A stretch of 64,000 nucleotides of DNA, from positions 7,019 through 71,018 of the forward strand of contig CAVTBB010000003.1 of the NCBI GenBank assembly GCA_963732855.1, in the 5' to 3' direction. A model generated the notes under the pieces. It searched no databases and had not been told where the DNA came from. It worked only from the letters and a program-made list of their open reading frames with translations. This document shows, one piece after another, positions 1 to 64,000 of the stretch. Position numbers and translations under genes: made by a program. Numbering within the stretch: position 1 is the stretch's first letter; each line of letters begins with the position of its first letter. Source of the DNA: an uncultured Methanomassiliicoccales archaeon (GTDB lineage Archaea > Thermoplasmatota > Thermoplasmata > Methanomassiliicoccales > UBA472).

Positions 1-2
1 TG

Positions 3-380
3 GTGGACGAGCCTGTGCTCTTCCGGCAGCTGAAGGGAGGCGAGGCTTACAATGATGCTTTCCACAAGCGAGTGGACGTGCGCCTGGCAAAGGAGTTCGG
101 CAAAGACCCTGGAACGTTGATCAGGGCGGGGGTGCGGCTCAGGGGCTCGATCAGGTCGAAAGGAAGCGCCTCGGTCGAGCTACTGCTATTCCCAAAGGTC
201 CCGGTCACGGTGATCGTGTGGCAGGGTGATGACGAGATCCCGGCATCATCCACGGTCCTGTTCGACCGCAGCATCGGCGATATCTTACCAACAGAGGACG
301 TAGCCGTGGCTGGCTCGTTCATCGTCGAGAAGCTCATCATAGCGAAGGCGGAGACATCGGTCGTTAATACAGACCAGTGA
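3..380 (+). CDS. DUF3786-like protein, C-terminal part (5' end lies outside the window)
   Basis: The ORF is open from the window edge. Its C-terminal pattern (LLLFPKVPVTVIVWQGDDEIPASSTVLFD ... LPTEDVAV) resembles DUF3786 proteins from anaerobic C1 gene clusters. The family assignment is from memory and has not been searched. Confidence 0.45.
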   Translation: MDEPVLFRQLKGGEAYNDAFHKRVDVRLAKEFGKDPGTLIRAGVRLRGSIRSKGSASVELLLFPKVPVTVIVWQGDDEIPASSTVLFDRSIGDILPTEDVAVAGSFIVEKLIIAKAETSVVNTDQ

Positions 381-2037
381 TGTAACCCTCGTCGCTTATG
401 TCGATGCCTAACGCCGAAGGGTCGGACGATAATCCAGGCATGAGCATGATGGGACCACACACCACCACAATGAACCCTGCACCGGCAGACACGAACACTT
501 CCCTGACGTTCAATACCCAGCCGGTCGGAGCGCCCTTGAGCTTCGGATTGTCGGAAAGAGACAATTGTGTTTTGGCCATGCAGACCGGCAGACGGTTCGT
601 CCCGGAGGTCTCGATCAGATGGATCGCCTTCTCCGCTCCACTCTCGTATTGGACGTCCAATGCGCCGTACATCTCGGAGGCAACGATACGGATCTTCTCC
701 TTAAGGGGTAGTTTCGTATCGTAAAGGAAACGGAAATTCGGGCGCTCGTTCTCCAGGACATCCAGCACCTGCTTCGCCAGATCCGCCCCGCCCTCACCGC
801 CCCTGGAGAACACATCGGACAGTGCGCAGCGGACCCCTTTGCTCTTACAGTGATCCAATACGATCTGGATCTCCTCATCGGTGTCAGCGGCGAAATGGTT
901 CAACGCCACCACCATAGGGATGCCGAACTTGCGGATGTTCTCGATGTGCTTGTCCAAGTTGGCGAAGCCCCGCCTTAGCCCGTCGCAATCCTTCTCGCAC
1001 ACCCTGTCCACCGGGACGTTCCCATGCATCTTTAGTGCACGGATCGAGGCAACGATGACAGCGCAGTCCGCGTGGATGCCTTCGTTGCGGCATACTATAT
1101 CGAAGAACTTCTCCGCACCCAGGTCGGCGGCGAAACCCGCCTCGGTGACGACGATGTCGGCCATCTTGAGGGCGTATTTTGTTGCGGTTATCGATGAATT
1201 GCCGTGCGCGATGTTGGCGAAGGGAAAACCATGGATGAAGAAGGGTTCGCCCTCAAGGGTCTGGACCAGGTTCGGGAATATGGCATCCTTCAGTAGAAGG
1301 GCCAATGCGCCAACGCATCCGAACTGAGCGACGGTGACCGGTTCTCCATCATATGTGTAGGCCACGATCATCCTTCCCAGGCGTTCCTTCAGGTCCGCCA
1401 TCGAGGTGGCGAGTGCAAGTATGGCGCTGATCTCCGTCGCCACCGTGATTATGAAACCGCTCTCATGTGGGGTCCCGCCCTCGGTTCGGCCCCCCAATCC
1501 GACCACGATATGCCGGAGCTCGCGGCAATTCATGTCCATCGCCTTGCGCAGGACGATCCGGGTGGGATCGACGTTGAGCTGGTTCCTCTTGGTTATGCTA
1601 TTCTCCAGGATCGCCGAGAGCAGATTGTTGGCAGCTCCGACCGCGTGTATGTCGCCGGTGAAATGCAGGTCGATGTCCCACATCGGGTAGACCTGCGAAT
1701 ACCCTCCGCCGGTGGCGCCCCCCTTGATACCGAAGGTGGGTCCGAGCGACGGTTCGCGGATCGCTCCCATTACCCGCTTATTGAGCCTGCCTAATGCCTG
1801 CACCAGACCTATGGTGGTGACGGTCTTGCCTTCTCCAGCCGGCGTGGCGGTGATCGCGGTCATAAGGACCAGCTTTCCGACCGGGTAGCCGTCGAACTTC
1901 CTTAGGACGCTCAAAGGCACCTTGGCCATGTACTTACCGTATAGGACGATGTCATCCTTGTCCAGGCCGATCGATGATGCGATCTCCTCAATAGGCTTGG
2001 CTTTGACTTCTTGAGCGATCTCGATGTTGGTCTTCAT
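364..2037 (-). CDS. fhs: formate--tetrahydrofolate ligase
   Basis: The 592-aa ORF is full-length FTHFS-like from its internal Met (MKTNIEIAQEV...). It carries TPAGEGKTVTTIGL, and from the ATG at 2037 it is 557 aa. The 35 upstream codons look non-conserved. Confidence 0.93.
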   Translation of the reverse strand: MKTNIEIAQEVKAKPIEEIASSIGLDKDDIVLYGKYMAKVPLSVLRKFDGYPVGKLVLMTAITATPAGEGKTVTTIGLVQALGRLNKRVMGAIREPSLGPTFGIKGGATGGGYSQVYPMWDIDLHFTGDIHAVGAANNLLSAILENSITKRNQLNVDPTRIVLRKAMDMNCRELRHIVVGLGGRTEGGTPHESGFIITVATEISAILALATSMADLKERLGRMIVAYTYDGEPVTVAQFGCVGALALLLKDAIFPNLVQTLEGEPFFIHGFPFANIAHGNSSITATKYALKMADIVVTEAGFAADLGAEKFFDIVCRNEGIHADCAVIVASIRALKMHGNVPVDRVCEKDCDGLRRGFANLDKHIENIRKFGIPMVVALNHFAADTDEEIQIVLDHCKSKGVRCALSDVFSRGGEGGADLAKQVLDVLENERPNFRFLYDTKLPLKEKIRIVASEMYGALDVQYESGAEKAIHLIETSGTNRLPVCMAKTQLSLSDNPKLKGAPTGWVLNVREVFVSAGAGFIVVVCGPIMLMPGLSSDPSALGIDISDEGYITGLY

Positions 2038-2181
2038 TGGCTCCACCCTGCGGATGGACAGGTATACGGAACTGCGTCTTAATAGTTGGACATCGACCTT
2101 TCGTGAACCTGACCAGCAGTCCCGATAGGGGGCATCGAACATTTATTATTTAGCGGGTGGATAAGGTGGCGCCGTGAACTC

Positions 2182-3072
2182 ATGACCGCCAGCATGATCC
2201 AAGGAAAGCCCATCGCCGACGAAATCAGGAAGGAACTGAGGGAAAGGATCGCGATCTTGAGGGATAAGGGCGTGGTCCCGGGATTGGCGGTCGTTCTGGT
2301 CGGGGACGATGCCGCCTCGCAGACATACGTCCGTATGAAAGGCAAATCCAGCGAGGAACTGGGCATGTATTCACAGACGATCATTAGGCCCAGGGACCTT
2401 TCCGAAGAGAACCTGCTCCGGCTGATCGACGAGCTCAACGCCGATCCCCGGGTCCATGGCATCCTGGTCCAATTGCCGTTGCCGCCCCATATCGATGAGC
2501 GGAAAGTGCTCATCCGCATCGACCCGGGGAAGGACGTGGACGCGTTCCATCCGTTCAATGTGGGAAAGATCCTGATCGGTGACCAAACCGGTTTTCTGCC
2601 TGCCACGCCCTATGGGATCCAGGAATTGCTCATCCGCAGCGGGAACGCGCCGTCCGGCAAACACGTGGTCATCCTGGGAAGGAGCAACATCGTGGGGAAG
2701 CCTTTGGCGGCGATGCTGATGCAGAAGGACGAGCGGGCCAACGCCACGGTCACGGTCTGCCATTCCAAGACCGAGGGCCTAGCAGATATCACCCGCAGCG
2801 CTGACATATTGATCTCTGCGATGGGGGCGGGGGCCTCGTATGTGACGGCGGACATGGTCAAACCCGGTGTGGTCGTCATCGACGTCGGTTCGAACCGGGT
2901 TCCAGATGACAGCTCTCCCCGGGGCTATCGCCTTGTTGGGGACGTAGATTTCGATTCGGTCAAGATGACGGCCGCTGCCATAACGCCCGTCCCGGGAGGG
3001 GTGGGTCCGATGACCATAGTCATGCTCATGCGCAACACCGTCAAGGCGGCGGAGATGATGCTGGAACGATAA
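2182..3072 (+). CDS. folD: bifunctional 5,10-methylene-THF dehydrogenase / methenyl-THF cyclohydrolase
   Basis: The 296-aa product has FolD motifs LAVVLVGDDAASQTYV, ILGRSNIVGKP and PVPGGVGPMT. It is divergent from fhs. Confidence 0.93.
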   Translation: MTASMIQGKPIADEIRKELRERIAILRDKGVVPGLAVVLVGDDAASQTYVRMKGKSSEELGMYSQTIIRPRDLSEENLLRLIDELNADPRVHGILVQLPLPPHIDERKVLIRIDPGKDVDAFHPFNVGKILIGDQTGFLPATPYGIQELLIRSGNAPSGKHVVILGRSNIVGKPLAAMLMQKDERANATVTVCHSKTEGLADITRSADILISAMGAGASYVTADMVKPGVVVIDVGSNRVPDDSSPRGYRLVGDVDFDSVKMTAAAITPVPGGVGPMTIVMLMRNTVKAAEMMLER

Positions 3073-3141
3073 CGCTTTCAACATTTTATATCGCCGCCCG
3101 AAAAAGTATAAGTGCGGTAACCCAATTCCACCCCTGCTGAA

Positions 3142-3804
3142 ATGTTGCGCGAATGTGGTGAGCATGGATATTTCCGGGGTGACGTCTGCCCGGTCTGCGG
3201 TGAAGAGGGCAAGTTCCTGATGAACGAACAGGAACTGGAACAGATCGGAAGGACCATGGCCGGAGTGCTCCGCCACTTCCCGGAGAAGTTCGGGTTGGAG
3301 ATGGACGACCAAGGTTTCATCAACCTGAGGGAGTTCGTCAACGCTCTTAAGAACCAGAGCAAAAGGTATCACTGGCTCAGGCCTCATCACATCATCGCTA
3401 TAATCGAGACCGATCCCAAAGGCCGCTACCAGATCAGCAATGACATGATCCGTGCCACCTACGGGCATTCGATCGACCTGAACCTGAGGCTCCCGACGGA
3501 AAACATCCCAGACAGCCTGTTCTATCCCACAACACCGGAAGAGGCCGACATCCTGCTGGAGACCGGACTTAAGCCCTCCGATCGGAAGATGGTGCACCTA
3601 TCCAAGACCTACAACGATGCGTTGTCTGCCGGAAAGGTCAGGACCGTAGAGCCGGTCATCTTGGAGATCGATGCGAAGAGGGCCATAGATGAGGGAATCG
3701 TCATCGGACAGGCAGGAAGGACCGTGTTCCTCGCGCCGGAGATCCCGTCCGAATGCTTGAGAAAGGCCGAGGCACCGGTAGAAGAAGAAGTCATTACCGA
3801 CTGA
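3142..3804 (+). CDS. kptA: RNA 2'-phosphotransferase (Tpt1/KptA family) with N-terminal Cys motif
   Basis: The 220-aa product has an N-terminal C..H..C..C segment. The KptA/Tpt1-like core follows (GVLRHFPEKFGL, GFINL, YHIIAII, HLSKT). Confidence 0.8.
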   Translation: MLRECGEHGYFRGDVCPVCGEEGKFLMNEQELEQIGRTMAGVLRHFPEKFGLEMDDQGFINLREFVNALKNQSKRYHWLRPHHIIAIIETDPKGRYQISNDMIRATYGHSIDLNLRLPTENIPDSLFYPTTPEEADILLETGLKPSDRKMVHLSKTYNDALSAGKVRTVEPVILEIDAKRAIDEGIVIGQAGRTVFLAPEIPSECLRKAEAPVEEEVITD

Positions 3805-3820
3805 GACCTAACGGACCAGT

Positions 3821-3831
3821 TCTTTTCTTTC
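3821..3831 (+). terminator. oligo-T tract downstream of kptA
   Basis: The tract tcttttctttc starts 17 nt after the kptA stop. Archaeal termination typically uses T-runs. Confidence 0.3.
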
Positions 3832-3916
3832 TAGTCCTCATCCGACATGCAATGTTATTCCACCCAGACAGAAAACTGGAGAATAGGATTTGCTATATCG
3901 GATAATCCGTCAAAAA

Positions 3917-4186
3917 TCAGTTCAATGGGTGAACGATCTCTAGGACTTGGAAAACGACCGTTGCCGCGAAAACCAACAATAACGGTACGACTACCGCATC
4001 CAACGTCGCCAAGATCTTCTTCGACCTCAAGGATGATGCGGTGATGAGCTCTCTAGATGACAGAAGCATGACCAGAAGGATAGCGATAAGTGCCCCTCCG
4101 ACACCGCCACTGATGACAGCCGTCATGGATACAGCGCTCGACGCTGCGCTTGACGTTAGAGTTGATGCCGCCATTACTAAGCTCAT
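3917..4186 (-). CDS. hypothetical small membrane protein (two predicted hydrophobic helices)
   Basis: The 89-aa ORF has two hydrophobic stretches (GGVGGALIAILLVMLL and VVVPLLLVFAATVVF). I recognise no family. Confidence 0.3.
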   Translation of the reverse strand: MSLVMAASTLTSSAASSAVSMTAVISGGVGGALIAILLVMLLSSRELITASSLRSKKILATLDAVVVPLLLVFAATVVFQVLEIVHPLN

Positions 4187-4350
4187 TTCATCACTCTGTA
4201 GGAAATCAAGCCTATTTAAGACTATCCGGCTAAATCACCTATGTGAAAACTATGCTGCTGGATTGCTTTGAGGCCGATATATTGGAACACATTGCATTTT
4301 CGATGGACCGTCCGACAATTTGATATTCCTGTGCAGGCCTAGGTAAGAAC

Positions 4351-5208
4351 GTGTTCGTGCGTGCCGATCGATTGCTCCTGGGTTCAAACCCGGAGTCGTA
4401 TCCGCAGCATGCCATTTCTTTTGGATGGGATGATTACAAGCCCCTACTGGAAGCGTTTGACGAAAGGACCGAAAAGGTCGTGGAGATCGCCCTTGAGGAG
4501 ATCGACTGGCATATATCCGAGGAGCGGAGATGTGTAGGGCGATATAATCCAGACGGCTACCGACCCTGTCCGTCCAAGAAGAAGGTCGAAAGATTTGATC
4601 AGTGCACGAACTGTGCCTCGGTGTGGATCGGACACCAGGAATGCATTTTCGAACCCCGGTGCAATGGTACCCTGTGCGATTCCGAGATATGCAGAAGGAA
4701 GCATGTGGTCTATGTTGCGTTCCACGGGGACATGATCAAGATCGGGATGACATCGAGCTCCAGGCTGAAAGAGCGGGGCATCGAGCAGGGCGCAGATGCT
4801 ATCGCCCCTATAGTCGATTGCTGCAATCGGATGGAGGCCAGAGCAGTTGAGAATCAGGTATCTCGGCTCCTGAAGGCACGCCAAACGGTATCAAAGAAGG
4901 AATCATTAAGGACCATTCTCAGGGAGACCGATGCCGGGTTATACGAATCCAGATATGAGGGTGTTCTGGCCCAGGTCTCCAAGGTCCTTCCCACGAAGAA
5001 TGCCCCGCTGGAAGTGCTTGACTCTTACCCGGTGGTTTTCTCCAACCGAGGACATGTAGAGGTCACCAGGCTGGAGGGGAGGCACGTCGGGAATAAGGTC
5101 GCAATAAAAGGGAAGTTCCTGGTTTATAGGTCGAGGACCAGCAAGGAATTGAAGGCGCTGCATCTCTCCAACTTGCCCTCTCACTTTATCAGAACGCAAG
5201 GGACATGA
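4351..5208 (+). CDS. Cys-rich hypothetical protein, DUF2797-like
   Basis: The 285-aa product has Cys clusters (CPSKKK..C.NC, C..PRCNGTLCDSEIC). A HVVYVAFHGDMIKIGMTSSSRLKERGIEQGADAI block follows, resembling my recollection of DUF2797. The family assignment is unverified. Confidence 0.55.
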   Translation: MFVRADRLLLGSNPESYPQHAISFGWDDYKPLLEAFDERTEKVVEIALEEIDWHISEERRCVGRYNPDGYRPCPSKKKVERFDQCTNCASVWIGHQECIFEPRCNGTLCDSEICRRKHVVYVAFHGDMIKIGMTSSSRLKERGIEQGADAIAPIVDCCNRMEARAVENQVSRLLKARQTVSKKESLRTILRETDAGLYESRYEGVLAQVSKVLPTKNAPLEVLDSYPVVFSNRGHVEVTRLEGRHVGNKVAIKGKFLVYRSRTSKELKALHLSNLPSHFIRTQGT

Positions 5209-5555
5209 TAATATCGCGAATGGAAATTGTATACCAATGATCATCCGACAAGAATGCGGGTAGGTTGTTGTATCCTGCTTGCCCTTCCAATCCCTGTTTA
5301 TTTGGGTGAAATCACCGCGTCCGTTCATTATGGCGAGGTTGGCACCTTCAAGGCGACAGCTGGTAGTCGAACCGCATTCCTATAATGGTCGCCGCCCGCC
5401 CCGATCATATCATCTAGCTCAGAAGTAGAGAGCTGCGAGATCTTTCGTTCCATCGACAATTTCGAAAATTTTGTGGTTATAGCGACTTTCCCCCCGGACA
5501 GGTTAACTATATGGACAACGACGTAGGGAAATGGGGATATCCGATGTGACGGTCG

Positions 5556-5930
5556 TCAACTCAGTGGGACATGGGGTGACCCGACGGTCCGACCCCGGTA
5601 CTGCCGGTGTGTGGCCCTCAGAACCTGATCTTGAAATTCGTCCCCGACCGATACGGCCTGACTCGATACCAGTGACGATATCGTGGATGCCCCCGAATTC
5701 GATCGCGGGTTTCTCCCACCACCTAGTGTGGATCGGTAAGATGGGGGTGCATATTGTGAAAGGAACGCCAACTCGTCAACGGGACGGTATCGGTCGCCTG
5801 GGACAACCAGTACCTTGTCGAGGCCTTCTACGAGGATGGGAACATGGTGTATTCGGATCACCTCGATTTCGGTGGACCTATGTTCGAAGGAGATGATGGG
5901 CATGTTCGCAATGAACATCCTGCTCTTCAT
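5556..5930 (-). CDS. hypothetical protein, possibly frame-disrupted
   Basis: The first ~60 aa look protein-like (MKSRMFIANMPIISFEHRSTEIEVIRIHHVPILVEGLDKVLVVPGDRYRPVDELAF). The tail is low-complexity. A second minus frame is open from ~5775 to 5503 with no start codon. Confidence 0.3.
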   Translation of the reverse strand: MKSRMFIANMPIISFEHRSTEIEVIRIHHVPILVEGLDKVLVVPGDRYRPVDELAFLSQYAPPSYRSTLGGGRNPRSNSGASTISSLVSSQAVSVGDEFQDQVLRATHRQYRGRTVGSPHVPLS

Positions 5931-6121
5931 TTCGGTCGAACTGATCGCCTTGGCCCTGGTCTGTCGTGGTCCTGACGATCCGCTGGCATCATCGAAAGAA
6001 GCACCGTCATGAGTGAACCGAACCGAAGCGCAGACGATGGCTCCAGCATCCGCTCCCTAGAAATGTAAATAAGGAATCAAGCTATCTTTGCCACCAGCTA
6101 GGTCACTAGAAGGTAAATCAG

Positions 6122-7075
6122 ATGACCAAGATCCTCAATCCAGAAGAGATCAGACAAAAGTTCGGTCAATATTTCTGCCGCGGCATTTACACGCTAGTAG
6201 ATGAGAAGAACGGTGTCGCCCAGATCATCGAAGAATGCAGCGCCAGAGGACCAGTGGAATGGGATGCGGTGAACCGCAAGAGGGCCCAGGGCGCCTTGAC
6301 CAAGATCAGGGTGGAAGGGATTACGCTGATCATGGACGCGATCATAGGCGAAGGAGAGCTGAAGTTCGGCGCCGCCTCGAAGGAACTGGGAGGTCAGGGA
6401 CTGAGATCGGTCAAGATCGACGGTGACAGAGTAAGGACCACCTGGGTAGGACTGGCCGGGGCGAGCGTGGGAATTGGGGCCTGCATGCCGCAAGGTCCGG
6501 GGACCATCTGCGCCGAGTATCCGGATGATATCAAGATCGGTGGGGCTCACCGGATCGAGGTAACGGTGGTCACGCCGAAACTGGTCCGCGTGGTCATCGG
6601 TGTCGACGATACCGACACGAGGGAAAAAGGAGCGACCTGGGCTTCAGTCCTCAAGATAGCCAGGGCTTGCACGATCGGGCATTTCCTGGAACACAAGATC
6701 ATCCAGCTGAACCCGGAAGCGCCGGAGAAGACGACCAACTGTACTTCATCCGCAGTATCATTTGCTGTCGCTGAGAAGGATGTAGAAGAACTGATCCAGT
6801 ATTTCGTCGATAGCGTCCGTAAGGAGACTTTATCCGACCACACGGTGGTCGCGGCATTTATCGGCTTGAAGATACCGGACCCATTGGTCAAATATGGCTG
6901 GGAGGCAAAGAGCATCCTTTATCATGTCGATTCCGCCTTCCGAGTCGCTGAACAGAACGGAGTCCGAATTACAGTGATAACCGGCAGAGGAGGGGCGATC
7001 GGCGCCGTTTCCGCTATCGGATGCTTCGACCTTGGGTTGAAAGCAGCAGGCCTGCCCGAGGATTTCGAAAACTAG
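6122..7075 (+). CDS. methanogenesis-marker-11-like / TiaS-N-terminal-like protein
   Basis: The 317-aa product has a central VVIGVDDTDTREKGATW motif, like the IGIDDTDS motif of TiaS-type domains. A Gly-rich WVGLAGASVGIGAC segment precedes it. The assignment to methanogenesis marker 11 is from memory. Confidence 0.45.
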   Translation: MTKILNPEEIRQKFGQYFCRGIYTLVDEKNGVAQIIEECSARGPVEWDAVNRKRAQGALTKIRVEGITLIMDAIIGEGELKFGAASKELGGQGLRSVKIDGDRVRTTWVGLAGASVGIGACMPQGPGTICAEYPDDIKIGGAHRIEVTVVTPKLVRVVIGVDDTDTREKGATWASVLKIARACTIGHFLEHKIIQLNPEAPEKTTNCTSSAVSFAVAEKDVEELIQYFVDSVRKETLSDHTVVAAFIGLKIPDPLVKYGWEAKSILYHVDSAFRVAEQNGVRITVITGRGGAIGAVSAIGCFDLGLKAAGLPEDFEN

Positions 7076-7204
7076 ATGTGCCTGAAAGTAATGGTAAGAG
7101 AGTAAGGAGGGAATCCCATCAAGAACGAGATCTCCAGGGTCATCGCCAATACGGCGTACCAGACCTATGAGCGAAAGCTTCAGAAAGAGGTCGAGGAAGG
7201 TCAG

Positions 7205-7900
7205 GTGCCAAGGCACGTGGCCATCATCATGGATGGTAACCGCCGTTTCGCCAAGGAGTTTGGCCTCAGCACCACAGAGGGCCACATCAAGGGCAAGGAC
7301 AAGCTGGAGGAGGTCATGGAATGGTGCCGGGAACTGGGAATCAAGATCCTGACGGTTTATGCCTTCAGCACCGAGAACCTCAACCGGGATTCGGACGAGA
7401 TCGAGTACCTGATGAAGCTGTTCGAAGACAACTTCAGGCGGCTGGCTACAGATGAGCGGATCCATAAGTACCATATTCGGATTACCGTGATCGGCCAGAG
7501 GGAGCTGCTCCCGAAAAGGGTACAGAAGGTCATCGAGGAGGCAGAGGAAGCCACCAAGGAGTATGACTCATACTTCTACAACATCGCCATCGCCTATGGC
7601 AGCAGACAGGAGATCATTCAGGCCATCAAGCAGATTGCCGAGGCGGTGAAGGACGGAAGGATGGAAGTGCAGGATATCGACGAAGAGGTCTTTTCCAAGT
7701 ACCTCTACACCGCCGATTTCCCCGACCCAGACCTGATCCTGCGTACCTCCGGGGAAGAACGCATATCGAACTTCCTGCTCTGGCAACTGGCATATGCCGA
7801 GCTGTACTTCACCGACGTTTACTGGCCCGGATTCCGAAAAGTGGATTTCATGCGGGCTATCCGTTCATACCAACTGAGACAACGTCGCTTCGGCAAGTGA
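7205..7900 (+). CDS. uppS: cis-prenyltransferase (undecaprenyl/di-trans,poly-cis-prenyl diphosphate synthase)
   Basis: Motifs HVAIIMDGNRRFA and RTSGEERISNFLLWQLAYAELYF are present. The coordinates use the first canonical start (GTG 7205). UppS-like sequence continues in frame upstream to 7106; see findings. Confidence 0.88.
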   Translation: MPRHVAIIMDGNRRFAKEFGLSTTEGHIKGKDKLEEVMEWCRELGIKILTVYAFSTENLNRDSDEIEYLMKLFEDNFRRLATDERIHKYHIRITVIGQRELLPKRVQKVIEEAEEATKEYDSYFYNIAIAYGSRQEIIQAIKQIAEAVKDGRMEVQDIDEEVFSKYLYTADFPDPDLILRTSGEERISNFLLWQLAYAELYFTDVYWPGFRKVDFMRAIRSYQLRQRRFGK

Positions 7901-9663
7901 GTTTTAATACCCACAACATTTTCTCTGGCACCGAGGGACATCGATTGCGGGAAGATCTAATATTCATCCACGCCCCGAGCGTTTACGATTTCAGAAAGGA
8001 ATTCCTGTTCTACGGTCCGGTCAGCGATCTGGTCCCCTCGACACCGGTCTTCGAGATGTACCCCATAGGGTTCACGACGATGGCCACGGCATTACATGAG
8101 TCCGGATTCCGGGTCCGGATCATAAATTTGGCCAGCATGATGCTGAACAACCGTCAGCTCGACGTAGAGAAGGTCATAGCCAAGCTGGATTCGGCGGTGT
8201 TCGGCATCGATCTGCATTGGCTGCCCCACGCGCACGGCGCTTTAGAAGTGGCCAAGCTGGTAAGGAAGCTGCACCCTGACTCGAAGATCCTCATGGGCGG
8301 GTTCTCGTCCACTTACTATCACAGAGAGCTGATCCGATATCCCCAGGTGGACCTGGTGCTCAGAGGAGACTCCACCGAGGTCCCGGTGACCGAGCTGATG
8401 CATGCGCTGGAGAAGGGCACGCCCCTGGACAAGGTCCAGAACCTTACCTGGAAGGACGGATCGGGTAATGTGCATTTCAACGGTCTGACCTACATACCGA
8501 AAGACCTGGACCACTTGGACGTGGACTATGGGTGGATCGTCAAGTCGGTCATCAGGCATCGGGACCTGGAAGGTTTCAAGCCGTTCAAGGACTGGGACCG
8601 GTACCCGCTGACCGCGGTGTTCACCGTGAGGGGCTGTTCCGTCCAATGCGCTGTCTGCGGGGGTTCCTGCTCGGCCATGAAAGGCTTCCTGGGAAGGGAA
8701 CGTCCAGCCTACCGCTCCCCCGAGAAGGTGGCGGAAGACATACTGAACATCCAACAGTACCTGAAAGCACCCACCTTCGTGGTTGGTGACCTACGTCAGA
8801 ATGGCAAGGGATATGCCGAACGCTTCTTCAAGGAAGCGAAGGCGCTGGGCATCAAGAACCAGCTCATTCTGGAAACGTTCACACCGGCGAACGATGAGTT
8901 CTTCTCCATGGCGCAGAGATCGCTGGAATCGTACTCGGTGGAGTTCTCTCCCGATTCACATGATGAACGGGTGAGGAACGCCCTTGGTCGGCGGTTCGAC
9001 ACCCCTAGCATGGAACGTTCGGTGAAGAGCGCCCTGGACCATGGGGCGGAGAGGTTCGATCTGTTCTTTATGATCGGCCTGCCCCAGCAGACCAAGGAAT
9101 CCGCCTTGGCCAGTGCCGAGTATTCACGCAAGATGTATGAGATCGTGGGCAATGATCAGAGGCTGTTCGTGTTCATCTCCCCGTTAGCACCGTTCCTAGA
9201 TCCAGGCAGCATCATTTTCGAGAACCCCTCCAAGTATGGATATAGAACGCTGGCCCGGACATTGGAGGAGCACCGTGTCAGGCTTCTCTCACCGTCATGG
9301 AAGTACGTCCTCTCATACGAAACGGAATGGATGGACAGAGACCAGATTGCGGATGCCAGCTATGATGCGGCAGACATCCTGAACAGCGTCCGGTACGAGT
9401 GCGATCAGATCGGCAAGGATGAACTGGACCTCCGCCTGGCGCGGTCGGAGAACGCCAGGAAGATGATGGCCCGCATCGATGGCATCGTCAAAATGAAGGA
9501 CAAAAATGAGCGCAATGACGCGTTTCGATCGCTGAAGGCCGAGTCCGAGGAGCTCATGGAATCGACCATATGTCAAAAGGCCGACCTGGAATGGACATCC
9601 AAGGGCGTGGTGCGCAGCTTGCCCCGGGCTGTCTTCGGCCTCATAAAGGGAAAGAGAAAATGA
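7897..9663 (+). CDS. B12-binding-domain / radical SAM domain protein (class B-like)
   Basis: The 588-aa product has an N-terminal Rossmann-like B12-type domain (LIFIHAPSVYDF..YPIGFTTMATAL..RVRIINL). The radical SAM motif is CSVQCAVC (CxxxCxxC). Its GTG start overlaps the uppS stop (GTGA). Confidence 0.85.
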   Translation: MSFNTHNIFSGTEGHRLREDLIFIHAPSVYDFRKEFLFYGPVSDLVPSTPVFEMYPIGFTTMATALHESGFRVRIINLASMMLNNRQLDVEKVIAKLDSAVFGIDLHWLPHAHGALEVAKLVRKLHPDSKILMGGFSSTYYHRELIRYPQVDLVLRGDSTEVPVTELMHALEKGTPLDKVQNLTWKDGSGNVHFNGLTYIPKDLDHLDVDYGWIVKSVIRHRDLEGFKPFKDWDRYPLTAVFTVRGCSVQCAVCGGSCSAMKGFLGRERPAYRSPEKVAEDILNIQQYLKAPTFVVGDLRQNGKGYAERFFKEAKALGIKNQLILETFTPANDEFFSMAQRSLESYSVEFSPDSHDERVRNALGRRFDTPSMERSVKSALDHGAERFDLFFMIGLPQQTKESALASAEYSRKMYEIVGNDQRLFVFISPLAPFLDPGSIIFENPSKYGYRTLARTLEEHRVRLLSPSWKYVLSYETEWMDRDQIADASYDAADILNSVRYECDQIGKDELDLRLARSENARKMMARIDGIVKMKDKNERNDAFRSLKAESEELMESTICQKADLEWTSKGVVRSLPRAVFGLIKGKRK

Positions 9664-9678
9664 AGTTCCGGTCCAGCT

Positions 9679-10164
9679 TTATCTCTTGACCGCGGCCTTG
9701 GCCTTTCCTGAAACGGCTATGATTAGCTCCTTGGCTCCTAACGGATCCTCAATTCCGTTCTCTTCCAGGGACGCGCTGTCCACCCTTATCGGCAGCCTGA
9801 ACTCCACGAAGGAATAGGGACCCCATTCGCCCTTGATCCGGATATCCGTGCCATAGGGGCCGACCGTCTCCACCTGGCTTATCTTATTCAAGGGAGCTGA
9901 TTCAGAAAGAACATACTTCCTCTTGAAGATCCCTTTATGATCCAGCACCAGTAACCTCTTGTCTGTTAGGATCAATAGTGCCGGGTCCGGGGCTCCGACG
10001 TTCCTTTCGCCCCGGAACATCCTGGAACCTCCGGAGGTCTGCATGGATTCATGAGGAGGATGGTAGCCTTTCCATATCTGGACCACCGATTCACCCGAGA
10101 CCAGAAGTAACGCTACGCTAGCATTGACGATATGAAGATCAGCGTCTGCTTTTGCTTTCTCCAT
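9679..10164 (-). CDS. hypothetical protein with bacterial-PH-like signature
   Basis: The 161-aa product contains LILTDKRLLVLD, typical of bPH/GRAM-like domains. The assignment is weak. Confidence 0.45.
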   Translation of the reverse strand: MEKAKADADLHIVNASVALLLVSGESVVQIWKGYHPPHESMQTSGGSRMFRGERNVGAPDPALLILTDKRLLVLDHKGIFKRKYVLSESAPLNKISQVETVGPYGTDIRIKGEWGPYSFVEFRLPIRVDSASLEENGIEDPLGAKELIIAVSGKAKAAVKR

Positions 10165-10274
10165 CAGAACGCACCTAGGGAAGTACCGGTTTGCACCGTA
10201 TCAGCTTATTGATGCGCCGCTGACCCAAAAGGCGCATGGCCATTTCCAAGCGCCATTGGCTACCGAAGCATGTG

Positions 10275-11267
10275 TTAGCCAGCCATTTGGTGTGAACGGA
10301 GGTGCGCAGCGGTTTGAAGATCTCTGCGTTTCCAAGTCTCCTCATAGGCCATTAATGGAAGGCCCTTCAGGGCCGTGTCGGCGGCAGCCTGGCCGGCGAT
10401 ACGCCCGCAGATCATCGAGATCGGGATGCCTCCGCCGTTCACCGCCATGACCTGGCCGGCCGCATCACCGACCACGAGCGAATCGCCGATGACCGTCCGT
10501 TTGATCGGACCAGACATGGGGATCAGCTTGCCCATCGGCTTTTCCGTGCTCTTGATATTCTTGAGCTCCAGGAACCGATCGAAATATTCACCTACTGGCA
10601 TCCGGGAGAACCTCCGGGCCACACCTAGTCCAACGTTCGCGCCACCCTTCTTTGGCAATATCCATGCATAGCCACCGGGCGCGACGGTACCGAAATACAT
10701 CTCCGGGATCGGCTCGAACTCCCCTTTCACCTGGATCGAGACTCCCGGACAGAGGTCGGTAGAACGACCATATCCCAGGCTCTTACCTACCAAGGACAGT
10801 GGGCCGTCAGCGCCAACGATCACCTTCGCCTCTATGTCCATCTCAGGCGTGGATACCACTTTGCCAGCTACCTTGGTGCATTGCAGGCCGGTCCGTAATT
10901 CGGCCCCTGCTTTCACCGCTCTTGAGGCAAGATATTGGTCGAACCGGGCTCGGTCCGTCGTGTAACCGGCAAAGGGGACCTCCCAGGGTCTCAATTTCGG
11001 TGAGTAGATGCGAATAATATCGGTGGTAAGTGAATGAAGGTCCGCGGGTATGTCAAACAGGCTGTCCAGATCGGTCGCTCTTGGGAATATGTCCTTCATT
11101 TCCTCGACCGCCGGCATGAACTCGCCGCATCGAACCGGGATCCCGACCTGGGGCCTCTTCTCCAATATCAAAACGCTTGCGCCTTTTAGCGCTGCATGCT
11201 CGGCAGTAGTGCTCCCTGCCGGACCGGCCCCGACGACCACCACATCCACCTTGACAATTTTGGCCAT
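10275..11267 (-). CDS. geranylgeranyl reductase family FAD-dependent oxidoreductase (C-terminus apparently frame-disrupted)
   Basis: The N-terminus has the FAD fold motif VVVVGAGPAGS, followed by GGR-like core motifs. The ORF ends early at 330 aa. A +1 frame continues for ~55 codons to a TAG at 10175. Confidence 0.85.
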   Translation of the reverse strand: MAKIVKVDVVVVGAGPAGSTTAEHAALKGASVLILEKRPQVGIPVRCGEFMPAVEEMKDIFPRATDLDSLFDIPADLHSLTTDIIRIYSPKLRPWEVPFAGYTTDRARFDQYLASRAVKAGAELRTGLQCTKVAGKVVSTPEMDIEAKVIVGADGPLSLVGKSLGYGRSTDLCPGVSIQVKGEFEPIPEMYFGTVAPGGYAWILPKKGGANVGLGVARRFSRMPVGEYFDRFLELKNIKSTEKPMGKLIPMSGPIKRTVIGDSLVVGDAAGQVMAVNGGGIPISMICGRIAGQAAADTALKGLPLMAYEETWKRRDLQTAAHLRSHQMAG

Positions 11268-11312
11268 TCGAACGCCACCTCCTTCAATTGGACCAGAACC
11301 TCGATGACCCGC

Positions 11313-12278
11313 TCAGGACTTCCTTTCTAGGATCGCCTTGGTGAGCTCTTTCAGGGCCTCTTTGTACTCCGAAGGTCTTAGGACCTCCAGATCAAGGAGA
11401 GCCCTGTTGGCGTATTCCTCGGCCATGTCCGATGATGCGCTCAGGGCATCAGTCCTCTTAATCAGAGCTATCGCCTCGGCGACCTCGGCAGGACTTTTCT
11501 TATCCTTTCTGAAGATCTCCTTAATGCGATCGCCATGGGTCCTGTCCTTCATAGCGATGATGAGCGGGAGAGTGGGCTTGCCGTCTATGATGTCGATCCC
11601 GTGAGGCTTTCCCAACGTTACCTCATCGCCGGTGACGTCCAGGATGTCATCGACGATCTGGAAGGCGATGCCGACGTTGAGGCCATAGCTGCCCATGGCC
11701 TCCATGACCGCAGGGGATGCGTCCGCCAGATAGCTACCTACCCGAGCCCCTGCCTCGAACGGTCTTGCCGTCTTCCCTTCGATGATGCTAATGTAGACAT
11801 CGATGTTGGTGTCCTGGTCATGCTCGTAGTCGCTCTGAAGTATCTCCGATTCGGCGAGCGCTGTGCACGCATCGGCCACCACACCGATGACCTTCTCATC
11901 AAATGCTCCACCTAGTGCAAAACTTTTTACAAATAGGAAATCGCCTGCGATAAGCGCCTTCTGCGTGCCATACTTCTTGTATGCCGCCTGCCTGCCTCGC
12001 CGCATCTCTCCGCGATCATTGATGTCATCATGAATGAGAGTGGCGCTGTGAATCAGTTCGAAGGCGGATGCGACCTTGATGACCTTCTCTGGGTCCATGC
12101 CACCGGTCGCCTTGAAAATCAGTAATGCCACAGCCGGACGCATTCTCTTGCCGCCTGAGGTGATGATGTAGTTGCTGATCTCGGTGAGCAATGGTTGTTC
12201 AGAATGAACACTTTCGCGGAGTTGCTCCTCGACCATCCTGAGTTCATTCTGGACGGGAGCATCCCAGGTTGAAACCAT
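11313..12278 (-). CDS. trans-polyprenyl diphosphate synthase (IdsA family)
   Basis: The 321-aa product has the first Asp-rich motif LIHDDINDRGEMRRGR and the second FQIVDDILD. Confidence 0.88.
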   Translation of the reverse strand: MVSTWDAPVQNELRMVEEQLRESVHSEQPLLTEISNYIITSGGKRMRPAVALLIFKATGGMDPEKVIKVASAFELIHSATLIHDDINDRGEMRRGRQAAYKKYGTQKALIAGDFLFVKSFALGGAFDEKVIGVVADACTALAESEILQSDYEHDQDTNIDVYISIIEGKTARPFEAGARVGSYLADASPAVMEAMGSYGLNVGIAFQIVDDILDVTGDEVTLGKPHGIDIIDGKPTLPLIIAMKDRTHGDRIKEIFRKDKKSPAEVAEAIALIKRTDALSASSDMAEEYANRALLDLEVLRPSEYKEALKELTKAILERKS

Positions 12279-12492
12279 CGGGTCTCGATAATGACCAATC
12301 TATACTTAAGATTACTGGCATAGGAAAAACTATCGGTTTGTATAGAGCGCTGGGTGGATAATTTCCGATGATTTCGAAAATTATAGGAGCGATAGGCTGA
12401 GACATCGAAGTTGAAAATGGGAATGGGATGGTATGCTTAAATGTGGCCTCTCGCCAATATGTTAGTGCTAACAAACACGAGGCGAGTAGACC

Positions 12493-13155
12493 ATGCTATA
12501 CGTAGGACTGGACGTACATAAAGAATTTTGTCAGGCAATCAAGAACAAGGTCCATGCCGAACTGACCAGGAGAGGCATCCGAAGGCCGGATTCGTTCTCA
12601 AAACCGTTCACGAAAAAATCGGTCGAGTGGATGAGATCGCTCAACATTGTCACGATCACCGCCAACCTGGATTGCATCCAGGCAATCCAGGGACAGATAG
12701 AATCGATGAACGAGAAGTTGTATGTGGAGTATCAAAAGAGACCTGAGGCGCAACTGATCTCGTCATTCCCTGGCATCGGATATTACGGAGCTTTGCTGAT
12801 CTGGGCGGAGATCGCCGACATCCACCGTTTCCCGGACCCGGAGCATCTCAGCTCCTACGCCGGGCTGACCCCGACGGTCAGCCAGTCGGCGTCGACCGTG
12901 CATTACGGGGCGATAAGCAAGGAGGGTTCGAAGCACCTGCGATGGATCCTGACCGAATCGATCTACACTCACAAACGATACAATCCGGACAGCCAGCTAT
13001 CGAAGTTCCACTCCAAGGTCGAGAAGAAAAGAGGAAAACAGAAGGCCACGATGGCAGCAGCTCGGAAGCTGCTGCACGTCCTGTTCTGGATGCTCCAGAA
13101 CAACGAGCCCTATCACAGTCATGGATTCAACCCCGTGCACAAACCTGCGGCCTAG
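12493..13155 (+). mobile_element. IS110-family transposase remnant with internal deletion of the catalytic DEDD domain
   Basis: The N-terminal MLYVGLDVHKEFCQA (start of the DEDD domain) joins directly to the KNKVHAELTRRGI linker and the Transposase_20 part (SFPGIGYYGALLIWAEIADIHRF, YAGLTPTVSQS). It is 220 aa against roughly 350-400 aa for intact family members. Confidence 0.8.
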
Positions 13156-13356
13156 ACCGCGTGAATGGGATTGGGGCACATCCAAAGACAATGGACGGAG
13201 CGGCCATAGTGCGGGAGAACCGCGGATAGAGGTTTGTCCGCTCATCGAACCAAAACGGCAGCAAATATGCGAAAAAATCAAGAGGTGAGAAAAAGAATAA
13301 AGTAGAGGCCGAGTAGGCCCCATTTTAACATAGAGGTTTGTTGGGGTTTGAGCTTC

Positions 13357-14838
13357 CTACGCGAAGAATGCCGCGGCCGCCTGCTGAGCAGCATTGAAGA
13401 ACGGGTCTGGCCAAATACCGATCAGGACCACAGCGAACACGCATATGGCGACTGCCGCTGCCATCGAGATCGGAATCTTGACCTTCTCGGTTGGGGTGCC
13501 CTCTTCCGCATCGTCCACGTACATGTACTTCACGATCCTTGCATAATAGTACAAGGAGATAGCGCTGTTGATGATGGCGGCAACAGCCAGCCACAGCATC
13601 CACTCGCTTCCCGGTACCACCGATTGTTGGATCGGGGATGAGAACAGGACGAATTTCGAGAAGAAACCAGCCAATGGCGGTATCCCTGCCAACGAGAATA
13701 GCATCACGGCCATGCCGAGGGCCATGAAAGGAGCCCGTTTGGCTAGTCCCTTGTAGTTGCTGATCGTCTCACCGATCGCCACCGTCGCCAGCGTGGCCAC
13801 GATGATGAACGCCCCTCCCTTCATGAAGGCGTGGGTCATTATCTGCATTATGCCTGCCGACAAAGCATACTCAGTCCCTACCGAGACCGCGATCAGGATG
13901 TAACCCGCCTGTGCGATGGACGAATACGCGAGCATCCTCTTGATGTTGGTCTGGCTTATTGCCGCCAGGTTGCCGACGGTCATCGTCGCAATTGCCACGA
14001 TGCCGATCATGATCTCCCAGTTGGACTTTATCGCGAACAATCCGATGAGGAGCACTTTGAACAGCGCGATGAACCCCATCTTCTTGCTGCCTGCGGCCAG
14101 CATTGCCGTGACCGTCGTTGGTGCGCCCTCGTATACATCGGGGGCCCACATATGGAAGGGGACGATCGCAACTTTGAAACCAAAGCCCGCGACGATCATG
14201 ACCAGCGCCAAGAATATCACCGACTGCATCGGCGAGTTCATGGTAACCGCCTGAGCCACACCGGCGAACGAGGTCGTGCCGGCCACTCCATACAGTAAGG
14301 ATATGCCGAACAGGGCTAGGCCGGACGACATACCGCCGATTATGAAGTACTTGACCGCCGATTCCGCTCCCTTTTCATCTTTCTTCCTGAAAGCCACCAG
14401 GGCGTACGAGGATATGCTGGTCAGTTCGATACCGACGAACAGCGTGATCAGGTCGGTGGAACTTGCCACGATCATCATTCCGACGGTGGCGATCATGATC
14501 AGGGAGTAGAACTCCGGCTGGTGTTTATCCTCCTGGATGAAGCGCGCAGAAGCCAGAATGACATAGAACGCCACTGCTAGGAAGATCATCATGAACAGCG
14601 CAGAGAACTGGTCTAGCTTGAGCAGGTTCCCGACGAAATATATCCCGGCGTTGTTGTTGTAGACGAACCAGAAGGCATCGGCGAAAGCCAAGCCCACACC
14701 CACGAGCGAGAACGCCGCGCATACCTTGCTGCTGCTCTTGGACAGCAGGCCGACCGCCGGCACCAGTATGGCGAACAGCGCCAAAAGGACCTCTGGACGG
14801 ATTGCTTCAATGTCGATCATCTTAAGCGCCCCCCACAA
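13357..14838 (-). CDS. nuoN: Fpo/Nuo complex subunit N
   Basis: The 493-aa polytopic antiporter-like subunit is the last gene of the operon. Confidence 0.9.
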   Translation of the reverse strand: MWGALKMIDIEAIRPEVLLALFAILVPAVGLLSKSSSKVCAAFSLVGVGLAFADAFWFVYNNNAGIYFVGNLLKLDQFSALFMMIFLAVAFYVILASARFIQEDKHQPEFYSLIMIATVGMMIVASSTDLITLFVGIELTSISSYALVAFRKKDEKGAESAVKYFIIGGMSSGLALFGISLLYGVAGTTSFAGVAQAVTMNSPMQSVIFLALVMIVAGFGFKVAIVPFHMWAPDVYEGAPTTVTAMLAAGSKKMGFIALFKVLLIGLFAIKSNWEIMIGIVAIATMTVGNLAAISQTNIKRMLAYSSIAQAGYILIAVSVGTEYALSAGIMQIMTHAFMKGGAFIIVATLATVAIGETISNYKGLAKRAPFMALGMAVMLFSLAGIPPLAGFFSKFVLFSSPIQQSVVPGSEWMLWLAVAAIINSAISLYYYARIVKYMYVDDAEEGTPTEKVKIPISMAAAVAICVFAVVLIGIWPDPFFNAAQQAAAAFFA

Positions 14839-16318
14839 CGATGGTTGTCAGTATTTTGACCGACGGCGTGATGTAGTCGAACATCAGCGCCGGCAGCATA
14901 CCGAAAAGAACGATCAATGCTGATAGAACGGCCAACGGTGCAGCCTCGAACCAGGAGAGATCATGTATGTGTTCCGTATCGACCTCTTTGGTCAACGGAC
15001 CGAACAAAGTCTTCTGCATCGCCCAGATGTAATAAGCAGCGGTGATGGCGACGCTTATTATGGGCAAGAGCAGGAGCCATCCGAACGAGTCGAACGTCGC
15101 CGTGAACACCGCGAACTCAGCCAGGAACCCGACCATGCCAGGCAGACCTAGCGAGGCCATGAAGCCGATCATCATGAAGACGGCCGCGAAAGGCATCTTG
15201 GCTGCCAGTCCACCGAGCCTCGGCATGTTCCTGGTTCCAACATGGTGCCCGACGATTCCGGCCATCATGAACAGGACGGCGGCGATCAGGCCATGCGCGA
15301 ACATCTGGAACACTGCGGCGGCGATGCCAAGTTCACCCAGTGTGGCGATTCCCAGCATCACTATGCCCATGTGGCTGATGGACGAGTAGGCTATCATCTT
15401 TTTCAAATCCTTCTGTGCCAGGCACATTATCGCCCCGTAGAGGATCGAGACGATGGCGATTATCACCATCACGATCTGGTACTGGTTGGCCCCATAAGGC
15501 AACGTTGGCAGGCAGATCCTTATGATACCGTAGGAACCCATCTTAAGCAACAGGCCCGCCAGCAGAACCGACCCTGCGGTCGGGGCCTCGACGTGCGCGT
15601 CCGGAAGCCAAGTGTGGAAAGGCACCATCGGCATCTTGACGATGAATCCGAAGAACAACGCCCCGAACACCACCAATTGGAAGAACTGACCGAACTGTCC
15701 GGACACCGACGCGATTGCCTGCATGTCGAACGTGGCATGCGCCAAGTGCGGCGCCGCCTCGAAGTAGAGCGCCAGTATGCCCAGCAGCATCACCAATGAT
15801 GCGATATGGGTATAGATGAAGAACTTGATCGAAGCATATGCACGCCTCGGACCTCCCCATATAGCTATGAGGAAATACATCGGAATCAGCACGACCTCCC
15901 AGAAGACGTAGAAAAGGAAGTAGTCCATCGATGTGAACACCCCCATCACTCCGACCTCCAGGATGAGCATCAGGCCCATGTACTGGTGTGTGCGCTCTTC
16001 CACATCCCAGGAGAACAGGATGGCGAGGAAAGAGAGCAGCGTGGTCAGGAAGACCATCGCTATGCTGATGCCGTCCAAACCAACCGAGTAGGATATGCCC
16101 AGAGTCGATATCCAGGTGAAGCTCTCAACGTACTGGAACGCTCCTATTGTCAGGGTGAACTCGGTCAGCAACAGGACGGACAATGCCAGCGGTACCGCGG
16201 AGAATACCAGGGCAACGATCTTCGATGCTTTCGGATACTTGCCCAGCATGAAAGAGACTATCGCACCGATCAACGGGATCAGTATGAGCAGCGTGATTAT
16301 GGGTATGTTTTGCAGCAT
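14822..16318 (-). CDS. nuoM: Fpo/Nuo complex subunit M
   Basis: The 498-aa antiporter-like subunit has HVEAPTAGSVLLAGLLLKMG. It overlaps nuoN by 17 nt. Confidence 0.92.
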   Translation of the reverse strand: MLQNIPIITLLILIPLIGAIVSFMLGKYPKASKIVALVFSAVPLALSVLLLTEFTLTIGAFQYVESFTWISTLGISYSVGLDGISIAMVFLTTLLSFLAILFSWDVEERTHQYMGLMLILEVGVMGVFTSMDYFLFYVFWEVVLIPMYFLIAIWGGPRRAYASIKFFIYTHIASLVMLLGILALYFEAAPHLAHATFDMQAIASVSGQFGQFFQLVVFGALFFGFIVKMPMVPFHTWLPDAHVEAPTAGSVLLAGLLLKMGSYGIIRICLPTLPYGANQYQIVMVIIAIVSILYGAIMCLAQKDLKKMIAYSSISHMGIVMLGIATLGELGIAAAVFQMFAHGLIAAVLFMMAGIVGHHVGTRNMPRLGGLAAKMPFAAVFMMIGFMASLGLPGMVGFLAEFAVFTATFDSFGWLLLLPIISVAITAAYYIWAMQKTLFGPLTKEVDTEHIHDLSWFEAAPLAVLSALIVLFGMLPALMFDYITPSVKILTTIVVGGA

Positions 16319-16324
16319 TTCAGA

Positions 16325-18382
16325 TCACCCCAGTACCTTCAAGACGAACCCAAGCACGTATAGCAGCACGATCAGGCCGACGATGCCGCCGATGACCACT
16401 GCGCTGTAGCTCTGTACCAGTCCGGTCTGCATTTTTCTCATCAACTTTCCGCCTCCGACGAGACCGCGGCTTATCAGGTTTACCAGGCCATCGATCACAT
16501 TTCGGTCGAACCAGTCGAGTACGAGCGAGAACCCGTACACGACCTTCTCGCCGAAGTAATCGTAGCCCTTGGTGAATCCGTACCTCTTCAACAGCATGTT
16601 GTACAGAGGCCTAACGAATGGCTTGCTGGCGATCGCACCGGCATCGATCTTCTTCTTGTAGAAGGTGAAGTACGCTAGTGCAATGCCCGCAATGGCCACC
16701 AATATTGAGACGTAGGTGAGCCAGTTTCCTAGGACCTTGTCCAGACTGAAGGCTTCGGGGAACTCACCGGCGAAGATCGTAGCCGAGAACCCTGCTCCGA
16801 TGAACACGACCAGACCGGAGCCGAAGGCAAGTATCGCCAGTATGACCAGCGGGCCAAGCATGACCCAGGGTGCCTCGCGGTGCGCGTGGACATCGGCCTC
16901 GTGGCCGTGCTCATCAGCGTGCGCCCCAACATGTTCGCCCTTGATTTCGGTGGCGTGTTTGGTCGCCTCTCCCTCTTCACCCGCGAAGGTCATGAACCAC
17001 ATGCGGAACATGTAGAACGCCGTCATGAAGGCTGTAGCAACGCCCATCAGCCAGAGCAGCATGAACACCCAGTGATCCGTCGACGCTTCGAATACGCTCG
17101 CCAATATCTCGTCCTTGGACCAGAAACCGCTTAGTATCGGTATACCGGCTATTGAGAGCGAACCGATGAGCATCACCACCGAGGTGACCTTCATGTGCTT
17201 TCGCAACCCTCCCATGAGCTTCAGCTCTTCGGTGTGGACGAAGTGAATGACCGCACCCGCTGAAAGGAAGAGCAGAGCTTTGAAGAAGGCATGGTTCATC
17301 AGATGGAACATGCCGGCGGCGAATGCGATGCTTCCTGCCGCCATCAAGGCCTCGTCACCATGCTTGAAGCCGATCCCGAACAGATATGCGCCTGTACCGA
17401 GCGACAGGAACATGTAGCCCAGTTGGCTGATGGTCGAGTACGCGAGGACGCGCTTGATCAACGGCGAGTTGAGCGCCATCGTGGAGGCCATCAATGCCGT
17501 GACACCGCCGATTATGGCGATGAACAATCCCATGTCAGGGACGAAGATCAGCAGTGGGAACATCCTAGCTACGAGATAGACGCCTGCCTTGACCATGGTC
17601 GCCGCATGAATAAGTGCGGACACCGTGGTCGGGCCTTCCATGGCATCTGGCAACCAGTCATGCAGCGGGAACTGTGCCGACTTACCGATCGAGCCGCCGA
17701 ACATGAAGAACAGGCCGAGGGCCAGCATTCCCTGGTCAACGCTCGCTATGATCTCCTGGTTGAACAGCGTGTGGAAATCGAGGGTCTTGAAGGTGGTCAA
17801 CAGCACGATCAGGCCGACCATGAACATGACGTCCCCGATCCTGGTGACGAGGAACGCCTTCTTAGCTGCCGATGCGGCCGACGGTCTCTCGAACCAGAAG
17901 CCGATGAGCAAGTAAGAACAAAGACCCACCAGCTCCCAGAATATGAACAGCTGCAGGAAGTTGTTCGCCAGTACCAGCCCGAGCATGACGCCTACGAACA
18001 GGCATATCTCGGTGTAGTAGCGGCGCCTCCTATCCCCCTGATCGTGCATGTACCCGATAGAGTAGATGACGACCAGAGCAGCGACGAACGAGACCACTAT
18101 GAGCATCAGGGCGGTTACGGTGTCGATATAGATACCGAGATCAAGGTTGTAACCCCCGATCGATACCCAGGTCATGCTCTGCTCAAAGTAATTTAGATGA
18201 CCTTCGAAGCCGACTGTGAGCGCCTCAAAGGCGACCAGCAGGGACAGCACCATCGCGCTTCCGACGCCGGCGATCGCGACGACCCCGCCCTTGTCCTTCA
18301 TCTTGCCGCCGAGGAACCCGACGATCAGGAACGCGACGAGCGGCAATAATGGGATGATCCACGCAAGTTCATATATCTGCAT
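16325..18382 (-). CDS. nuoL: Fpo/Nuo complex subunit L
   Basis: The 685-aa subunit has WLPDAMEGPTTVSALIHAATMVKAGVYL and a long C-terminal extension typical of NuoL. Confidence 0.92.
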   Translation of the reverse strand: MQIYELAWIIPLLPLVAFLIVGFLGGKMKDKGGVVAIAGVGSAMVLSLLVAFEALTVGFEGHLNYFEQSMTWVSIGGYNLDLGIYIDTVTALMLIVVSFVAALVVIYSIGYMHDQGDRRRRYYTEICLFVGVMLGLVLANNFLQLFIFWELVGLCSYLLIGFWFERPSAASAAKKAFLVTRIGDVMFMVGLIVLLTTFKTLDFHTLFNQEIIASVDQGMLALGLFFMFGGSIGKSAQFPLHDWLPDAMEGPTTVSALIHAATMVKAGVYLVARMFPLLIFVPDMGLFIAIIGGVTALMASTMALNSPLIKRVLAYSTISQLGYMFLSLGTGAYLFGIGFKHGDEALMAAGSIAFAAGMFHLMNHAFFKALLFLSAGAVIHFVHTEELKLMGGLRKHMKVTSVVMLIGSLSIAGIPILSGFWSKDEILASVFEASTDHWVFMLLWLMGVATAFMTAFYMFRMWFMTFAGEEGEATKHATEIKGEHVGAHADEHGHEADVHAHREAPWVMLGPLVILAILAFGSGLVVFIGAGFSATIFAGEFPEAFSLDKVLGNWLTYVSILVAIAGIALAYFTFYKKKIDAGAIASKPFVRPLYNMLLKRYGFTKGYDYFGEKVVYGFSLVLDWFDRNVIDGLVNLISRGLVGGGKLMRKMQTGLVQSYSAVVIGGIVGLIVLLYVLGFVLKVLG

Positions 18383-18383
18383 C

Positions 18384-18686
18384 TTACCACCTCATGGAGT
18401 TGAGGTCCTCTACGTGGACCGTGTCCTTCAACCGGTTCAGGTTCAGCAATATTGCCAGACCCACAGCGACCTCGGCCGCCGCAATGCCGATCGAGAACAG
18501 CGCGAACATGTAACCGGACGGGTCATTGTTGTACGCGGCGAACGCGACGAAGTTGATGTTCGCGGCGTTCAGCATTATCTCTATCGACATGAGCACGATG
18601 ATGGCGTTCTTCTTGGTGAGCACACCTATGATCCCGATGACGAACAGGATCGACGACAATATCAGGAAGTATTCCAGGGGGATCAT
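18384..18686 (-). CDS. nuoK: Fpo/Nuo complex subunit K
   Basis: The 100-aa, 3-TM product has the AAAEVAVGLAILL motif. Confidence 0.9.
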   Translation of the reverse strand: MIPLEYFLILSSILFVIGIIGVLTKKNAIIVLMSIEIMLNAANINFVAFAAYNNDPSGYMFALFSIGIAAAEVAVGLAILLNLNRLKDTVHVEDLNSMRW

Positions 18687-18937
18687 TGTTCTTCCTCCTG
18701 CGCGATGAAGACACCTGCGATCATGGCGGAGAAGAGCAGCAGCCCCAGTACCAAGACCACGATGCCGTATTGACCGAACAGTATCGTTCCGAATTGAGCG
18801 GTAGTGAACTGCGCTATCGGTCCGCTCGGCCAGGTGACCGTGAGGAGGGACGCGCCCATGAACACCAGCAGCACTGCCGCGAGGATCGTTTTACCGATCG
18901 CGTTGCCTATGCCTTGACTCTTACTCACAGGCACCAC
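18683..18937 (-). CDS. nuoJ: Fpo/Nuo complex subunit J, C-terminal half (J2)
   Basis: The 84-aa membrane protein continues NuoJ. A GGAGG sequence sits just upstream of its GTG codons. Confidence 0.7.
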   Translation of the reverse strand: MVPVSKSQGIGNAIGKTILAAVLLVFMGASLLTVTWPSGPIAQFTTAQFGTILFGQYGIVVLVLGLLLFSAMIAGVFIAQEEEQ

Positions 18938-19187
18938 CTCCGGTCAGGCGTCTCTTGGTCAGCATGACCCCGAACAGGATCAGCACGTTAATCGCTCCCA
19001 CGTAGACAAGTACCTGGATGAGTCCAATGTACTCCGCGTTCAGGAAAAAGAACGTGACCGCAACCCCGATGAACGAGATGGCTAGGTAGAAGACGCTACG
19101 GACGATCTCCTTGGTGATCAGGACGGATATGGCGGCGCCGACGGTTATACCGGCAACGGCCAGGAATACGATCTCAGACAGATCCAT
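18921..19187 (-). CDS. nuoJ: Fpo/Nuo complex subunit J, N-terminal half (J1)
   Basis: The 88-aa product has AEYIGLIQVLVYVGAINVLILFGVML, the conserved NuoJ core. Confidence 0.8.
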   Translation of the reverse strand: MDLSEIVFLAVAGITVGAAISVLITKEIVRSVFYLAISFIGVAVTFFFLNAEYIGLIQVLVYVGAINVLILFGVMLTKRRLTGGGACE

Positions 19188-19931
19188 TTACTTCGCCTCC
19201 TTCATGGACAGGCAGTCCTTCGGACAGACATCTACGCACATCTCGCATGATACGCATTTGGAGTTGTCGAAGACCGGCCTCTTTATCGGCTTCTTGGTCT
19301 TCTCATTGACCTCGCCTGTATCGGTCATCTTGACCGCACCGGCCGGACAGGTCTTCTCACAGCGGCTGCAGGAGATGCACCTCTTGGCATCCAGGATCAC
19401 AGTGTCCTTGAGCGTCATGGAGCCCTTCTTGGACGGGACTGCGTCCCGCCCTGATGGCAGGACCTCCTCGTAGTTCACCTCATATCCCGGCCTGGATTCG
19501 AATTGCAGTTTCATAGGGTCATAGACCAGTTCTTCCCTGGTGTAGGAAGCGAGCTCGAACTCGGGCGTCACGATCATGGCGTTGGTGGGACAGACCTCGG
19601 CGCAGTAGCCGCACATCATGCACCTTCCTACGTTGATCTGGGGCCTCTTGACCTTGCCCAAGGTCTCATGCTCGATCTGTACCATGGTGATGCAGGTGGT
19701 CGGGCACAGCTTGACGCATTTCTGGCAAGCGATGCACTTTTCCAGCACGATGCCTGGGCGTCCCCGGAAGCACTCGGGAAGGACGTTCTTCTCCCAGGGG
19801 TACATGACCGTGTTCGGCCTGCGCCCCGGGAGGGAGGTCTTGACCATTGTCTTGAAAGTCAACCACAGGGGCTTGATAATGTATCCAGTGGCCCTCAGCT
19901 TCTTCCGTTCGGGATTTTGTGTGGCGTCCAT
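19188..19931 (-). CDS. nuoI: Fpo/Nuo complex subunit I fused to an extra C-terminal 2x[4Fe-4S] ferredoxin domain
   Basis: The 247-aa product has four CxxCxxCxxxCP motifs: CIACQKCVKLCP, CMMCGYCAEVCP, CISCSRCEKTCP and CVSCEMCVDVCP. Canonical NuoI has two. Confidence 0.9.
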   Translation of the reverse strand: MDATQNPERKKLRATGYIIKPLWLTFKTMVKTSLPGRRPNTVMYPWEKNVLPECFRGRPGIVLEKCIACQKCVKLCPTTCITMVQIEHETLGKVKRPQINVGRCMMCGYCAEVCPTNAMIVTPEFELASYTREELVYDPMKLQFESRPGYEVNYEEVLPSGRDAVPSKKGSMTLKDTVILDAKRCISCSRCEKTCPAGAVKMTDTGEVNEKTKKPIKRPVFDNSKCVSCEMCVDVCPKDCLSMKEAK

Positions 19932-19932
19932 C

Positions 19933-21030
19933 TTAGAACCACCCCATTGCCTTCAATGACACGGCCACGACCAGGTTTATGACCGCCAGCGGGAGCAGCC
20001 TCTTCCAGCCGATCTTTAGGATCTGGTCGGTCCTGATACGGACCATCGCTGCCCTGACCCAGATCATAATGAAGAAGACGAAGAACGTCTTCAGCAGGAA
20101 CCACACCTCTGGCCACAGGAACGGACCATCCCAGCCCCCCAGGAACAGGATTGCGATGAGAGCACTGGCGATATACGCCCTTAGATAGTCGCTGAGCATG
20201 ATCAGGCCCCAGCGGAACCCACCGTACTCGGTCTGCCAACCTTCCACCAATTCTGCCTCAGCTTCGGGCAGGTCGAACGGAACCCTTTCGGATTCGGCTA
20301 TGCCGCAGGTAAAGAAGGTCACGAATCCTATGAACAGCGGGATGAACAGCCAAAGATGGGCCTGTTGGTATCCCACTATCTCATTGAAGTTCAGGCTCCC
20401 GGTCATTATGACTACGCTGACGACGACCAGGAGCAGAGGCACCTCATAGGCTATGAGCTGTGCCGCCGCACGCATACCGCCGATGACAGTGTACTTGTTG
20501 TTGGATGCCCAACCGCCGATCAGGATGAAGAACGGGGCGAGCGAGAACACGGCCAACCCGATCAGGAGGCCCAAGGGAACGTTGGCGACGAAGAACCGGT
20601 CGCTCCACGGGACCAACCCGAGGAGCAGTGCGGAAGTGGCTATGATACCAACCACAGAGTATGTGTAAAGCCTTTCGTCGGCCTCTTTCGGGATGATGAT
20701 CTCCTTGACCATCGTCTTAATTCCGTCTGCGAAGTTCTGGAACAGGCCAAGCATACCGACCTGTGTGCCGCGCCGGTCCATGATACGCCCGAGGGTCTTC
20801 CTCTCTTGCCAGATGACGGTCAGACCAACCAGGAACGCAGCGACGAAGAATATGACGCAGGTGAGCACGATGGACAGGAAGTTGACCGGACCTCCGGTCA
20901 CTGCCCAATCACCGATGAATTGGATCTCATTTATTCCGGTGAGGCGGATGATCCATTGAGCGACCTCTCCGATCCAAAAGGACAGGCCGTGCATCAATGA
21001 GAATAACGTGGTGTCTGCCATGTGGATCAC
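19933..21030 (-). CDS. nuoH: Fpo/Nuo complex subunit H
   Basis: The 365-aa polytopic product has ERKTLGRIMDRRG and PFDLPEAEAELV motifs. Confidence 0.92.
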   Translation of the reverse strand: MIHMADTTLFSLMHGLSFWIGEVAQWIIRLTGINEIQFIGDWAVTGGPVNFLSIVLTCVIFFVAAFLVGLTVIWQERKTLGRIMDRRGTQVGMLGLFQNFADGIKTMVKEIIIPKEADERLYTYSVVGIIATSALLLGLVPWSDRFFVANVPLGLLIGLAVFSLAPFFILIGGWASNNKYTVIGGMRAAAQLIAYEVPLLLVVVSVVIMTGSLNFNEIVGYQQAHLWLFIPLFIGFVTFFTCGIAESERVPFDLPEAEAELVEGWQTEYGGFRWGLIMLSDYLRAYIASALIAILFLGGWDGPFLWPEVWFLLKTFFVFFIMIWVRAAMVRIRTDQILKIGWKRLLPLAVINLVVAVSLKAMGWF

Positions 21031-22109
21031 CTATCCGTCTCGCCGAGGCACATGTCCACTGAACCCATGATCGCAGGGACATCTGCCATTTTCTCCCCGC
21101 GCAATGCAACGGGCATCGCGGAGACGGTCACGAATATGGGAGACCGTACCTTTAGCCTGTATGGCTTGCCGCTCCCGTCACTTATGATGTACATGAGACC
21201 CTCGCCTCGTGGGTCCTCAACGTGTGCGAACGCCCTTCCCGCGGGTGCGGTCTTCGGGGTCTTGACCCGGACCGGCCCTGGTTTCATCTTGGTGAACGCT
21301 TGCCTGACGATCCTGCAGGACTGGCGCATCTCCTCGATCCTTACCCGGTACCGGGCGTATGAATCGCAGTCGGGATGCGTGCAGACATCGAAGTCCACCT
21401 CCGCATACTTCTCGTACGGGTCATCCCGGCGAAGATCGAAGTCGACGTTGCTGCCCCTCATGTTCGGACCAGTGACACCAAGGTTCATGGCTTGGGCGGC
21501 GGTCAGCTTGCCGACGCCCTGCATCCTCATCAGGAATGATTCGCACTCATCGCAGAGAATCTCGTAATCGTGTATGCGCTTCTCCATGAGCGTCACCACG
21601 CGAAGCGTATCCCTCTCCCAGTTGGCCGGGATATCGTTCCTTACACCGCCAATCCTGGTGTAGTTGTAGGTCATCCTGGCGCCGCAAAGATCGTTCATGA
21701 GGTCCATTATGAGCTCTCTTTCCCTCATGCAGTAAAGGAAAATAGTGTACGAGCCGAGATCGGTCCCAACTGCTGCCAGCCACATTAGGTGCGAAGAGAT
21801 CCTCTGCAGTTCGATGGTTATGACCCGGATCCATTGTGCCCGGTCCGGGACCTCGAGCTCCATGACCTCCTCGACCGCCCTACAATACAGATGGGACCAA
21901 GTGAGCGATGCACCGTAACATAGACGGTCCGCCATCGGGATGATCTGCTGGAAGTCACGGCTCTCGACCATCTTTTCCCAGCCGCGGTGCAGGTAACCGA
22001 TGATCGGTTCCGCCTCGGTGATGATCTCTCCGTCCAGCTTGACCCGGAGGTTCCACAATCCATGAGTCATCGGGTGCTGCGGACCCATGTTTACCCACAT
22101 TTCTGTCAT
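21027..22109 (-). CDS. nuoD: Fpo/Nuo complex subunit D
   Basis: The 360-aa product has NMGPQHPMTHG, GYLHRGWEKM and a C-terminal GETDR. Confidence 0.93.
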   Translation of the reverse strand: MTEMWVNMGPQHPMTHGLWNLRVKLDGEIITEAEPIIGYLHRGWEKMVESRDFQQIIPMADRLCYGASLTWSHLYCRAVEEVMELEVPDRAQWIRVITIELQRISSHLMWLAAVGTDLGSYTIFLYCMRERELIMDLMNDLCGARMTYNYTRIGGVRNDIPANWERDTLRVVTLMEKRIHDYEILCDECESFLMRMQGVGKLTAAQAMNLGVTGPNMRGSNVDFDLRRDDPYEKYAEVDFDVCTHPDCDSYARYRVRIEEMRQSCRIVRQAFTKMKPGPVRVKTPKTAPAGRAFAHVEDPRGEGLMYIISDGSGKPYRLKVRSPIFVTVSAMPVALRGEKMADVPAIMGSVDMCLGETDR

Positions 22110-22595
22110 TTAAATCCGCCTCCCGACCTCGTAGTCCTTCCGGAGTGGGAAGAACGTGTAATCCTGCGGAAGGAGAATCCTCTCCAGGCGCGGGTGTCCT
22201 TTGAAGATGATACCGAACATATCGTAGGTCTCGCGCTCATGCCAGTCCGCCCCACCATAGAGAGGTGTAATGGAATCGATCTCGGGAACGTCCCTCGGGA
22301 CGTCCACGGTGATCTGGGCTACGATCTTGTTCGCGTATGATGACATGTGGTAGACGACCTGGAAAGTAGTCTTCATGTCGACGCCGGACACGCTGGAGCA
22401 ATGCTCGAACTCCATCTCGTCCTTCATCTTCATGATCAGCTCCAGGAATACTGACCGGTCGACGTTGAAGAAGACCCGCCTGGGTTTCGTCTGCAGGTCG
22501 GTCATTTTGTCCTTGAACTGCTCGGTCAACGCCTTTGCGACCATCTCCTCTGTCATGGTCTTTGCCTTCGGGGTAGTCTCGGTCAAATTTCCCAC
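22110..22595 (-). CDS. nuoC: Fpo/Nuo complex subunit C
   Basis: The 161-aa product has ADWHERETYDMFGIIFKGHP. Confidence 0.9.
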   Translation of the reverse strand: MGNLTETTPKAKTMTEEMVAKALTEQFKDKMTDLQTKPRRVFFNVDRSVFLELIMKMKDEMEFEHCSSVSGVDMKTTFQVVYHMSSYANKIVAQITVDVPRDVPEIDSITPLYGGADWHERETYDMFGIIFKGHPRLERILLPQDYTFFPLRKDYEVGRRI

Positions 22596-22596
22596 C

Positions 22597-23125
22597 TCAG
22601 TCCAGGAATGTTCCTTTCTGTTCCGCCGTTATCTTACGGTTCAGTTTCATGAAGCCATCGATCATGGCCTCAGGCCTTGGCGGGCAACCGGGGATGTATA
22701 TGTCCACTGGGATGAATGTATCAAGTCCCTGGATGACGTTGTACCCGTCATACCATGGTCCGCCGGAGATCGCGCACTCGCCCATCGCGACGACCCACTT
22801 CGGCTCAGGCATCTGCTCATATAACCTCCTCAGGGAGGGCCGGAGCTTGGCGGATATCCAACCATTTACGAGAAGAACATCGCTCTGTCTCGGGGATGAC
22901 CGATCGAATCATTCCCAACCTTTCAGCGTCCCATCGGCATGCGGAAGCGGCGGCCATCTCAAGCGCGCAGCAGGCGATTCCGAAGTGGAGCGGGTAAATG
23001 GCATTCCTCTGACCCCAGGCCCAGATCGGTCCGGTCAACCTGTCGATGGCCGGCTTGATGGGGGGAGTTCTCAGGGTTTCCACGACAAAATTGCTGGACC
23101 ACTGTTGGAATTCCTTGGCGGTCAT
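22597..23125 (-). pseudogene. nuoB: Fpo/Nuo complex subunit B, interrupted by a single-base frame shift (a sequencing error is possible)
   Basis: The N-terminal half (MTAKEF...LHFGIACCALEMAAASACRWDAERLGM) is in one frame. The C-terminal half ([46 protein letters not shown]...PGCPPRPE) is in another, and they join near 22909. The span is 529 nt, which is 3n+1. Confidence 0.88.
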
Positions 23126-23148
23126 GGCGATTGCTTGCGGGGCATGGC

Positions 23149-23526
23149 TTAGATCCAAAGTATGACCTCCTTCTTGAGGGCGTAATAGACACCGACCAAC
23201 AGTATTGCCAGGAAGGCGACCGCGGACACCATGGACATGCCGAGCATGTCGATGGTCGAGAACAATGACGAATAGGTCAAAGCCCATACAAGCAAGAAAA
23301 CAGTGACGATATCAAAAACAACGAAGATGATAGCATAGACGTAGAATTGTACATGAAACTGGATTTGCGCTTGTCCTATGGGCACTTCACCGCACTCGTA
23401 GGTGGTCTCCCTAAGAGTACTGTACTTCGTTGGTCTGAAAAACCGTGACACGTAGAAGGCCAGTACTGGGAACAATATCGCTACCAGTGCGAATATGGCA
23501 ATGGGATAATATTGGTCTATGAGCAT
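23149..23526 (-). CDS. nuoA: Fpo/Nuo complex subunit A
   Basis: The 125-aa, 3-TM product has YECGE and is the first gene of the operon. Confidence 0.88.
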   Translation of the reverse strand: MLIDQYYPIAIFALVAILFPVLAFYVSRFFRPTKYSTLRETTYECGEVPIGQAQIQFHVQFYVYAIIFVVFDIVTVFLLVWALTYSSLFSTIDMLGMSMVSAVAFLAILLVGVYYALKKEVILWI

Positions 23527-23560
23527 TGAGAGGGGAATATTCTCCCCGTATTTAAACGTG
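23527..23560 (-). promoter_or_regulatory. candidate archaeal promoter of the fpo/nuo operon (TATA box plus near-palindrome)
   Basis: The minus strand reads GTTTAAATACggggagaatattcccctctcaATG. The TTTAAATA element ends 22 nt before the nuoA ATG, which suggests a leaderless or very short-leader mRNA. The imperfect inverted repeat GGGGAGAATATTCCCC lies between the TATA box and the start. Confidence 0.45.
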
Positions 23561-23814
23561 TCACAGGGATGCTGGCTAGCCTTAGAAACTTGTTTTTTAG
23601 AGTCCTATATGATTCAGCAAGGAGCGACTGACCTTAGAGCCGTTACATAGTCCAGGAATCATTATTTTAACCTTGGCCTGTGAGCTTCTGTGTTTGATAA
23701 CCAAACGGAGATTCGTTAACCCGCGTTAAACTATCGGAAAAGGGCGGAGCCTATTACCGTGAATTCCGGTAAGATTAAAGAACTTGGCGTCCAAGTCTAT
23801 TCAACGGTGTAATC

Positions 23815-24330
23815 ATGGATGAAAAGGTCGCGGTATTGGTAGAGGACATGTACGAGGACCTGGAACTTTGGTATCCGGTGATCAGGCTAAAAGAGGCAGG
23901 GTATAAGCCGGTGATCATTGGCAGCGGTACCAAGGACGTCTTCCTAAGCAAGCACGGTTACCCGGCCAAGGCTGGAATGTCCGCGGATAAGGCAAACCCT
24001 GACGATTACGTCGCCGTCATCATTCCCGGGGGATTCGCGCCGGACCACATGCGCAGGCACCCGCAGATGGTCGATTTCGTCAAGAAGATGTATTCTAAGC
24101 AGAAATTGGTGGCGTCGATCTGCCACGCCGGTTCGATGCTTGTGTCGGCCAATGTCCTCAAAGGCAAGAAGGCCACGTCGTTCTACTCGATCAAGGACGA
24201 TATGATGAACGCCGGGGCACGCTGGTTCGACGAAGAAGTCGTTGTGGACGGGAATCTGATCTCCTCAAGAAACCCGGACGACCTGCCCGCGTTCATGAAA
24301 GCGATCTTGGAATACTTGGGGGCCAGGTGA
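23815..24330 (+). CDS. pfpI: DJ-1/PfpI family protein (type 1 glutamine amidotransferase-like)
   Basis: The 171-aa product has the nucleophile elbow SICHAGSML and PGGFAPD. Confidence 0.88.
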   Translation: MDEKVAVLVEDMYEDLELWYPVIRLKEAGYKPVIIGSGTKDVFLSKHGYPAKAGMSADKANPDDYVAVIIPGGFAPDHMRRHPQMVDFVKKMYSKQKLVASICHAGSMLVSANVLKGKKATSFYSIKDDMMNAGARWFDEEVVVDGNLISSRNPDDLPAFMKAILEYLGAR

Positions 24331-24444
24331 ATAAGCGGAGACCTCATCAATTAATATGCCAGCTAGAAAACGACACTCTTTTTAATATCATCGACTCCAT
24401 ATCGCCATCGCACTGACGGTTACGTCAATGGAGTGTTGATTCAG

Positions 24445-25248
24445 ATGAAGATTGGATTCGTCGGGGCGGGCATGATGGCTGAAGCCCTTATGAAGGGGAT
24501 CATTGCGGCAGGGGTCACGGTAGCGGAAGATATCGTCGCGAGCGAGATCGTACCGGCTCGCAGGGATTATATCACAAAAACGCTCAAGATCCGCACCACG
24601 GTGGATAACGCGGATGTGGCAAGATCGTCCGACGTGATCATCCTGGCGGTCAAGCCGCAGCAGATGGGAGCGGTATTGGACGAGCTGAAACCAATCCTCA
24701 CCGGTGAGCACCTGCTCATCTCGATCGCCGCTGGCATCAAGTTAGACTTTATAGAGAAGCACATCAACTGGGGAGTGCGGGTTGTTAGGGTCATGCCGAA
24801 CCAGCCCTGTCAGGTCGGGGCGTCCGCCTCGGCATTCGCGCTGGGCAAGAGCGCCAAGGCAGAGGACAAAGAGACCGTGCAGAAGATCCTCAACTCGGTT
24901 GGCATCGCATTCTCGCTGGAAGAGAAGTACCTGGACGCGGTGACCGGGCTGAGCGGCTCGGGACCGGCCTACATGTACATGGTCATCGAGGCGATGGCGG
25001 ACGGCGGCGTCATGGCAGGACTGCCCAGGGACGTGGCAATCGCCCTTGCGGCGCAGACGATGCTCGGCTCGGCCAAGACCGTCCTGGAGACCAGGAAGCA
25101 CCCGGGCGAACTGAAAGATATGGTTGCCTCGCCGGCCGGAACGACGATCGAAGGGATACGCGTCCTCGAACAGTACAGCATCAGGGCGGCGTTCATCGAC
25201 GCGGTCGAAGCCGGGGCGCTGAAGTCCGCAGAGCTCGGCAATAAGTAA
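24445..25248 (+). CDS. proC: pyrroline-5-carboxylate reductase
   Basis: The product has [15 protein letters not shown] and C-terminal [10 protein letters not shown] prefer the ATG at 24445 over the upstream GTG at 24433. Confidence 0.9.
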
Positions 25249-25566
25249 TGGGGCGTGCAAGCGCCCAATCAATCTCTTTCCCTTCTAATTTTCATCATTT
25301 AGATCGGTCCTGAACCCGAGATACTTCCAATAGTTGCATCGTGATCGGTCCGTTTGTGAAGAGGCAGGCTGATTGTCAGTGAGGATATCCGTTCCTGATT
25401 GCCTTAGCCTTATGATCATACCAACCCGTCAGGAATGCCACGAATGACCCTTGATCGAGGATAGCCTTGATGACTGATCGGCCTTAACCGCTTGCCACAC
25501 TAGAGGATAACAGTATCAACGGAGCGGGACCTTACACTGGAACCTTGATTGGTACCATAGCTGATA

Positions 25567-25983
25567 ATGAAGCTGGTGGTTTTTACTGGGGATTTTGAAC
25601 CAATAGGGAGTGGGAGCTGGATGGGTGCCAATAGGGGTCAATGGACAGTTGCCTCGATATCGATGAATCACCGTGGGATCGCGGCTGATGGAAATACAGG
25701 TCTCGACTTCACTGGATCTGCATCCGGAACACGGACCACCACAGCATACGCTGCCACTCAAACATTGGCATCATCGGTAGGCGGAGCGGCCTGGACCGCC
25801 GGCAACCACGTCGTTCAGCAGGGCGACATGATATCAATATCGATCTGCAACGACGCCGGCAATCTGAACCTCGGGTTCGCCCAGTCAGCGACGATCAAGA
25901 TAGCTCCTGCCTACGGTACGGCTGCCACGATCAATTTCATGACCCCGTCCTATTATAATTCGGACTACGTCGATCTGAAGTGA
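25567..25983 (+). CDS. hypothetical protein, Thr/Ala/Gly-rich
   Basis: The 138-aa ORF has beta-rich composition and resembles C-terminal parts of archaeal pilin-like proteins. It has no N-terminal signal or hydrophobic segment. Confidence 0.35.
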   Translation: MKLVVFTGDFEPIGSGSWMGANRGQWTVASISMNHRGIAADGNTGLDFTGSASGTRTTTAYAATQTLASSVGGAAWTAGNHVVQQGDMISISICNDAGNLNLGFAQSATIKIAPAYGTAATINFMTPSYYNSDYVDLK

Positions 25984-26102
25984 TGTGATCGAAACACCTA
26001 CGATGAAGTGCTGGAATCCAGCGCCTTCTTTCATTCATTTTCTTATTCTTTGTCCGTTCCAGCCACTACCATCGATCTCGTTCCTGAGATAGTGGCGTGA
26101 CT

Positions 26103-26570
26103 TCAACGGCTTGCCCTAGTCGTCCTCAGCTTGGAGCCGCACACCGGGCAGTCCGGCATCTCCTTGTCGAAGACCTTGCCGCAGCCCAGGCACTTGTATT
26201 TCCACTTGACCAGTTGCTTGATGGCCTTCATTCCGACCGCCTTGTATTTCAGACCGAGGAACTTGGCGGTGTTCTGGATCGAATAGTCGTCGGTCAGGAT
26301 CGTCGCCTCCATGTCCTTGGCGAGCGCTAGCAGCTCTGTGTCCACCGGGGAAAGCCGCTTCGAATCACCAGTGGCCTGCGAGGCTTGCAATATTGCCTTC
26401 CTTGACTGGGGGGAAGGGTCCATGACCGTCACCTGGTGCTCCCAGTACATCCATCTGGTGTCGTTGTACTTCTTCAGTTCGTCGACGACGCCGGGGGTGG
26501 TGTAGGCCCTGTAGTCCCCGGGAATGGACTCCATCGAGAACAGCGCTGACGTGTCCAGAACGACGATCAC
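26103..26570 (-). CDS. nob1: Nob1-like PIN-domain endonuclease with C-terminal zinc ribbon
   Basis: The 155-aa product has a PIN N-terminus (MIVVLDTSALF, TDDYSIQN). The zinc ribbon is C-terminal (CLGCGKVF..CPVCGSKL). Confidence 0.82.
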   Translation of the reverse strand: MIVVLDTSALFSMESIPGDYRAYTTPGVVDELKKYNDTRWMYWEHQVTVMDPSPQSRKAILQASQATGDSKRLSPVDTELLALAKDMEATILTDDYSIQNTAKFLGLKYKAVGMKAIKQLVKWKYKCLGCGKVFDKEMPDCPVCGSKLRTTRASR

Positions 26571-26649
26571 GTTCGGTCAATGTCCCCGCCCCCGTAATAC
26601 TTTTTCCACACAATCTTAAATACCGATTATCCTTTTTTGCTGTTCGGAC

Positions 26650-26913
26650 ATGATCGAGATAGAAGTGGACCAAGCGGTCAAGGATTATATTTTGAAAACT
26701 GGAAGGGATTTCCGCGTGAGCACGACATGTTCTGGTCCGGTCATAATGCCTCTAGAGGTCAAACCATCCAAGGAGAGTGACATTAAGGTCAAGATCGGAA
26801 AGAGCACGCTCTTCATTTCCAGGGTACAGGCCAGGTACATCGACCGGGTGACCATGGAAATGATGTATGACGCCGATGTAGGGCTTAATTGCTCTCTTTA
26901 TCCAGGTCTTTGA
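26650..26913 (+). CDS. small conserved-looking hypothetical protein
   Basis: The 87-aa ORF (MIEIEVDQAVKDYILKTG...) overlaps the 3' end of the convergent thiI-like gene by 29 nt. Confidence 0.35.
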   Translation: MIEIEVDQAVKDYILKTGRDFRVSTTCSGPVIMPLEVKPSKESDIKVKIGKSTLFISRVQARYIDRVTMEMMYDADVGLNCSLYPGL

Positions 26914-27538
26914 GCGACCTGATGTTGTCCAGGGCGTATTTCAATTGCTCTGAGACATCGATCTTCATTTCCTCCTCCAGGACGCGTTCTGGCCGAGCCA
27001 TGGTGATAGGCCTTTCCGGGACGATCGTGCACGCCGGCGCCTTCCCATGCGAGATCGATACCTCATAGGTGCCTATCTGCTTCCCGATGAACTCGATCTC
27101 GATCTTGTCCAGACCGATCAAAGGGCGTAGGACTGGGAAGTCGAGACCATATGTCTCCGCCCTCAGATTCTGAAGTGTCTGGGAGGCTACCTGTCCGAGC
27201 GATTCCCCGGTAACGATGGCATCAGCACTGATCCTCTGCGCGAATCCTTTGGCCGTCCGCAGCATCTGCCGTTTGCACAGGACGCATTGGAATGTCGCCC
27301 TGCATTTCTCGGCGTTGATCTGGTTGTTCCGGCCGTGCGGAGCGTAGTAGAAATCGAAATGCTTACCGGTGGCCTTCTCCAACGGCGCGATCATCTGGGA
27401 AGTCTTCTGGACACTGCCTGGAGCCCCATAAGGGCGGTTGTCCATGTGGAGAAGGGTCAGGTCGACGCCCCTCATTGCCATCATGTAGACGGCCACTGGT
27501 GAGTCGATACCTCCGGAGATAAGCGCCACTGCCTTCAT
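26885..27538 (-). CDS. ThiI-like PP-loop ATP pyrophosphatase (sulfurtransferase) lacking a THUMP domain
   Basis: The product has the PP-loop ALISGGIDSPVA, a VTGESLGQVASQT motif and CVLCKR. I prefer the ATG at 27538 (MKAVALISGG). Confidence 0.78.
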   Translation of the reverse strand: MKAVALISGGIDSPVAVYMMAMRGVDLTLLHMDNRPYGAPGSVQKTSQMIAPLEKATGKHFDFYYAPHGRNNQINAEKCRATFQCVLCKRQMLRTAKGFAQRISADAIVTGESLGQVASQTLQNLRAETYGLDFPVLRPLIGLDKIEIEFIGKQIGTYEVSISHGKAPACTIVPERPITMARPERVLEEEMKIDVSEQLKYALDNIRSLKDLDKESN

Positions 27539-27597
27539 ATCAGGACAAGGGGAAGTTCTCCCCAATTATAACGTTGCCGGGAAAAGCGAACACCGCA

Positions 27598-27783
27598 TCA
27601 ATTGTTGGACTTGAAGTCGCTCATGGTAGCCATTCCTGGGTATGTCGCAAAATCCTCTCCCTCTCCGTCTTCATCTTGTTCGGCGACCATGTTCAGCAGG
27701 AGTGACATTATCTCCTTCATCTGCTGGACCTCTTCCTTGAGCTCCTTGATCTCTCGGGCCAGGTCATCGTTGCTCTTAGCCAT
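27598..27783 (-). CDS. small acidic coiled-coil protein
   Basis: The 61-aa product has a heptad-like N-terminus (LAREIKELKEEVQQMKEIMSLL) and an acidic tail. Confidence 0.35.
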   Translation of the reverse strand: MAKSNDDLAREIKELKEEVQQMKEIMSLLLNMVAEQDEDGEGEDFATYPGMATMSDFKSNN

Positions 27784-27896
27784 GCAACCTCACTTTTTCT
27801 CAAACCAGGTCCTTAGCATTTATGCTTTTCGAGCAGATTGCCATGTTTGCGATAGGAGAATTATGAAAAATAGGATACCAGGATCCGCGATCCTGT

Positions 27897-28460
27897 TCAG
27901 ACGCTTTCGACGTCGCCGTAGTCGTCGGCCAACTTCCTCATGTCGCTCCTCTCGCAGGTGTTGCAGTACAAGCCTTTCTCGACCTTCAGCAACGGTTGCC
28001 TGCATTTGCGGCACAGAGCCTTGACGACCCCATAATGGGCACCGGCGGTGGTGAGTTGGATGGACGGCTTCACCTGGGTCACCTTAGCCCGGATAATGTC
28101 GCTGGGCCTAACCTCGCGGCCTACGTCCTGGACGTATTCTTGCGACAGCTTTGAGACGTGGATCGTTCCGTTCGTGTCGCCAGTGATGTTTCGGCTCTTG
28201 CCGTTGACTATGACGACCTCGGCGATCGCCATGGAGGCGCGCACGTCTGTGATCTCAGCGAAGACCTCATCGCCGATGTTTAATGTAACCATCGGGTTCT
28301 CGGCGACGACCTTAGCCACCTTCTCCTTGTCGTCGAGCTCCAAAATACCTTTGAGGGCAGAAATTACCTTGCCGTTCTCCTCATATGTGCCCTCTGCCGG
28401 CAAGTACTCCTCAGCCTCGGCCACTTCGTCGCCAGGCAAAACCTTTTTCTTATCGTTCAT
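27897..28460 (-). CDS. csl4: exosome complex RNA-binding protein Csl4
   Basis: The 187-aa product has an S1-like centre and a C-terminal zinc ribbon (CRKCRQPL...CNTCER). Confidence 0.85.
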   Translation of the reverse strand: MNDKKKVLPGDEVAEAEEYLPAEGTYEENGKVISALKGILELDDKEKVAKVVAENPMVTLNIGDEVFAEITDVRASMAIAEVVIVNGKSRNITGDTNGTIHVSKLSQEYVQDVGREVRPSDIIRAKVTQVKPSIQLTTAGAHYGVVKALCRKCRQPLLKVEKGLYCNTCERSDMRKLADDYGDVESV

Positions 28461-29068
28461 TTTGCATCACCCATTCTGCGCAAGCAGAGAAGCGAAACGT
28501 CGAAACACTTCTTAGCCTTCGTATGGAACGAAAACATATGAGGAATCTCGAATTTATACCTTTTCTGGTGGTCCATATAGAAACCGCGGTCAGAAACATA
28601 CTTGGCCAGGAAGTCGACGGTATCGCTCATGTGAATCGAATAAACGACGTCCGCAACCTTCATTGCGGTGTCAAGGAACGGTCGGTCCGCATTCCTTTTC
28701 TGGGATCCGAAGGGGGGGTTCATAACGACGGTGTCCACCCTTTCCTCGAACTCCGTGACATCAAAGTTAAAGAGGTCGATTCCCACTCCGATGAACTTTG
28801 CATTCGCGGCCGCCTGGGTGATGGCGTTCTCGTCGAGGTCGACGCCGATGACACGCTTCGCGCCGAGTTTGGCCGCTCCGATGGCCAGTATCCCTGTCCC
28901 ACATCCTAGGTCCGCGACCACCTTATCTGCGATGTCCCCCTCAGCATAGGCCATGAAGATTACGTCTGAGGCGATCACCGAGGGCGTAGAGTATTGTTCC
29001 AAAGAAGGCTTCGGCCTATCGAAAGGTGGAATGGTCTGCAGGAGCATCTCCAGGTCTTTTTTCTTCAT
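28457..29068 (-). CDS. METTL5-like class I SAM-dependent (N6-adenine) methyltransferase
   Basis: The product has DLGCGTGILAIGA and NPPFG motifs. I prefer the ATG at 29068 (MKKKDLEML). It overlaps csl4 by 4 nt. Confidence 0.8.
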   Translation of the reverse strand: MKKKDLEMLLQTIPPFDRPKPSLEQYSTPSVIASDVIFMAYAEGDIADKVVADLGCGTGILAIGAAKLGAKRVIGVDLDENAITQAAANAKFIGVGIDLFNFDVTEFEERVDTVVMNPPFGSQKRNADRPFLDTAMKVADVVYSIHMSDTVDFLAKYVSDRGFYMDHQKRYKFEIPHMFSFHTKAKKCFDVSLLCLRRMGDAK

Positions 29069-29093
29069 AGCATACCGGGATGGACCTCGAGGA

Positions 29094-29396
29094 TTAATAC
29101 TCGTAGTCGACGACCGCTCGGGCCTCTCTGACCCTGAGGATGAAATCGCCCACTTTGATGTGCTCTGGATGTGCCTGATAGGCTTGCATGTCAAGCAAAT
29201 TCGCGAAGTCCACTAAAAGGACCAGGTCATAAGATGACGGAGTATTCAACGTGTTGAAGCCGACCTCGAGCCTTTTTATCTCTTTGATCTTGTATGGAAG
29301 AAGGTCCAGCATCTCCTTCATACGGATGGCGTTTTCTGCCTTAGTCCTGCCCTCAGCTGATTCCTTCAGCCTCCACATCACGATATGTTTTAACAT
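29094..29396 (-). CDS. Dabb (stress-responsive alpha/beta barrel) family protein
   Basis: The 100-aa product starts MLKHIVMWRLKE and contains AYQAHPEHIKV. Confidence 0.8.
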   Translation of the reverse strand: MLKHIVMWRLKESAEGRTKAENAIRMKEMLDLLPYKIKEIKRLEVGFNTLNTPSSYDLVLLVDFANLLDMQAYQAHPEHIKVGDFILRVREARAVVDYEY

Positions 29397-29410
29397 ATTG
29401 ACCTTCTGCT

Positions 29411-30055
29411 CTATTGGTTTAGTCCAAGATTGAGGAAGTCGGCACTGGTGAGAATCCCGACTATCTGACCCTTACGGGAGATAAGAATGGCCTCTTCTCG
29501 CTGAAGGTGGAATGAAGCAAGATCGATCGGGGTGTCCTCAGAGAGAATGGGGAACGGTTCATCCATGATCTCCTCGATCTTGGTCCTCATGACCTCATCA
29601 TACGTCTTCCTGCCCGATTTTGTTTCCTCTATCGTATAATCGCGTATACGGTCATCGGTAATCCCGCCGACCACTCTCTCACCCACAATGACAGGAAGTT
29701 GGGTGAACCTGCCCTTCATCATCTTCTCGGTCGCTTCGCCGATCGACTGATCCGGGGTGACATGGATAACTCCGCGAGTCGCCAGGTCCCCGACCGTGAG
29801 CTGATTGCCAGTCTTCATGCCCTCCACCTTGCGTCTGCGGAGCACTTCTTCGAATGCGACGAGGATCTTGCGCACGTTACTGTAGGATGGGTCAATGCTA
29901 CCGCGTTCGATCTTCGCGATGAGGGATTGACTTACTCCCGCCAAATTTGCCAATTCTCGCTGTGATAGGTTCAGCCTCTTTCTCATCTGGCGTATCTTGT
30001 CGAGATCTGGGAGCTGGGGCACCAATGCAATCCTGGCTGACGACATGGAATTCAA
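29411..30055 (-). CDS. XRE-type HTH plus CBS-pair transcriptional regulator
   Basis: The HTH is LNLSQRELANLAGVSQSLIAKIERG. A tandem CBS-like region follows. Confidence 0.8.
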   Translation of the reverse strand: MNSMSSARIALVPQLPDLDKIRQMRKRLNLSQRELANLAGVSQSLIAKIERGSIDPSYSNVRKILVAFEEVLRRRKVEGMKTGNQLTVGDLATRGVIHVTPDQSIGEATEKMMKGRFTQLPVIVGERVVGGITDDRIRDYTIEETKSGRKTYDEVMRTKIEEIMDEPFPILSEDTPIDLASFHLQREEAILISRKGQIVGILTSADFLNLGLNQ

Positions 30056-30218
30056 CCTTCACATTCTGACTCGCTGTTAGCTTCATTGTTAACGGGAAAT
30101 ATAAGCTTTGCCAGAATCATATGAACAAACCCTGTGAGGAATCATTGTTCGAGTTATGATTTCAGCGTACAGCAATTAGACAAATAGCTAGATATTATAA
30201 AAAATATAGCTTAAATGA

Positions 30219-30584
30219 CTACAATATTGGAGTTTCATTTCCAAATTCTAGACAATTGTACAGTCGATTCGAATCGGTATTCTCATACGAATCAAAAAAC
30301 AATAACGCATATATATGTCCGATAAATAGCATCTGATGATGATCCCACTCACCGAGGTAAGCAATGGGCCTCTCCAAAATGAGAATTGCGTCGCCGATGA
30401 ACCAGTATCTTTCGGCTATACGGCAGGTTACTCTGCAAAGTATAATAGGCCACAGGATGACAAGTATCGGGCTCGATGTGAGGGCTAATCTGATGGACAG
30501 TACATACAGGAATGAGCTCGTTGTGATCAGGAGTAAGTAATATGGAATATTTCGGTGATCAAATTCACCATAAATGTGCGTCAC
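30219..30584 (-). CDS. hypothetical membrane protein in AT-rich island
   Basis: The 121-aa ORF lies in a visibly AT-rich stretch, where stop codons are frequent, so an open frame is unlikely by chance. It has hydrophobic segments and no recognisable family. Confidence 0.35.
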   Translation of the reverse strand: MTHIYGEFDHRNIPYYLLLITTSSFLYVLSIRLALTSSPILVILWPIILCRVTCRIAERYWFIGDAILILERPIAYLGEWDHHQMLFIGHIYALLFFDSYENTDSNRLYNCLEFGNETPIL

Positions 30585-30655
30585 AGGCTATCAACCCCCT
30601 CCCCAAGCCAGAGTATGCATACGGGGCGGCACGACCACCAGGATTGAAGTACCTA

Positions 30656-31780
30656 ATGGGAGGCTGCGGAATAGCCGGTTGTATGGCCTTAGACGGAAGC
30701 ACGATATCAGGCGATCGGATCGCCTCTATGTTGGCTGCCATGGGAGAGAGGGAGAATGGGCTTGGAGCGGGGTATGCGTGCTATGGTTTGTTCCCCCAGC
30801 ATCTCGAGGAGTACTGCTTCCAGATATTCTTCGATGATGAAGAGATCAAGAAACGCGTGGAGGAGTTCCTCAAGGACTATGTGGAGATACATCACGCTGA
30901 GAAGGTTTATCACCGACAGGTCTTGACCATGACCCCTCCATTCCCTGATATTTGGAGGTACTTTGTCACTCCAAAACCAGGTAAGGATTGGCATGGCAAT
31001 ACACAGATGGCACCAGACGATTTCATCATTCAAGTGGTCATGCAAGTCAATTCGACGATGAACGGAGCCCAGATCGTCTCCTCCGGGAAGAACATGGCAG
31101 TCTTCAAGGGGAACGGTTTCTCCTACGAGATATCCGATTTCTATGATATCTCGCGTTACAAGGGCAATCTCTGGATATCCCATTCCAGGTTCCCGACCAA
31201 TTCACCTGCGTGGTGGGCTGGTGCCCATCCCATGAGCGTTCTAGATTGGGGTGTCTGCCACAATGGAGAGATCACCTCATATGGGGTGAACAAGAAGTTG
31301 GTGGAGATGAATGGCTATAAATGCACAGTGCAGACCGATACCGAGGTCATATCCTACATCTGGGATCTGCTGGTGCGCAGGCACAAACTGCCCATTCAGG
31401 CTGCCGCCTTCGCGATGGCCCCATGGACCTACGAGGAGATTGCCACACTGGATCCTGACAGCAGGAAACTTGCCACCTGGCTCCGCATAGCCTACAAGGA
31501 GGCGTTCCTGAACGGGCCCTTCTCTATCCTGGTCGGGCGTTCCCAGCCGGAGATTACCCTGATCGCTCTGGCCGACCGCAAGAAACTGCGTCCGATGCTC
31601 GTGGGCAAATCACCGGATGAGAAGATGGCGTTCTGCGCCTCGGAGGAGTGTGCAGTACGAACAGTGCAGCCAGATGCGATAACATGGACGTGCAACGCAG
31701 GGAGCCCGTTCATAGCCCAGGTGGGTAAGGGCATCATAAGGAAAGGTATCGAACATCCATTCGAGGGGGCTAGGAAATGA
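30656..31780 (+). CDS. archaeal glutamate synthase, class II glutamine amidotransferase subunit
   Basis: Starting from the internal Met gives MGGCGIAG..., an Ntn-type Cys nucleophile motif. SHSRFPTNS and HNGEI are also present. Confidence 0.82.
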   Translation: MGGCGIAGCMALDGSTISGDRIASMLAAMGERENGLGAGYACYGLFPQHLEEYCFQIFFDDEEIKKRVEEFLKDYVEIHHAEKVYHRQVLTMTPPFPDIWRYFVTPKPGKDWHGNTQMAPDDFIIQVVMQVNSTMNGAQIVSSGKNMAVFKGNGFSYEISDFYDISRYKGNLWISHSRFPTNSPAWWAGAHPMSVLDWGVCHNGEITSYGVNKKLVEMNGYKCTVQTDTEVISYIWDLLVRRHKLPIQAAAFAMAPWTYEEIATLDPDSRKLATWLRIAYKEAFLNGPFSILVGRSQPEITLIALADRKKLRPMLVGKSPDEKMAFCASEECAVRTVQPDAITWTCNAGSPFIAQVGKGIIRKGIEHPFEGARK

Positions 31781-33315
31781 GCGAAAAGACGGATCGGCCT
31801 AAGCGCATGGAAACCAGGCTGCCTGAGAAGTTTATGCCGACTATCAACTACGACACCTGCGTGATGTGCAAACGTTGCGTCAACGAGTGCTCGTTCCAGG
31901 CTATCGATGTCAGGGACAACAAGGTCGTGCCGAAGGGCGGCTGCGTGGCCTGTGGCAGGTGCATAGCAGTATGCCCGACCAGGGCAATCGAGATCCGGCC
32001 ACTCCCATCGCAGTTCCCCCCACATGGCAACTGGACCGAGAGGATGAGGCGGGGCATCTATGCCCAGGCGAACAGCGGAGGAGTCCTGCTGTCATCCTGC
32101 GGCACTGACGAACCATACGATGTGATATTCGAGGATATATTGCTGGATGCAGCCCAAGTGACGAACCCTTCAATCGACCCGCTACGTGAGCCGGTGGAGA
32201 CCAGGACCTACCTGGGAGGGCGCCCGGGCAAGATCGAGGTGTGCGAAGGCGAGCGCATGAAACTTTGCGGGGGGGAAGGCCCCATCATCGAGATGGACAT
32301 GCCGATAATGTTCGGGCATGTATCTCTGGGCTCGGTGTCATATAATACGCAGAAGGCGCTGTTTATGGCGGCCAAGGAGCTCAATATCATTGCCGGTTCC
32401 GGAGAAGGTGGGCTTCATGAGGATTTCTATGTCTATGCCGACCATATCTGCTCGGAAGTGGCTTCAGGCCGCTTCGGGGTGAACGCCGAATACCTGAAGA
32501 ACACTGCGGCAGTCGAGATTAAGGTCGGCCAGGGTGCCAAACCGGGCTTGGGCGGACATCTGCCTGGGGAGAAAGTTACCCAGCTGATCTCACAAACAAG
32601 GATGATACCGTTGGGGACGGATGCGCTGTCCCCTTACCCGCATCACGACATCTACTCGATAGAGGACCTGCAACAGCTAATCTCGGTGCTCAAAGAAGCG
32701 ACCGAATATGGCCGCCCAATCGGGGTCAAGATCGCCGCTGTTCATAATGTCGGCGCTATTGCGTCTGGCATAGTTCGGGCTGGAGCTGATTTCATCACCA
32801 TAGACGGGTTCAAGGGCGGGACTGGATCTGCACCAAGGGTGATCCGAGACAACGCTGGCCTCCCCATAGAGGTGGCCATAGCGGTCGTCGATAAGAGATT
32901 GACCGATGAAGGGTTGCGTAACCGTGTGACCATCGCAGCGGGCGGAGGCATACGTTGCAGCGCCGACATGATCAAAGCGATAGCTCTAGGGGCGGACATA
33001 GCTATGGTCTCGACCGCGGCCATGATAGCCATGGGTTGCCGTGTCTGCCAACAATGCCACCGTGGATTGTGCCCTTGGGGCATCGCCACGCAAAGGGAGG
33101 ACCTCATGGCCCGCCTGGACCCGGAAATCGCCGCAGCCCGCGTGGTCAGGCTGTTCAGGGCGTGGAACGAGGAGCTGAGGGAGGTCATCGGCGGCATGGG
33201 CATTGATTCGGTAGAATCGCTGGTGGGAAACCGGGACCGGCTCAGATACTTTGGCCCGAACCCGAAGATAGCGGAAGTTATGGGCCTCAAGACCGTAGGA
33301 GAGGGGTGGGGCTGA
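31777..33315 (+). CDS. archaeal glutamate synthase, FMN/central subunit with N-terminal 2x[4Fe-4S] domain
   Basis: The ferredoxin motifs are CVMCKRCVNEC and CVACGRCIAVCP. The GltS FMN-domain motifs are GAKPGLGGHLPG and DGFKGGTGSAP. It overlaps the upstream gene by 4 nt. Confidence 0.9.
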   Translation: MSEKTDRPKRMETRLPEKFMPTINYDTCVMCKRCVNECSFQAIDVRDNKVVPKGGCVACGRCIAVCPTRAIEIRPLPSQFPPHGNWTERMRRGIYAQANSGGVLLSSCGTDEPYDVIFEDILLDAAQVTNPSIDPLREPVETRTYLGGRPGKIEVCEGERMKLCGGEGPIIEMDMPIMFGHVSLGSVSYNTQKALFMAAKELNIIAGSGEGGLHEDFYVYADHICSEVASGRFGVNAEYLKNTAAVEIKVGQGAKPGLGGHLPGEKVTQLISQTRMIPLGTDALSPYPHHDIYSIEDLQQLISVLKEATEYGRPIGVKIAAVHNVGAIASGIVRAGADFITIDGFKGGTGSAPRVIRDNAGLPIEVAIAVVDKRLTDEGLRNRVTIAAGGGIRCSADMIKAIALGADIAMVSTAAMIAMGCRVCQQCHRGLCPWGIATQREDLMARLDPEIAAARVVRLFRAWNEELREVIGGMGIDSVESLVGNRDRLRYFGPNPKIAEVMGLKTVGEGWG

Positions 33316-34154
33316 TGTCTAACATCGACTATGATTATCACGCGGAGGAGTGCGACTGCGGCAAGGACTGTACCTTCGCCAAGGAAGGCGTGGCTACGAT
33401 ACGTGCAGACGGAAGGGACACAGGTAAGGGTCCGCTGCACTACAAGACGCTCAACTGCGCCATCCGAAAGGCGATTGGTTCCGATTGCCGTACCGTGATC
33501 CTCGAAGGTGTCATGGGCCAGAGGTACATCGGCGCGACCGCGACCGGCTCAGAACTTCTAATCGTGATACATGGAACGCCGGGCAACAGCCTTGGTGCCT
33601 TCTTGAACGGACCGACCATCGAGGTCCTGGGGAATGCCCAGGATATGACCGGGAACACCATGAACTCGGGCAAGATAATCATCCATGGGAATGCCTGGGA
33701 TGTGACCGGTCTGTCCGCCCGTGGCGGTACCATCATGATCAAGGGCTCATCCGGATACCGGGTCGGCATCCACATGAAGGAATTCGGTGAGATGCGCCCT
33801 TCGCTGGTCATCGGAGGGACTGTAAAGGACTACCTGGGTGAGTATATGGCCGGCGGAACGATACTGGTGCTAGGCCTTCGTAGCGACGTGGAATCACCGG
33901 TCGGGCATAACATCGGGGCCGGGATGCACGGAGGACGCATCTACGTGAGGGGCCATGTCGATATCGGCCAGCTAGGGCCGGGTGCGGTGGTCTCCCAACT
34001 GACGGCTGAGGATACCGCCGAAATAGACTCCCTGGTCGAGGAGTTCGAAGAACACTTCGGGGAGAAGGTCGGAAGGGACTATTCCAGTTTCGTGAAGATC
34101 AATCCTTCATCATCCAGGCCGTTCAGCGGATACTACGACAAGACGAACATCTGA
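33315..34154 (+). CDS. glutamate synthase GXGXG-repeat (alpha-subunit C-terminal domain-like) subunit
   Basis: The repeats are GNAQDMTGNTMNSGKIIIHGNAWD..GLSARGGTIMIKGSSG. The ATG at 33315 overlaps the upstream TGA by 1 nt. Confidence 0.85.
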   Translation: MSNIDYDYHAEECDCGKDCTFAKEGVATIRADGRDTGKGPLHYKTLNCAIRKAIGSDCRTVILEGVMGQRYIGATATGSELLIVIHGTPGNSLGAFLNGPTIEVLGNAQDMTGNTMNSGKIIIHGNAWDVTGLSARGGTIMIKGSSGYRVGIHMKEFGEMRPSLVIGGTVKDYLGEYMAGGTILVLGLRSDVESPVGHNIGAGMHGGRIYVRGHVDIGQLGPGAVVSQLTAEDTAEIDSLVEEFEEHFGEKVGRDYSSFVKINPSSSRPFSGYYDKTNI

Positions 34155-34158
34155 GCGA

Positions 34159-34602
34159 TCAAAGACCAGGTGGCCGCGAAACAGAGTCGAGGACCACCCT
34201 AAGCTCGATGTCCCTCAAACCCATGGGGATCAGCTCGCGCGTGACGATGTCCTCGAGGGAGTGATTGTCTGGAGCGGAGATGCGGATGAGTATCCTCTTC
34301 TGTCCTGATATCTGGAGAACCTCCCTGACCCCTTCGATCTTGGTCAGCTTCTTGAGGTCTGCGGCACTCGTTTCATGCGTCAGGTTCCCCAGGACGATGG
34401 CATCAGCGTTCATGCCCATCCGCTCAGCGTTGACAATCGCATAGTAGCCGAGGATCACCTTGTCATCCTCAAGACGGCGGATCCTATCACGCACTGTCGA
34501 CGACGAACGCCTTAGCTTCACCGATACGTCATTGTACGTCATACGCCCGTCCGCTAGAAGAAGGCCGATGATCTTCCTATTCATCTGGTCGACTGTAACC
34601 AA
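34159..34602 (-). CDS. Lrp/AsnC family transcriptional regulator
   Basis: The 147-aa product has an HTH_AsnC N-terminus (MNRKIIGLLLADGRMTYNDVSVKL) and a RAM-like C-terminus. Confidence 0.85.
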   Translation of the reverse strand: MVTVDQMNRKIIGLLLADGRMTYNDVSVKLRRSSSTVRDRIRRLEDDKVILGYYAIVNAERMGMNADAIVLGNLTHETSAADLKKLTKIEGVREVLQISGQKRILIRISAPDNHSLEDIVTRELIPMGLRDIELRVVLDSVSRPPGL

Positions 34603-34772
34603 ATCGTCTCCCGCCCAACATTTCCACTTCTTCTTAGCTACCCCGGTGATATATAACTAACGGGTCACTACGCCCCACCGGCGGACTGCGGCGGCATTGA
34701 AGATGTTGAAAGCGAACTATCAAACGACCACCACCTTTGGATAAACTCGGATCCGAGGGGCCGGGCTGACAT

Positions 34773-35393
34773 TCAGTTCTTTATTGAGATCGGCTGCCGC
34801 ATGAAGGCACATCCTTCACACGGAATCTCGAGAACGCATTTATCACCCTGCGGTATGCCCTTAATCGCGCACAATATTGCATGGTCCATCGGCCGGAAGG
34901 GCATCTTGCGCCCGTTGGAGAATAACATGCCCTTTTCTGCTTCGTTCGGGACCATTGCACAGGAGCAGCTAGAGCTTACTGATGTCATGCACTTTACTGC
35001 GTCGCTAGGTGAACAGGAGTCGCATCTGGTGCCACACTTGGAAAGCGGGCCGAAAAGATTCGCTACCGGGTCCACCATGAATATGCCATTGTCCTTTCCG
35101 AAGGTTATGTACACGGTCGAAGGTTTCGCGGGCTCGATGAGCTCCATACGAGTTCCCCTCACCTTGCGCTCCTCTCGCACCGCCCAGAAATCCTTTAGAT
35201 GATTGTTGAGCTGGTAGACCAGTTGGTGATATCCGACGCCGAGCTTGTCCGCCAAGTCCTGTTTAGATATTGGTGAGTCCTTGGTAGAACCATAAAGGGT
35301 GCGCAAAATGCGCTTCCTCATATCGTGATTTACAATGGACGAGTAGGTCTCAGGGTCGATGTACGCTATCTCAATCCTGCAATTCGATGACAC
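34773..35393 (-). CDS. winged-helix (ArsR-like) protein with Cys-rich C-terminal domain
   Basis: The N-terminal wHTH-like segment is RKRILRTLYGS..PISKQDLADKLGVGYHQLVYQLNNHL. The C-terminal half has about 12 Cys (CGTRCDSCS, CMTSVSSSCSC, CVLEIPCEGC). Confidence 0.55.
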   Translation of the reverse strand: MSSNCRIEIAYIDPETYSSIVNHDMRKRILRTLYGSTKDSPISKQDLADKLGVGYHQLVYQLNNHLKDFWAVREERKVRGTRMELIEPAKPSTVYITFGKDNGIFMVDPVANLFGPLSKCGTRCDSCSPSDAVKCMTSVSSSCSCAMVPNEAEKGMLFSNGRKMPFRPMDHAILCAIKGIPQGDKCVLEIPCEGCAFMRQPISIKN

Positions 35394-35464
35394 TATGTTC
35401 CTATCAAACCGGCTGATATTTAATTATTGAGTCCGTGGTCCAAAATCGGAGCCCCAATAGGGCA

Positions 35465-36556
35465 TCATTTGCCGACTTGGGTGGTATTCATCATACGGTG
35501 GGTGGGATTCGGTCTCGAGGGAGAGAAGCACTCATCCTTGAAACCGTTGGACTGGTTGCCTATTGATTCCATCGCATCGAAAACGGATTTCCGGATGTTG
35601 ATCTGCAGCTTGTCCGGAGCCGATACGATCCGGGCGTTGATGGTGACCAAGACCTTTCCTTCGGCGTATCTCGAGCCCTTGATCCCATCGACCGAAATGT
35701 TATCGAACACGGCCGACATCTTAAGGGAATTGGTATCTGAGGTCAGCATCAGCTTGGCATGGGCAATGTCGCTCGGATCATAGCTCAGCGATATCGCTCG
35801 GATGATCTTGGTCGCCAGTTCATATGAGTCCACCTTCTCCATGGTCTGGAATCCGAAGGTGCCGTTGTACCAGCCAAGCTCCGCCTCGGCCTTGGCGTAT
35901 GTGTCATAATCGATGTCCACCGGTTGACGGTCGCTGCGCTTCCCGGAGCGGATGATGCTCATGATCCTGTCCAGACCATGACCAGTGATGGCCGAGTAGG
36001 GTATCACCTCCGCTTGCGGATTAGCCAATTTGACGGCATCCACCAGCTGCATGAGCGCATCCCGGGTGACCATGTCGACCTTCGAGATGACGATGTGCTC
36101 GGCCTCCTCGATCTGATGCTTCCTCAGGTACCCGCTGAGGGTGATGGTTTCCAGCCCTTCCTGCACCAGCCTGGGCGCATCCACCACGATGATCAGCGGA
36201 GCCACCTCGAACTCGCTCGGATATATCATCTTCAGTGGGGCAATGACCGTGGCGAGGAGATCGGTGCACGAACCCACCGGTTCCGCGATTATGAAGTCTG
36301 GACGGGACCGTGACACGAGACCTCTAGCGGATGACATCAGGTCATTGAATCGGCAGCAGAAACAGCCACGTAGGACCTCCGAGGTCTCAAAGCCCATCGC
36401 CTTCGAGTATTGCGTGTCGACCAATGCCTCTCCCTGGTCGTTCATGATCAGGCCGATGGTCTTACCGTCATCGCTCAGACCCTTGGCGATCCTATTGATG
36501 AGAGTGGTCTTGCCTGCCCCGAGGAAACCGCCGATGATCGATATGCGCGTAGACAT
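35465..36556 (-). CDS. G3E-family P-loop GTPase (CobW/COG0523-like metallochaperone candidate)
   Basis: The Walker A motif is IIGGFLGAGKTTL. A GCFCC motif (CxCC-type) and IIAEPVGSCTD are present. The ~200-aa C-terminal region is not recognisably CobW_C. Confidence 0.6.
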   Translation of the reverse strand: MSTRISIIGGFLGAGKTTLINRIAKGLSDDGKTIGLIMNDQGEALVDTQYSKAMGFETSEVLRGCFCCRFNDLMSSARGLVSRSRPDFIIAEPVGSCTDLLATVIAPLKMIYPSEFEVAPLIIVVDAPRLVQEGLETITLSGYLRKHQIEEAEHIVISKVDMVTRDALMQLVDAVKLANPQAEVIPYSAITGHGLDRIMSIIRSGKRSDRQPVDIDYDTYAKAEAELGWYNGTFGFQTMEKVDSYELATKIIRAISLSYDPSDIAHAKLMLTSDTNSLKMSAVFDNISVDGIKGSRYAEGKVLVTINARIVSAPDKLQINIRKSVFDAMESIGNQSNGFKDECFSPSRPNPTHRMMNTTQVGK

Positions 36557-36635
36557 TTCTTGAATCCCCTACGGACGTACAATAGACATGAGGATAAACG
36601 TTTTACTCCAGAGTAAAATATTAAAAACCAATGGT

Positions 36636-37090
36636 TCAGACAATTATCGCATCACCAGGCCTCATCACCACGGCGGTCCCTATGCCCTGATCGCCGATGC
36701 GGTCGCGGAACTCGTAGGGATCCGCCTCGGACCATTTGCCATAATGCATCGGGATGACCTTCTTGGCCTTGAGCAACTTCTCCGCTCTGACCGAATCCTC
36801 GCCTTCCATTGTGTATAGTCCACCAATCGGCAGCATGGCGACGTCGATGTTGTATTTGCTACGAGATCAGCACCATGTCGCCGAACAAAGCGGTGTCGCC
36901 GGTATGGTAGAGGTTCTTCCCCCGATGCGGACCATGAAAGAAATGTCAGTTCCTAATGGATGCACATCTTCGAGTGAGGATGAGTGAAGCGCAGGGAACA
37001 ATATTACCGAACCGAAAATGAACTTGAACTTCACCCCCTCCATCAAATATTGTGAATGCTTGAATGTCCGAGATAACGAAGCTTGACCAT
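36636..37090 (-). pseudogene. decayed MBL-fold hydrolase (UPF0173-like) gene
   Basis: Fragments lie in three frames. They are MVKLRYLGHSSIHNI, then IFDGGG / VKFKFIFGSVILFPALHSSS...FMVRIGG, then KNLYHTGDTALFGDMVLI, then SKYNIDVAMLPIGGLYTM...VIPMHYGKW. The HxHxDH region is missing and two shifts fall in C5/G5 runs. Confidence 0.75.
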
Positions 37091-37231
37091 GAGCTCGATT
37101 GCGTGAAAGTGCGCGGAACCGATATATGTTGCGGGTTTTTCCAATCTATGAAAACAATGGTAAGATTGATACAATGGCGGCTTCTTACCTTCAAGGTTAT
37201 TGGAGGGGAGTTGGTGGATTGATCGAAAAAG

Positions 37232-37693
37232 GTGACTTCAATCATCATAGTGGGTGTTTTCATTATTGTTTTGACCTTGGGGGCCTTGCTGCTCCAATTA
37301 TCACTGAATGGGACACCTGCCAGCAACGCTCGCCTCAGGATTTCGCGGACCGCGGAACATATGAAGTCGTTAAGACTATTGTCGCGGTGGATATCGATAC
37401 AGCGGTCCATTTCGAAGTGGATGAGAGCTGGGAATAACGTTCAATTCTGGTTCTATCCGATTTTTAAGAATACTGACTGGTCATGCGATTATACCGTGTC
37501 GTCGCAAAGTACTTTGATTATTTTAGGCGATTCCGGGATCTCCTCGGACGCAACGGACCATGCAGTAGGAGGGAGGGTGTCCGCAAACCGAACCCAGGCT
37601 ACCGGGCAGACAGGTTTTGGCAACTGGACGCTAGAATGTCAGGTGTCGGGCGGGCCGGTGGTCGTAGAGATCTCCAAGGTCTCAACTTACTGA
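37232..37693 (+). CDS. hypothetical protein with N-terminal hydrophobic anchor (possibly degraded)
   Basis: It has a GTG start and a pilin-like hydrophobic N-terminus (TSIIIVGVFIIVLTLGALLL). The middle is Arg-rich and looks out of frame, and overlapping ORFs suggest frame disruptions. Confidence 0.2.
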   Translation: MTSIIIVGVFIIVLTLGALLLQLSLNGTPASNARLRISRTAEHMKSLRLLSRWISIQRSISKWMRAGNNVQFWFYPIFKNTDWSCDYTVSSQSTLIILGDSGISSDATDHAVGGRVSANRTQATGQTGFGNWTLECQVSGGPVVVEISKVSTY

Positions 37694-37780
37694 GTCGATG
37701 TTTGACCTCACTACCATTTCCTGTTCTTTCCTATTCGACCGAAGGAACGTTCAAATGCGACCCGCCAATTACCTTGGCAG

Positions 37781-38698
37781 ATGGACGGAACCGATCTGCA
37801 ATTGATCAGGATGCTGATGTTCGAGCCTAGGCTTCACTACCGAGAGCTGGCTGATCGTCTGAATATATCCGTACAAGCGGTCCATCGACGTATCCAGACC
37901 CTCATGGAAGAGAGGATAATCCTCGGTTTTGGCACGAACATTTCGCTCCGTCATCTCAAAGCGGTTGAGGTGATGATACAAGGAACATCAGGCTTCGAGT
38001 CCCGGGACGATATGATCGCTAGCCTTCATTCCAGCGACCGGATCTCCCAGGTGCTCTTCGGCAGCGGTAATGTGACCTTTGTTACCGCGCTTCTGAAGGA
38101 TATTATTGAACTGGAGACATTCGTCGCGTTCGTCAGCAGGGTCGCATCCATGCCTGAACCTCGAGTGGCCATTGTCTCCCATGGATTGGTGGGAAAGGAC
38201 GTAAAGGCAGAGAATCCAACCGCTAGATCGGATCTCTCTCCTTTGGACAAGAGGATAATCGCGTCGATGAATAAGGACGCGCGTAAAGCGGTGGCGGAAG
38301 TGGCCAACGAACTGAACGTGACCGCGACAACCGTGAAGCGGCGACTGGAGAGGATGATCGAGGAGGGTTCGATAGAATTCGCGCTCGGACTTCATCCCGG
38401 ACTATCGGGTGACATTATCACCATTATGAACGTGATCCTGAGGGATGGCTCAGACAAGGTGGCGGTCGGGAACGAATTCGTCCAGAGGTTCAATCCGACG
38501 GTCGGTTATTACCGAACGTTCAGCAACATACCTGAAATGATCGTGATGCTGGCATGGACCAAGACCCTCAAAGACCTGGAGATCCTCCTGATGGAGGTAG
38601 AGAAGAATCCCAAGGTGCGCTCGGCGGTCCCTCACATCATCTATGCCGGACGTTATTTCGAAACATGGCGTGAGCGCTTATTGGAAAATCTGAAATAG
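37781..38698 (+). CDS. tandem-duplicated Lrp/AsnC-type regulator (two HTH plus two RAM-like modules)
   Basis: The 305-aa product has a first HTH (DLQLIRMLMFEPRLHYRELADRLNISVQAVHRRIQTL). The second is LDKRIIASMNKDARKAVAEVANELNVTATTVKRRLERM. Confidence 0.75.
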   Translation: MDGTDLQLIRMLMFEPRLHYRELADRLNISVQAVHRRIQTLMEERIILGFGTNISLRHLKAVEVMIQGTSGFESRDDMIASLHSSDRISQVLFGSGNVTFVTALLKDIIELETFVAFVSRVASMPEPRVAIVSHGLVGKDVKAENPTARSDLSPLDKRIIASMNKDARKAVAEVANELNVTATTVKRRLERMIEEGSIEFALGLHPGLSGDIITIMNVILRDGSDKVAVGNEFVQRFNPTVGYYRTFSNIPEMIVMLAWTKTLKDLEILLMEVEKNPKVRSAVPHIIYAGRYFETWRERLLENLK

Positions 38699-38837
38699 CC
38701 AGTCAACTAGGATGAGGCATCTTTCAACGGGTTTGTTGAAAAACAGATTCTTTTTTGACATGAATATGTGTATCTTTCATCCGGACCGTGAACATGGGAA
38801 TATCACCCCGGCAGGCATCCTTGTCCCTGTGACAAAC

Positions 38838-39293
38838 ATGAAGTTCACACAGAATGTAAATGGCAAGGTTAAGGCGGGTTGGATGATGGGACTGTTCTTG
38901 GTCGTTCACGGGTTGATACATTACGGTGTCGCCGCAGCTCCGAACCCTGAAGGATCAACTGGCGCCTGGATGCTGAACCCATCGACATCGGTGTTCTCGA
39001 TGCTGGGTCTCGGGACCGACCTCATCACCGGGATTGGCATCGCGCTGGTTGGGGTGGCGACGATTGGTTTCATCCTGTCCGGAATCGGCATCCTGACCCG
39101 AAGATGGGAAAAGGTAAGGAACGACATGATCGTGATATCGTCACTTATTTCCCTCGCCGCGCTATTGGGATTCTTCAACATCTATTGGGTGGCAGCCATA
39201 GGGATCGACGTGGTGTTGATCGCGCTATTCGCCTCCGACCCAGTGGCGAGGACATCCCCCCAAAACAGCGATCGCGGAGTAGGATCAACATGA
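38838..39293 (+). CDS. hypothetical integral membrane protein
   Basis: It has about four hydrophobic helices downstream of the internal Met (MKFTQNVNGKVKAGWMMGLFLVV...). The start is uncertain because the ORF is open from 38712. Confidence 0.45.
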   Translation: MKFTQNVNGKVKAGWMMGLFLVVHGLIHYGVAAAPNPEGSTGAWMLNPSTSVFSMLGLGTDLITGIGIALVGVATIGFILSGIGILTRRWEKVRNDMIVISSLISLAALLGFFNIYWVAAIGIDVVLIALFASDPVARTSPQNSDRGVGST

Positions 39294-40054
39294 AGGTACT
39301 GGCAATAATGGGCAGCCCGAAAGGCAAGGGTTATGGGCTTGAGATCGCCCAGGCAATCGAAAAGCGAATGAATGCCCATGGTCAGGTAGAATTCGACTAC
39401 CTCATGCTGAAGGATGCGAACCTGGGCCTTTGCCGGGGCTGTTTCATCTGCGTCTCCCGGGGCGAGGACAAGTGCCCGATGAAGGAGGACCGGATCGCCA
39501 TCGAGAAGCGAATGGAGGCGGCTGATGGCATGCTCCTGGTCTCCCCCGGGTACGTGCAGGACGTGTCCTGGCTGATGAAGAACTTCATGGACCGGTTCGC
39601 TTACACCCACCATAGGCCCAAACTCTTCGGGAAGAAGATCATGCTGGTGGCCAACGGCGGTGCGGGGTTGAAGAGGACCATCAAGACGCTACGCATGGCG
39701 ATTGGCGGACCGGAGATAGTCTCCGAGCTCCAGGCTCTGAAGCTCCCTTGGCCCATGAATGACCGGGCCATCGAGAAGAATCAGGCCAGAATGGAGAAGG
39801 CGACAGACCGATTCTACACCGAACTGCAGAGGAGGGAGCCCAAGGTCACGTTCGGATCTTACATGGGATTTCGATTCTTCAAGTCGGTGGCAGACTCGAC
39901 AAAGGAGTACCTTCCGGCGGACTATGAGTACTACAAGGACATGGACCAATACTACTACCCCACCAAGATCGGATTGGGCAAGAGGATTGGCTCCTCGATC
40001 ATGATCGGTATTCTGAAGAGAGTCATGAAGGACATGGCACCCAGAGAGGATTGA
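39290..40054 (+). CDS. flavodoxin-like NAD(P)H-dependent FMN reductase / iron-sulfur flavoprotein-like
   Basis: The product has MKVLAIMGSPKGKG and the compact Cys motif CRGCFICVSRGEDKC (Cx2Cx2Cx7C), as in iron-sulfur flavoproteins. Its ATG overlaps the upstream TGA (ATGA). Confidence 0.7.
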   Translation: MKVLAIMGSPKGKGYGLEIAQAIEKRMNAHGQVEFDYLMLKDANLGLCRGCFICVSRGEDKCPMKEDRIAIEKRMEAADGMLLVSPGYVQDVSWLMKNFMDRFAYTHHRPKLFGKKIMLVANGGAGLKRTIKTLRMAIGGPEIVSELQALKLPWPMNDRAIEKNQARMEKATDRFYTELQRREPKVTFGSYMGFRFFKSVADSTKEYLPADYEYYKDMDQYYYPTKIGLGKRIGSSIMIGILKRVMKDMAPRED

Positions 40055-40060
40055 TAGCGA

Positions 40061-40411
40061 ATGGCACTGAATCATCTGGATCTTGGAGACATCATAGCCA
40101 AGGCCAGAGACTCTGAGGGAGGGGAAACCTATCTCAATCTGCACACGAGCGGAAGCGGCAGGCTGGGTTTGTGCGTAAGCACTTCGGAAGAAAAATCGGA
40201 CTTTGTCCTAGAGTTGTTGGTCCGCATCCTCGGGAGCGGTTCCCGGGTCGATCTGGACAAGATCTATCACGGACTCGAGATTGCCCAAGCGGCCGAACGA
40301 CAGGGGTTCGAACTATCCAGTCAGGGCGATGGCTGGATATATTGCCATAAAAAAGTAGTGCTGGAGGATATCGAAGGCCAGTGCGACGCCATCAGTCGAC
40401 TGATCGAATGA
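40061..40411 (+). CDS. hypothetical protein
   Basis: The 116-aa ORF sits 6 nt after the flavoprotein gene. I recognise no family. Confidence 0.4.
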   Translation: MALNHLDLGDIIAKARDSEGGETYLNLHTSGSGRLGLCVSTSEEKSDFVLELLVRILGSGSRVDLDKIYHGLEIAQAAERQGFELSSQGDGWIYCHKKVVLEDIEGQCDAISRLIE

Positions 40412-40451
40412 TCTGGTTTTAGGGTCGACCGGACGGCGCCCTTTATCGGAC

Positions 40452-41897
40452 CTAGCCAGTCACCCCTCCTTGCGTGATCAGCTCGGCCTTGCTGCTCGGT
40501 TCCATGTGGATCGATATGACATCAACCTCCGGATGCTTGGCCCTGATGGCCCCCTCTAGCTTCTCTGCGACATCGTGCGCCTGCTTCACGCTATTAGTGC
40601 TTCCAAAAGAACAGCACATGCCGACCCGGATCTTTTCCTCTGTCTTCTGGACGGAGATTCGGGTCACATCCAGTATCTCTGGGAATGTGCCGACCAGTTG
40701 TTTGATGGAACGGGCGATGCCTTCTTCGCCCACGCGAGTGCTCTTCAGGCCACAGGAATGGCAGTCGGACGGTTCGATGTGGGTGGTGACCGTGGTTATG
40801 CGCTGGTCAAGGGTCTTGATGCGGTTCTCCAGACGGGTTGCGATGGCGTGTGCCTTGTCCAGAGAGAGCTCCCCATCTAGTTCAAGATGGAAATCGACCT
40901 CCAGCTCCTCTCCGAAATCATTGTCGAACTCGGAAACGTTAATGTTGTGAACGGTCTTGACCTCCTCGAAGTCGGCCGCCTCGCTCCGAATCCTGTCGAC
41001 TAGGTCGGTCGGTTCGACACAAAAAGGTTCCGCGTTCACCATTATGACAGCGTTTTCGACCCGCTCTCTGATCCTTTCAGTGAATTCGTCGGTGACCCTG
41101 TGCGCCTGTTCCAAGGGCACCACTTTGTCGATAAAAACGGTACATTCGATGTAGACCTTTGGGCCGGTCTCCCTGACCCGAACATGATCGACCCCCCTGA
41201 TATCCTTAATGCTCATAGCCTCGTTTGCTACCAACTCTGATATCCCCTCAGGGGCACCGTCCATGAGGGTATGGATGGACCGTTTCCAAAGCCGGTAACC
41301 GATTAACGCGGTAATCACTCCGACACCTAGTGCAGATACGGAATCGAACGCGCGGAACTCGATCGGTATCGCTCCAGATGTGGCAGCCATCGTGATCGCG
41401 ATGCCGATAACGACGACAACGGAGGATATCAGGTCGGTGGAGAAGTGGATCGCATCCGCCTCAAGCGCTTGCGACTTGTACCGCTTCGCCATTTTATGGA
41501 GGGCCTTAGATCGGGTATAGTCGACGATGATGGAGAAAACCATTACGCCAATCGCGATATAAGTTACGTCCACCTGGACCGGGGATATGAGGCGATGGAT
41601 CGCCTCGTAAACGATCCACCCACAGGTAACGAATAGAAGAGCGGTCTCGAACAGGCTCGAGAGCGACTCGACCTTCTCATGACCGTAGTTATGGTCCGCG
41701 TCTGCAGGGCGATCTGCCATGCGTACTGCCGCCAAAGTTACAAAGGCGGCGATGAGGTCAATACTCGAGTGTAGAGCCTCCGACAGGATGCCTAAACTGT
41801 TGGTCCAAACGGCCACGACTATCTTCGTGCCCACCAGTCCAATGGCGGCGATGACCGAGAAGAATGCCACATTCTCTTTGGGAGTCAAAACCGGCAC
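40452..41897 (-). CDS. cation diffusion facilitator (CDF) transporter with triplicated cytoplasmic C-terminal domain
   Basis: The 6-TM CDF core has HSSIDLIA, DHNYGHEK and HFSTDLISS. Three tandem alpha/beta domains follow, each with a QAH/KAH motif and ending in ...EP. Confidence 0.85.
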   Translation of the reverse strand: MPVLTPKENVAFFSVIAAIGLVGTKIVVAVWTNSLGILSEALHSSIDLIAAFVTLAAVRMADRPADADHNYGHEKVESLSSLFETALLFVTCGWIVYEAIHRLISPVQVDVTYIAIGVMVFSIIVDYTRSKALHKMAKRYKSQALEADAIHFSTDLISSVVVVIGIAITMAATSGAIPIEFRAFDSVSALGVGVITALIGYRLWKRSIHTLMDGAPEGISELVANEAMSIKDIRGVDHVRVRETGPKVYIECTVFIDKVVPLEQAHRVTDEFTERIRERVENAVIMVNAEPFCVEPTDLVDRIRSEAADFEEVKTVHNINVSEFDNDFGEELEVDFHLELDGELSLDKAHAIATRLENRIKTLDQRITTVTTHIEPSDCHSCGLKSTRVGEEGIARSIKQLVGTFPEILDVTRISVQKTEEKIRVGMCCSFGSTNSVKQAHDVAEKLEGAIRAKHPEVDVISIHMEPSSKAELITQGGVTG

Positions 41898-42546
41898 CCG
41901 CTAGACATTGATATCAGAATCTTTGATAGTAACATAAAGCTTTTCTATTCAACCATCGAGAATAATTTAGGCTGGCCTAATGAAGAACTCAAAGTAATCT
42001 AGTACATCCTTCAGACCAAAAACAATTAGCATATCTGGCACTGGGTCTCTGGAATGAAAAACGAGTGGGATCGAGAACCATCAGCTGTTGATGCCCGACA
42101 CATTTGTCGATTGGTAGATCCAACCGAGATATTGTAGGTCCCCGTCATTGATCGCATACCTACGACCATCGGCAGGTCACTGGGATGGGATTGGAGGTTC
42201 GTCATCTCACGATGTCGAAGTCCGCGGTGGGTATCGTGAAGATTGCCACATACGTCGTTTATCCCTCGATCGTTTCCTTCCACCAATAGATCGGATCCAG
42301 TCGTATCATCTTGACGCGAGCAGCCATTCTAGATTCGATCAATTTCAGAGCCGTTACCTGCGCTGAGTTGATGTCGGACAAGGTTGTCACGACACTGCCG
42401 AAATGCGACTCCAGCAGGCTGAGGCATTTCAGAGACGGAATCAGAATAGACCATCGGTCAAGGAGGGGGTCACGCCCCCGGAAATGATCATGGGAAGAAA
42501 GTAATTAATCCGATCCAAACCATTCCCTCGCCACCCTTGGGGAGTC

Positions 42547-43515
42547 ATGAAGATGAAAGGATCGGGAGAGGCCCAGCAGTTACTGGAGATCAGGTCGGTC
42601 ACGAAACATTACGGAGATTTCGTGGCGCTCAAAGATGTCTCGTTCAGCGTGAGCAGCGGGGAGATCTTCGGATACATCGGACCAAACGGTTCCGGCAAGA
42701 CAACTACGATCAAGATGCTGGTGGGGCTGCTGACCGATTTTGAAGGAGACATACGTTTCCAAGGCAATTCCATTCGAGACAATAAGATGCTGATCAATAA
42801 GGAGCTTGGATATCTGCCACAGAACATCGGATTCCAAGAATGGAGGACGGTGGACCACGCGCTCTCCACCTTCGGACGCCTGTCCGGAATATCGGAGAAC
42901 GAGCTTGATTCCAGCATTAGGACGGCACTTGAACGGGTCGGCATATCTGACCTCAGGCACAAGAAGATCAATCAGCTGTCAGGCGGAACGGTGCAGAAGG
43001 TAGGCATGGCGCAAGCCATATTGCACCAGCCTTCTGTACTGATACTTGACGAACCAATGACGGGCCTGGACCCCACCGCCCGCTTCGAGTTCAAGAAGAT
43101 ATTTCATGACCTCCGGAAGGAAGGGTCGACCATTCTGTTCTCATCGCATATCTTGAGCGATGTTCAGGATCTTGCAGACCGGATCGGCTTCCTTAGCCGC
43201 GGCCACCTTGGTTATGTCGGATCGATGTCGGAGATCGAAGAACGGGTCAACGCTCCCAAGCAGGTCGAGATAATATTGGCTGCCGGCTCTATCCCCTGGT
43301 CAGGATCAGAGCTCAAGGATGGGATCGAGGTCATCGGTCGACCCGAGCCTGGACGCTTCATCATTTGCCTGACACCGGGAGCTGATCTGGATCAGGTGAT
43401 CGACTCGCTGATACGGGACATACTGGCGCATGGTTGCCGGATCCGCAAGATCGCTCCAATCGTTCCTACGCTCGAGGACATCTACGTCAACTATCTGGCA
43501 GGGGTGAAGGCATGA
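42547..43515 (+). CDS. ABC transporter ATP-binding protein
   Basis: The product has Walker A GPNGSGKTT, the signature LSGGTVQK and Walker B LILDEP. Confidence 0.9.
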   Translation: MKMKGSGEAQQLLEIRSVTKHYGDFVALKDVSFSVSSGEIFGYIGPNGSGKTTTIKMLVGLLTDFEGDIRFQGNSIRDNKMLINKELGYLPQNIGFQEWRTVDHALSTFGRLSGISENELDSSIRTALERVGISDLRHKKINQLSGGTVQKVGMAQAILHQPSVLILDEPMTGLDPTARFEFKKIFHDLRKEGSTILFSSHILSDVQDLADRIGFLSRGHLGYVGSMSEIEERVNAPKQVEIILAAGSIPWSGSELKDGIEVIGRPEPGRFIICLTPGADLDQVIDSLIRDILAHGCRIRKIAPIVPTLEDIYVNYLAGVKA

Positions 43516-44168
43516 ACCTTGGTCTGCTATTCCGGGACGAGCTCAAGGGCTTTTACAAATCCAAGGTCATGCTCACGTTATGGGTAGGGCTGCCGCTGCT
43601 CACCCTGATAATCTATTTCGCCTCGCCGACCAGCCAGGGGATGTCGCTCGCTTCGTTCACAGCCATCATCATCGGGTCCATCGGCGGAATGCTGGCGGCG
43701 GCGATGCTCGTATCATCGATAATCACTGAGAAAAGCAGGCACGTTTTCGACCTTTTCGTCATTCGGCCGGTTAAGCGCAGTGACATCGTGCTGTCCAAGT
43801 TCCTGGCCACATATGTGTGCGTGACCGCAGCGGGCATCATTGCGCTTGTGTTCGGCATCGTTTTCGATCTAGTCCGGAATGGCTCACTCCAGACGGATAT
43901 CTTATCGGTCTCGTTCAACGCCCTTATCATGGCCATATCGATGACCGCCATCGCCTGCTCCGCCGGGGTCCTGATCGGGTTCTTGGCCAATACGATGCTC
44001 ACAGGAATCGTCCTGGTCATCTACGGGGCGAACCAGCTTTCGGTAGTCGCTGCACTCCCGGGGTTGTTGTTGCCGAACGAACCGCTCCTGCCATTGATCC
44101 CCGGGATAGCTATCTCGGTTGTCCTACTGGCCCTTACAATAAGAATGTTCAATCGCAAGCAGCTCTGA
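43512..44168 (+). CDS. ABC-2 type transporter permease
   Basis: It has six hydrophobic segments. Its ATG overlaps the ATPase TGA (ATGA). Confidence 0.75.
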   Translation: MNLGLLFRDELKGFYKSKVMLTLWVGLPLLTLIIYFASPTSQGMSLASFTAIIIGSIGGMLAAAMLVSSIITEKSRHVFDLFVIRPVKRSDIVLSKFLATYVCVTAAGIIALVFGIVFDLVRNGSLQTDILSVSFNALIMAISMTAIACSAGVLIGFLANTMLTGIVLVIYGANQLSVVAALPGLLLPNEPLLPLIPGIAISVVLLALTIRMFNRKQL

Positions 44169-44356
44169 CATGAGGGACGTAAGGGCTCCATTGATCTTGT
44201 GCGCAGTCCCGACCAACAGGTCTGGCCGTTTCGGAAGAATGGGAATCCTCCCGATGGTTCGCCTTGGTGTGAGAGTAAGTTGGGATCTGAGAATCATTGC
44301 AAAAGTTTGATTACTCTATCACCCCTGTTCCATCAAGAGAAATATTGAAAATTTAA

Positions 44357-46747
44357 ATGGGGTGCACAATGAAACCATTGTACAAGGTCATCATCGTCCT
44401 TGTTGCAGCGATAGTTCTGGTCTCTGCCCTGGCCAGTGCATTCAATCAGATCGCCACATCGCCGATCCTGACCAAAAACCTGAATACGCAGGACAGAGAC
44501 CAGGATCTGCCCATCCCTCGTGAAATACCGGATTTAAACATCACCGATCCGAAGCAGAACCACCGACTGCCCGATCTAAACGATACGGTCGTACCGCCTA
44601 AGATCGATAACGGCATGGTGCCGAACGCCACCGGTTCCCAAAACCTCACCGGCAAAACGAACGTCAGCGGTACCGTTTTCGTTGATCAGAACGGGGACGG
44701 GATCGCGGACCCGGGAGAAGTACAACCGAACGTAGGGGTGGAGCTGTTCGATCAGAACGGGACCTTGATAGCAACCACCCAGACCGATGAGAATGGCAAC
44801 TACACGTTCACTGGGATCGATCCCGGAAAGTATAATGTCAGCACATTCCCCGGAACCAACGGGAATGTTACCGGGGGCGGCAATCAGACCATAGAAGTGG
44901 TGGATGGACCGATACAGGACGTCGACCTCAACCCGTCCCCCCAAGAGGCCGCCAACCCGACGATCGACACCGTGACCGACATCGTCACATCAATGGACCT
45001 GGTGAAGAAGGGGGTCCTATTCCCTGTCGGTGGGACTGTGGCGACTTCTTCTGGTACACCGATCACGGGGATTCCGGTCATGGTCTTCGTTTCCGAGAAC
45101 AAGACCGCCTCTGAACGTTATTTCATCGGGGCGGGCATCGTTCAGAATGGACAATTCATCGCAAGCTGCATGATCCCCGACGAACTGAAACTGGGCAACT
45201 ACCAGCTGATCGCTCGTTCCCTGGGAAATGACACCTACAAGCCGTCCGAGAGCGATCCACCGGTGAAGGTCACTGACGAGTCCAGGCTCACCATCGAGGC
45301 CGCTGATAGGATGATATTGGGATCGTATCTCGATCTGGTCATCACGCTCAAGGAGAACAGTTCATCGAAACCGGTCATGGGGGCGGAGGTCTCCTATTCG
45401 ATAAGTCATGCCGAAGCAAATCTGATCGGAGGAACGGGCACCACCGACGAAAACGGCATTGTGACCTCGAGCTGGCTCATGATCATTCCTGGCAATTACA
45501 CCATCTCCGTCGCTTTCAAAGGAAACTCCGATCTGTATGATACAAAAGAGAACAAGACCGTTACCGTGCTCGATATCGAGGTCGATACCTCACCCGAGTA
45601 CATGGTCAGAGGCTATGACAACAGACTATACGTCCTGGTCCATGCGTCGGAACTGCCAGTCCCGAACAAGACCGTGATCGTGTATCTCGAGGAATACGCT
45701 GTTGGGATCTATGAGACGGATGCTGATGGACGCTTAAATGCCACCGTCCCAGTGCCGTATTATCAGCCGCTGGGCACCTGTCACATGACATTCGCGATAA
45801 ACTCTGTTAAAAGCTGCCAGAATATTTTGACGGTCATGTCCATGACCACGATGCTGGTCAATGTCGATGGGAACAATGTCAATGCCACGCTGCTTGACGA
45901 TCACAACCGGACCATGCTCGAAATGCCGTTAGTACTGAAAAAATCAGATCAAACCGCCGTGGACATCGCGACCAGCAGGGTCGGTGCAGAATTTTCTCTG
46001 AAAGAAGACGTGGAGGCGGACTACACCGTTCTGTTCAACGGGACATCGATCTATGTGGCCTCTTCGGCGATCGTGCACTACTCTCCGACGGGATTGGGAC
46101 AAGGCATAGACTGGTTAATTATTGGAGCGCTGGGCGTGATCACCGCGGCGGTAGTGGTGGGATTCCTGATATTCCGCCGGCGAAAAGATGTGGCACCGGT
46201 CGCGCAAGAAGCAGCGCCATTTCTGCCATCGCAGATGACGAGGCTACCGACGTCCCCGTACGGCCTTACCTTCCCTCAGATTGACGATGGGATGCCCCCG
46301 GTCTGGGGGGAGAATGAACCATTGCTCTTCCATATCTCGGGGGGATTGGGGGAAGTACAACTGGAATTGGACGGGAACGGTTCCAAGGTGGACCTGGATT
46401 CTGGTTCAGGATCATATATAGTGACGTTCCAGAAGGGAGAGCACCTCATCTCTGTGACCGGCCCCCTGGGGACGACCGCGGTAATGGTCCGGGTGGTGAA
46501 CTACCGGGAAGAGACCGTCCGTTTGTACCGTTCGGCATTCGATACCTGGAATACCGAAGGCAACGGTATATCCGATTCAATGACCCCGAGAGAACTGCAG
46601 TCAGCAATCGAGAGGCGGCTGGACTGTTCAATGCACGGACAATTAGATGTGGTAATATCCCTATTCGAGATCGCCCAGTTCAGCCAACGGCCCATCGGTC
46701 GGCCGGAGTATGAAAGCATGTTCCGAGCATCGGACAAGGTGAGCTGA
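44357..46747 (+). CDS. large membrane-anchored surface protein with SdrD-B/Cna-B-like fold region and cytoplasmic DUF4129-like tail
   Basis: The 796-aa product has an N-terminal anchor (LYKVIIVLVAAIVLVSALA). An SdrD-B-like block (GTVFVDQNGDGIADPGE..ELFDQNGTLIATTQTDENGNYTF) and many N-x-S/T sequons follow. A second TM (WLIIGALGVITAAVVVGFLIF) and a tail with MTPRELQSAIERRL...LFEIAQFSQRP complete it. Confidence 0.75.
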   Translation: MGCTMKPLYKVIIVLVAAIVLVSALASAFNQIATSPILTKNLNTQDRDQDLPIPREIPDLNITDPKQNHRLPDLNDTVVPPKIDNGMVPNATGSQNLTGKTNVSGTVFVDQNGDGIADPGEVQPNVGVELFDQNGTLIATTQTDENGNYTFTGIDPGKYNVSTFPGTNGNVTGGGNQTIEVVDGPIQDVDLNPSPQEAANPTIDTVTDIVTSMDLVKKGVLFPVGGTVATSSGTPITGIPVMVFVSENKTASERYFIGAGIVQNGQFIASCMIPDELKLGNYQLIARSLGNDTYKPSESDPPVKVTDESRLTIEAADRMILGSYLDLVITLKENSSSKPVMGAEVSYSISHAEANLIGGTGTTDENGIVTSSWLMIIPGNYTISVAFKGNSDLYDTKENKTVTVLDIEVDTSPEYMVRGYDNRLYVLVHASELPVPNKTVIVYLEEYAVGIYETDADGRLNATVPVPYYQPLGTCHMTFAINSVKSCQNILTVMSMTTMLVNVDGNNVNATLLDDHNRTMLEMPLVLKKSDQTAVDIATSRVGAEFSLKEDVEADYTVLFNGTSIYVASSAIVHYSPTGLGQGIDWLIIGALGVITAAVVVGFLIFRRRKDVAPVAQEAAPFLPSQMTRLPTSPYGLTFPQIDDGMPPVWGENEPLLFHISGGLGEVQLELDGNGSKVDLDSGSGSYIVTFQKGEHLISVTGPLGTTAVMVRVVNYREETVRLYRSAFDTWNTEGNGISDSMTPRELQSAIERRLDCSMHGQLDVVISLFEIAQFSQRPIGRPEYESMFRASDKVS

Positions 46748-46752
46748 GCCCA

Positions 46753-47922
46753 ATGGAATTCTGGAGCAAAGCGGCAGGCGATGCTGACGGAGGGACGGCG
46801 GTCCGCAGGAAGGTCCTGTTGGTGGTGTTCATCACCGCCGCGATCGTGCTCATGGCGGCCGGGGTATTGATGGTCCTGAGCCCGTCAGGAAGCCGGTTCA
46901 ACCTCTGGTTCGTGTTTCCAGGTGTTTGCACAATGGCAGGATGCTATCTCGCATCCGGACTGATAGGCGCAATGGCAAAGGGCAAATTGGCTGATTCTTT
47001 GCACTCAGGCATCCAGGTTCTGACCCTGGCTCTCCTGCTGGGGTTGCTCGCCATCTTCTTTCCAAACGCGCCGAAAGGGGCACTCGGTTTCGGTCTGATG
47101 CTGATGTTGACCGGGGGCTTGAACTTGGTCGCCTTCGTTGCCAAAGCATACTCGGATCATTATTGGCTAGTAGGGAGGGCTATCGTGATCATGATGCTGG
47201 GCCTTACCCTTGAGATGGGTGTCGCCCTGACGACCGTCTCTGATATCCTGAGAGGTATACCGCTAATGGTGGCGATCATCATAGCGATGCTGTCATTGAC
47301 GGGGATACTGCAACACCACAGCAACTCGACCGCGCGGTTGATCGGCCGTTTCTTCCGAAATGCCTCCAACATGATCACAGTGACGGTGGTCCTGACCCTG
47401 GTTTTCGTTTATGCCCTGAAGTTGAGAAGTGAGATCGCCCAGAAGGCACCCGAGCAGACCCTGCTAGCAGAGTGGATCGTTCTGGCCGTTGTGATCATCG
47501 TGGTGGGATACAAGTTCTTCTCCTTCTTCCGTTCCAGGGAAAAACCTCAGGATTTCTGTGACACACGCAAACTGGTCCAGTCGATATATCATGACAGGGG
47601 CGATACCGGCTACGCCCAGAGCGTGGTGGACCAGTTCATCGTCGAGGGCAAGAGGGAACCTCTTGTGGTTCTACTAACGACGGTTCTGGTACAAGGCCGA
47701 CTGAACCCTTTTGAGGTAGAGAGGATCATTGGAGGCGTGGTCCGTTACAATTCCAAAGAACAAAGGTTCGCCTTCCGGTGGGCCTTGGGCAACGAATTGG
47801 CGACGATCAGAGAAGAGAGGACAAGGATAGCGTTCGATGCGCTCGATCAGACGGCACAGATCCTAGGCGCTGGCTATCTTATGTCCAATCGTGCCGACCC
47901 GACCAGGATCGGAGAGGGATAG
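46753..47922 (+). CDS. polytopic membrane protein with C-terminal soluble domain
   Basis: The 389-aa product has about 8 hydrophobic helices followed by a ~130-aa hydrophilic region. It starts 5 nt after the preceding gene. Confidence 0.6.
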   Translation: MEFWSKAAGDADGGTAVRRKVLLVVFITAAIVLMAAGVLMVLSPSGSRFNLWFVFPGVCTMAGCYLASGLIGAMAKGKLADSLHSGIQVLTLALLLGLLAIFFPNAPKGALGFGLMLMLTGGLNLVAFVAKAYSDHYWLVGRAIVIMMLGLTLEMGVALTTVSDILRGIPLMVAIIIAMLSLTGILQHHSNSTARLIGRFFRNASNMITVTVVLTLVFVYALKLRSEIAQKAPEQTLLAEWIVLAVVIIVVGYKFFSFFRSREKPQDFCDTRKLVQSIYHDRGDTGYAQSVVDQFIVEGKREPLVVLLTTVLVQGRLNPFEVERIIGGVVRYNSKEQRFAFRWALGNELATIREERTRIAFDALDQTAQILGAGYLMSNRADPTRIGEG

Positions 47923-47923
47923 A

Positions 47924-48898
47924 ATGGAGATCTCAGAATTCAGGCAACGTTCTAAGAACATAATCGATGCGACCGGCGGGGTGTTCGTGGGGGACGAGCT
48001 CATCCTTAGAAAGCTCCTATGCGCGGCGCTTGCGAATGGCCATGTGCTTTTCGAAGACAAACCGGGACTGGGCAAGACCCTGCTGGCCAAAGTGTTTGCG
48101 AAGGTCACCGGATGTAATTGGGGCAGGGTCCAGTTCACGCCCGACCTGATGCCCATGGACATCCTCGGTACGAGGATCTGGAGGGCGAAGACCTCGGAAT
48201 TCGTGCTGGAGAAGGGACCGGTCTTCACCAACATCCTCCTGGCGGACGAGATCAACCGTTCCCCGCCCAAGACCCAGTCGGCCTTGCTGGAGGCCATGGA
48301 GGAACGTCAGGTAACGATCGAGGGAACCACCCATCAACTGACCAAACCGTTCTTCGTGATCGCCACCCAAAACCCCATCGAGCAGGAGGGGACGTTCCCG
48401 TTGCCAGAGGCGCAGATGGACCGGTTCCTGCTCAAGATGGCGACCGGCTACGTCAAGACCACGCAATTGGAGAGCGAGATCCTACGCCGCCGCATAAGGT
48501 GGCAGGCCGACGATCCGGTGGACCGGTTGGTCCCCGCCATGGACCAGGCCAAGTTCGTAGAGATGCAGGAACTAGTGGAGAAGGGAGTCTATGCAGATGA
48601 CCAGATCCTCGATTATGTGAGCACGATCGTGCGCGCGACAAGGGAGCACGCGGCGGTGGAGGTGGGTGCCAGCCCAAGGGGTTCCCTTTCACTCTTGAAG
48701 GTCTCTAGGGCCCATGCGGCGATGATGGGGCGGGATTTCGTTACGCCAGACGACGTGAAGCTCTTCGTCCATGAGGCGCTATGCCACCGCATTATCATGA
48801 AAATGGAGTACGAGATCGACAACCGTGTCACGCCCCAATCGGTGGTCGACACGATAGTCGCCCAGACACCGGTGCCCAAGGACTTCGACCGGAAGTGA
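47924..48898 (+). CDS. moxR: MoxR-family AAA+ ATPase
   Basis: The product has Walker A EDKPGLGKT, Walker B ILLADEINRSPPKTQSALLEAMEERQVT and FFVIATQNP. Confidence 0.92.
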   Translation: MEISEFRQRSKNIIDATGGVFVGDELILRKLLCAALANGHVLFEDKPGLGKTLLAKVFAKVTGCNWGRVQFTPDLMPMDILGTRIWRAKTSEFVLEKGPVFTNILLADEINRSPPKTQSALLEAMEERQVTIEGTTHQLTKPFFVIATQNPIEQEGTFPLPEAQMDRFLLKMATGYVKTTQLESEILRRRIRWQADDPVDRLVPAMDQAKFVEMQELVEKGVYADDQILDYVSTIVRATREHAAVEVGASPRGSLSLLKVSRAHAAMMGRDFVTPDDVKLFVHEALCHRIIMKMEYEIDNRVTPQSVVDTIVAQTPVPKDFDRK

Positions 48899-48902
48899 AT
48901 TG

Positions 48903-50192
48903 ATGCTGCCCCGGGTGTCGGCCGAGTTCAAGACCTTCGCCATACTGCTAGTGGTCGGGATATTCCTGGGCAACGTGCTGATCGTCCTGCTCTCACTCAT
49001 CCCGATGCTGTTCGTGGTATTGTCTTTGCTGTACCACTCCCCGACCCGGATGAGCATGTCCCGTCCGATTCCCCGCCTGAACGCCTACATCAATGAGGAA
49101 GTGACGGTGAGTTCAGAGCTCTCTGTGCATGATGGCATCGGTATCGTTACCGTTGGGGACTATTTACCGGCACATTTCCGGATCGCTGAGGGCAACAACT
49201 TCAGGGTCTTCTGGAAATCGGGAAGATCTCTCAAGGTATCAATGAAATACACCGTTGAGTGCACCAAGCGGGGAGTCTATGCCATCGGCAATTCGAACAT
49301 CGAATCCATCAATTTCGCTGGAATCGAGGAGAACGTCATTGTCCCTGCAAATCTGCCAGTGGAACTGTTGGTCCAGCAGCGCCCCATGGACTTACGGAAG
49401 ATGAGGGACCCCAGACTACTATCCAGAGTTCCCATGCCGCTCGGTGCGGCGAGCAAGCTTGGATCGATCACCACCGATTTTAAAGAACTCCGAGAATACC
49501 GCCAGGGAGACCCTTTCCGACATATCAACTGGAAGGCCAGTGTCAGGAACGCGGACCTGGACATAAGCAACCCGCTGGTCAATGAGTACGAGAGGGAAGG
49601 ACAGCAGGTAGTATGGATCTTCCTGGACGCATCTGAGACGATGTCTGTCGGTTCCAGCGTCGAGAATGCTTTCGAGCACGGTGTCAGGGCTGCCAACGGC
49701 CTTTCCCAGTTCTACCTGGCTAGAAATTGCCGGGTCGGCCTGAAAGCATTCAACTCAGGGCGTCAGATCCTTCCGGACGTCGGAAGGAGGCAGCGCGCCA
49801 TGATATCGAAGCTGCTGCTTGGAGTGGAGATGACCAAGCTGAGGGGCATGCTTAAGGACGACGTCCGCTCCTGCCGAGGACACCTGGTCGGTTCCAGCCC
49901 TCTTTTCATCGTGATCACCATGGTCAGACCGGATAACGTCGAGGAGCTCAGAACGGGCATCAGGGAGATGCGCCTTTCCTCCGGCCCTCGCTCCAAGGTT
50001 CTGGTGCTCCATATTGACGGCAACGGTCTGATCCCGACGAACGAGGTGGAGGAAGCTGGCACAATGGCCGCGAACCTGCTGTCGCTCTCTTCCCTGCGGT
50101 CCCTTGCCATCGCCGGTACGACCGTTGTTCCCTGGAACCCGCGGCGGCAGACCCTGAACGATATGATGCTCAAAGGCATGCGGAGGAAGTGA
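48903..50192 (+). CDS. DUF58 domain protein (vWA-like, MoxR partner)
   Basis: The product has two N-terminal TM segments and the DUF58 signature ELREYRQGDPFRHINWKASVR. Confidence 0.85.
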   Translation: MLPRVSAEFKTFAILLVVGIFLGNVLIVLLSLIPMLFVVLSLLYHSPTRMSMSRPIPRLNAYINEEVTVSSELSVHDGIGIVTVGDYLPAHFRIAEGNNFRVFWKSGRSLKVSMKYTVECTKRGVYAIGNSNIESINFAGIEENVIVPANLPVELLVQQRPMDLRKMRDPRLLSRVPMPLGAASKLGSITTDFKELREYRQGDPFRHINWKASVRNADLDISNPLVNEYEREGQQVVWIFLDASETMSVGSSVENAFEHGVRAANGLSQFYLARNCRVGLKAFNSGRQILPDVGRRQRAMISKLLLGVEMTKLRGMLKDDVRSCRGHLVGSSPLFIVITMVRPDNVEELRTGIREMRLSSGPRSKVLVLHIDGNGLIPTNEVEEAGTMAANLLSLSSLRSLAIAGTTVVPWNPRRQTLNDMMLKGMRRK

Positions 50193-50193
50193 C

Positions 50194-50916
50194 ATGGTCG
50201 AACCATTTGAGGAGGACCATCCGAATCTCCTGCCCAGGACGATCACGACCCTCGTGGTCCTGTTGGCCTTTGTAATGAGCGTGATCACGCTTATGAACTA
50301 CGGCTTCTACATTTATCTCAGATCAGGAGCTTCGTCCTTCTTCCGAGCATTGGGCATCGGCTTCAACACCGACATCATCCTGATCGGTCTGATGCTCATC
50401 GTGGTGCTGATTGGGGTCATCAGTGAAAAGAGGCTGAAGGCTACCCTGAGATCCGGATGGGCCATGCTCATTCCGGTATTGCTGTTCTATTCAAAGATCG
50501 ACTGGATGTACCTGATGGGGTTGCCCGGCAATTTCAGTCTGTTTGCAAATGACCTTCCCGAGATCTACGTCTTCCTGAACGGGGCGGCGTTGCTCTGCGC
50601 CAGCCTCCTGCTCCGTTCCCACCTCCACCTGACCTGGGTCAGAAAGATACTGGCCTGGCGTGGGGCGTCGACCGAGGACCTCGATCCTGCCATACGGGGC
50701 AATTTCTTCTTCCTGTTGCTACTGGTGGCGATGTCGGCTGGCGCCGCTGCCCTCATAGGCGCCGCGGTCGGTCTGATCACACCAGCATTCAGCATTGCCA
50801 GCGGAGCGACGGCATACGCGTATCTGATAGTGGGCCTGATCGCAAACGCGGCCATCATCATCGTTTTCGCTCTCTATATCTGGAACAGCAAGAGGGCTTC
50901 GCCCGAAGGGGAATGA
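50194..50916 (+). CDS. hypothetical polytopic membrane protein
   Basis: The 240-aa product has about 6 hydrophobic helices. It starts 1 nt after the DUF58 stop. Confidence 0.55.
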   Translation: MVEPFEEDHPNLLPRTITTLVVLLAFVMSVITLMNYGFYIYLRSGASSFFRALGIGFNTDIILIGLMLIVVLIGVISEKRLKATLRSGWAMLIPVLLFYSKIDWMYLMGLPGNFSLFANDLPEIYVFLNGAALLCASLLLRSHLHLTWVRKILAWRGASTEDLDPAIRGNFFFLLLLVAMSAGAAALIGAAVGLITPAFSIASGATAYAYLIVGLIANAAIIIVFALYIWNSKRASPEGE

Positions 50917-50935
50917 GCCCCGACTGCCGGGATCA

Positions 50936-52485
50936 TCACAAGGTCTTAACACAGGCCAGACTTTCTCTCTTCGGCAGGGTGAAGAAGAATGTAGCCCCTT
51001 TGCCGGGTTCCGATTCGAACCATATCTTGCCGCCATGCCGTTCTACTATCTTCTTGCAGATCGCAAGCCCCATTCCGTTCCCCGGATATTCCTCGCGAGT
51101 ATGCAATCTCTTGAATATCTGGAATATCCGTTCGGAGTGTTCAGGGGGATTCCTATTCCGTTGTCCCGCACAGAGATCGTCCAATCCTTTCCTACAGCCT
51201 GAGCGGACAGATGCACCACGGGTGTATGCCCATTTTGGAACTTCAATGCGTTGGAGATCAGATTCTGGAACAACTGGCCTATCTGCCTCCGATCGCCGAT
51301 CACCTGAGGCAGCGGGTCATGGGTCAGGTTCGTGCCGGTGTCATTGATGTAGACCTCAAGATTCGTGGTCACGATTTCTAGCTCTTCTTCCAGATCGACC
51401 GTTTCAGGGGGGGATGTGCTGCGGTCGATACGGGAGTACATCAGTAGTCCGTCGACCATATCATTCATCCTCCTGGCACCATCGACGGCATATCCGATGT
51501 ATTCGGTCGCTTCATCGTCTAACTTATCCCTGTATCTCTTTTCCAATAACAGAAGGTAGTTTGAGACCATGCGCAACGGTTCCTTCAGGTCGTGGGAGGC
51601 GATGTAGGTGAACTGCTCCAGTTCACGGTTAGATGTAGAAAGTTCCTTGGCGTTCTTCTCAATCTCCACCTCGGTGAACCGCTTCTCAACTATCAAGCCT
51701 ATCATCTTGGCCGAAGCCCTCATGTGACTTTTGGCCGCCTCCACCACGAAAGGCGCCCTGGAAATGTAGCTTTGAGCCGCTTTCATAAGCTCTTCCCCAT
51801 CTAGATGGTGCTGGTGGGCGATCTGCAACAGGATCGTCCGATCTTGCGGCGGATCCCCATATCCTATGTTGATGGAACCGATGATCTTACCTCTGGCCAT
51901 GATGGGAACAGCGTAGATGCGAAGCCCACCCGGACATGGCCGGTCCACCGGTCCTTCGGCCTCCTCGATGAGCTGGGTCGATCCACTCCAGCTACGATGA
52001 TGACATAGGAATTCCCCCACTTCCATGTCATTTCCTTCATCATCATTCCTAAAATTATGGTCCATATATCGGCACCAGTTTGATGTAAAGATGCCCATGG
52101 CGCATGTGCCATCATATTCATAGACCGCTGCAGAAGTACCCAGAAGGCTCAATGCATCAAGAATGGTCTCTTCCAGAACAACATTACCGACCGCTTCCAA
52201 GATCAGGTGCCGCTTATTATCTTCCCCGCCCAGGGCCCGGGCCTTCCCTTCTGCGGCCTTCCTACCCTCAAGCTCGCGAGAGGAGTCCGCTGACCTAAGT
52301 TCATTCCGGCACGCACCAATCTGAATTGGATCTTGCTTATCCCCGATCTTCGCCAGACAAGAAGTTACAATATGATGTCCCATGATTCTCTCTCCGACCT
52401 CAAGGTCCCATCGAGTCGCAGTGACCATGATCTGATTTCTATGAAGTATGAAAGAAGGTGATATTTCCTCTTTCCTGGGGCTCAA
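50936..52485 (-). pseudogene. sensor histidine kinase (Cys-containing PocR-like sensor, HisKA, HATPase_c) with a single-base frame shift in the ATPase domain
   Basis: The HisKA motif is FTYIASHDLKEPLR. The HATPase N-box region ends in [11 protein letters not shown] in one frame. [58 protein letters not shown] is in another frame. The join is at a C5 run (plus-strand GGGGG, 51144-51148) and the span is 1550 nt, which is 3n+2. Confidence 0.85.
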
Positions 52486-52580
52486 TGGCCTTCGGAGAAT
52501 GAATGTTAGCCGAACATCCTCTTATTCACCAATTCCATTTCTCAAGAGATTTAAATAATCCGTGCTAAAATAGTCAGTCC

Positions 52581-53384
52581 ATGGCCCCTTCGAGAAAGGA
52601 ACTGAAGGTGTTCACCGCGTCGCCAGAGGCGTTATGGATCGTCTCGACCCTTATTTGCGGTGAGCGGGATGCAATACTCATCGATGCCCAATTCACTCTC
52701 AGTGACGCCAGAAGGCTTGTCGCCATGATCCGGGAAACCGGCAAGAACCTGATGACAGTCTTCGTCACCCACCACCATCCAGATCACTATTTTGGCCTCG
52801 TGGAAATCTCGAAGGCATTCCCGGAGGCCATTATCTTAGCCCCTCCTACGACTGTGGAAAGCATCAAGAAGACATGGAAAAGCAAAGTGGAGCAATGGGC
52901 GCCTGTCTATGGTGACAACATCCCAACCACCCCGGTCATTCCTAAACCGATGAACGGCGTTGTCCTGGAGCTTGAAGGGGAGATGTTCCCAGTCTACATG
53001 AACGCCCAGGGGGACGACCATGGAAATTCGTACGTTTGGATCCCGTCCCTCAGGGCAGCAATCTGTGGAGATATCGTGTACAATGGTGTTTATCCGTGGA
53101 CGGCGGACACGACCACAGCTGAGAGAAAGGAATGGATAAGATCATTGGAAAGGATAGAATCACTGCGGCCAGAGATGGCAATTGCTGGGCACAGGGACCC
53201 GCAGAGGACCGATGACCCTTCATGTCTCCAGTTCACGAAGGACTACCTTAGGTTTTATGACGCCGCGGTGATCATCTCAAAGAGCGCCGAGGAACTGAGT
53301 TCCGCAGTGAAGAAAAGATTCAACGGGCTCGGCATGGATACGATATTGAATATTTCCACTGGGTCCTCATTCCCAATGAAATAA
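52581..53384 (+). CDS. MBL-fold metallo-hydrolase
   Basis: The 267-aa product has the VTHHHPDHYFG (HxHxDH) motif. Confidence 0.85.
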   Translation: MAPSRKELKVFTASPEALWIVSTLICGERDAILIDAQFTLSDARRLVAMIRETGKNLMTVFVTHHHPDHYFGLVEISKAFPEAIILAPPTTVESIKKTWKSKVEQWAPVYGDNIPTTPVIPKPMNGVVLELEGEMFPVYMNAQGDDHGNSYVWIPSLRAAICGDIVYNGVYPWTADTTTAERKEWIRSLERIESLRPEMAIAGHRDPQRTDDPSCLQFTKDYLRFYDAAVIISKSAEELSSAVKKRFNGLGMDTILNISTGSSFPMK

Positions 53385-53417
53385 TGTGCATCCGGGGGGT
53401 TCATTGCGTTCCTTGCG

Positions 53418-53807
53418 TTACTTCACAACGTCGACGAACACGTCATCACCTTCAACGATAACTGGAAAGGACCTCACATCCATCGTCTTGACTTTATCGA
53501 TCAGCTTACTTAGGTAGCCGGGGACGGCCGATGGACCATCGATCTTAGGGGGTGAACGAATGCGAGGCATGGCAGCATTGATCGCTTCCCCTGTAATCAC
53601 GGAGAACTGGGCACTGTGCATGGGGCAGGTCAGGATGTACTTGTTTAGGGTTCCGAGCTCCAAAGGAGCGCTCATGTGCCCGCAGCGCCTTTCCAATGCG
53701 AAGAATGTACCTTGGTAATTGCATAACACCATTTCAATCCCTTGCGCCTGGACCATCATGAGACCCCCAGGCATGATATCGCCCACCGATGCCACCTTGA
53801 TCTTCAT
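53418..53807 (-). CDS. Rieske-type [2Fe-2S] domain protein
   Basis: The 129-aa product has CGHMS...CPMHSAQF (CxH...CxxH). Its ATG shares one nucleotide with the upstream stop (TAATG). Confidence 0.8.
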   Translation of the reverse strand: MKIKVASVGDIMPGGLMMVQAQGIEMVLCNYQGTFFALERRCGHMSAPLELGTLNKYILTCPMHSAQFSVITGEAINAAMPRIRSPPKIDGPSAVPGYLSKLIDKVKTMDVRSFPVIVEGDDVFVDVVK

Positions 53808-54145
53808 TATTTAGCCCCCTCGATCTCTTCCAATGGGATCTGGCGGAGCTTGCTGGGGTCTTCGACATCCTTATGAACGAATAGCCCGCACCAGCAACGT
53901 TTCATGGCATCGAAATGCGCCTTGTGATGAGGTATACAGGGGCAAACGATCATCATGTCCCTCTTTCGGTCGCGGGTACGGCCCTGGCAAGGACAGTATG
54001 GGATCCCGGTTTGATGCATTAGCATCACCTCGGCGTCAAGCAGATCTGAGACCAGCTCATTGTCCGGTGTGAACTTATAGCCCAAAATGTCAACAACGGG
54101 ACCGAACTGGTCCTGAAGCGCCTTTTTCCTCAGTTCATCATTCAT
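53807..54145 (-). CDS. ferredoxin-thioredoxin reductase catalytic-subunit-like protein (FTRc/FDR family) with CWC variant
   Basis: The motifs YCPCQG, VCPCIP and RCWCGLF correspond to the CPC...CPC...CHC pattern of FTR catalytic subunits. I prefer the ATG at 54145 (MNDELRKK). Confidence 0.75.
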   Translation of the reverse strand: MNDELRKKALQDQFGPVVDILGYKFTPDNELVSDLLDAEVMLMHQTGIPYCPCQGRTRDRKRDMMIVCPCIPHHKAHFDAMKRCWCGLFVHKDVEDPSKLRQIPLEEIEGAK

Positions 54146-54150
54146 CTCAG

Positions 54151-54408
54151 TCACTTGTTCTTTTTCAGAAGCTCTTCGTACCGTTCCGGATTCCATCCGA
54201 TGACCACTGTCCCGTCAATGACCACATAGGGGAATGCGATCCCTCCTTTGCTGTACTTTCCCATCTCCTCCTCGATCCGATCCTGTCCAGCCTCATCTTG
54301 CAGATCGTAATCAACGAACTCGAATTCGATCCCGTGCTCCTTGAAGAACTTCTTGGTCTTTTTGCACCAAGGACAGTAGCTCAGCGTATACCCTGTGACC
54401 TTGTGCAT
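54151..54408 (-). CDS. glutaredoxin/NrdH-like small redox protein
   Basis: The active site is YCPWCKKTKKFF (CPWC) in a thioredoxin-fold-sized product. I prefer the ATG at 54408. Confidence 0.78.
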   Translation of the reverse strand: MHKVTGYTLSYCPWCKKTKKFFKEHGIEFEFVDYDLQDEAGQDRIEEEMGKYSKGGIAFPYVVIDGTVVIGWNPERYEELLKKNK

Positions 54409-54410
54409 AT

Positions 54411-54755
54411 TCAATCTCCCCTGACCTTGATCGCTATCTTTCCAGAATCTATCTTCCATTCGTAGGACTTCAGGACTATTCCAGTGTCCTCGGGCCACAT
54501 CCTGCCTGTCCTGATGTCGAACTGCCAGTCATGACATGGACATTTCAGGATGTATCCGTCCATGGACCCTCCACCGAGGGTGCAGCCCATGTGCGGACAG
54601 ATGTTGGAAAGAGCGAATATCTGCCCGTGACGTTTCATCAAAAGAACGGGCAGACCTTTTGGGGCAACGCAAGCTCCCCCATTCTCGTCCAGCACCTTCT
54701 CCTCCAGTACCGAGACCCATTCATCCATGACCATGAGCACACCGTTGTATTCCAT
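54411..54755 (-). CDS. Rieske-type [2Fe-2S] domain protein
   Basis: The 114-aa product has CPHMGCTL...CPCHDWQF (CxH...CxxH). Confidence 0.82.
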   Translation of the reverse strand: MEYNGVLMVMDEWVSVLEEKVLDENGGACVAPKGLPVLLMKRHGQIFALSNICPHMGCTLGGGSMDGYILKCPCHDWQFDIRTGRMWPEDTGIVLKSYEWKIDSGKIAIKVRGD

Positions 54756-54980
54756 TCCAGCAAAGAATCAATGTCAACCTCCGCTATAATATTCTATCAT
54801 GTTCACACTAAATGCGGACAAGAAATAGGTCCTCTTCCTCGGTCGAGCCATTGTGACCGACCGATGATATACCCGCTTGAAATTAAGACCGGCCTTGTTC
54901 CGTCCTAGAGTTGCTCCATGGCTCATTGTCAGTTCTAAAAACAGCACCCTGGAGGTCTATCCATATACGAAGATTACCGA

Positions 54981-54991
54981 TTTTATAAATA
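54981..54991 (+). promoter_or_regulatory. candidate TATA box for the radical SAM gene
   Basis: The element TTTTATAAATA ends 24 nt upstream of the ATG at 55015. This is consistent with a leaderless or short-leader archaeal transcript. Confidence 0.4.
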
Positions 54992-55014
54992 GAGACCTGA
55001 CGTTCTTTCGGACA

Positions 55015-55944
55015 ATGAATATGTCAGAGGCGAGGAAGTACAGCTATTATGCGGGGTGGCTCCTTCGTTCATATATCGGCGATAAAAGGCCATTGGTTAA
55101 TACGATGATCATCCATTATAAGTGCAACCTGAGTTGCCAGCATTGCTCGATCGCGGCCAACCAGGACAAACTGCCCTCCCCCAGATCGATGTCCTTTGAA
55201 ACCATAATCAAAGAGATGCAGACGACATTCGACGAGGGCGCCAGGATATTGTTCTTCGAGGGAGGGGAGCCGACCATTTGGTCGGATGGGGACAAAACAC
55301 TTGACAATCTTATCAAAGAGGGTCGAAGAATTGGATATTTCGTTATCGGCTACACGACGAACGGAATCGGCACATTATTCGAGGAGAGCGATGTGATCTC
55401 CGTGAGCCTTGATGGACCAAGGGAGATACACGACCTTATCCGCGGCCCTGGTGTTTTCGACCAGCTGATGCGGAATCTCGGCAAAACGACCCACCCGAAC
55501 ATCTTCGCCAACATGGTAGTAACGAAAACGAACATCGAATACGTCAGGGCGACAGCGGAAATTGTAGCCAAGACCCCTACAGTAAAGGGGATGATGATCA
55601 ATTTCCTAACTCCCCCTCCATACGATATCTCCCTGACCCTCGAAGAAAAGAAAAAGGTGGTGGAAGAGGTCATTGGACTGAAGAAAGAGGGCCTCCCCAT
55701 CGTCAACTCCAACAAGGCCCTGAAAGAACTGCTCATCGAGAACTACTCTGGAAGATGCCCCTATTGGATATCATCATTCACATTGCCGAATGGCACCAAG
55801 TTCCACGGATGTCCTATGGAAGGGACCGCGTCATGCAAGAACTGTGGGTTCGATGCCGTAAGAGAGTATCGACTCATCCTGAGAGGCGACGTCGGAACGA
55901 TATCTAAAATGTCCAGGTTCGCACAATCAAAACAATCACGATAA
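55015..55944 (+). CDS. radical SAM protein with C-terminal Cys cluster (SPASM/twitch-like)
   Basis: The radical SAM motif is CNLSCQHC (CxxxCxxC), with GGEPT and VSLDGPREIHD. The C-terminal Cys residues are CPYW...HGCPMEGTASCKNCG. The ATG at 55015 is supported by the upstream TATA. Confidence 0.8.
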   Translation: MNMSEARKYSYYAGWLLRSYIGDKRPLVNTMIIHYKCNLSCQHCSIAANQDKLPSPRSMSFETIIKEMQTTFDEGARILFFEGGEPTIWSDGDKTLDNLIKEGRRIGYFVIGYTTNGIGTLFEESDVISVSLDGPREIHDLIRGPGVFDQLMRNLGKTTHPNIFANMVVTKTNIEYVRATAEIVAKTPTVKGMMINFLTPPPYDISLTLEEKKKVVEEVIGLKKEGLPIVNSNKALKELLIENYSGRCPYWISSFTLPNGTKFHGCPMEGTASCKNCGFDAVREYRLILRGDVGTISKMSRFAQSKQSR

Positions 55945-56911
55945 GTAATTCATTCGCTATGGCCAGCTTTAGGAACTGAGGTATAGGGCGCCAATACTGA
56001 AGATCATCTTTCTTGTTCAGCAGTCTTACGGCACCGATCGCAATGGGCACAGTGAGGAACAACACGACAAACCAGGGATCGAGCACGACGGCGCATGCCA
56101 CAAAGACATAGTAGGAAATGAGAAGTGCCGATTCAAACTTCTTCAGGTTACCAAGCCCGAACCGGACTACCAGATTCCTTTCCCCCATCTTAAGATGGGC
56201 AGGGATTCCAGGGGCTTCATCGGATATCCTCATCAACATCACCGTGGTGCCGACCGTCAATGATAGGAACAGGATCGTCCAATTGAATTGCTGGACAATC
56301 ACATAGTATGAGAAAAAGGAGATCATCATGAATGACAGGAACACGTCGATCTCCCCCAGTCCCTTAGCCCCAAGGTTCAATGGCGGGGCAGTATAGAAGA
56401 AGGCTAGAGCAAGAGATATCAGGCCAAGCACTATGACCAGTAACCCGCCAAAGATGACAATCGGTATGGCAATCAACACCGCTATGGCGCCAAGGAAGAG
56501 CATTAACATCCTACCCTGCCTGTCGGAGATGATGCCACGATCCAGAGAATTACCGGACCAGAAGACCTTCTGATTGAAGAGTTTCGCAATCCGGGCCTTC
56601 AGATCGGGGTCGTCGGTATATGAAAAACGCAATTTATCCACACCGCTCTTGTGGTCGAAGTAGTCATTGGAAAAGTTGACAAATAGGGCCAAAAAGAAGA
56701 CGTCCAGTGGTATTAACAAGGCGATGAGCCACTCCTGCTTCAGAGTTAGGGCGAACACCACCCCCACAACCGATGAGAGCACGAAAGGCAGCGTGTAGGC
56801 TATTCGAAGGACATCCTTAGTTTTCTCCCATCCAGTCACTTTCGTCTCAGAATCCATCAGATCACTTGCGTCGGGACGGCCAATGGCGCGAACGGTATTA
56901 TAGATTGCCAT
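55904..56911 (-). CDS. UbiA-superfamily prenyltransferase, MenA-like first motif
   Basis: The polytopic product has NFSNDYFDHKSGVD (NxxxDxxxxxD) as its first Asp-rich motif. The second motif region is atypical (RISDEAPGIPAHLKMGERNLVVRFG). The start is uncertain: the ORF is open to 57163 and 56911 or 56857 are plausible. Confidence 0.7.
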   Translation of the reverse strand: MAIYNTVRAIGRPDASDLMDSETKVTGWEKTKDVLRIAYTLPFVLSSVVGVVFALTLKQEWLIALLIPLDVFFLALFVNFSNDYFDHKSGVDKLRFSYTDDPDLKARIAKLFNQKVFWSGNSLDRGIISDRQGRMLMLFLGAIAVLIAIPIVIFGGLLVIVLGLISLALAFFYTAPPLNLGAKGLGEIDVFLSFMMISFFSYYVIVQQFNWTILFLSLTVGTTVMLMRISDEAPGIPAHLKMGERNLVVRFGLGNLKKFESALLISYYVFVACAVVLDPWFVVLFLTVPIAIGAVRLLNKKDDLQYWRPIPQFLKLAIANELLIVIVLIVRTWTF

Positions 56912-57255
56912 ATTCGTTGATGCCGCGGAAAGGAGTCCGTTTTTCCCAGTTCGGGTTGAGGAATTGAACCCAAATCGACGTTCTGTTCCTTTTTCATCGC
57001 TATCTTTTGACGAGGGGGGATGACCCATCCTGAACATCGGTGAATCAGTTGCCGATCTTGGAACCACTGGAAAGAAAAATGACAATGGCTCGCCGGAGCA
57101 ACTCCCCCCCTTGCATATGAACGGAAGTATAACGATCCTCTGTAACATCATATTGATCGCCATCGACCTCTGCTAACTGTAGCCTATAGAAAAATGATTC
57201 CGGAAAAAGTCATGAGGAAATGGTTTCTGGTAAATCGTTGGATAGGCTAGCCCAT

Positions 57256-57612
57256 TTAACCGCTGTTCGCGGTCAAGCAAGAGCAGTCCCTCGACCGGAC
57301 CTGATCCATGGTCCTTGTCTGGTCAGCGGAACCGTTACAGGCACGCAGGGCGCTGTTCGTGCAGTCCTGTGCTTGGGTATGGTTGCAGAGCGCCGTCCCA
57401 TTCATCTGACATGAGCCGTCCTGTAGTCGGTCCTGCGACTGTACCCTGTCCATATGACCGTTTCCGGCCCCCATCTTCTCACAAGTTGTCTGATCGCCTA
57501 TCATGTTCGATGTGCTCGCGCCGACCCCGTTCGCAAGCACCGCTCCGGTGGCCGCGAGAAGGACTAGCACACCAATCACACCAAAGGCCGCTATCATCTT
57601 TGCATTCTTCAT
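57256..57612 (-). CDS. small secreted/anchored Cys-rich protein with internal repeat
   Basis: The signal-like N-terminus is MKNAKMIAAFGVIGVLVLLAATGAVLA. The mature part has 8 Cys and the repeated motifs MDRVQSQDRLQDGSC and MDQVRSRDCSC. Confidence 0.5.
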   Translation of the reverse strand: MKNAKMIAAFGVIGVLVLLAATGAVLANGVGASTSNMIGDQTTCEKMGAGNGHMDRVQSQDRLQDGSCQMNGTALCNHTQAQDCTNSALRACNGSADQTRTMDQVRSRDCSCLTANSG

Positions 57613-57937
57613 TTCTGTACACTCCACCCGAACTGATCCGTTCAAGGCAACTGTTACTACAACTGAAAAAGCAGTTGAGCTTTCGCATTGGAAAGGGTGG
57701 AAAAGGTGAAAAGGCCCATATACTGGCCGGACAAAACCAGAAAACATCCTAAAATCTATCATCACCCTTGCCTCATTTTATGTGCTCCCGAGGGATGACC
57801 ACTATCTTCCCAAATTCGGGTGTGAACGAGGATGTCGAAGCTCGTGGAACGCAATACAGCTTCGATAGCAAATCAATATAAAGTGCGGGGTACGTTGAAA
57901 ACGCATCGGTTATTCAGTGAATACTGGTGGAATTAAA

Positions 57938-59875
57938 ATGGACAACGACCTGCCTGAGATTATTAACGTAGAGTGCCTGAGAGTCCCGGTCAAGAAGTTC
58001 AAACCCGACGAGATCGAGGAAAAGGTCAAGGAGCGGGCATTGGACAAATCGACGCAGGATGTCCTGAGAAAGACGATGAAGGAGGGCACCGACACCGTCT
58101 GGGACAGATTCGAAAGGCAGCAGCCGCAATGCAAGTTCTGTACTGAAGGGATATCCTGTCAGAGATGCGCCATGGGGCCATGCCGGCTGATGGGCGGAGA
58201 TCGCACTAGGGGCGTGTGCGGAGCCGATGCCGATCTGATGGTGGCAAGGAACCTGCTCGATACCATTGCGACAGGCGCGGCCTCCCATTCAGACCATGGA
58301 CGGGAAGTGGTGGAGACATTGCTGAAGACGGCCAGGGGGAAAGCCCCTGGATATGTCGTCAAGGATGAGGAAAAACTAAAGCTGTTGGCAGCTGAGTATG
58401 GCCTGCCTGCAGACGATTCCATTAACCAGATGGCGGAGAAGCTGGCTTTGGCAATGCTCGATGAGTTCGGTACGATCAAGGGGGAAATGCAGATGCCAAA
58501 GAGGGCTCCGGAGGCCTGTGTGGAGCTTTGGAAGGCTATCGGGATTCTGCCAAGGAGCATAGACAGAGAGATCGTGGAGGCGATGCACCGAGTGCACATG
58601 GGAGTAGGGGCGGACTACTCGGGTTTCTTGATGCAGGGCATGAGGGCCTCGATGGGAGACGGTTGGGGCGGTTCGATGATGGGAACGGAGATATCCGACG
58701 TACTGTTCGGCACTCCGACGATCAAGAGTTCCAAGGTCAATCTAGGCGTGCTCAAGCCTGATCAAGTGAACGTGTCCCTTCACGGTCACAATCCAGTGCT
58801 TTCCGAGATGATAGTCAGGGTCGCGAGCATGCCGGAAATGATCGCCCGAGCGAAAAACGTGGGGGCTAATGGCATCAACCTGGTCGGACTGTGCTGTACG
58901 GGCAACGAACTACTGATGCGTAAGGGGATACCTCAGGCCGGGAATCACCTGGACCAGGAACTGGTCATCACCACGGGGGCGCTCGAGGCCATGGTCGTCG
59001 ATTATCAATGCATATTCCCAACCCTGGCGAACACGTCCTCCTGCTACCACACAATGCTGTTCACGACCTCTCCTAAGGCGGTCATTCAGGGCAGCTACTA
59101 TGTTGAGATCACTCCCGAGAATGCGTTCGAGCAGTCGAAGAAGATCATTGGTGCCGCCATCGACAACTATCCTAACCGGGTAAAGGAAAGGATGCTCATA
59201 CCGGATGCACCAGTCGATGCCATGGTGGGCTTCTCCGTCGAATCGATAAGGAAGGCATTGGGTGGAAGCCTGAAGCCATTGCTGGACGTGGTGGTATCGG
59301 GAAAGATCCGAGGGTGCGTTGGGATCGTCGGCTGCAATAACCCACGGATCAAGCACGACTATGGCCATGTGACGCTGGCCAAGGAACTCATCAAGCGCGA
59401 CATTCTGTGCGTTGAGACGGGATGCTCGTCCATCGCGTGCGCCAAGGCCGGGTTGCTACAGCCGAGCTCGATAGACCAGGCGGGAAAGGGCCTGCAAGAG
59501 GTCTGCGGTTCCCTAGGCATACCGCCAGTCCTGCACATGGGTTCGTGCGTGGACAACAGCCGAATACTGGCATTGGTTGCTGAACTGGCCAGAACGGCAG
59601 GGGTGAGGATCGACCAATTGCCCGTGGCGGGTGCAGCTCCTGAATGGTATTCGCCAAAGGCGGTGGCGATCGGCAGCTATTTCGTCGGCAGCGGGGTAAG
59701 CGTGTGTCTAGGCGTGATGCCACACATAGGCGGAAGCCAGAACGTGATCAAGACACTGACCGACGACCTTGACGATCTGGTTCATGCTAAGTTCTGGGTA
59801 GAGCCGAACCCAAAGAGCGCAGCCGCCCTCCTGTCCGATCACATCGAAATTAAGAGGAAAGCGCTGGGGATGTGA
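57938..59875 (+). CDS. cooS: anaerobic Ni,Fe carbon monoxide dehydrogenase catalytic subunit
   Basis: The C-cluster ligand contexts are present: HGHNP, GLCCTGNE, DYQCIF, VGCNNP, ETGCSS and HMGSCVDNSR. The N-terminal motif is CKFCTEGISCQRCAMGPCR. The ATG at 57938 is preceded by GGTGG. Confidence 0.92.
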   Translation: MDNDLPEIINVECLRVPVKKFKPDEIEEKVKERALDKSTQDVLRKTMKEGTDTVWDRFERQQPQCKFCTEGISCQRCAMGPCRLMGGDRTRGVCGADADLMVARNLLDTIATGAASHSDHGREVVETLLKTARGKAPGYVVKDEEKLKLLAAEYGLPADDSINQMAEKLALAMLDEFGTIKGEMQMPKRAPEACVELWKAIGILPRSIDREIVEAMHRVHMGVGADYSGFLMQGMRASMGDGWGGSMMGTEISDVLFGTPTIKSSKVNLGVLKPDQVNVSLHGHNPVLSEMIVRVASMPEMIARAKNVGANGINLVGLCCTGNELLMRKGIPQAGNHLDQELVITTGALEAMVVDYQCIFPTLANTSSCYHTMLFTTSPKAVIQGSYYVEITPENAFEQSKKIIGAAIDNYPNRVKERMLIPDAPVDAMVGFSVESIRKALGGSLKPLLDVVVSGKIRGCVGIVGCNNPRIKHDYGHVTLAKELIKRDILCVETGCSSIACAKAGLLQPSSIDQAGKGLQEVCGSLGIPPVLHMGSCVDNSRILALVAELARTAGVRIDQLPVAGAAPEWYSPKAVAIGSYFVGSGVSVCLGVMPHIGGSQNVIKTLTDDLDDLVHAKFWVEPNPKSAAALLSDHIEIKRKALGM

Positions 59876-59900
59876 GGAAGAAAACAAAAAAACGAGAATC

Positions 59901-59920
59901 GGAGGGCACGAACCCTCTTT
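59901..59920 (+). terminator. short hairpin plus T-tract after cooS
   Basis: The sequence GAGGGcacgaaCCCTCtttc lies 26 nt after the cooS stop. It is a weak candidate. Confidence 0.25.
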
Positions 59921-59955
59921 CCTGATCGTGTCCATTGAAGGTCTGGGATTAGGAT

Positions 59956-60552
59956 TCAGCGTTGCAACTCGCTCATAGGGCTCGTTGCCCGGTCCGACCA
60001 TTCTTCCTTCAATAGTCCAAAGTACATCTGGTCCAGGAAACGGCCTCGGAAGAGATATCGTTCGCGCAAAGTACCTTCCGACTTGAAACGGAGCTTAATG
60101 AGGAGATTCTTGGATCGAATATTGCCCGCGAAAGGACTGGCTTCGATCCTGTGGAGACCCATCTCTTGAAATCCGTATGCCAGGACCTCTCTCAATGCTT
60201 CGGCCATCAGGCCTCTGTGCCAATATCTCGGATGCAATTCGTAACCTATCTCGGCGCACTGAAAACTAGGATCGAAATTCCATAGACAACACTCGCCGAT
60301 TACCACATCGTCCTCCTTTAGGGTAAGGACCCAGAAAATCGAATCTCGGATCGCATAATCGTCCACCCTACGTTGAAGCCAGGCTCTGGATTCCTCAATG
60401 GTCCGATGAGGTTCTTGACCATAGCACGCGGTCACTGATGGATCGGATTTGAAGGCATAGACGGCCTCGGTATCATCCATCCTCATCTGACGCATATATA
60501 GTCGGTCCGTTCTGAGCGTCGCCAGGTGGGTAAACGCACCATCCAGCGTCAT
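59956..60552 (-). CDS. GNAT family N-acetyltransferase (RimJ/RimL-like)
   Basis: The 198-aa product has LHPRYWHRGLMAEALREVLAYGF and LHRIEA motifs. Confidence 0.85.
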   Translation of the reverse strand: MTLDGAFTHLATLRTDRLYMRQMRMDDTEAVYAFKSDPSVTACYGQEPHRTIEESRAWLQRRVDDYAIRDSIFWVLTLKEDDVVIGECCLWNFDPSFQCAEIGYELHPRYWHRGLMAEALREVLAYGFQEMGLHRIEASPFAGNIRSKNLLIKLRFKSEGTLRERYLFRGRFLDQMYFGLLKEEWSDRATSPMSELQR

Positions 60553-60616
60553 GATGCTGGATATGGGTGAGGGGGATAAAAAGATTCAGACCCATCAAAG
60601 ACCGATAAATGGTCTA

Positions 60617-62562
60617 TCATGACTTCTGCACTGTCCGGCGCCATCCTCCCGGAGGCACCAATAACTCGAACCGGGCACCGCGCCCAGGTTGACCCGTCTC
60701 CCTGATGGTGGCCCCAGTGATCGCCAGTATCTCACGGGTGAGGAAAAGGCCTAGCCCAGTGTTCTTGCCATGACCTTTCTTGAAGACCTTTTCTTTATCT
60801 TCCAAAGGAATGCCTACGCCGTTGTCCTCATAAACGATCATCATGGCATCGCCAATTTGCTCAGCACTCATCTTGATACGGTTGACATGCTCACCATGGC
60901 GCATGGAATTGTCGATCAGGTTGTAAGGTACTTTCATGGCCAGCGGATCGATCATTATCTCTACACCGCCGGTCTTTTCCTCCAATGCCACGCCTTTCAG
61001 GTGAAGCTGGATGAAGGCTTCTGCAGTCTGTCGCCCGATCAACACCCATATCGGCGACTGGCTTCCTATGTCCTGATAATCCCGGGTGAATGCGATCTGC
61101 TGCTGCACGGTAGTGGCTGCCCGCGACATCTTGTCCAGGTAGGCGTTCAATTCGGATCCTTCTCCCTGAGCTTGGACAGCGCCAGGAATCCGGTGAGGAC
61201 CTGCATCTGATTGAGTATATCGTGCCGAGTAATGCTGTTCAGCATTCCGAGCTTGAGGCCAGCCTGCCGTAGTGCCTCTTCCGCACGCCTGCGTCCGGTA
61301 ATATCTTGAACGCTGGTTCTGAAACCGAGTGTTCTCCCGTTCGAATCCAGGATGGGCCGCCAGGAGATCGAAACCCAGAATTTTGAACCGTCTTTGCGTA
61401 ACGCTCTTAACTCCAAGTTATCACCGCTGCTTCCCTGGGACGCCCCTTGGATCTTTTCCCTTGCCAACTGACGGTCTTCCTCCGCGATGGCCATGGAAAC
61501 GAAATCCTTGGCGGCTATGTATTCTTCTGGCGAGAATCCGGTAAGAGCTATTGAAAATGTGTTCATCCACAGTAATTTTCCATCGGGATCGAACCATGAT
61601 TCCCAGCTTGCCGCATAATTGGCGATAGCCCTGAATTTCTCTTCACTCTCCCTCAAAGCATCCTCCGCCTTCCTACGTATGGAGACGTCAGTGATTATGA
61701 CGGTGAATTGCATTGGCGCATTGCGGCTGACGGAGACCTCATAATGTCGATCCAGCTTTTGTGAATAGTTCTCAAAATGGTCGGGAATGCCTGTCAAAGC
61801 GACTGTCCCATACTTCTCGATCCATATGGGCTCCACTTCCTTCAGTACTTCTCGTACCGTTTTTCCAAGAACATCGTTTCGTCTCAATCCCGTCATGCTC
61901 TCGAATGCAGCGTTCATGTCGAGGAATCGGTAGTCAGTGGGCGTTCCATCCTCGTCGCACAATATCTCGTGTACCGCGGAACCGTTCAGCATGCTCTCAA
62001 AAAGACTGCGGTACCTCGATTCGCTCGCACGCAATTCTTCCTCGGCCGCGGCCATGGCCTCGTTACCGGCACTTATCTCATCCAAACGGGAGCTCAGCTC
62101 CATTTTTGCCGCTGCCAATTCTTTGTTGGTCTTCAGCAATTTTCTGTTCCTCTGTTCCACTTCCTTGTCTGCCTGGCGCTTACACACTGCAGTTCTTATG
62201 CGGTGCTCCAGCTCCACATACATCGGCGCCGGCATCCCGCCCTTTTGAAGATAAGAGTCCGCACCATTGTTCAATGCCTCGATGACGACTTCCTCTCGAC
62301 CTTTGCCGGTGAATAGTATGAACGGGGTTTGATCACCTAATGCGCGCAATGATCTAAGGAACTGGATTCCATCCTCACTTGGCATCTGATAATCGGATAC
62401 TATCGCATCGTATCGTATCTCCAATAAGGCGGTTCTTGCCTCCGCCACGGAGGTGAAAATATCGACCTTTATGTCTCCAGGCCTTTCCAAGAATTCCTTG
62501 GAAAGATAGCCTAACTCTGGCTCGTCATCGACGGCCAAGACCCTGATTAGAAGGGGAGACAT
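60617..62562 (-). pseudogene. hybrid response-regulator / PAS-PAS / histidine kinase with a single-base frame shift between the H-box and the ATPase domain
   Basis: The product has a REC domain (RVLAVDDEP...DAIVSDYQMP), two PAS-like modules and an H-box (ITRHDILNQMQVL). The frame then breaks at ...REKDPN* / LNAYLDKMS...FTRDYQDIG...HATPase (DNGVGIP, GLGLFL). The span is 1946 nt, which is 3n+2. Confidence 0.85.
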
Positions 62563-62956
62563 GTAAGATCATATGAGAAAGGTGACCGTATTTATGGGCT
62601 CGCCCAACAATATCATCTGGCATTCTGATGATTGGGACGGAGAACGTCCAACCTAGATAACCTCAACCTGGCGACCGATAGGAATGCCTAAATTTCCTTA
62701 ACGATCTTAGAGATTGGAACAAACGATGTGGAAGTAAAGCAAAAATCATATTGGAACCTGAGTTTGACACATTTACCGGTCATTTATGACATTTTTTCAT
62801 AGAACATCGATGACTGGGTCGTCGATGCAAATGGCCAATCCGAAAATAATATGAGGTGTCCTCAGCCTTGCTGTAATTGTGCAAAGACAGTCCAGACTGA
62901 GGACAGCTCAGCTTACGCCAAACGAGAATAAATCTTTTCCCATCGGACCGAGTCTG

Positions 62957-64000
62957 ATGGTGGACGATCTCTACGAACGACTGGGCTTGAGCGAGGTCAT
63001 CGGACCGCTCAAGACCAAGGGCATCCCGCTGGATGCCTTGGTACGCGGTTTGCTAGCATACAAGCTCGGTGACAACTTCAGCGTGCTGCAGGCCAGCGAA
63101 TGGCTGAACCAGCCGGAGATGCTGGAGCAGTACGAGCTCAGGTCTTTCGACGAGAAAACGCTCTATCGTGCAGTCGAAACGCTGGGTCACAATCGGGAGA
63201 AGATTATTCAGAAGCTCCAGGATAACGTCCTGGAGCTGTTGGGACATCCTCCGACGGATATTCTGCTGGACTGGACCTCGATCGTGATCTACGGCGACAT
63301 GTCCGACCTAGCCAGGTACGGATATTCACGCGACCATCAACCGGGCGAGCGCCAGCTGACGCTCGGGGCGTCCATGCTGGCACCGCCCTTTGATGTTCCT
63401 ATTGGTCTCACGGTCGAGGCCGGGAACGTCAATGATCAGGTCCACATGAGATCGACCTATGGCCAGGTTCGTCACCTCCTTGGTCCAAGCTCCCTGGTCG
63501 TCTTCGACCGGGGAGCGAACGACAAGGAGAACTTGGAGCGGATCGAGCTGGACGGGAACGACTATCTAACCGCGAAAAAGTTGAACAAGAGCGATGACCA
63601 GTACTTCGAAAAGTTCTCCAAGTCCAGCTGGGAGTGCATAGATGCCGATGCTGGCATCTATGCCCTGAAGAAGATATTCCCGAGCCGGGTCAATTACTAC
63701 TTTTTCTCTGAGAAGCTGAAAAGGGACCATCTGAGGTCCTGCCTCAGGCAGGCGGATCGCCTGCTGGCCGAGGCCAAGGCCATCCAGGACAGCCTGGATA
63801 ACGGTCGAAGATTACCAAAACGCTTCTGCATCAACAATCCGTTGGTGGACGTCAAATATGACTATCAGACCAGGCTGACCGAGTTACCGGAGGCGGAGGC
63901 GCTCCGCCTCCTCCTCCGCGAGGTCATCAACGGCCGGGAAGGTTGCTTCTGCCTCACCTCCAACCGTGACATGCCAGCATCGGAGGCGTTGAGGATCTAT
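62957..64000 (+). mobile_element. IS4/IS1634-like DDE transposase gene, 3' end outside the window
   Basis: An open frame runs from 62855 to the window end and is absent from the ORF track because it has no stop. The translation is MVDDLYERLGLSEVIG...LLDWTSIVIYGD...VVFDRGANDKENLE..., typical of IS1634/IS4 transposases. GTG 62879 is an alternative start. Confidence 0.75.

What the first reader, a model, noticed from the sequence alone, without database searches (positions are those of the whole stretch)
7205..12278. B12-type radical SAM enzyme translationally coupled to uppS inside an isoprenoid-lipid gene neighbourhood
The 588-aa B12-binding/radical SAM gene starts with a GTG that overlaps the uppS stop (GTGA). 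Within 3 kb of it lie a geranylgeranyl reductase and a polyprenyl diphosphate synthase. Archaeal tetraether synthase (Tes/GDGT-MAS) and the GDGT ring synthases (GrsA/B) are radical SAM proteins with a similar domain layout. SAM-derived methylation of the glycerol backbone has been proposed for butanetriol tetraethers in Methanomassiliicoccales. This enzyme is therefore a candidate membrane-lipid-modifying radical SAM protein with unassigned chemistry.
Basis: inference. Interest (0 to 1): 0.65.

Follow-up and report, generated by a model that had tools for sequence, protein, structure and literature searches.

The report
Grs-family B12 radical SAM lipid enzyme
This archaeal gene encodes a vitamin-B12-dependent radical enzyme from the family that appears to include the enzymes that put rings into archaeal membrane lipids; its apparent overlap with the neighbouring uppS gene comes from reading the gene too long, and its exact reaction in this methanogen group is still untested.

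Summary
Two relatives with 89% identical proteins carry one extra base in the spacer, so their only possible start is the TTG matching window 7945. All six relatives examined start 24-445 nt after the uppS stop. Each spacer holds an AT-rich, TATA-like box.

The protein is therefore 572 aa. It is a full-length TIGR04190 (Ta0216-family) cobalamin radical SAM enzyme (663 bits, cutoff 500). It has one CX3CX2C cluster, a confident B12-rSAM fold and an amphipathic C-terminal helix. It is not Tes-like.

By indirect argument, TIGR04190 holds the GrsA-type GDGT ring synthases. I could not obtain a GrsA sequence to test this directly.

The uppS-rSAM adjacency holds in 7 of 7 Methanomassiliicoccales loci, but only as part of a larger housekeeping block. 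It is absent in 86 loci from other lineages.

Unexpectedly, the closest outside relatives (45-48% identity) often sit in operons with a MenA-like prenyltransferase, a polyprenyl synthase and a small radical SAM gene that is truly start/stop-overlapped. Homologues of two of these partners, the small radical SAM and the MenA-like gene, lie as a pair at 54.9-57.2 kb in this window.

Best reading (0.42): a Grs-type isoprenoid-chain modifier. Butanetriol-lipid methylase remains possible but unsupported.

The parts
7205..7900 (+). uppS (cis-prenyltransferase, archaeal dolichol/polyprenol backbone synthase). The real N-terminus probably starts upstream, near 7118.
   Evidence: PF01255 291 bits and TIGR00055 308 bits. 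The upstream in-frame stretch 7106-7204 is conserved with the UppS N-termini of relatives.
7901..7944 (+). Non-coding spacer between uppS and the radical SAM gene. It holds a TATA-like box TTTTAATA (7902-7909) and a Shine-Dalgarno-like GAGGG (7933-7937), so it probably carries the gene's own promoter.
   Evidence: 93% conserved with L003/L004 but tolerates a 1-nt indel, so it is not coding. AT-rich boxes lie at the same place in L001, L008 and L009. Promoter function is inferred.
7945..9663 (+). TIGR04190 (Ta0216-family) cobalamin-dependent radical SAM enzyme, 572 aa, TTG start. The 7897 GTG extension is spurious.
   Evidence: TIGR04190 663 bits against a cutoff of 500. Start codon. CX3CX2C at C231/C235/C238 and all 51 invariant columns of the 45-sequence alignment, which includes this protein. 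AF2 pLDDT 91.4. Best PDB fold matches are TsrM, TokK, MgmA, CysS and OxsB. The C-terminal 18-mer has the highest hydrophobic moment in the protein.
10275..11267 (-). Geranylgeranyl-reductase-family paralogue, convergent with the radical SAM gene. It is C-terminally truncated here by a 1-nt insertion near 10326.
   Evidence: TIGR02032 190 bits, but only 99-109 bits on the digeranylgeranylglycerophospholipid reductase equivalogs. 330 aa against 362-363 aa in relatives; the frameshift is seen in alignment A4.
11313..12278 (-). Trans-polyprenyl diphosphate synthase (IdsA type).
   Evidence: PF00348 230 bits. It falls below every NCBIfam equivalog cutoff.
54877..55944 (+). Small radical SAM protein (PTO1314-like). 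It is a homologue of the small radical SAM gene that is start/stop-overlapped with TIGR04190-type genes in other lineages.
   Evidence: PF04055. TIGR03961 67 bits, below cutoff. 30-35% identity with E down to 5e-55, nearly full length, to the operon partners in L018, L024, L034, L048 and L050.
55904..57163 (-). Divergent MenA-like UbiA prenyltransferase, convergent with and overlapping the small radical SAM gene. It is a homologue of the prenyltransferase found beside TIGR04190-type genes elsewhere.
   Evidence: PF01040. Its best NCBIfam hits are MenA models, all below cutoff. Its best matches among the metagenome loci are the operon UbiAs of L024, L050 and L048 (about 30% identity, E 8e-22).

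Best explanation
The gene at 7945-9663 (+) starts at TTG, not at the GTG. It encodes a 572-aa cobalamin-dependent radical SAM enzyme of the TIGR04190 family, which by inference includes the GrsA-type GDGT ring synthases.

Shown here:
- An N-terminal Rossmann-type B12 domain.
- A partial TIM barrel carrying a single CX3CX2C [4Fe-4S] site, with no auxiliary-cluster cysteines.
- A helical C-terminal domain that ends in a cationic amphipathic helix suited to sitting on the inner face of the membrane.

Inferred mechanism:
- The enzyme cleaves SAM to a 5'-deoxyadenosyl radical.
- That radical abstracts hydrogen from an unactivated carbon of a membrane-embedded isoprenoid chain.
- Cobalamin manages the substrate radical while a new C-C bond forms.
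- In this methanogen lineage the most likely outcome is a cyclopentane ring in glycerol/butanetriol tetraethers.

The gene is probably transcribed from its own promoter in the 44-nt spacer. It is not translationally coupled to uppS. The uppS adjacency is lineage-specific synteny.
For: - TIGR04190 full-length match, 663 bits against a cutoff of 500.
- 41% identity over 507 aa (E 4e-137) to the Pyrobaculum oguniense member, which scores 801 bits on the same model.
- Table S1 of bioRxiv 10.1101/2022.08.15.504015 lists exactly two Grs homologues in Thermoproteus tenax: one 51% identical to GrsA over 99% of its length, the other 54% identical to GrsB. That preprint also says the GrsB clade carries an N-terminal coiled coil.
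- The Thermoproteus sp. and Pyrobaculum TIGR04190 proteins start directly at the family N-terminus, so they are the GrsA-type copy.
- The architecture matches the published description of Grs: Rossmann domain, partial TIM barrel with CX3CX2C, C-terminal helix and no auxiliary cluster (PMC13459092).
- All 51 columns that are invariant in the alignment, which also holds Thermoproteales, Bacillaceae and Bathyarchaeia members, are by construction shared by this protein.
- The Methanomassiliicoccales clade is monophyletic with 62-92% identity, so the gene is conserved and single-lineage.
- Isoprenoid genes are neighbours here and in independent lineages.
Against: - No GrsA or GrsB sequence could be obtained. 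Membership of GrsA in TIGR04190 therefore rests on inference, and identity to the validated enzymes is probably only about 30-35%.
- Homologous lipid B12 radical SAM enzymes at that distance are known to differ in chemistry: methylases versus the Ted desaturase (bioRxiv 10.1101/2025.10.20.683597).
- TIGR04190 members abound in Bacillaceae and other bacteria that make no tetraethers.
- The closest relatives outside the order sit with MenA-like prenyltransferases and a second radical SAM gene, not with tetraether genes.
- I could not verify from held literature that Methanomassiliicoccales make ring-bearing tetraethers.
Confidence: 0.42

Rival explanations
1. The enzyme is one component of a conserved module made of a TIGR04190-type B12 radical SAM, a small PTO1314-like radical SAM, a MenA-like UbiA prenyltransferase and a trans-polyprenyl diphosphate synthase, sometimes with a GGR. 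The module would build or tailor a prenylated membrane compound other than a tetraether, for example a quinone-like or other polyprenylated molecule. In this genome the module is split between 7.9-12.3 kb and 54.9-57.2 kb.
For: - Our protein is 45-48% identical over its full length to the TIGR04190-type genes sampled from 9 of 78 metagenome loci. Only one Thermoplasmata cluster representative outside the Methanomassiliicoccales hits (51%) is closer.
- 19 of those loci have a MenA-like UbiA within four genes, 12 of them directly upstream on the same strand.
- 6 loci have a small radical SAM directly upstream. Its stop overlaps the ATG by 8 nt (ATGCCTAA or ATGCCTGA) in four of them.
- 3 loci have IdsA/HepT-like synthases and 3 have GGR.
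- At least three different gene orders occur. The 23 lipid-context loci fall into 7 clusters at 70% identity.
- The window carries homologues of both partners as an adjacent pair (E 5e-55 and 8e-22).
- TIGR04190 occurs in many bacteria that make no tetraethers.
- The locus lies beside an Fpo/Nuo operon in all 7 Methanomassiliicoccales loci and in a Bathyarchaeota contig.
Against: - The partners are 46 kb away here, and they were not seen within the 6-8 kb flanks (less on one side of L004) of the six related Methanomassiliicoccales loci.
- 39 of the 78 loci show no lipid genes at all.
- From my memory of Becker et al. 2016, which I could not read here, M. luminyensis contains no quinones or methanophenazine.
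- No chemistry is known for such a module.
- The window's UbiA is only weakly MenA-like, at 81 bits against cutoffs of 102 or more.
Confidence: 0.27
2. It is the B12-dependent radical SAM C-methyltransferase that converts the glycerol backbone of GDGTs to butanetriol and pentanetriol (BDGT/PDGT). These are the main lipids of Methanomassiliicoccus luminyensis.
For: - The methyl group comes from methionine, probably via a SAM enzyme, according to Coffinet et al. 2022 as summarised in PMC11767167. None of the papers I could read names a gene for it.
- The enzyme class (cobalamin radical SAM) is the right one for methylating an sp3 carbon. Its nearest solved folds are class B methylases.
- The gene is strongly conserved across the order.
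- Its sister clade in the tree includes Bathyarchaeota sequences, and Bathyarchaeia are the other reported BDGT producers (PMC13003381 and PMC12694404).
Against: - The same subclade is full of bacteria that make no BDGT.
- No residue change sets the Methanomassiliicoccales proteins apart at family-invariant positions.
- The only validated chemistry inferred for this family is cyclisation.
- M. luminyensis also has a homologue of the Gmm/Ted family, which contains the known lipid methylases. That is a more natural candidate.
Confidence: 0.11
3. It modifies the product of the adjacent UppS, meaning the saturated dolichol/polyprenol phosphate carrier. The GGR paralogue would act as the polyprenol reductase and IdsA would supply the primer.
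For: - The uppS-rSAM adjacency holds in 7 of 7 Methanomassiliicoccales loci.
- The GGR is a paralogue, not the canonical lipid reductase equivalog.
- GGR-family enzymes are known to reduce archaeal dolichol (PMC10821996).
Against: - No UppS lies next to any of 78 metagenomic or 6 genomic relatives outside the order.
- The adjacency is embedded in a long block of unrelated housekeeping genes.
- The gene probably has its own promoter.
Confidence: 0.05

Closest known systems
NCBIfam TIGR04190 (B12_SAM_Ta0216), function unnamed by NCBI
   Same: Full-length match above the curated cutoff (663 against 500 bits). Same domain order, same N-terminal D-L-x-(F/L)-(I/L)-H-A-P-S-V-Y-D-F-R block and the same CX3CX2C motif.
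   Different: Nothing structural differs. The window protein belongs to a Methanomassiliicoccales-specific clade that is 62-92% identical internally and at most 51% identical to anything outside it.
[quoted passage not shown] 2019)
   Same: B12-binding radical SAM protein of about 550 aa with a Rossmann domain, a partial TIM barrel, a C-terminal helix and no auxiliary cluster. It is 41% identical to a Pyrobaculum protein inferred to be the GrsA orthologue.
   Different: Direct similarity to GrsA/GrsB was not measured. It lacks the N-terminal coiled coil of the GrsB clade. The host is a mesophilic methanogen lineage. The nearest relatives have different gene contexts (MenA-like prenyltransferase and a small radical SAM gene).
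Gmm / Cgm / Pgm methylases and the Ted desaturase (MoeK5-like B12 radical SAM lipid modifiers; Garcia et al. 2024, 2025)
   Same: Cobalamin radical SAM enzymes that act on tetraether chains. They are predicted to be peripheral membrane proteins bound through the C-terminus.
   Different: A different family. Our protein's only strong NCBIfam hit is TIGR04190, and HpnR-type methylase models reach only 56 bits. No Gmm or Ted sequence was available for a direct comparison.
Hopanoid tailoring pair: HpnH (radical SAM with DUF3463) plus HpnP/HpnR/HpnJ (B12 radical SAM enzymes)
   Same: A small DUF3463-type radical SAM gene is paired with a B12 radical SAM gene next to isoprenoid genes. This is the arrangement seen in L018, L024, L034, L048 and L050. 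HpnR and HpnJ are the next-best NCBIfam hits of our protein.
   Different: The scores are far below the family cutoffs (HpnH 35-59 bits against 225; HpnR 56 against 650). No squalene-hopene cyclase is in the context. This is an analogy, not membership.
Solved cobalamin radical SAM enzymes TsrM (6WTE), TokK (7KDX), MgmA (9CCB), CysS (9N1B) and OxsB (5UL4)
   Same: Same overall fold: Foldseek E 1e-14 to 1e-17 and TM-score (query-normalised) 0.48-0.57.
   Different: Only 11-15% identity, and no sequence-level hit in the PDB. Their substrates are unrelated.
Tetraether synthase Tes / GDGT-MAS (MA_1486, MJ0619)
   Same: A radical SAM enzyme acting on archaeal lipid tails.
   Different: Tes has auxiliary Fe-S clusters and a rubredoxin-type domain and, to my knowledge, no cobalamin domain. 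Our protein has a B12 domain and only the three radical SAM cysteines invariant. The Tes model NF045702 is not among its 14 NCBIfam hits, and no Tes structure appears among the matches.

Membership tests
TIGR04190 (Ta0216-family B12/radical SAM) | Full-length HMM score above the curated cutoff of 500 bits | tested here: met
   663.4 bits, E 2.6e-199, profile positions 1-527 of 554.
TIGR04190 (Ta0216-family B12/radical SAM) | N-terminal B12-binding domain followed by a radical SAM core with CX3CX2C | tested here: met
   PF02310 at residues 50-161 and PF04055 at residues 243-406, both numbered on the 588-codon ORF. C231, C235 and C238, numbered on the 572-aa protein, are invariant in 45 sequences. 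The AF2 model is confident.
GDGT ring synthase (Grs) | Significant full-length similarity to the genetically validated GrsA or GrsB of S. acidocaldarius | tested here: inconclusive
   No GrsA or GrsB sequence was obtainable. Two genome scans with published saci_1585 primers found nothing. The indirect chain is: 41% identity to Pyrobaculum P0465, plus the published Table S1 for Thermoproteus tenax.
GDGT ring synthase (Grs) | Architecture: Rossmann B12 domain, partial TIM barrel, C-terminal helix, no auxiliary Fe-S cluster | tested here: met
   AF2 secondary structure, Foldseek matches to B12 radical SAM enzymes and only three invariant cysteines. Published description in PMC13459092.
GDGT ring synthase (Grs) | The host makes tetraethers that carry cyclopentane rings | not testable with these tools
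   The lipid papers on M. luminyensis (Becker 2016, Coffinet 2022) are not held. The held papers do not say whether rings are present.
GDGT ring synthase (Grs) | Ring-forming activity on GDGT-0 | not testable with these tools
   Needs heterologous expression and LC-MS.
Tetraether synthase Tes / GDGT-MAS | Radical SAM core plus auxiliary clusters and a rubredoxin-type domain (review), without a cobalamin domain (my knowledge); match to NF045702 | tested here: not met
   NF045702 is not among the 14 NCBIfam hits. There is no PDB sequence hit. A B12 domain is present. No Tes structure appears among the Foldseek matches at E<=0.001.
GMGT synthase Gms (checked for the window's small radical SAM at 54877-55944) | AhbD-like SPASM radical SAM (E about 1e-79 to AhbD) with a roughly 100-aa COG4001 N-terminal domain | tested here: not met
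   The AhbD model reaches only 39 bits and no SPASM domain is found. The definition comes from PMC11214058.
Translationally coupled gene pair (uppS with the radical SAM gene) | A genuine start codon that overlaps or abuts the upstream stop and is conserved in relatives | tested here: not met
   A 1-nt indel in L003/L004 makes the GTG unusable. Gaps of 24-445 nt occur in six relatives.
Class B radical SAM methyltransferases acting on lipids (Gmm/Cgm/Pgm; hypothetical BDGT synthase) | Membership of the MoeK5/Gmm-like clade, or demonstrated methyl transfer | not tested
   No reference sequences were available. Only weak hits to methylase models were found (HpnR 56 bits, KedN5 28 bits).

The most novel reading that the evidence does not exclude
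The protein may not be a tetraether ring synthase. It may instead be half of a conserved two-radical-SAM system: a TIGR04190 B12 enzyme plus a PTO1314-like small radical SAM. This pair would work with a MenA-like prenyltransferase and a polyprenyl synthase to make a prenylated membrane compound that has not yet been recognised. The system is found from Bathyarchaeia to several bacterial lineages. In Methanomassiliicoccales it lies beside the Fpo complex. The butanetriol-backbone methylase reading is a second, less likely, novel option (about 0.1).
Probability: 0.25. Interest if true: 0.7.

Novelty: new member of a known kind. Interest (0 to 1): 0.42.

Why it matters
Tetraether lipids and their modifications underpin palaeoclimate proxies and archaeal membrane physiology.

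Three points follow from this gene:
- If it is a ring synthase, Methanomassiliicoccales in guts, sediments and wetlands become a predicted source of ring-bearing GDGT/BDGT.
- If it is not, the family now used to infer "ring synthesis potential" from metagenomes is functionally broader than assumed. It occurs in Bacillaceae, and in other lineages it sits beside MenA-type prenyltransferases.
- None of the papers I could read names an enzyme for butanetriol tetraethers, and this gene stays on the short list.

There is also a practical point. The apparent GTGA overlap shows how a single-base difference in a spacer can create a false "coupled" gene pair.

Tried and rejected
1. Retrieving S. acidocaldarius grsA with published primers. 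The first pattern probably spanned the deletion junction. The second was a checking primer.
2. Naming distant representatives through cluster look-ups. This gave taxa but no Sulfolobus or Thermoplasma isolate.
3. Mapping Ta0216 to the Grs homologue CAC11433.1 through accession numbers in papers. No paper was found.
4. Literature on TIGR04190, or on Grs in Methanomassiliicoccales. Nothing relevant is held. Zeng 2019, Becker 2016 and Coffinet 2022 are not held.
5. Tes-like reading. Rejected.
6. The 552-aa gene next to the Pyrobaculum homologue as a possible tandem paralogue. It is unrelated.
7. The small radical SAM as Gms. Rejected.
8. The 312-aa protein upstream in 39 loci as a hidden UbiA. 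It has no hydrophobic segments and no Pfam hit.
9. A Ted-Grs cluster in the Bathyarchaeota B23 contig. Not present.

Full report
**Observation**

The ORFs are at the stated coordinates. They are:
- uppS at 7205-7900 (+): PF01255 291 bits, TIGR00055 308 bits.
- A 588-codon ORF at 7897-9663 (+) with B12-binding and Radical_SAM domains.
- A small bPH-like ORF at 9679-10164 (-).
- A geranylgeranyl-reductase-family gene at 10275-11267 (-).
- A polyprenyl synthase at 11313-12278 (-).

The GTG at 7897 does overlap the uppS TGA. The best protein matches are named Methanomassiliicoccales archaeon, and the closest are 87-92% identical metagenome sequences. The organism is therefore a member of that order.

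**The start codon**

Homologues are 570-576 aa. They begin four or five residues before a conserved D-L-I-(F/L)-(I/L)-H-A-P-S block, and the two closest were called from a TTG.

A DNA alignment of the junction with two loci whose proteins are 89% identical shows a 1-nt insertion in them between the GTGA and the TTG. In those loci the uppS TGA is itself the in-frame stop upstream of the radical SAM ORF, and no other start exists.

In six relatives the start lies 24-445 nt after the uppS stop. If P0111's internal Met, the one aligned with the other starts, is used, the shortest gap is 45 nt. The window ORF stays open upstream, out of frame through uppS, only because of that one base.

The true gene is therefore 7945-9663, 572 aa, with a TTG start. 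GAGGG lies 7 nt upstream of the start. The box TTTTAATA lies at 7902-7909, and AT-rich boxes occupy the same place in the other spacers. I read this as the gene's own archaeal promoter; that is an inference. Translational coupling is not supported.

**What the protein is**

- It matches NCBIfam TIGR04190 (Ta0216 family) end to end at 663 bits against a cutoff of 500. The next best models (HpnR, BchE, HpnJ) score 40-56 bits.
- It has no sequence relative in the PDB.
- An AlphaFold2 model built on a 45-sequence alignment is confident: pLDDT 91.4, pTM 0.90.
- The model's best structural matches are the cobalamin radical SAM enzymes TsrM, TokK, MgmA, CysS and OxsB, at 11-15% identity and query-normalised TM-score 0.48-0.57.
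- Only three cysteines are invariant, the CX3CX2C at 231/235/238, so no auxiliary cluster is expected.
- Fifty-one columns are invariant across the aligned Methanomassiliicoccales, Thermoproteales, Bathyarchaeia, Bacillaceae and other bacterial members, including D-L-H-W..H at positions 89-95 and G-D..E at 141-145. This protein is part of that alignment.
- The last 18 residues (VVRSLPRAVFGLIKGKRK) have the highest helical hydrophobic moment in the protein. This fits a peripheral, C-terminally anchored membrane enzyme, as proposed for related lipid enzymes.
- It is not Tes-like. The Tes model is not among the 14 NCBIfam families it matches, and no Tes structure appears among the sequence or fold matches.

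**Is TIGR04190 the Grs family?**

I could not obtain GrsA or GrsB. Two scans with published saci_1585 primers found nothing. The argument is therefore indirect:
- The family is large: 333 clusters at 50% identity with E<1e-30.
- NCBI's TIGR04190 label appears on proteins of Thermoplasmata, Nitrososphaeria/Aigarchaeota, Methanoperedenaceae, Thermoproteus, Infirmifilum, Thermofilum, Fervidicoccaceae and Hecatellales. A Pyrobaculum oguniense protein that NCBI names only "Fe-S oxidoreductase" scores above the cutoff as well.
- That Pyrobaculum oguniense protein scores 801 bits over the whole model and is 41% identical to ours over 507 residues.
- A published table of Grs homologues lists exactly two for Thermoproteus tenax. 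One is 51% identical to GrsA over 99% of its length; the other is 54% identical to GrsB. The table also lists divergent third copies where they exist.
- The same preprint says the GrsB clade has an N-terminal coiled coil.
- The Thermoproteus and Pyrobaculum TIGR04190 proteins begin at the family N-terminus, so they should be the GrsA-type copy.

I put about 0.8 on GrsA lying inside TIGR04190. Even then our protein is probably only about 30-35% identical to the validated enzyme. Lipid B12 radical SAM enzymes at that distance can differ in chemistry.

**Neighbourhood**

Within Methanomassiliicoccales, uppS followed by the radical SAM gene occurs in 7 of 7 loci, spanning 63-89% protein identity. 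GGR plus IdsA lie convergent downstream in 5 of the 7.

However, the whole series FTHFS-FolD-Tpt1-DUF2797-TiaS-UppS-rSAM-...-Fpo is syntenic. Adjacency inside the order therefore says little about function.

Outside the order no UppS is adjacent:
- Two Bacillaceae loci hold stand-alone genes.
- The other genome loci are Pyrobaculum, Infirmifilum, Methanoperedenaceae and a Bathyarchaeota contig.
- None of 80 metagenome loci has an adjacent UppS.

**An unexpected association**

The metagenome loci were seeded with a Bathyarchaeota sequence. The nine whose TIGR04190-type genes I compared with ours are 45-48% identical to it over the full length. Only one Thermoplasmata cluster representative, at 51%, is closer among the sequences that are not from the Methanomassiliicoccales hit set.

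Among the 78 loci that carry the gene:
- 19 have a MenA-like UbiA prenyltransferase within four genes, 12 of them directly upstream on the same strand.
- 6 have a small radical SAM of about 300 aa directly upstream. It resembles the PTO1314 family and has a weak DUF3463 domain. In four of these loci the ATG of the B12 gene overlaps its stop by 8 nt.
- 3 have IdsA/HepT-type synthases and 3 have GGR.

Gene orders differ between lineages: MenA-IdsA-small rSAM-B12 rSAM; GatB-SAM hydrolase-MenA-B12 rSAM; and B12 rSAM-ArsA-UbiE-MenA-IdsA-GGR. The 23 lipid-context loci form 7 clusters at 70% identity. The other large group, 39 loci, is a bacterial FdhE-x-rSAM-SelA-RluD block without lipid genes.

The window itself holds homologues of both partners as an adjacent convergent pair:
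- A small radical SAM at 54877-55944, 30-35% identical with E down to 5e-55 to the operon partners.
- A MenA-like UbiA at 55904-57163, whose best matches among the metagenome loci are the operon UbiAs.

The small enzyme is not Gms, which is an AhbD homologue with a COG4001 extension. TIGR04190 is also common in Neobacillus, Mesobacillus and other Bacillaceae, which make no tetraethers.

**Interpretation**

It is firm that this is a cobalamin radical SAM enzyme of TIGR04190. Recurrent and independent gene contexts point to a membrane isoprenoid substrate.

The specific reaction is not settled:
- 0.42 for a Grs-type ring closure on tetraethers. This rests on family, architecture and the host's tetraether membrane.
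- 0.27 for a role in the MenA-like/small-radical-SAM module on a different prenylated compound.
- 0.11 for the butanetriol/pentanetriol backbone methylase. No gene for that step is named in the papers I could read. The Gmm/Ted-family homologue reported in M. luminyensis is a more natural methylase candidate.
- 0.05 for a dolichol modifier.

**Verdict**

This is a new member of a known family. One attractive detail of the finding, the coupling, was an artefact. The functional question stays open, and the partner genes found elsewhere in the window give concrete material for an experiment.

Noticed in passing
window 7103-7204: The stretch upstream of the uppS GTG encodes, in frame, a conserved UppS N-terminus (IKNEISRVIANTAYQTYERKLQKEV). 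The codon aligned with the ATG of relative L002 is ATC (7118) here and in L004. L001 also has ATC there but has an upstream in-frame ATG. GGAGG lies 7 nt upstream and an in-frame TAA sits at 7103. uppS in this clade probably starts at a non-canonical codon. Gene callers truncate it to 223 aa in L003/L004.
   Followed up: partly
window 10176-10330: The GGR paralogue has a 1-nt insertion near 10326 relative to L003/L004. The ORF is cut to 330 aa instead of 363, while the downstream sequence stays conserved. This is either a real frameshift or an assembly error. It is the second single-base difference of this kind in the region.
   Followed up: partly
window 54877-57163: A convergent, 41-nt-overlapping pair: a PTO1314-like small radical SAM and a divergent MenA-like UbiA prenyltransferase carrying a roughly 120-aa N-terminal extension. 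They sit in a lineage reported, from my memory of Becker 2016, to lack quinones. Both are homologues of genes found in operons with TIGR04190-type genes elsewhere.
   Followed up: partly
window 12493-13155: An IS110-family transposase fragment (PF02371) is inserted between the polyprenyl synthase and the Fpo operon. The close relatives L003 and L004 have only about 170 nt there.
   Followed up: no
L005, L006: TIGR04190 proteins are widespread in Bacillaceae (Neobacillus, Mesobacillus, Anaerobacillus) and Alicyclobacillaceae. They are 57-61% identical to a protein labelled as a Thermoplasmatales MAG. They occur as stand-alone genes, with two copies in Neobacillus mesonae. No function is known, and these bacteria make no tetraethers.
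   Followed up: partly
L010 6068-7004; L012 10854-11810; L013 4321-5328: An ArsA/Get3-like ATPase gene lies directly beside the TIGR04190-type gene in a Methanoperedenaceae genome and in two Bathyarchaeota contigs.
   Followed up: no
L020, L021, L027; window 47891-50192: In three of the metagenome loci printed in full the TIGR04190-type gene is flanked by a MoxR AAA+ ATPase and a DUF58 protein (the MoxR cluster occurs near the gene in five loci). The window has a MoxR-DUF58 pair 38 kb away from its copy.
   Followed up: no
window 13357-18382 and L001-L004, L008, L009, L012: The radical SAM locus lies next to the Fpo/Nuo-type complex I operon in every Methanomassiliicoccales locus examined, and also in a Bathyarchaeota B23 contig.
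   Followed up: no
L010 11915-15671; L011 10923-13805: Cobalamin biosynthesis genes (CbiC, CbiA, CbiG) or cobalt ECF transporter genes lie within a few kb of the TIGR04190-type gene in Methanoperedenaceae and Infirmifilum. This is consistent with a cobalamin requirement.
   Followed up: no

Follow-up and report, generated by a model that had tools for sequence, protein, structure and literature searches.

A complex I-like operon of a Methanomassiliicoccales archaeon encodes a NuoI subunit with a C-terminal extension that carries cluster motifs of its own. This raises the question of what the extension is, and what it might do in an enzyme that has no input module. We analysed a window of 64,000 nucleotides, the whole stretch of DNA under study, in which the ORF list and domain matches placed a tightly packed Fpo-like operon, nuoABCDHIJ1J2KLMN, on the minus strand at 13357..23526. 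In order of transcription its genes are nuoA (23149-23526), nuoB (22597-23125), nuoC (22110-22595), nuoD (21027-22109), nuoH (19933-21030), nuoI (19188..19931), nuoJ-N (18921-19187), nuoJ-C (18683-18937), nuoK (18384-18686), nuoL (16325-18382), nuoM (14822-16318) and nuoN (13357-14838), all on the minus strand. Counting the split nuoJ once, these are the 11 genes A, B, C, D, H, I, J, K, L, M and N that define the class of 11-subunit complexes without an input module. The operon contained no nuoEFG, fpoF or fpoO, and the 64-kb window contained only the 11 core nuo genes and no FpoF/FrhB-like ORF, bearing out the sequence-only reading that the complex lacks an input module. The nuoI gene encodes subunit I (NuoI/FpoI) of an Fpo-like ion pump, a complex I-like enzyme of 11 subunits without an NADH or F420 module. 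In published Methanomassiliicoccales genomes the gene is annotated fpoI, and fpoF and fpoO are absent (PMC4153887).

The gene order of the operon was identical in four related loci (L001, L081, L088 and L090), and the position of nuoI between nuoH and nuoJ was kept in these and in a fifth (L084). One gene of the operon is disrupted: compared with the intact nuoB of L001, a relative with 93% identity, nuoB of the window has a 1-nt insertion near 22906-22908, whereas no other gene of the operon is interrupted. This frameshift more probably reflects a mistake in sequencing or assembly. With nuoB frameshifted, it cannot be taken for granted that the complex works in the genome studied here.

The 744 nt of nuoI, read from the minus strand, encode 247 residues and a stop codon. 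Its ATG lies 1 nt past the nuoH stop, and the ATG of nuoJ-N follows directly after its own stop. A regular-expression scan of the translation found exactly four CxxCxxCxxxCP motifs, all perfect: CIACQKCVKLCP (residues 66-77, 19701..19736), CMMCGYCAEVCP (residues 104-115, 19587..19622), CISCSRCEKTCP (residues 185-196, 19344..19379) and CVSCEMCVDVCP (residues 226-237, 19221..19256), all encoded on the minus strand and all invariant in an alignment of 119 sequences. Such a pattern is far beyond what chance would place in one ORF, and four cubane clusters are expected in the subunit. The interval 19188-19484 covers residues ~150-247 and the stop codon, which is the 3' third of the ORF and corresponds to the extension.

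Domain searches divided the protein into four parts (all coordinates on the minus strand). A predicted N-terminal helix (residues 14-33, 19833..19892), seen in the secondary structure of the AlphaFold2 (AF2) model, is the counterpart of the amphipathic N-terminal helix of NdhI and NuoI. It is followed by the NuoI core (residues 37-142, 19506..19823), which carries the two canonical clusters equivalent to N6a and N6b and was delimited by TIGR01971 and by matches to NdhI and NuoI chains in the PDB. A conserved linker of 33 residues (143-175, 19407..19505), recognized in the alignment and the AF2 model, leads to an extra C-terminal 2x[4Fe-4S] ferredoxin domain (residues 176-247, 19191..19406), identified by Pfam, by similarity to MvhB and FwdF and by AF2. 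Within this domain a beta-hairpin insert separates motifs 3 and 4. Pfam Fer4 matched in four stretches (E 4e-23), and the dicluster models Fer4_7, Fer4_9 and Fer4_21 matched residues 180-243 as well as the NuoI core.

Profile score, motifs and place in the operon assign the protein to the NuoI subfamily. The NCBIfam model for NuoI (TIGR01971) scored 152.2 bits on residues 37-142 against a cut-off of 113.05, the two motifs at 66-77 and 104-115 are separated by the hairpin insert typical of the subfamily, and nuoI is flanked by nuoH and nuoJ within a nuo/fpo operon. The protein departs from the subfamily in cluster number, with four complete motifs in place of exactly two. The FpoI equivalog model NF040612, which spans 135 positions and hence two clusters, scored 98.1 bits, below its cut-off of 180. 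In a sequence search of the PDB, residues ~17-156 matched NdhI, NuoI and NDUFS8 chains, whereas residues ~176-247 were best matched by repeat units of the polyferredoxins MvhB (9sw6_G) and FwdF. The extra domain is 31% identical to the core of the same protein (E 8e-12), and its similarity to polyferredoxin repeats and to the NuoI-like chain of MBS (6u8y_N) is about as great. The regular expression, Pfam and TIGR01971 thus agree with the sequence-only reading of a 247-residue NuoI with two canonical and two additional motifs. Its description of the extension as lysine-rich stood only in part: here lysine is moderately enriched (14 of 105 residues, 13%) and the net charge is +3, but the mean net charge of the extension across the family is -1.6. 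A strongly basic docking tail was rejected as a general feature of the family on this ground. The family alignment of the extra domain does contain eight conserved basic positions.

Could the fusion be an artefact, in which nuoI and a separate ferredoxin gene were joined by read-through, by faulty assembly or by a mis-called ORF? The window does contain one probable sequencing-type error, the 1-nt insertion in nuoB, and at a related MAG locus (L051) the length of the match is not a multiple of three. We searched 5.8 billion protein clusters (E <= 1e-10) and obtained 177 relatives, of which 120 were listed. These 120 are 229-260 residues long, are 46-91% identical to the query over 91-100% of its length, and carry the four motifs without exception; those named by organism are mostly Methanomassiliicoccales, Methanomassiliicoccaceae and Methanomethylophilaceae. 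A tblastn scan of GTDB r232, with one genome per species, confirmed 153 encoding loci. In each of the best 80 of these the match ran unbroken to residue 241-247, and in all but one to 245-247. Of the 80, nearly all bear the label of Methanomassiliicoccales or of one of its families, a few carry broader labels or ones that evidently stem from mis-binning, and the closest is the L001 locus (93% identity), from a Methanomassiliicoccales MAG. These genomes come from many independent studies and assemblers.

Residue conservation told the same story. Among the 119 aligned sequences (45-91% identity) all 16 cluster-ligand cysteines and all four motif prolines were invariant, and the linker positions E151, S160 and D176 were at least 90% conserved. 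The extra ligands were also kept in distant lineages, for which a separate alignment had 24 invariant cysteine columns. Three relatives that looked like split genes (P0125, P0126 and P0129) break off abruptly into nonsense sequence, and were set aside as frameshifted or truncated fragments. The sequence-only reading had named beforehand what would betray a read-through or assembly-error fusion, namely a separate ferredoxin gene or an intervening stop in relatives; neither was found in the 120 listed homologues or the best 80 genomes. Because the fusion recurs across both sets and the linker is conserved, we consider the artefact refuted and the chance that it accounts for the extension negligible. 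The extension is, to judge from its conservation, a genuine and selected part of the subunit, and the fusion is by all appearances the order-wide norm in the Methanomassiliicoccales examined. The annotated names of these proteins vary, and include '4Fe-4S binding protein', 'formate hydrogenlyase subunit 6' and 'NADH-quinone oxidoreductase subunit I'.

To place the protein among more distant NuoI sequences we scored it against 1.84 billion representatives clustered at 50% identity. Beyond the 120 listed homologues, 100 of 149 further representatives carried exactly two motifs and are ordinary NuoI. About 20 further NuoI-type clusters had four motifs (including P0124, P0127, P0128, P0130, P0131, P0133, P0136-P0139, P0141, P0144, P0145 and P0153), and some had more than four, such as P0122 (317 aa) and P0132 (514 aa). 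Some representatives (P0146, P0147 and P0150) carry tails rich in Lys, Pro, Ala and Glu. A profile search started from distant four-motif proteins recovered many more, and those with names were 'Thermoplasmata archaeon' or 'Thermoplasmatota'. When the core alone (residues 1-145) was scored, all relatives at or above 110 bits carried four to six motifs, truncated fragments aside, and the best full-length NuoI with two motifs reached 102 bits.

The nearest non-methanogenic relatives (P0317, P0294, P0292, P0300 and P0122; 300-327 aa) have three dicluster domains, the third being inserted at the position of the linker of the four-cluster protein. Their loci are syntenic with the window, with polyprenyl synthase and geranylgeranyl reductase genes after nuoN and, as in the window, PIN_6, ThiI and exosome ECR1_N genes nearby. 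The protein of the window thus belongs to a graded series of two-, four- and six-cluster NuoI in Thermoplasmatota. The view of the architecture as a solution peculiar to this genome was not upheld, as it is the norm in Methanomassiliicoccales, and other Thermoplasmata have four- and six-cluster versions.

Where would the extra domain lie in the assembled complex? AF2, run with the 119-sequence alignment, returned a model with a mean pLDDT of 85 and a pTM of 0.70. Both ferredoxin-like halves reached pLDDT 88-95, and four 10-residue blocks spanning residues 141-180, which include the linker, averaged 77-91. In a Foldseek search of the PDB only the N-terminal half, the core, matched NuoI and NdhI chains (TMq <=0.38), and the whole model aligned with FwdF over ~208 columns at a TMq of 0.24-0.26 and an rmsd of 22-24 Å. 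None of the solved structures that Foldseek found in the PDB pairs the two domains in this way, and the matches of the sequence search and of Foldseek included no Fpo complex. The alignment shows that the extension starts at the residue where the C-terminal tail of E. coli NuoI begins. This tail (residues 139-180) contacts NuoG, NuoE and NuoF, which lie on the N-module side (PMC8357420). Cyanobacterial NDH-1L binds ferredoxin at the NdhI hairpin, where the ferredoxin cluster lies 9.6 Å from N6a, and the N-terminal helix of NdhI lies along the membrane subunits (PMC6992706). Because of the course of the E. coli tail and the docking of ferredoxin in NDH-1L, the distal, N6a-facing surface is, by analogy, the likely site of the extra domain.

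The protein shares with canonical NuoI, Nqo9, NDUFS8 and NdhI the TIGR01971 core, its best PDB matches (NdhI and NuoI), the N-terminal helix and the position between nuoH and nuoJ; whereas these subunits have two clusters, the conserved linker and second dicluster domain raise the number to four. The C-terminal extension of E. coli NuoI starts at the equivalent core position and crosses the N-module-facing surface, but is free of cofactors and adopts an extended conformation. Methanosarcina FpoI, from the F420H2 dehydrogenase Fpo, also belongs to a complex I homologue of archaeal methanogens and follows the same operon logic. However, Methanosarcina Fpo works with FpoF and FpoO, both lacking in the complex of the window, and the FpoI model cut-off was not reached by our protein. 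Also comparable are the headless, ferredoxin-oxidizing complexes of 11 core subunits, namely cyanobacterial and chloroplast NDH-1 and the Fpo of Methanothrix, which likewise have no NADH or F420 module and are presumed to receive electrons from ferredoxin at the NuoI/NdhI face (PMC6992706, PMC7374477). NDH-1 binds ferredoxin via the cluster-free subunits NdhS, NdhV and NdhO together with the NdhI hairpin, whereas the tail of our protein is itself a cluster-binding domain. The FpoI of Methanothrix presumably has a lysine-rich tail without clusters.

The extra domain itself is of the same dicluster-plus-hairpin type as the units of MvhB and FwdF, polyferredoxins that act as intramolecular wires between enzyme modules. 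Like theirs, its 2x[4Fe-4S] repeat has a hairpin of ~25-30 residues between the motifs, and residues 176-247 scored 33 bits at best and 111 bits in total against the MvhB repeats, and 80 bits against FwdF. MvhB and FwdF, however, exist on their own or as dedicated subunits, hold 8-14 clusters and consist of at least four tandem dicluster units, whereas here a single extra unit is fused to NuoI and the domain arrangement differs. The E. coli NuoI homologue HycF was among the PDB matches of both the sequence search and Foldseek. The formate hydrogenlyase of E. coli (PDB 7Z0S) contains HycB and HycF. HycB, whose partner is FdhF, is a separate ferredoxin-like subunit with four clusters that extends the chain from HycF to the substrate-oxidizing module. 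HycB with HycF is a functional analogue of the arrangement proposed for the fused domain, which differs in being covalently attached and in having two clusters. In its proposed working the protein is thus most like a NuoI to which one wire unit has been appended.

We propose that the extra domain is a built-in electron-transfer adaptor linking the complex to a soluble partner of low potential, presumably ferredoxin; to this proposal, in which position, direction of electron flow and partner are all inferred, we give an even chance. The domain would sit on the distal face of the Q-module beside the N6a-equivalent cluster, a face that in other enzymes is the docking place of NuoG, FpoF or soluble ferredoxin. 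The chain would be lengthened from three clusters (N6a-N6b-N2) to five, and low-potential electrons would pass from the soluble partner through the extra clusters to N6a. In Methanomassiliicoccales the partner would be reduced ferredoxin made by the bifurcating MvhADG/HdrABC complex. The domain resembles the repeats of MvhB and FwdF, polyferredoxins that serve as electron wires, which is consistent with this role, and because ferredoxin docks so close to N6a in NDH-1L, the NdhI face is a natural point of entry. Reviews describe ferredoxin oxidation by Methanomassiliicoccus luminyensis membranes via the Fpo-like complex, and papers cited there are said to report a ferredoxin-dependent activity of these membranes that translocates ions (PMC7374477). 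The eight conserved basic positions could form a docking patch for an acidic ferredoxin, although the family-mean charge of the extension speaks against a basic dock. A further point against a need for the additional clusters is that the two-cluster NdhI takes electrons directly from ferredoxin (PMC6992706), so that in principle they are not required for its oxidation.

Gene neighbourhoods in related loci bear on the adaptor in two ways. On three independent contigs (L083, L086 and L087), which represent the clade of P0153, the order is nuoABCDH, a four-cluster nuoI (211-219 aa), an FrhB/FpoF-like gene (346-350 aa) and nuoJ1J2KLMN. As the four-cluster nuoI directly precedes the FpoF-like gene on all three, a connector between N6a and an input partner fits, and in this clade the extra domain most simply joins an F420-type input subunit to N6a. 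The same arrangement shows that the domain is not a simple substitute for a missing input module, since it is also found alongside FpoF. The second kind of neighbour is HdrD-like. At two Thermoplasmata loci with six-cluster NuoI (L081 and L088) a gene for an HdrD-like protein (Fer4_8 + CCG) is found upstream of nuoA at a distance of a few kb, accompanied in L088 by genes for GlcD-like FAD proteins, and a third six-cluster locus (L090) has an integrase/MCM element in its place. Two further loci (L082 and L089) contain only nuoB and a four-cluster nuoI, followed by an HdrD-like gene within ~2.5 kb, and no membrane subunits. HdrD-like genes thus occur near extended-NuoI genes at four of five related Thermoplasmata loci. 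The partner might therefore be HdrD, in place of ferredoxin or in addition to it, and these neighbourhoods point to HdrD-like partners at least as much as to ferredoxin.

The HdrD-like genes suggest a different role, in which the domain would dock a soluble HdrD-type heterodisulfide reductase and link the Q-module to the clusters of HdrD, as a wire to an output or partner enzyme. The complex would then be the proposed energy-converting ferredoxin:heterodisulfide oxidoreductase. Besides the proximity of HdrD-like genes to the extended-NuoI operon in L081 and L088, the conserved cluster of nuoB, four-cluster nuoI and hdrD-like gene in L082 and L089 argues for such a link, and the model in the literature for Methanomassiliicoccales pairs the Fpo-like complex with HdrD, no physical connection between the two being known (PMC7374477, PMC6019823). 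Yet there is no HdrD-like ORF across the entire 64-kb window, and the accessions tabulated for published Methanomassiliicoccales genomes do not place hdrD adjacent to fpo (PMC4153887). A distal electron exit would also bypass N2 and the Q-site, where the coupling to ion translocation sits in all characterized relatives, and in the FpoF-linked clade the domain occurs with a partner of the input type. We therefore regard the HdrD wire as unlikely, though it is the main rival of the adaptor. Its generalization, that extended polyferredoxin-like NuoI marks a distinct class of complex I-like enzymes whose extra clusters (four clusters in Methanomassiliicoccales, six in the non-methanogenic Thermoplasmata relatives) physically link the Q-module to a soluble partner, be it an HdrD-type reductase or another protein, is taken jointly somewhat less likely still. 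If it were true, it would supply the missing structural link of the long-postulated energy-converting ferredoxin:heterodisulfide oxidoreductase, and the nuoB-nuoI-hdrD clusters without membrane subunits (L082 and L089) would be its minimal soluble form.

The extra domain could instead be mainly structural or regulatory, stabilizing a small peripheral arm or holding off-pathway clusters that act as a reservoir or redox sensor in the manner of N7 and N1a. The C-terminal extension of E. coli NuoI is purely stabilizing (PMC8357420), complex I does have off-pathway clusters, and the occurrence of two, four or six clusters among relatives indicates that their number is evolutionarily plastic. However, the eight additional cysteines and both additional prolines do not vary across the 119 sequences, whose identity goes as low as 45%, and are kept in distant lineages, and the same type of domain serves as an electron wire in MvhB and FwdF. 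We judge this role improbable, more so than either of the HdrD-related proposals, and retain the built-in adaptor as our working model.

In the library searched, none of the papers that turned up on the order's Fpo-like complex speaks of additional clusters in FpoI, although an earlier remark is possible. Borrel 2014, Kurth 2020, Loh 2021, Yan & Ferry 2018, Zinke 2020, Chadwick 2022 and a 2024 EET preprint all discuss the complex and leave the extra clusters unmentioned. Sequences of extended NuoI have been publicly available for a long time. We consider the extended NuoI to be conserved and mechanistically suggestive, with an inferred function, and not categorically new. The variety of names under which it is annotated is a warning to annotators.

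Methanomassiliicoccales are major methyl-reducing methanogens of gut and wetland, and the Fpo-like complex is their only membrane energy-conserving device. How it takes up electrons from ferredoxin, and how or whether any are transferred to HdrD, is a standing question for the order (PMC7374477, PMC6019823). Two invariant extra clusters, fused to the subunit at the entry face, provide a concrete structural clue to this question. The series of two-, four- and six-cluster NuoI, with its FpoF- and HdrD-linked contexts, offers a framework for how complex I-like enzymes gain electron partners.

In the nearest non-methanogenic Thermoplasmata relatives, NuoI is 300-327 aa long and carries three dicluster domains with six motifs, one of them relaxed (L081, 8001-8909; L088, 10001-10978; L090, 10001-10906). 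Judged by these predicted motifs, such a NuoI is a mini-polyferredoxin within an otherwise ordinary 11-subunit operon. Some two-cluster NuoI representatives (protein clusters P0146, P0147 and P0150) have low-complexity Lys/Pro/Ala/Glu-rich C-terminal tails, for example KKEPAKEAAKEPAKEPAK..., which extend the same NuoI C-terminus without cofactors, in contrast to the cluster-binding extension of the window NuoI.

One clade, represented by contigs L083 (8001-9673), L086 (6001-7685) and L087 (4818-6556), encodes a compact four-cluster NuoI of 211-219 aa with an FrhB/FpoF-like gene directly after it inside the nuo operon, giving the gene order A B C D H I F J1 J2 K L M N. A conserved cluster in two other loci, L082 (7367-12531) and L089 (9376-13512), comprises nuoB, a four-cluster nuoI, FeS_assembly_P, an unknown gene and an HdrD-like (CCG) gene. 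Near these two clusters no nuoC, nuoD or nuoH and no membrane subunits were found, and the encoded proteins may form a soluble NuoB-NuoI-HdrD electron-transfer module.

The window also encodes the bacterial-type folate C1 enzymes formate-tetrahydrofolate ligase and FolD (364-3072), as well as a 652-aa protein of the prismane/CO-dehydrogenase family (57917-59875). Ferredoxin reduction is an established activity of the CO dehydrogenases in this family.

In the window, minus-strand nuoB (22597-23125) lies in two reading frames owing to a 1-nt insertion near 22906-22908, where the window reads GGAATGATTCGATCGG and the closest relative, the Methanomassiliicoccales MAG locus L001, reads GGAATGA-TCTACCGG. 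The N-terminal part reads ...ERLGMI and the C-terminal part restarts in the other frame at RSSPRQSD. In L001 nuoB is a single unbroken 229-aa ORF. The window split probably stems from an error in sequencing or assembly, but it could also mark a pseudogene. The nuoI match in L051, a MAG locus of 90% identity, spans 742 nt (4001-4742), a length not divisible by three that points to an indel error in the MAG assembly and not to a biological difference. Minus-strand nuoJ (18683-19187) consists of two short overlapping ORFs of 88 and 84 aa. This split is also seen in relatives, with two Oxidored_q3 genes each in L081, L083, L088 and L090, and has been entered as fpoJ N and fpoJ C (PMC4153887); in locus L084 nuoJ is a single unsplit gene of 160 aa.

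Between the window nuoN and the polyprenyl synthase gene (11313-12278) is inserted a truncated plus-strand IS110/IS116/IS902-family transposase of 220 aa (12493-13155), with Transposase_20 as its sole scoring domain; nuoN and polyprenyl synthase directly adjoin in L081, L088 and L090. Isoprenoid and lipid-carrier genes are grouped around the operon (7205-12278; 55904-57163), also including a cis-prenyltransferase (7205-7900), a geranylgeranyl reductase (GGR; 10275-11267) and, more distantly, a UbiA prenyltransferase (55904-57163). Polyprenyl synthase, UbiE and GGR directly follow nuoN in L081 and L090. This clustering hints that a membrane-soluble carrier is made for the window complex.

Follow-up and report, generated by a model that had tools for sequence, protein, structure and literature searches.

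A five-gene MoxR-DUF58 cassette with an exchangeable surface ectodomain in Methanomassiliicoccales, a predicted operon of the TgpA-type branch

The window analysed here, 64,000 nucleotides from an uncultured Methanomassiliicoccales archaeon, contains a run of seven genes for an ABC-2 exporter, a large surface protein, two polytopic membrane proteins, a MoxR-type ATPase and a DUF58 protein. Their arrangement raises the question of whether all seven form one machine at the cell surface and, if only some of them do, what those genes might accomplish together.

Extent of the gene cluster

All seven open reading frames are present on the plus strand at the coordinates of the initial annotation, and a base-by-base reading of the junctions agrees with it. 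The first two encode an ABC transporter ATPase (g1, 322 aa, 42547-43515; ABC_tran, E 1e-31) and an ABC-2 permease with 6 TM helices (g2, 218 aa, 43512-44168; ABC-2 permease/ABC2_membrane families above cut-off), which overlap through ATGA at 43512-43515. After a 188-nt non-coding gap (44169-44356) follow a type-I membrane protein (g3, 796 aa, 44357-46747), a protein with 8 TM helices (g4, 46753-47922), a MoxR-type AAA+ ATPase (g5, 324 aa, 47924-48898), a DUF58 protein (g6, 430 aa, 48900-50192) and a 6-TM membrane protein (g7, 240 aa, 50194-50916). Spacings, read from the letters, are 5 nt for g3/g4 and 1 nt for both g4/g5 and g6/g7, while g6 begins either 1 nt after g5 (TTG 48900) or 4 nt after it (ATG 48903).

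The last five genes are colinear in every Methanomassiliicoccales genome with g4 (13 loci, 8 genera), where their junctions are at most 10 nt or overlapping, and the same five-gene layout occurs in a second family of the class, f10 (four genomes, one locus each). The synteny therefore reaches well past the MoxR-DUF58 pair, and the five are also the only genes common to the loci, no further flanking gene being shared. With high confidence, g3-g7 (44357-50916) is predicted to be one five-gene operon. The cassette was found in 15 of the 101 genomes of the order (~15%), suggesting an accessory function.

By contrast, among the loci of the order compared, the ABC-2 pair adjoins the cassette only in the window's genus, and in other genera having both, exporter and cassette lie on different contigs. 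The g2 permease was found in 30 of the 101 genomes; of the 10 genomes from other genera that carry the cassette, 6 lack it, while 22 genomes encode it but no cassette, and co-occurrence of the two outside the genus was not found (Fisher p = 0.45). The joint occurrence of all seven families, as implied by the single cluster of the initial annotation, is thus borne out for g3-g7 but not for g1-g2.

The gap between g2 and g3 contains an A/T-rich element, GAGAATCATTGCAAAAGTTTGATTACTC (44289-44316, plus strand), situated 53-80 nt upstream of ATG 44369, which occurs once within the window, is the sole well-conserved block of this intergenic region in the three congeners compared, and may act as a promoter-like element upstream of g3. 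SD-like motifs (GGAGG/GGTGA-like) precede g4-g7, while g3 has the A/T-rich region with the conserved element in place of such a motif. ATG 44369 is the more likely g3 start, rather than 44357, because it is conserved in a congener.

These observations bear on a seven-gene export-and-maturation machine, in which the ABC-2 exporter would supply a lipid, glycan or peptide for the MoxR cassette to install on the surface protein or to use together with it. In the three congeners for which that side of the locus is available, the pair does adjoin the cassette in the same orientation; the weak best matches of g1 and g2 are to the gliding-motility GldA/GldF families, and related archaeal cassettes include a DUF4350 protein similar to GldG (PMC5898192). 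However, the window cassette has no DUF4350/GldG-like protein, the promoter-like element in the gap would separate the transcription units, and the phyletic pattern largely refutes such a machine, leaving it scarcely credible. On gene order and distribution, the grouping is two plus five genes and not one seven-gene unit, the ABC-2 pair being, with high confidence, an unrelated neighbour with a transcription unit of its own.

Architecture of the cassette proteins

The first protein of the cassette, g3, starts with a signal peptide (probable start 44369) and a disordered linker, followed by about five sequon-rich MG/Ig-like β-sandwich domains (residues 101-575), a TM helix (residues 587-606) with RRRK after it, and, in the AF2 model (pLDDT 75 overall, 80-95 inside domains), a cytoplasmic β-sandwich (636-714) and four-helix DUF4129-like domain (716-795). 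With a signal peptide and one TM helix only, it is bitopic. Its β-sandwich domains match SdrD_B, Big_1 and CarboxypepD_reg in Pfam, and Foldseek matches the model to macroglobulin-type β-sandwich arrays. The ectodomain contains 20 N-x-S/T sequons, against 6.6 ± 2.3 in shuffled sequences (none of 2000 shuffles reaches 20) and a single sequon in the tail. The predicted topology places the ectodomain outside and the β-sandwich/DUF4129 tail in the cytoplasm, and the label of glycoprotein given to g3 in the initial annotation agrees with the sequon excess and stands as a prediction.

The DUF4129-like tail proposed for g3 holds up in its orthologues: the window tail matches PF13559 weakly (E 0.011, 16.2 bits, under the cut-off of 24.8), but 9 of 11 orthologous tails are matched (best E 2.6e-6), and full-length orthologues score 20-25 bits against DUF4129. 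The tail is conserved while the ectodomain is highly variable among lineages, and from this comparison the large ectodomain is best described as a lineage-specific, exchangeable add-on.

In five other genera, the g3 orthologues carry a TgpA-like Transglut_core head (E 1e-12 to 1e-26); among solved structures, its closest relative is TgpA (6g49, E 2e-8). Four loci retain an intact Cys-His-Asp triad, two have a degenerate one, and five lack the domain altogether. A Pfam search found no Transglut_core domain in the window g3, and TgpA_N (DUF3488, PF11992) had no match in g3, g4 or 49 relatives of g4. The cassettes without a head group together in the MoxR tree as a single supported clade (95/95) within the window-type cassettes (cassette A), and the head is missing from the window's clade most simply by loss, although this polarity of loss over gain rests on an incompletely resolved tree. 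That clade would keep, with high confidence, only the predicted glycosylated stalk, the TM helix and the cytoplasmic tail. The cassette can likewise be assigned with high confidence to the TgpA-type branch, a branch whose first protein typically bears a transglutaminase-like head carried by an Ig-like stalk.

Of the five proteins, g5 alone is fully soluble; it matches AAA_3 (E 5e-64, 214.6 bits, cut-off 27) and AAA_lid_2 (E 2e-23, 82.5 bits) and shares with all orthologues the Walker A (PGLGKT), Walker B (LLADEINR), ATQNP and SPRG motifs; by these features it is a MoxR (MRP-type) AAA+ ATPase. The adjacent g6 (DUF58, PF01882; E 1e-9, 38.1 bits, cut-off 23.4) carries an N-terminal TM hairpin (segments 6-24 and 26-44) followed by a cytoplasmic vWA-like domain. 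Its MIDAS motif (DxSxS) is not intact, reading DASET in the window and DCGPG, DAGPQ, DAGRR, DGGRG, DARER or DDSER in orthologues, with the Asp alone conserved. In the DUF58 proteins of this clade, canonical metal-mediated vWA binding may consequently not apply.

The two polytopic proteins belong to unnamed families. In the AF2 model of g4 (pLDDT 76), the 8 TM helices are followed by a cytoplasmic helical C-domain of ~100 aa (residues 271-370), for which, as for the rest of the model, no fold match was obtained in the PDB; g4 and its 49 relatives have no Pfam or NCBIfam match, and a set of 1.84 billion proteins contains 332 representatives of the family. Pfam and NCBIfam gave no family for g7 either, which is always the last cassette gene, with orthologues downstream of DUF58 in all complete loci.

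A membrane-tethered MoxR-DUF58 machine and competing explanations

An interpretation of g3-g7 as a TgpA-branch operon with a membrane-tethered MoxR-DUF58 machine that sets the state of the ectodomain appears reasonably probable, identity and mechanism being taken jointly. It builds on the observed gene content, order, coupling, domain architecture, predicted topology and phyletic pattern, from which we infer all physical contacts and the direction of information flow. DUF58, anchored through its N-terminal TM hairpin, would serve as a vWA-type adaptor that keeps a MoxR hexamer under the membrane, placing it beside two cytoplasmic parts, the β-sandwich/DUF4129 tail of g3 and the helical C-domain of g4. 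MoxR would use ATP to remodel these parts, and the change would be transmitted through the TM helices and would set the assembly, oligomeric state or activity of the ectodomain of the first protein. In the window, this ectodomain would be a stalk with no enzymatic activity and a possible role in scaffolding, adhesion or sensing. This action of the machine on cytoplasmic tails, by which it would control the state of the exchangeable ectodomain, is proposed with moderate confidence, and a dedicated machine for the maturation or remodelling of a surface complex, as suggested in the initial annotation, is plausible. Because some cassettes are small and have almost no ectodomain, controlling a large ectodomain cannot in itself be the conserved function.

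The same components could instead convey information inwards, the g3 stalk detecting a contact or envelope signal that MoxR-DUF58 would receive by way of the TM helix and DUF4129 tail and relay to a cytoplasmic response. A precedent is the Ig-repeat filament EsrA of an oral actinobacterium, encoded with MoxR, vWA and transglutaminase genes and needed for the response to an epibiont (bioRxiv 10.64898/2026.09.08.750141), and a widely varying ectodomain on a conserved tail is the pattern expected of a sensor head. Against such a sensor, no kinase, phosphatase, FHA protein or regulator is conserved beside the cassette (a convergent histidine kinase downstream of the window cassette is not conserved at other loci), the small cassettes are nearly devoid of an ectodomain to sense with, and the MoxR and vWA roles in the Esr model are themselves inferred; sensing is thus rated unlikely. 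Assembly or export of Ig-like surface or S-layer-type proteins, as proposed by Makarova et al. (2015) for archaeal neighbourhoods in which MoxR-vWA genes accompany those of Ig-like membrane proteins (PMC5898192), would suit g3 as a large Ig-like surface protein with predicted glycosylation. That model, however, centres on arCOG01314/DUF4350, absent from the window cassette (PF14258 matches none of the seven window proteins), and has the vWA protein secreted (PMC5898192), whereas g6 is most simply cytoplasmic because of its N-terminal TM hairpin and the absence of sequons from its 430 residues. Since g3 moreover carries its own Sec-type signal peptide, and since a cassette so patchily distributed cannot be a general envelope builder, a secretion or surface-layer system is improbable.

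Membrane-proximal proteolysis or cross-linking, in which DUF58 recruits substrates, MoxR unfolds them and the transglutaminase-like domain cleaves or cross-links them, was put forward by Zhang & Aravind (2012) for the MoxR-vWA-TGL operon (PMC3495828). The periplasmic domain of TgpA has transglutaminase activity in vitro and tgpA is essential (PMC3507681), and the four orthologous loci with intact triads would accord with an enzymatic role. Yet the five genes remain intact and coupled in the window, where g3 has no such domain, and in the two orthologues with dead triads; and where the domain is present, it is extracellular, with the membrane between it and MoxR, and MoxR therefore cannot feed unfolded substrates to it directly. 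This makes proteolysis or cross-linking very improbable as the function of the cassette, and remodelling of cytoplasmic tails by the tethered MoxR-DUF58 machine remains the favoured explanation.

Comparison with related cassettes

The DUF4129-membrane protein-MoxR-DUF58 arrangement, cited in the initial annotation as a conserved cluster, is real and is found in annotated Streptomyces and haloarchaeal records. With high confidence, g3-g7 can be considered the Methanomassiliicoccales version of a widespread cassette of the form DUF4129-tailed membrane protein, membrane protein X, MoxR, DUF58 and polytopic protein Y. A Streptomyces plasmid (NZ_CP109509) encodes DUF4129, hypothetical, MoxR, DUF58 and hypothetical proteins colinearly, in the same order and tight packing as g3-g7. 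The window's own genome contains a second, small and canonical DUF4129-X-MoxR-DUF58-Y cassette (cassette B, L029 8211-12463), conserved in 7 further genomes, whose MoxR and DUF58 are 50% and 31% identical to their paralogues in g3-g7. Like g3-g7, these small cassettes have DUF4129 (a probable one in g3) at the C-terminus of a membrane protein, an X protein combining TM segments with a cytoplasmic helical domain, and a polytopic Y; they differ in having almost no ectodomain and an X with 2 TM helices, against 8 in g4. The MoxR tree separates two clades, one of cassette A and family f10, the other of cassette B, Streptomyces and Haloferax. No homology was detectable by hhalign between g4 and the X protein of cassette B (probability 12%) or between g7 and its Y protein (probability 8%), and a Pfam search of g4 and g7 for DUF7269, DUF7519, DUF4350 and SpoIIM gave no match; the equivalence of positions 2 and 5 to X and Y thus rests on gene order and topology only. 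Polytopic analogues occupy the g7 position in family f10, cassette B, Streptomyces and haloarchaea (DUF7519).

The haloarchaeal cassette, exemplified by a Salinibaculum plasmid (NZ_CP129994), comprises a TgpA-domain protein (Transglut_core and DUF4129), DUF7269, DUF58, DUF7519 and a convergent MoxR, and a small form occurs in Haloferax gibbonsii (pHGLR2) and Halomarina. It has the same five roles as the window cassette, four of them in the same order, and its first protein (~1000 aa) combines Transglut_core, β-sandwich, TM helix and DUF4129, the architecture of the non-window g3 orthologues. It differs in that MoxR is on the opposite strand and positions 2 and 5 are DUF7269 and DUF7519, unmatched by g4 and g7; BLASTP found no similarity between g3 and the haloarchaeal TgpA-domain protein.

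The arCOG01314 (DUF4350)-MoxR-vWA neighbourhood of archaea likewise places a MoxR and vWA/DUF58 pair among membrane proteins with extracellular Ig-like domains and, as a predicted secretion or membrane-remodelling complex, is also only computationally described (PMC5898192); unlike it, the window cassette has an unnamed 8-TM family at position 2. The Esr pathway of Schaalia odontolytica and the PFNA cluster of Bifidobacterium resemble the window cassette in combining an Ig/FN3-like repeat surface protein with MoxR, DUF58/vWA and a transglutaminase, the last taken as ancestral in the window cassette (bioRxiv 10.64898/2026.09.08.750141; PMC8430577). They differ in that they include Ser/Thr kinase, phosphatase and FHA proteins, none conserved at window-type loci, that the surface filament is a separate protein anchored by the transglutaminase, and that they have no equivalents of g4 and g7.

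In Pseudomonas aeruginosa, PA2875 (MoxR), PA2874 (DUF58) and PA2873 (tgpA) are co-transcribed, and the transglutaminase domain of TgpA is periplasmic (PMC3507681). As in the window, where co-transcription is predicted, MoxR and DUF58 accompany a membrane protein with a cytoplasmic DUF4129 domain, a probable one in g3, at its end. The g3 orthologues with a transglutaminase head resemble TgpA further in that the enzyme domain is outside the cytoplasmic membrane. Unlike TgpA, the window g3 is bitopic, with an Ig-like stalk and neither a transglutaminase nor a polytopic TgpA_N domain, and in gene order the window cassette differs in having the DUF4129 protein first and two extra fixed membrane proteins, g4 and g7. 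Set against these systems, g3-g7 is an enzyme-less variant of a widespread gene set that is already known by computational description.

Extent of the gene unit

Seven plus-strand ORFs lie at the positions assigned by the initial annotation, which had described a seven-gene envelope cluster that includes an exporter. The exporter genes encode an ABC ATPase (g1, 42547-43515) and an ABC-2 permease with six hydrophobic segments (g2, 43512-44168), both assigned by Pfam/NCBIfam. They are followed by g3 (44357-46747; 796 aa), which has matches to the SdrD_B, CarboxypepD_reg and Big_1 beta-sandwich families, g4 (46753-47922), the MoxR ATPase g5 (47924-48898; AAA_3 215 bits, AAA_lid_2 83 bits), the DUF58 protein g6 (48900-50192; Pfam) and g7 (50194-50916), g4 and g7 being without Pfam or NCBIfam match. 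Read base by base, g1 and g2 overlap by ATGA, and the spacing is 5 nt for g3/g4 and 1 nt for both g4/g5 and g6/g7; for g5/g6 it is 1 nt, or 4 nt if g6 starts at ATG 48903. Each of g4-g7 is preceded by a GGAGG/GGTGA-like motif, in place of which an A/T-rich stretch lies upstream of g3. The gap between g2 and g3 is 188 nt, and its sole well-conserved part in an alignment of three congeners (genomes of the window genus) is a 28-nt A/T-rich block, GAGAATCATTGCAAAAGTTTGATTACTC (44289-44316), which we infer to be the promoter region of the g3-g7 cassette itself, with a candidate BRE/TATA. At the other end (window 50916-51046), a convergent histidine-kinase gene stops only a few tens of nt away from the g7 stop codon, leaving no space for a terminator hairpin; other genomes do not keep this neighbor beside the cassette.

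An order-wide search of 101 Methanomassiliicoccales genomes from 31 genera detected g4 in 15 genomes of 8 genera. One of these (G039) had a weak partial match and no cassette in the fetched locus, and was left out, giving the 14 cassette-bearing genomes used for the co-occurrence test. In loci of up to 20 kb around each g4 match, the order g3-g4-MoxR-DUF58-g7 was found wherever the locus was long enough to judge, with junctions that overlap or measure at most 10 nt, and an all-against-all comparison of the flanking ORFs found no further gene common to at least three loci. Synteny thus extends beyond the MoxR-DUF58 pair, as the initial annotation had anticipated. By contrast, the ABC-2 pair adjoins the cassette only in congeners (loci L018 and L020). 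The permease family is present in 30/101 genomes of the order, is found on a different contig from the cassette in each of the four non-congeneric genomes containing the two, and shows no association with the cassette outside the genus (4/10 vs 22/87, Fisher p = 0.45). A seven-gene unit including the exporter was therefore rejected on phyletic evidence: the true unit is five genes, not seven.

The first protein and its transglutaminase head

In the AF2 model of g3 (mean pLDDT 75; domains 80-95), an N-terminal helix interpreted as a Sec signal peptide (MKPLYK, then a hydrophobic core and ASA|F) is followed by a disordered linker (residues 33-99), a stalk of about five beta-sandwich domains (residues 101-575), a TM helix (residues 587-606) succeeded by RRRK, a cytoplasmic beta-sandwich (residues 636-714) and a four-helix bundle (residues 716-795). 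The annotated start, ATG 44357 (MGCTMKP...), probably lies four codons upstream of the true one (window 44357-44371): ATG 44369 (MKPLYK...) is favored by the three-congener alignment of the g2-g3 region, is the start conserved in a congener and yields a canonical signal peptide. The ectodomain contains 20 N-x-S/T sequons, compared with 6.6 +/- 2.3 in shuffled sequences (0/2000 shuffles reach 20), and the tail contains one, an asymmetry that supports the predicted topology. In Foldseek searches the stalk matches macroglobulin/complement-type beta-sandwich arrays, generic ones only. The tail of the window protein matches DUF4129 below threshold (E 0.011), and PF13559 matches 9/11 orthologous tails (best E 2.6e-6), so that the predicted helical bundle is probably a divergent DUF4129.

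Full-length alignment revealed a transglutaminase motif in longer g3 orthologues (1016-1124 aa), and Pfam places a Transglut_core domain in those of five other genera (E 1e-12 to 1e-26). The closest solved relative of this extracellular head is 6g49, TgpA of Pseudomonas aeruginosa (E 2e-8). Four loci keep an intact Cys-His-Asp triad (genomes G043, G014, G002 and G031) and two have a degenerate one (G099 and G095); the window genus and G081 lack the domain, its position being occupied by a disordered linker or additional beta-sandwiches. We class g3 as a TgpA-type protein minus the enzyme head. Because the window variant has no enzyme domain, a peptidase-based mechanism was rejected for it.

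All head-less cassettes fall into a single supported clade (95/95) of a MoxR tree, nested in cassette A, the g3-g7 type (98/97), and the head-bearing cassettes make up an unresolved grade around this clade. The simplest reading is a single loss of the head, a polarity that the MoxR tree does not prove. The head-less cassette of G081, whose DUF58 gene is split into two ORFs of 226 and 203 aa (L021:12220-13508), branches in this tree as the sister of the window-genus cassette; G081 belongs to a taxonomic family other than that of the window genome, suggesting lateral transfer of the cassette.

Partner proteins and a second cassette

The g4 model (pLDDT 76) contains eight TM helices and a cytoplasmic helical domain (residues 271-370), and Foldseek found no fold relative for it in the PDB (best E 0.43). 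An exhaustive HMMER search of 1.84 billion proteins returned 332 representative clusters, with members of 360-430 aa in nearly all cases, and by sequence g4 represents a small, coherent family without a name in the Pfam copy used. Pfam scans revealed no common family among 49 g4 relatives, nor among 21 position-5 proteins except for DUF7519 in two haloarchaeal proteins. For one g4 relative at 68% identity (P0018), a precomputed annotation lists the Pfam accession PF27715, which this copy lacks; the naming of the g4 family may thus be very recent. The MoxR protein g5 keeps all ATPase motifs. The DUF58 protein g6 has an N-terminal TM hairpin and a vWA-like domain whose MIDAS motif (window 49620-49640, residues about 241-247) is degenerate across cassette A; conservation in this region is limited to the first Asp and a downstream Met, so that metal-dependent ligand binding may have been lost.

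The window's genome contains exactly two AAA_3 genes, the second lying beyond the window (G000:C3:7019-71018), some 43 kb downstream, in a small cassette B with the same gene order (L029 8211-12463, corresponding to G000:C3 about 96.5-100.8 kb). It encodes a DUF4129 protein with four TM helices (292 aa, E 2.5e-9), a protein that combines two TM helices and a helical cytoplasmic domain (Xb, 205 aa), MoxR, DUF58 and a 6-TM protein (Yb, 183 aa). Cassette B is patchily distributed (15/101 genomes of the order) and colinear in seven further genomes; both cassette types occur in six genomes. In one genome, G056 (L023, G056:C8:57800-77799; L067), cassette B lies about 4.5 kb upstream of a cassette A in which the g3 orthologue and MoxR are each split into two overlapping ORFs, which may reflect gene decay or MAG assembly errors. 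The MoxR tree places cassette B with Streptomyces and Haloferax proteins, and cassette A with a second Thermoplasmata family. Homology tests were negative for g4 vs Xb (hhalign probability 12%) and for g7 vs Yb (8%): a membrane protein invariably occupies each of positions 2 and 5, with no detectable homology between cassette types.

Of 301 genomes of the phylum searched with the g4 profile, four, belonging to another family of the same class, gave weak matches. At these loci a short first protein of about 390 aa (signal peptide, ectodomain of about 120 aa, TM helix and g3-like tail) is followed by a g4-like protein, MoxR, DUF58 and a small polytopic protein. A Streptomyces plasmid has the same layout (DUF4129 - 2-TM hypothetical - MoxR - DUF58 - 4-TM hypothetical), and Haloferax gibbonsii and Halomarina plasmids have DUF4129 - hypothetical - DUF58 - hypothetical with a convergent MoxR. 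These plasmid records bear out the DUF4129 - membrane protein - MoxR - DUF58 cluster type named by the initial annotation for Actinobacteria and haloarchaea. A Salinibaculum plasmid contains a TgpA-domain protein (1011 aa; TgpA_N fragment, Transglut_core and DUF4129) followed by DUF7269, DUF58 and DUF7519, with MoxR close by, and a Rhizobium plasmid has DUF4129 - DUF4350 - MoxR - DUF58 - SpoIIM - RDD. A BLASTP comparison of g3 with a haloarchaeal TgpA-domain protein was not significant.

Proposed mechanism and comparison with known systems

The five genes are strictly coupled, and MoxR is their sole soluble member. The conserved cytoplasmic parts are the g3 beta-sandwich and DUF4129 tail and the g4 domain, with DUF58 anchored in the membrane; the ectodomain is exchanged freely between lineages, as enzyme plus stalk, dead enzyme plus stalk, stalk only, a short stub or nothing. 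This combination points to a conserved activity at the cytoplasmic face of the membrane. In the proposed mechanism, DUF58 would tether the MoxR hexamer, MoxR would remodel the g3 tail and/or the g4 domain, and the effect would reach the extracellular part of the first protein, whatever that part is. An earlier proposal for the MoxR-vWA-transglutaminase-like operon of bacteria and archaea, by Zhang and Aravind, is a membrane-proximal degradation system (PMC3495828). The window variant, which has no enzyme, speaks against this model for the head-less clade, and also against head catalysis as the core function. An outside-in sensor of the Esr type is a less likely alternative: in the Schaalia Esr pathway, which has the same Ig/FN3-MoxR-DUF58/vWA-transglutaminase-Ser/Thr-kinase combination as the Bifidobacterium PFNA cluster, surface sensing is backed by genetic evidence (bioRxiv 10.64898/2026.09.08.750141), but no conserved output partner is found at the cassette loci.

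The remodeling mechanism can be generalized into a broader proposal, which we consider unlikely, namely that the five genes form a portable transmembrane chassis in which a MoxR-DUF58 motor acting on DUF4129 tails actuates swappable extracellular payloads. If this were true, the series of predicted active, dead and absent heads with the five genes intact would represent the chassis working enzyme-free, what is conserved would be a function in controlling, at the expense of ATP, surface-protein conformation or assembly across an archaeal membrane, and the unnamed 8-TM g4 would be a lineage-specific coupling element.

Of the initial interpretation, the cluster type and the extended synteny stand, but the exporter link does not. 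MoxR-DUF58 genes that have a DUF4129 or TgpA partner rank with the most widespread conserved gene sets of bacteria and archaea that are functionally unexplained, and DUF4129 is essentially unstudied in the literature searched. The value of the locus lies in dissecting what MoxR-DUF58-DUF4129 modules do: a single archaeal order offers a natural head-loss series (triad intact, dead, absent) in which the remaining cassette is intact, and the large and small paralogous cassettes of one genome provide a built-in comparison for genetics or proteomics. Related systems have been described in several organisms. In P. aeruginosa, Milani et al. reported co-transcription of PA2875-PA2874-tgpA, TGase activity of the periplasmic domain of TgpA and the essentiality of tgpA (PMC3507681). 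For archaea, Makarova et al. described neighborhoods of DUF4350, MoxR and vWA genes with Ig-like membrane proteins, and proposed a secretion or membrane-remodeling complex (PMC5898192). The PFNA cluster combines an Ig/FN3-repeat surface protein with MoxR, DUF58/vWA, transglutaminase and Ser/Thr-kinase signaling (PMC8430577). The present locus is no new kind of system, and belongs to a kind that is computationally described and functionally unexplained.
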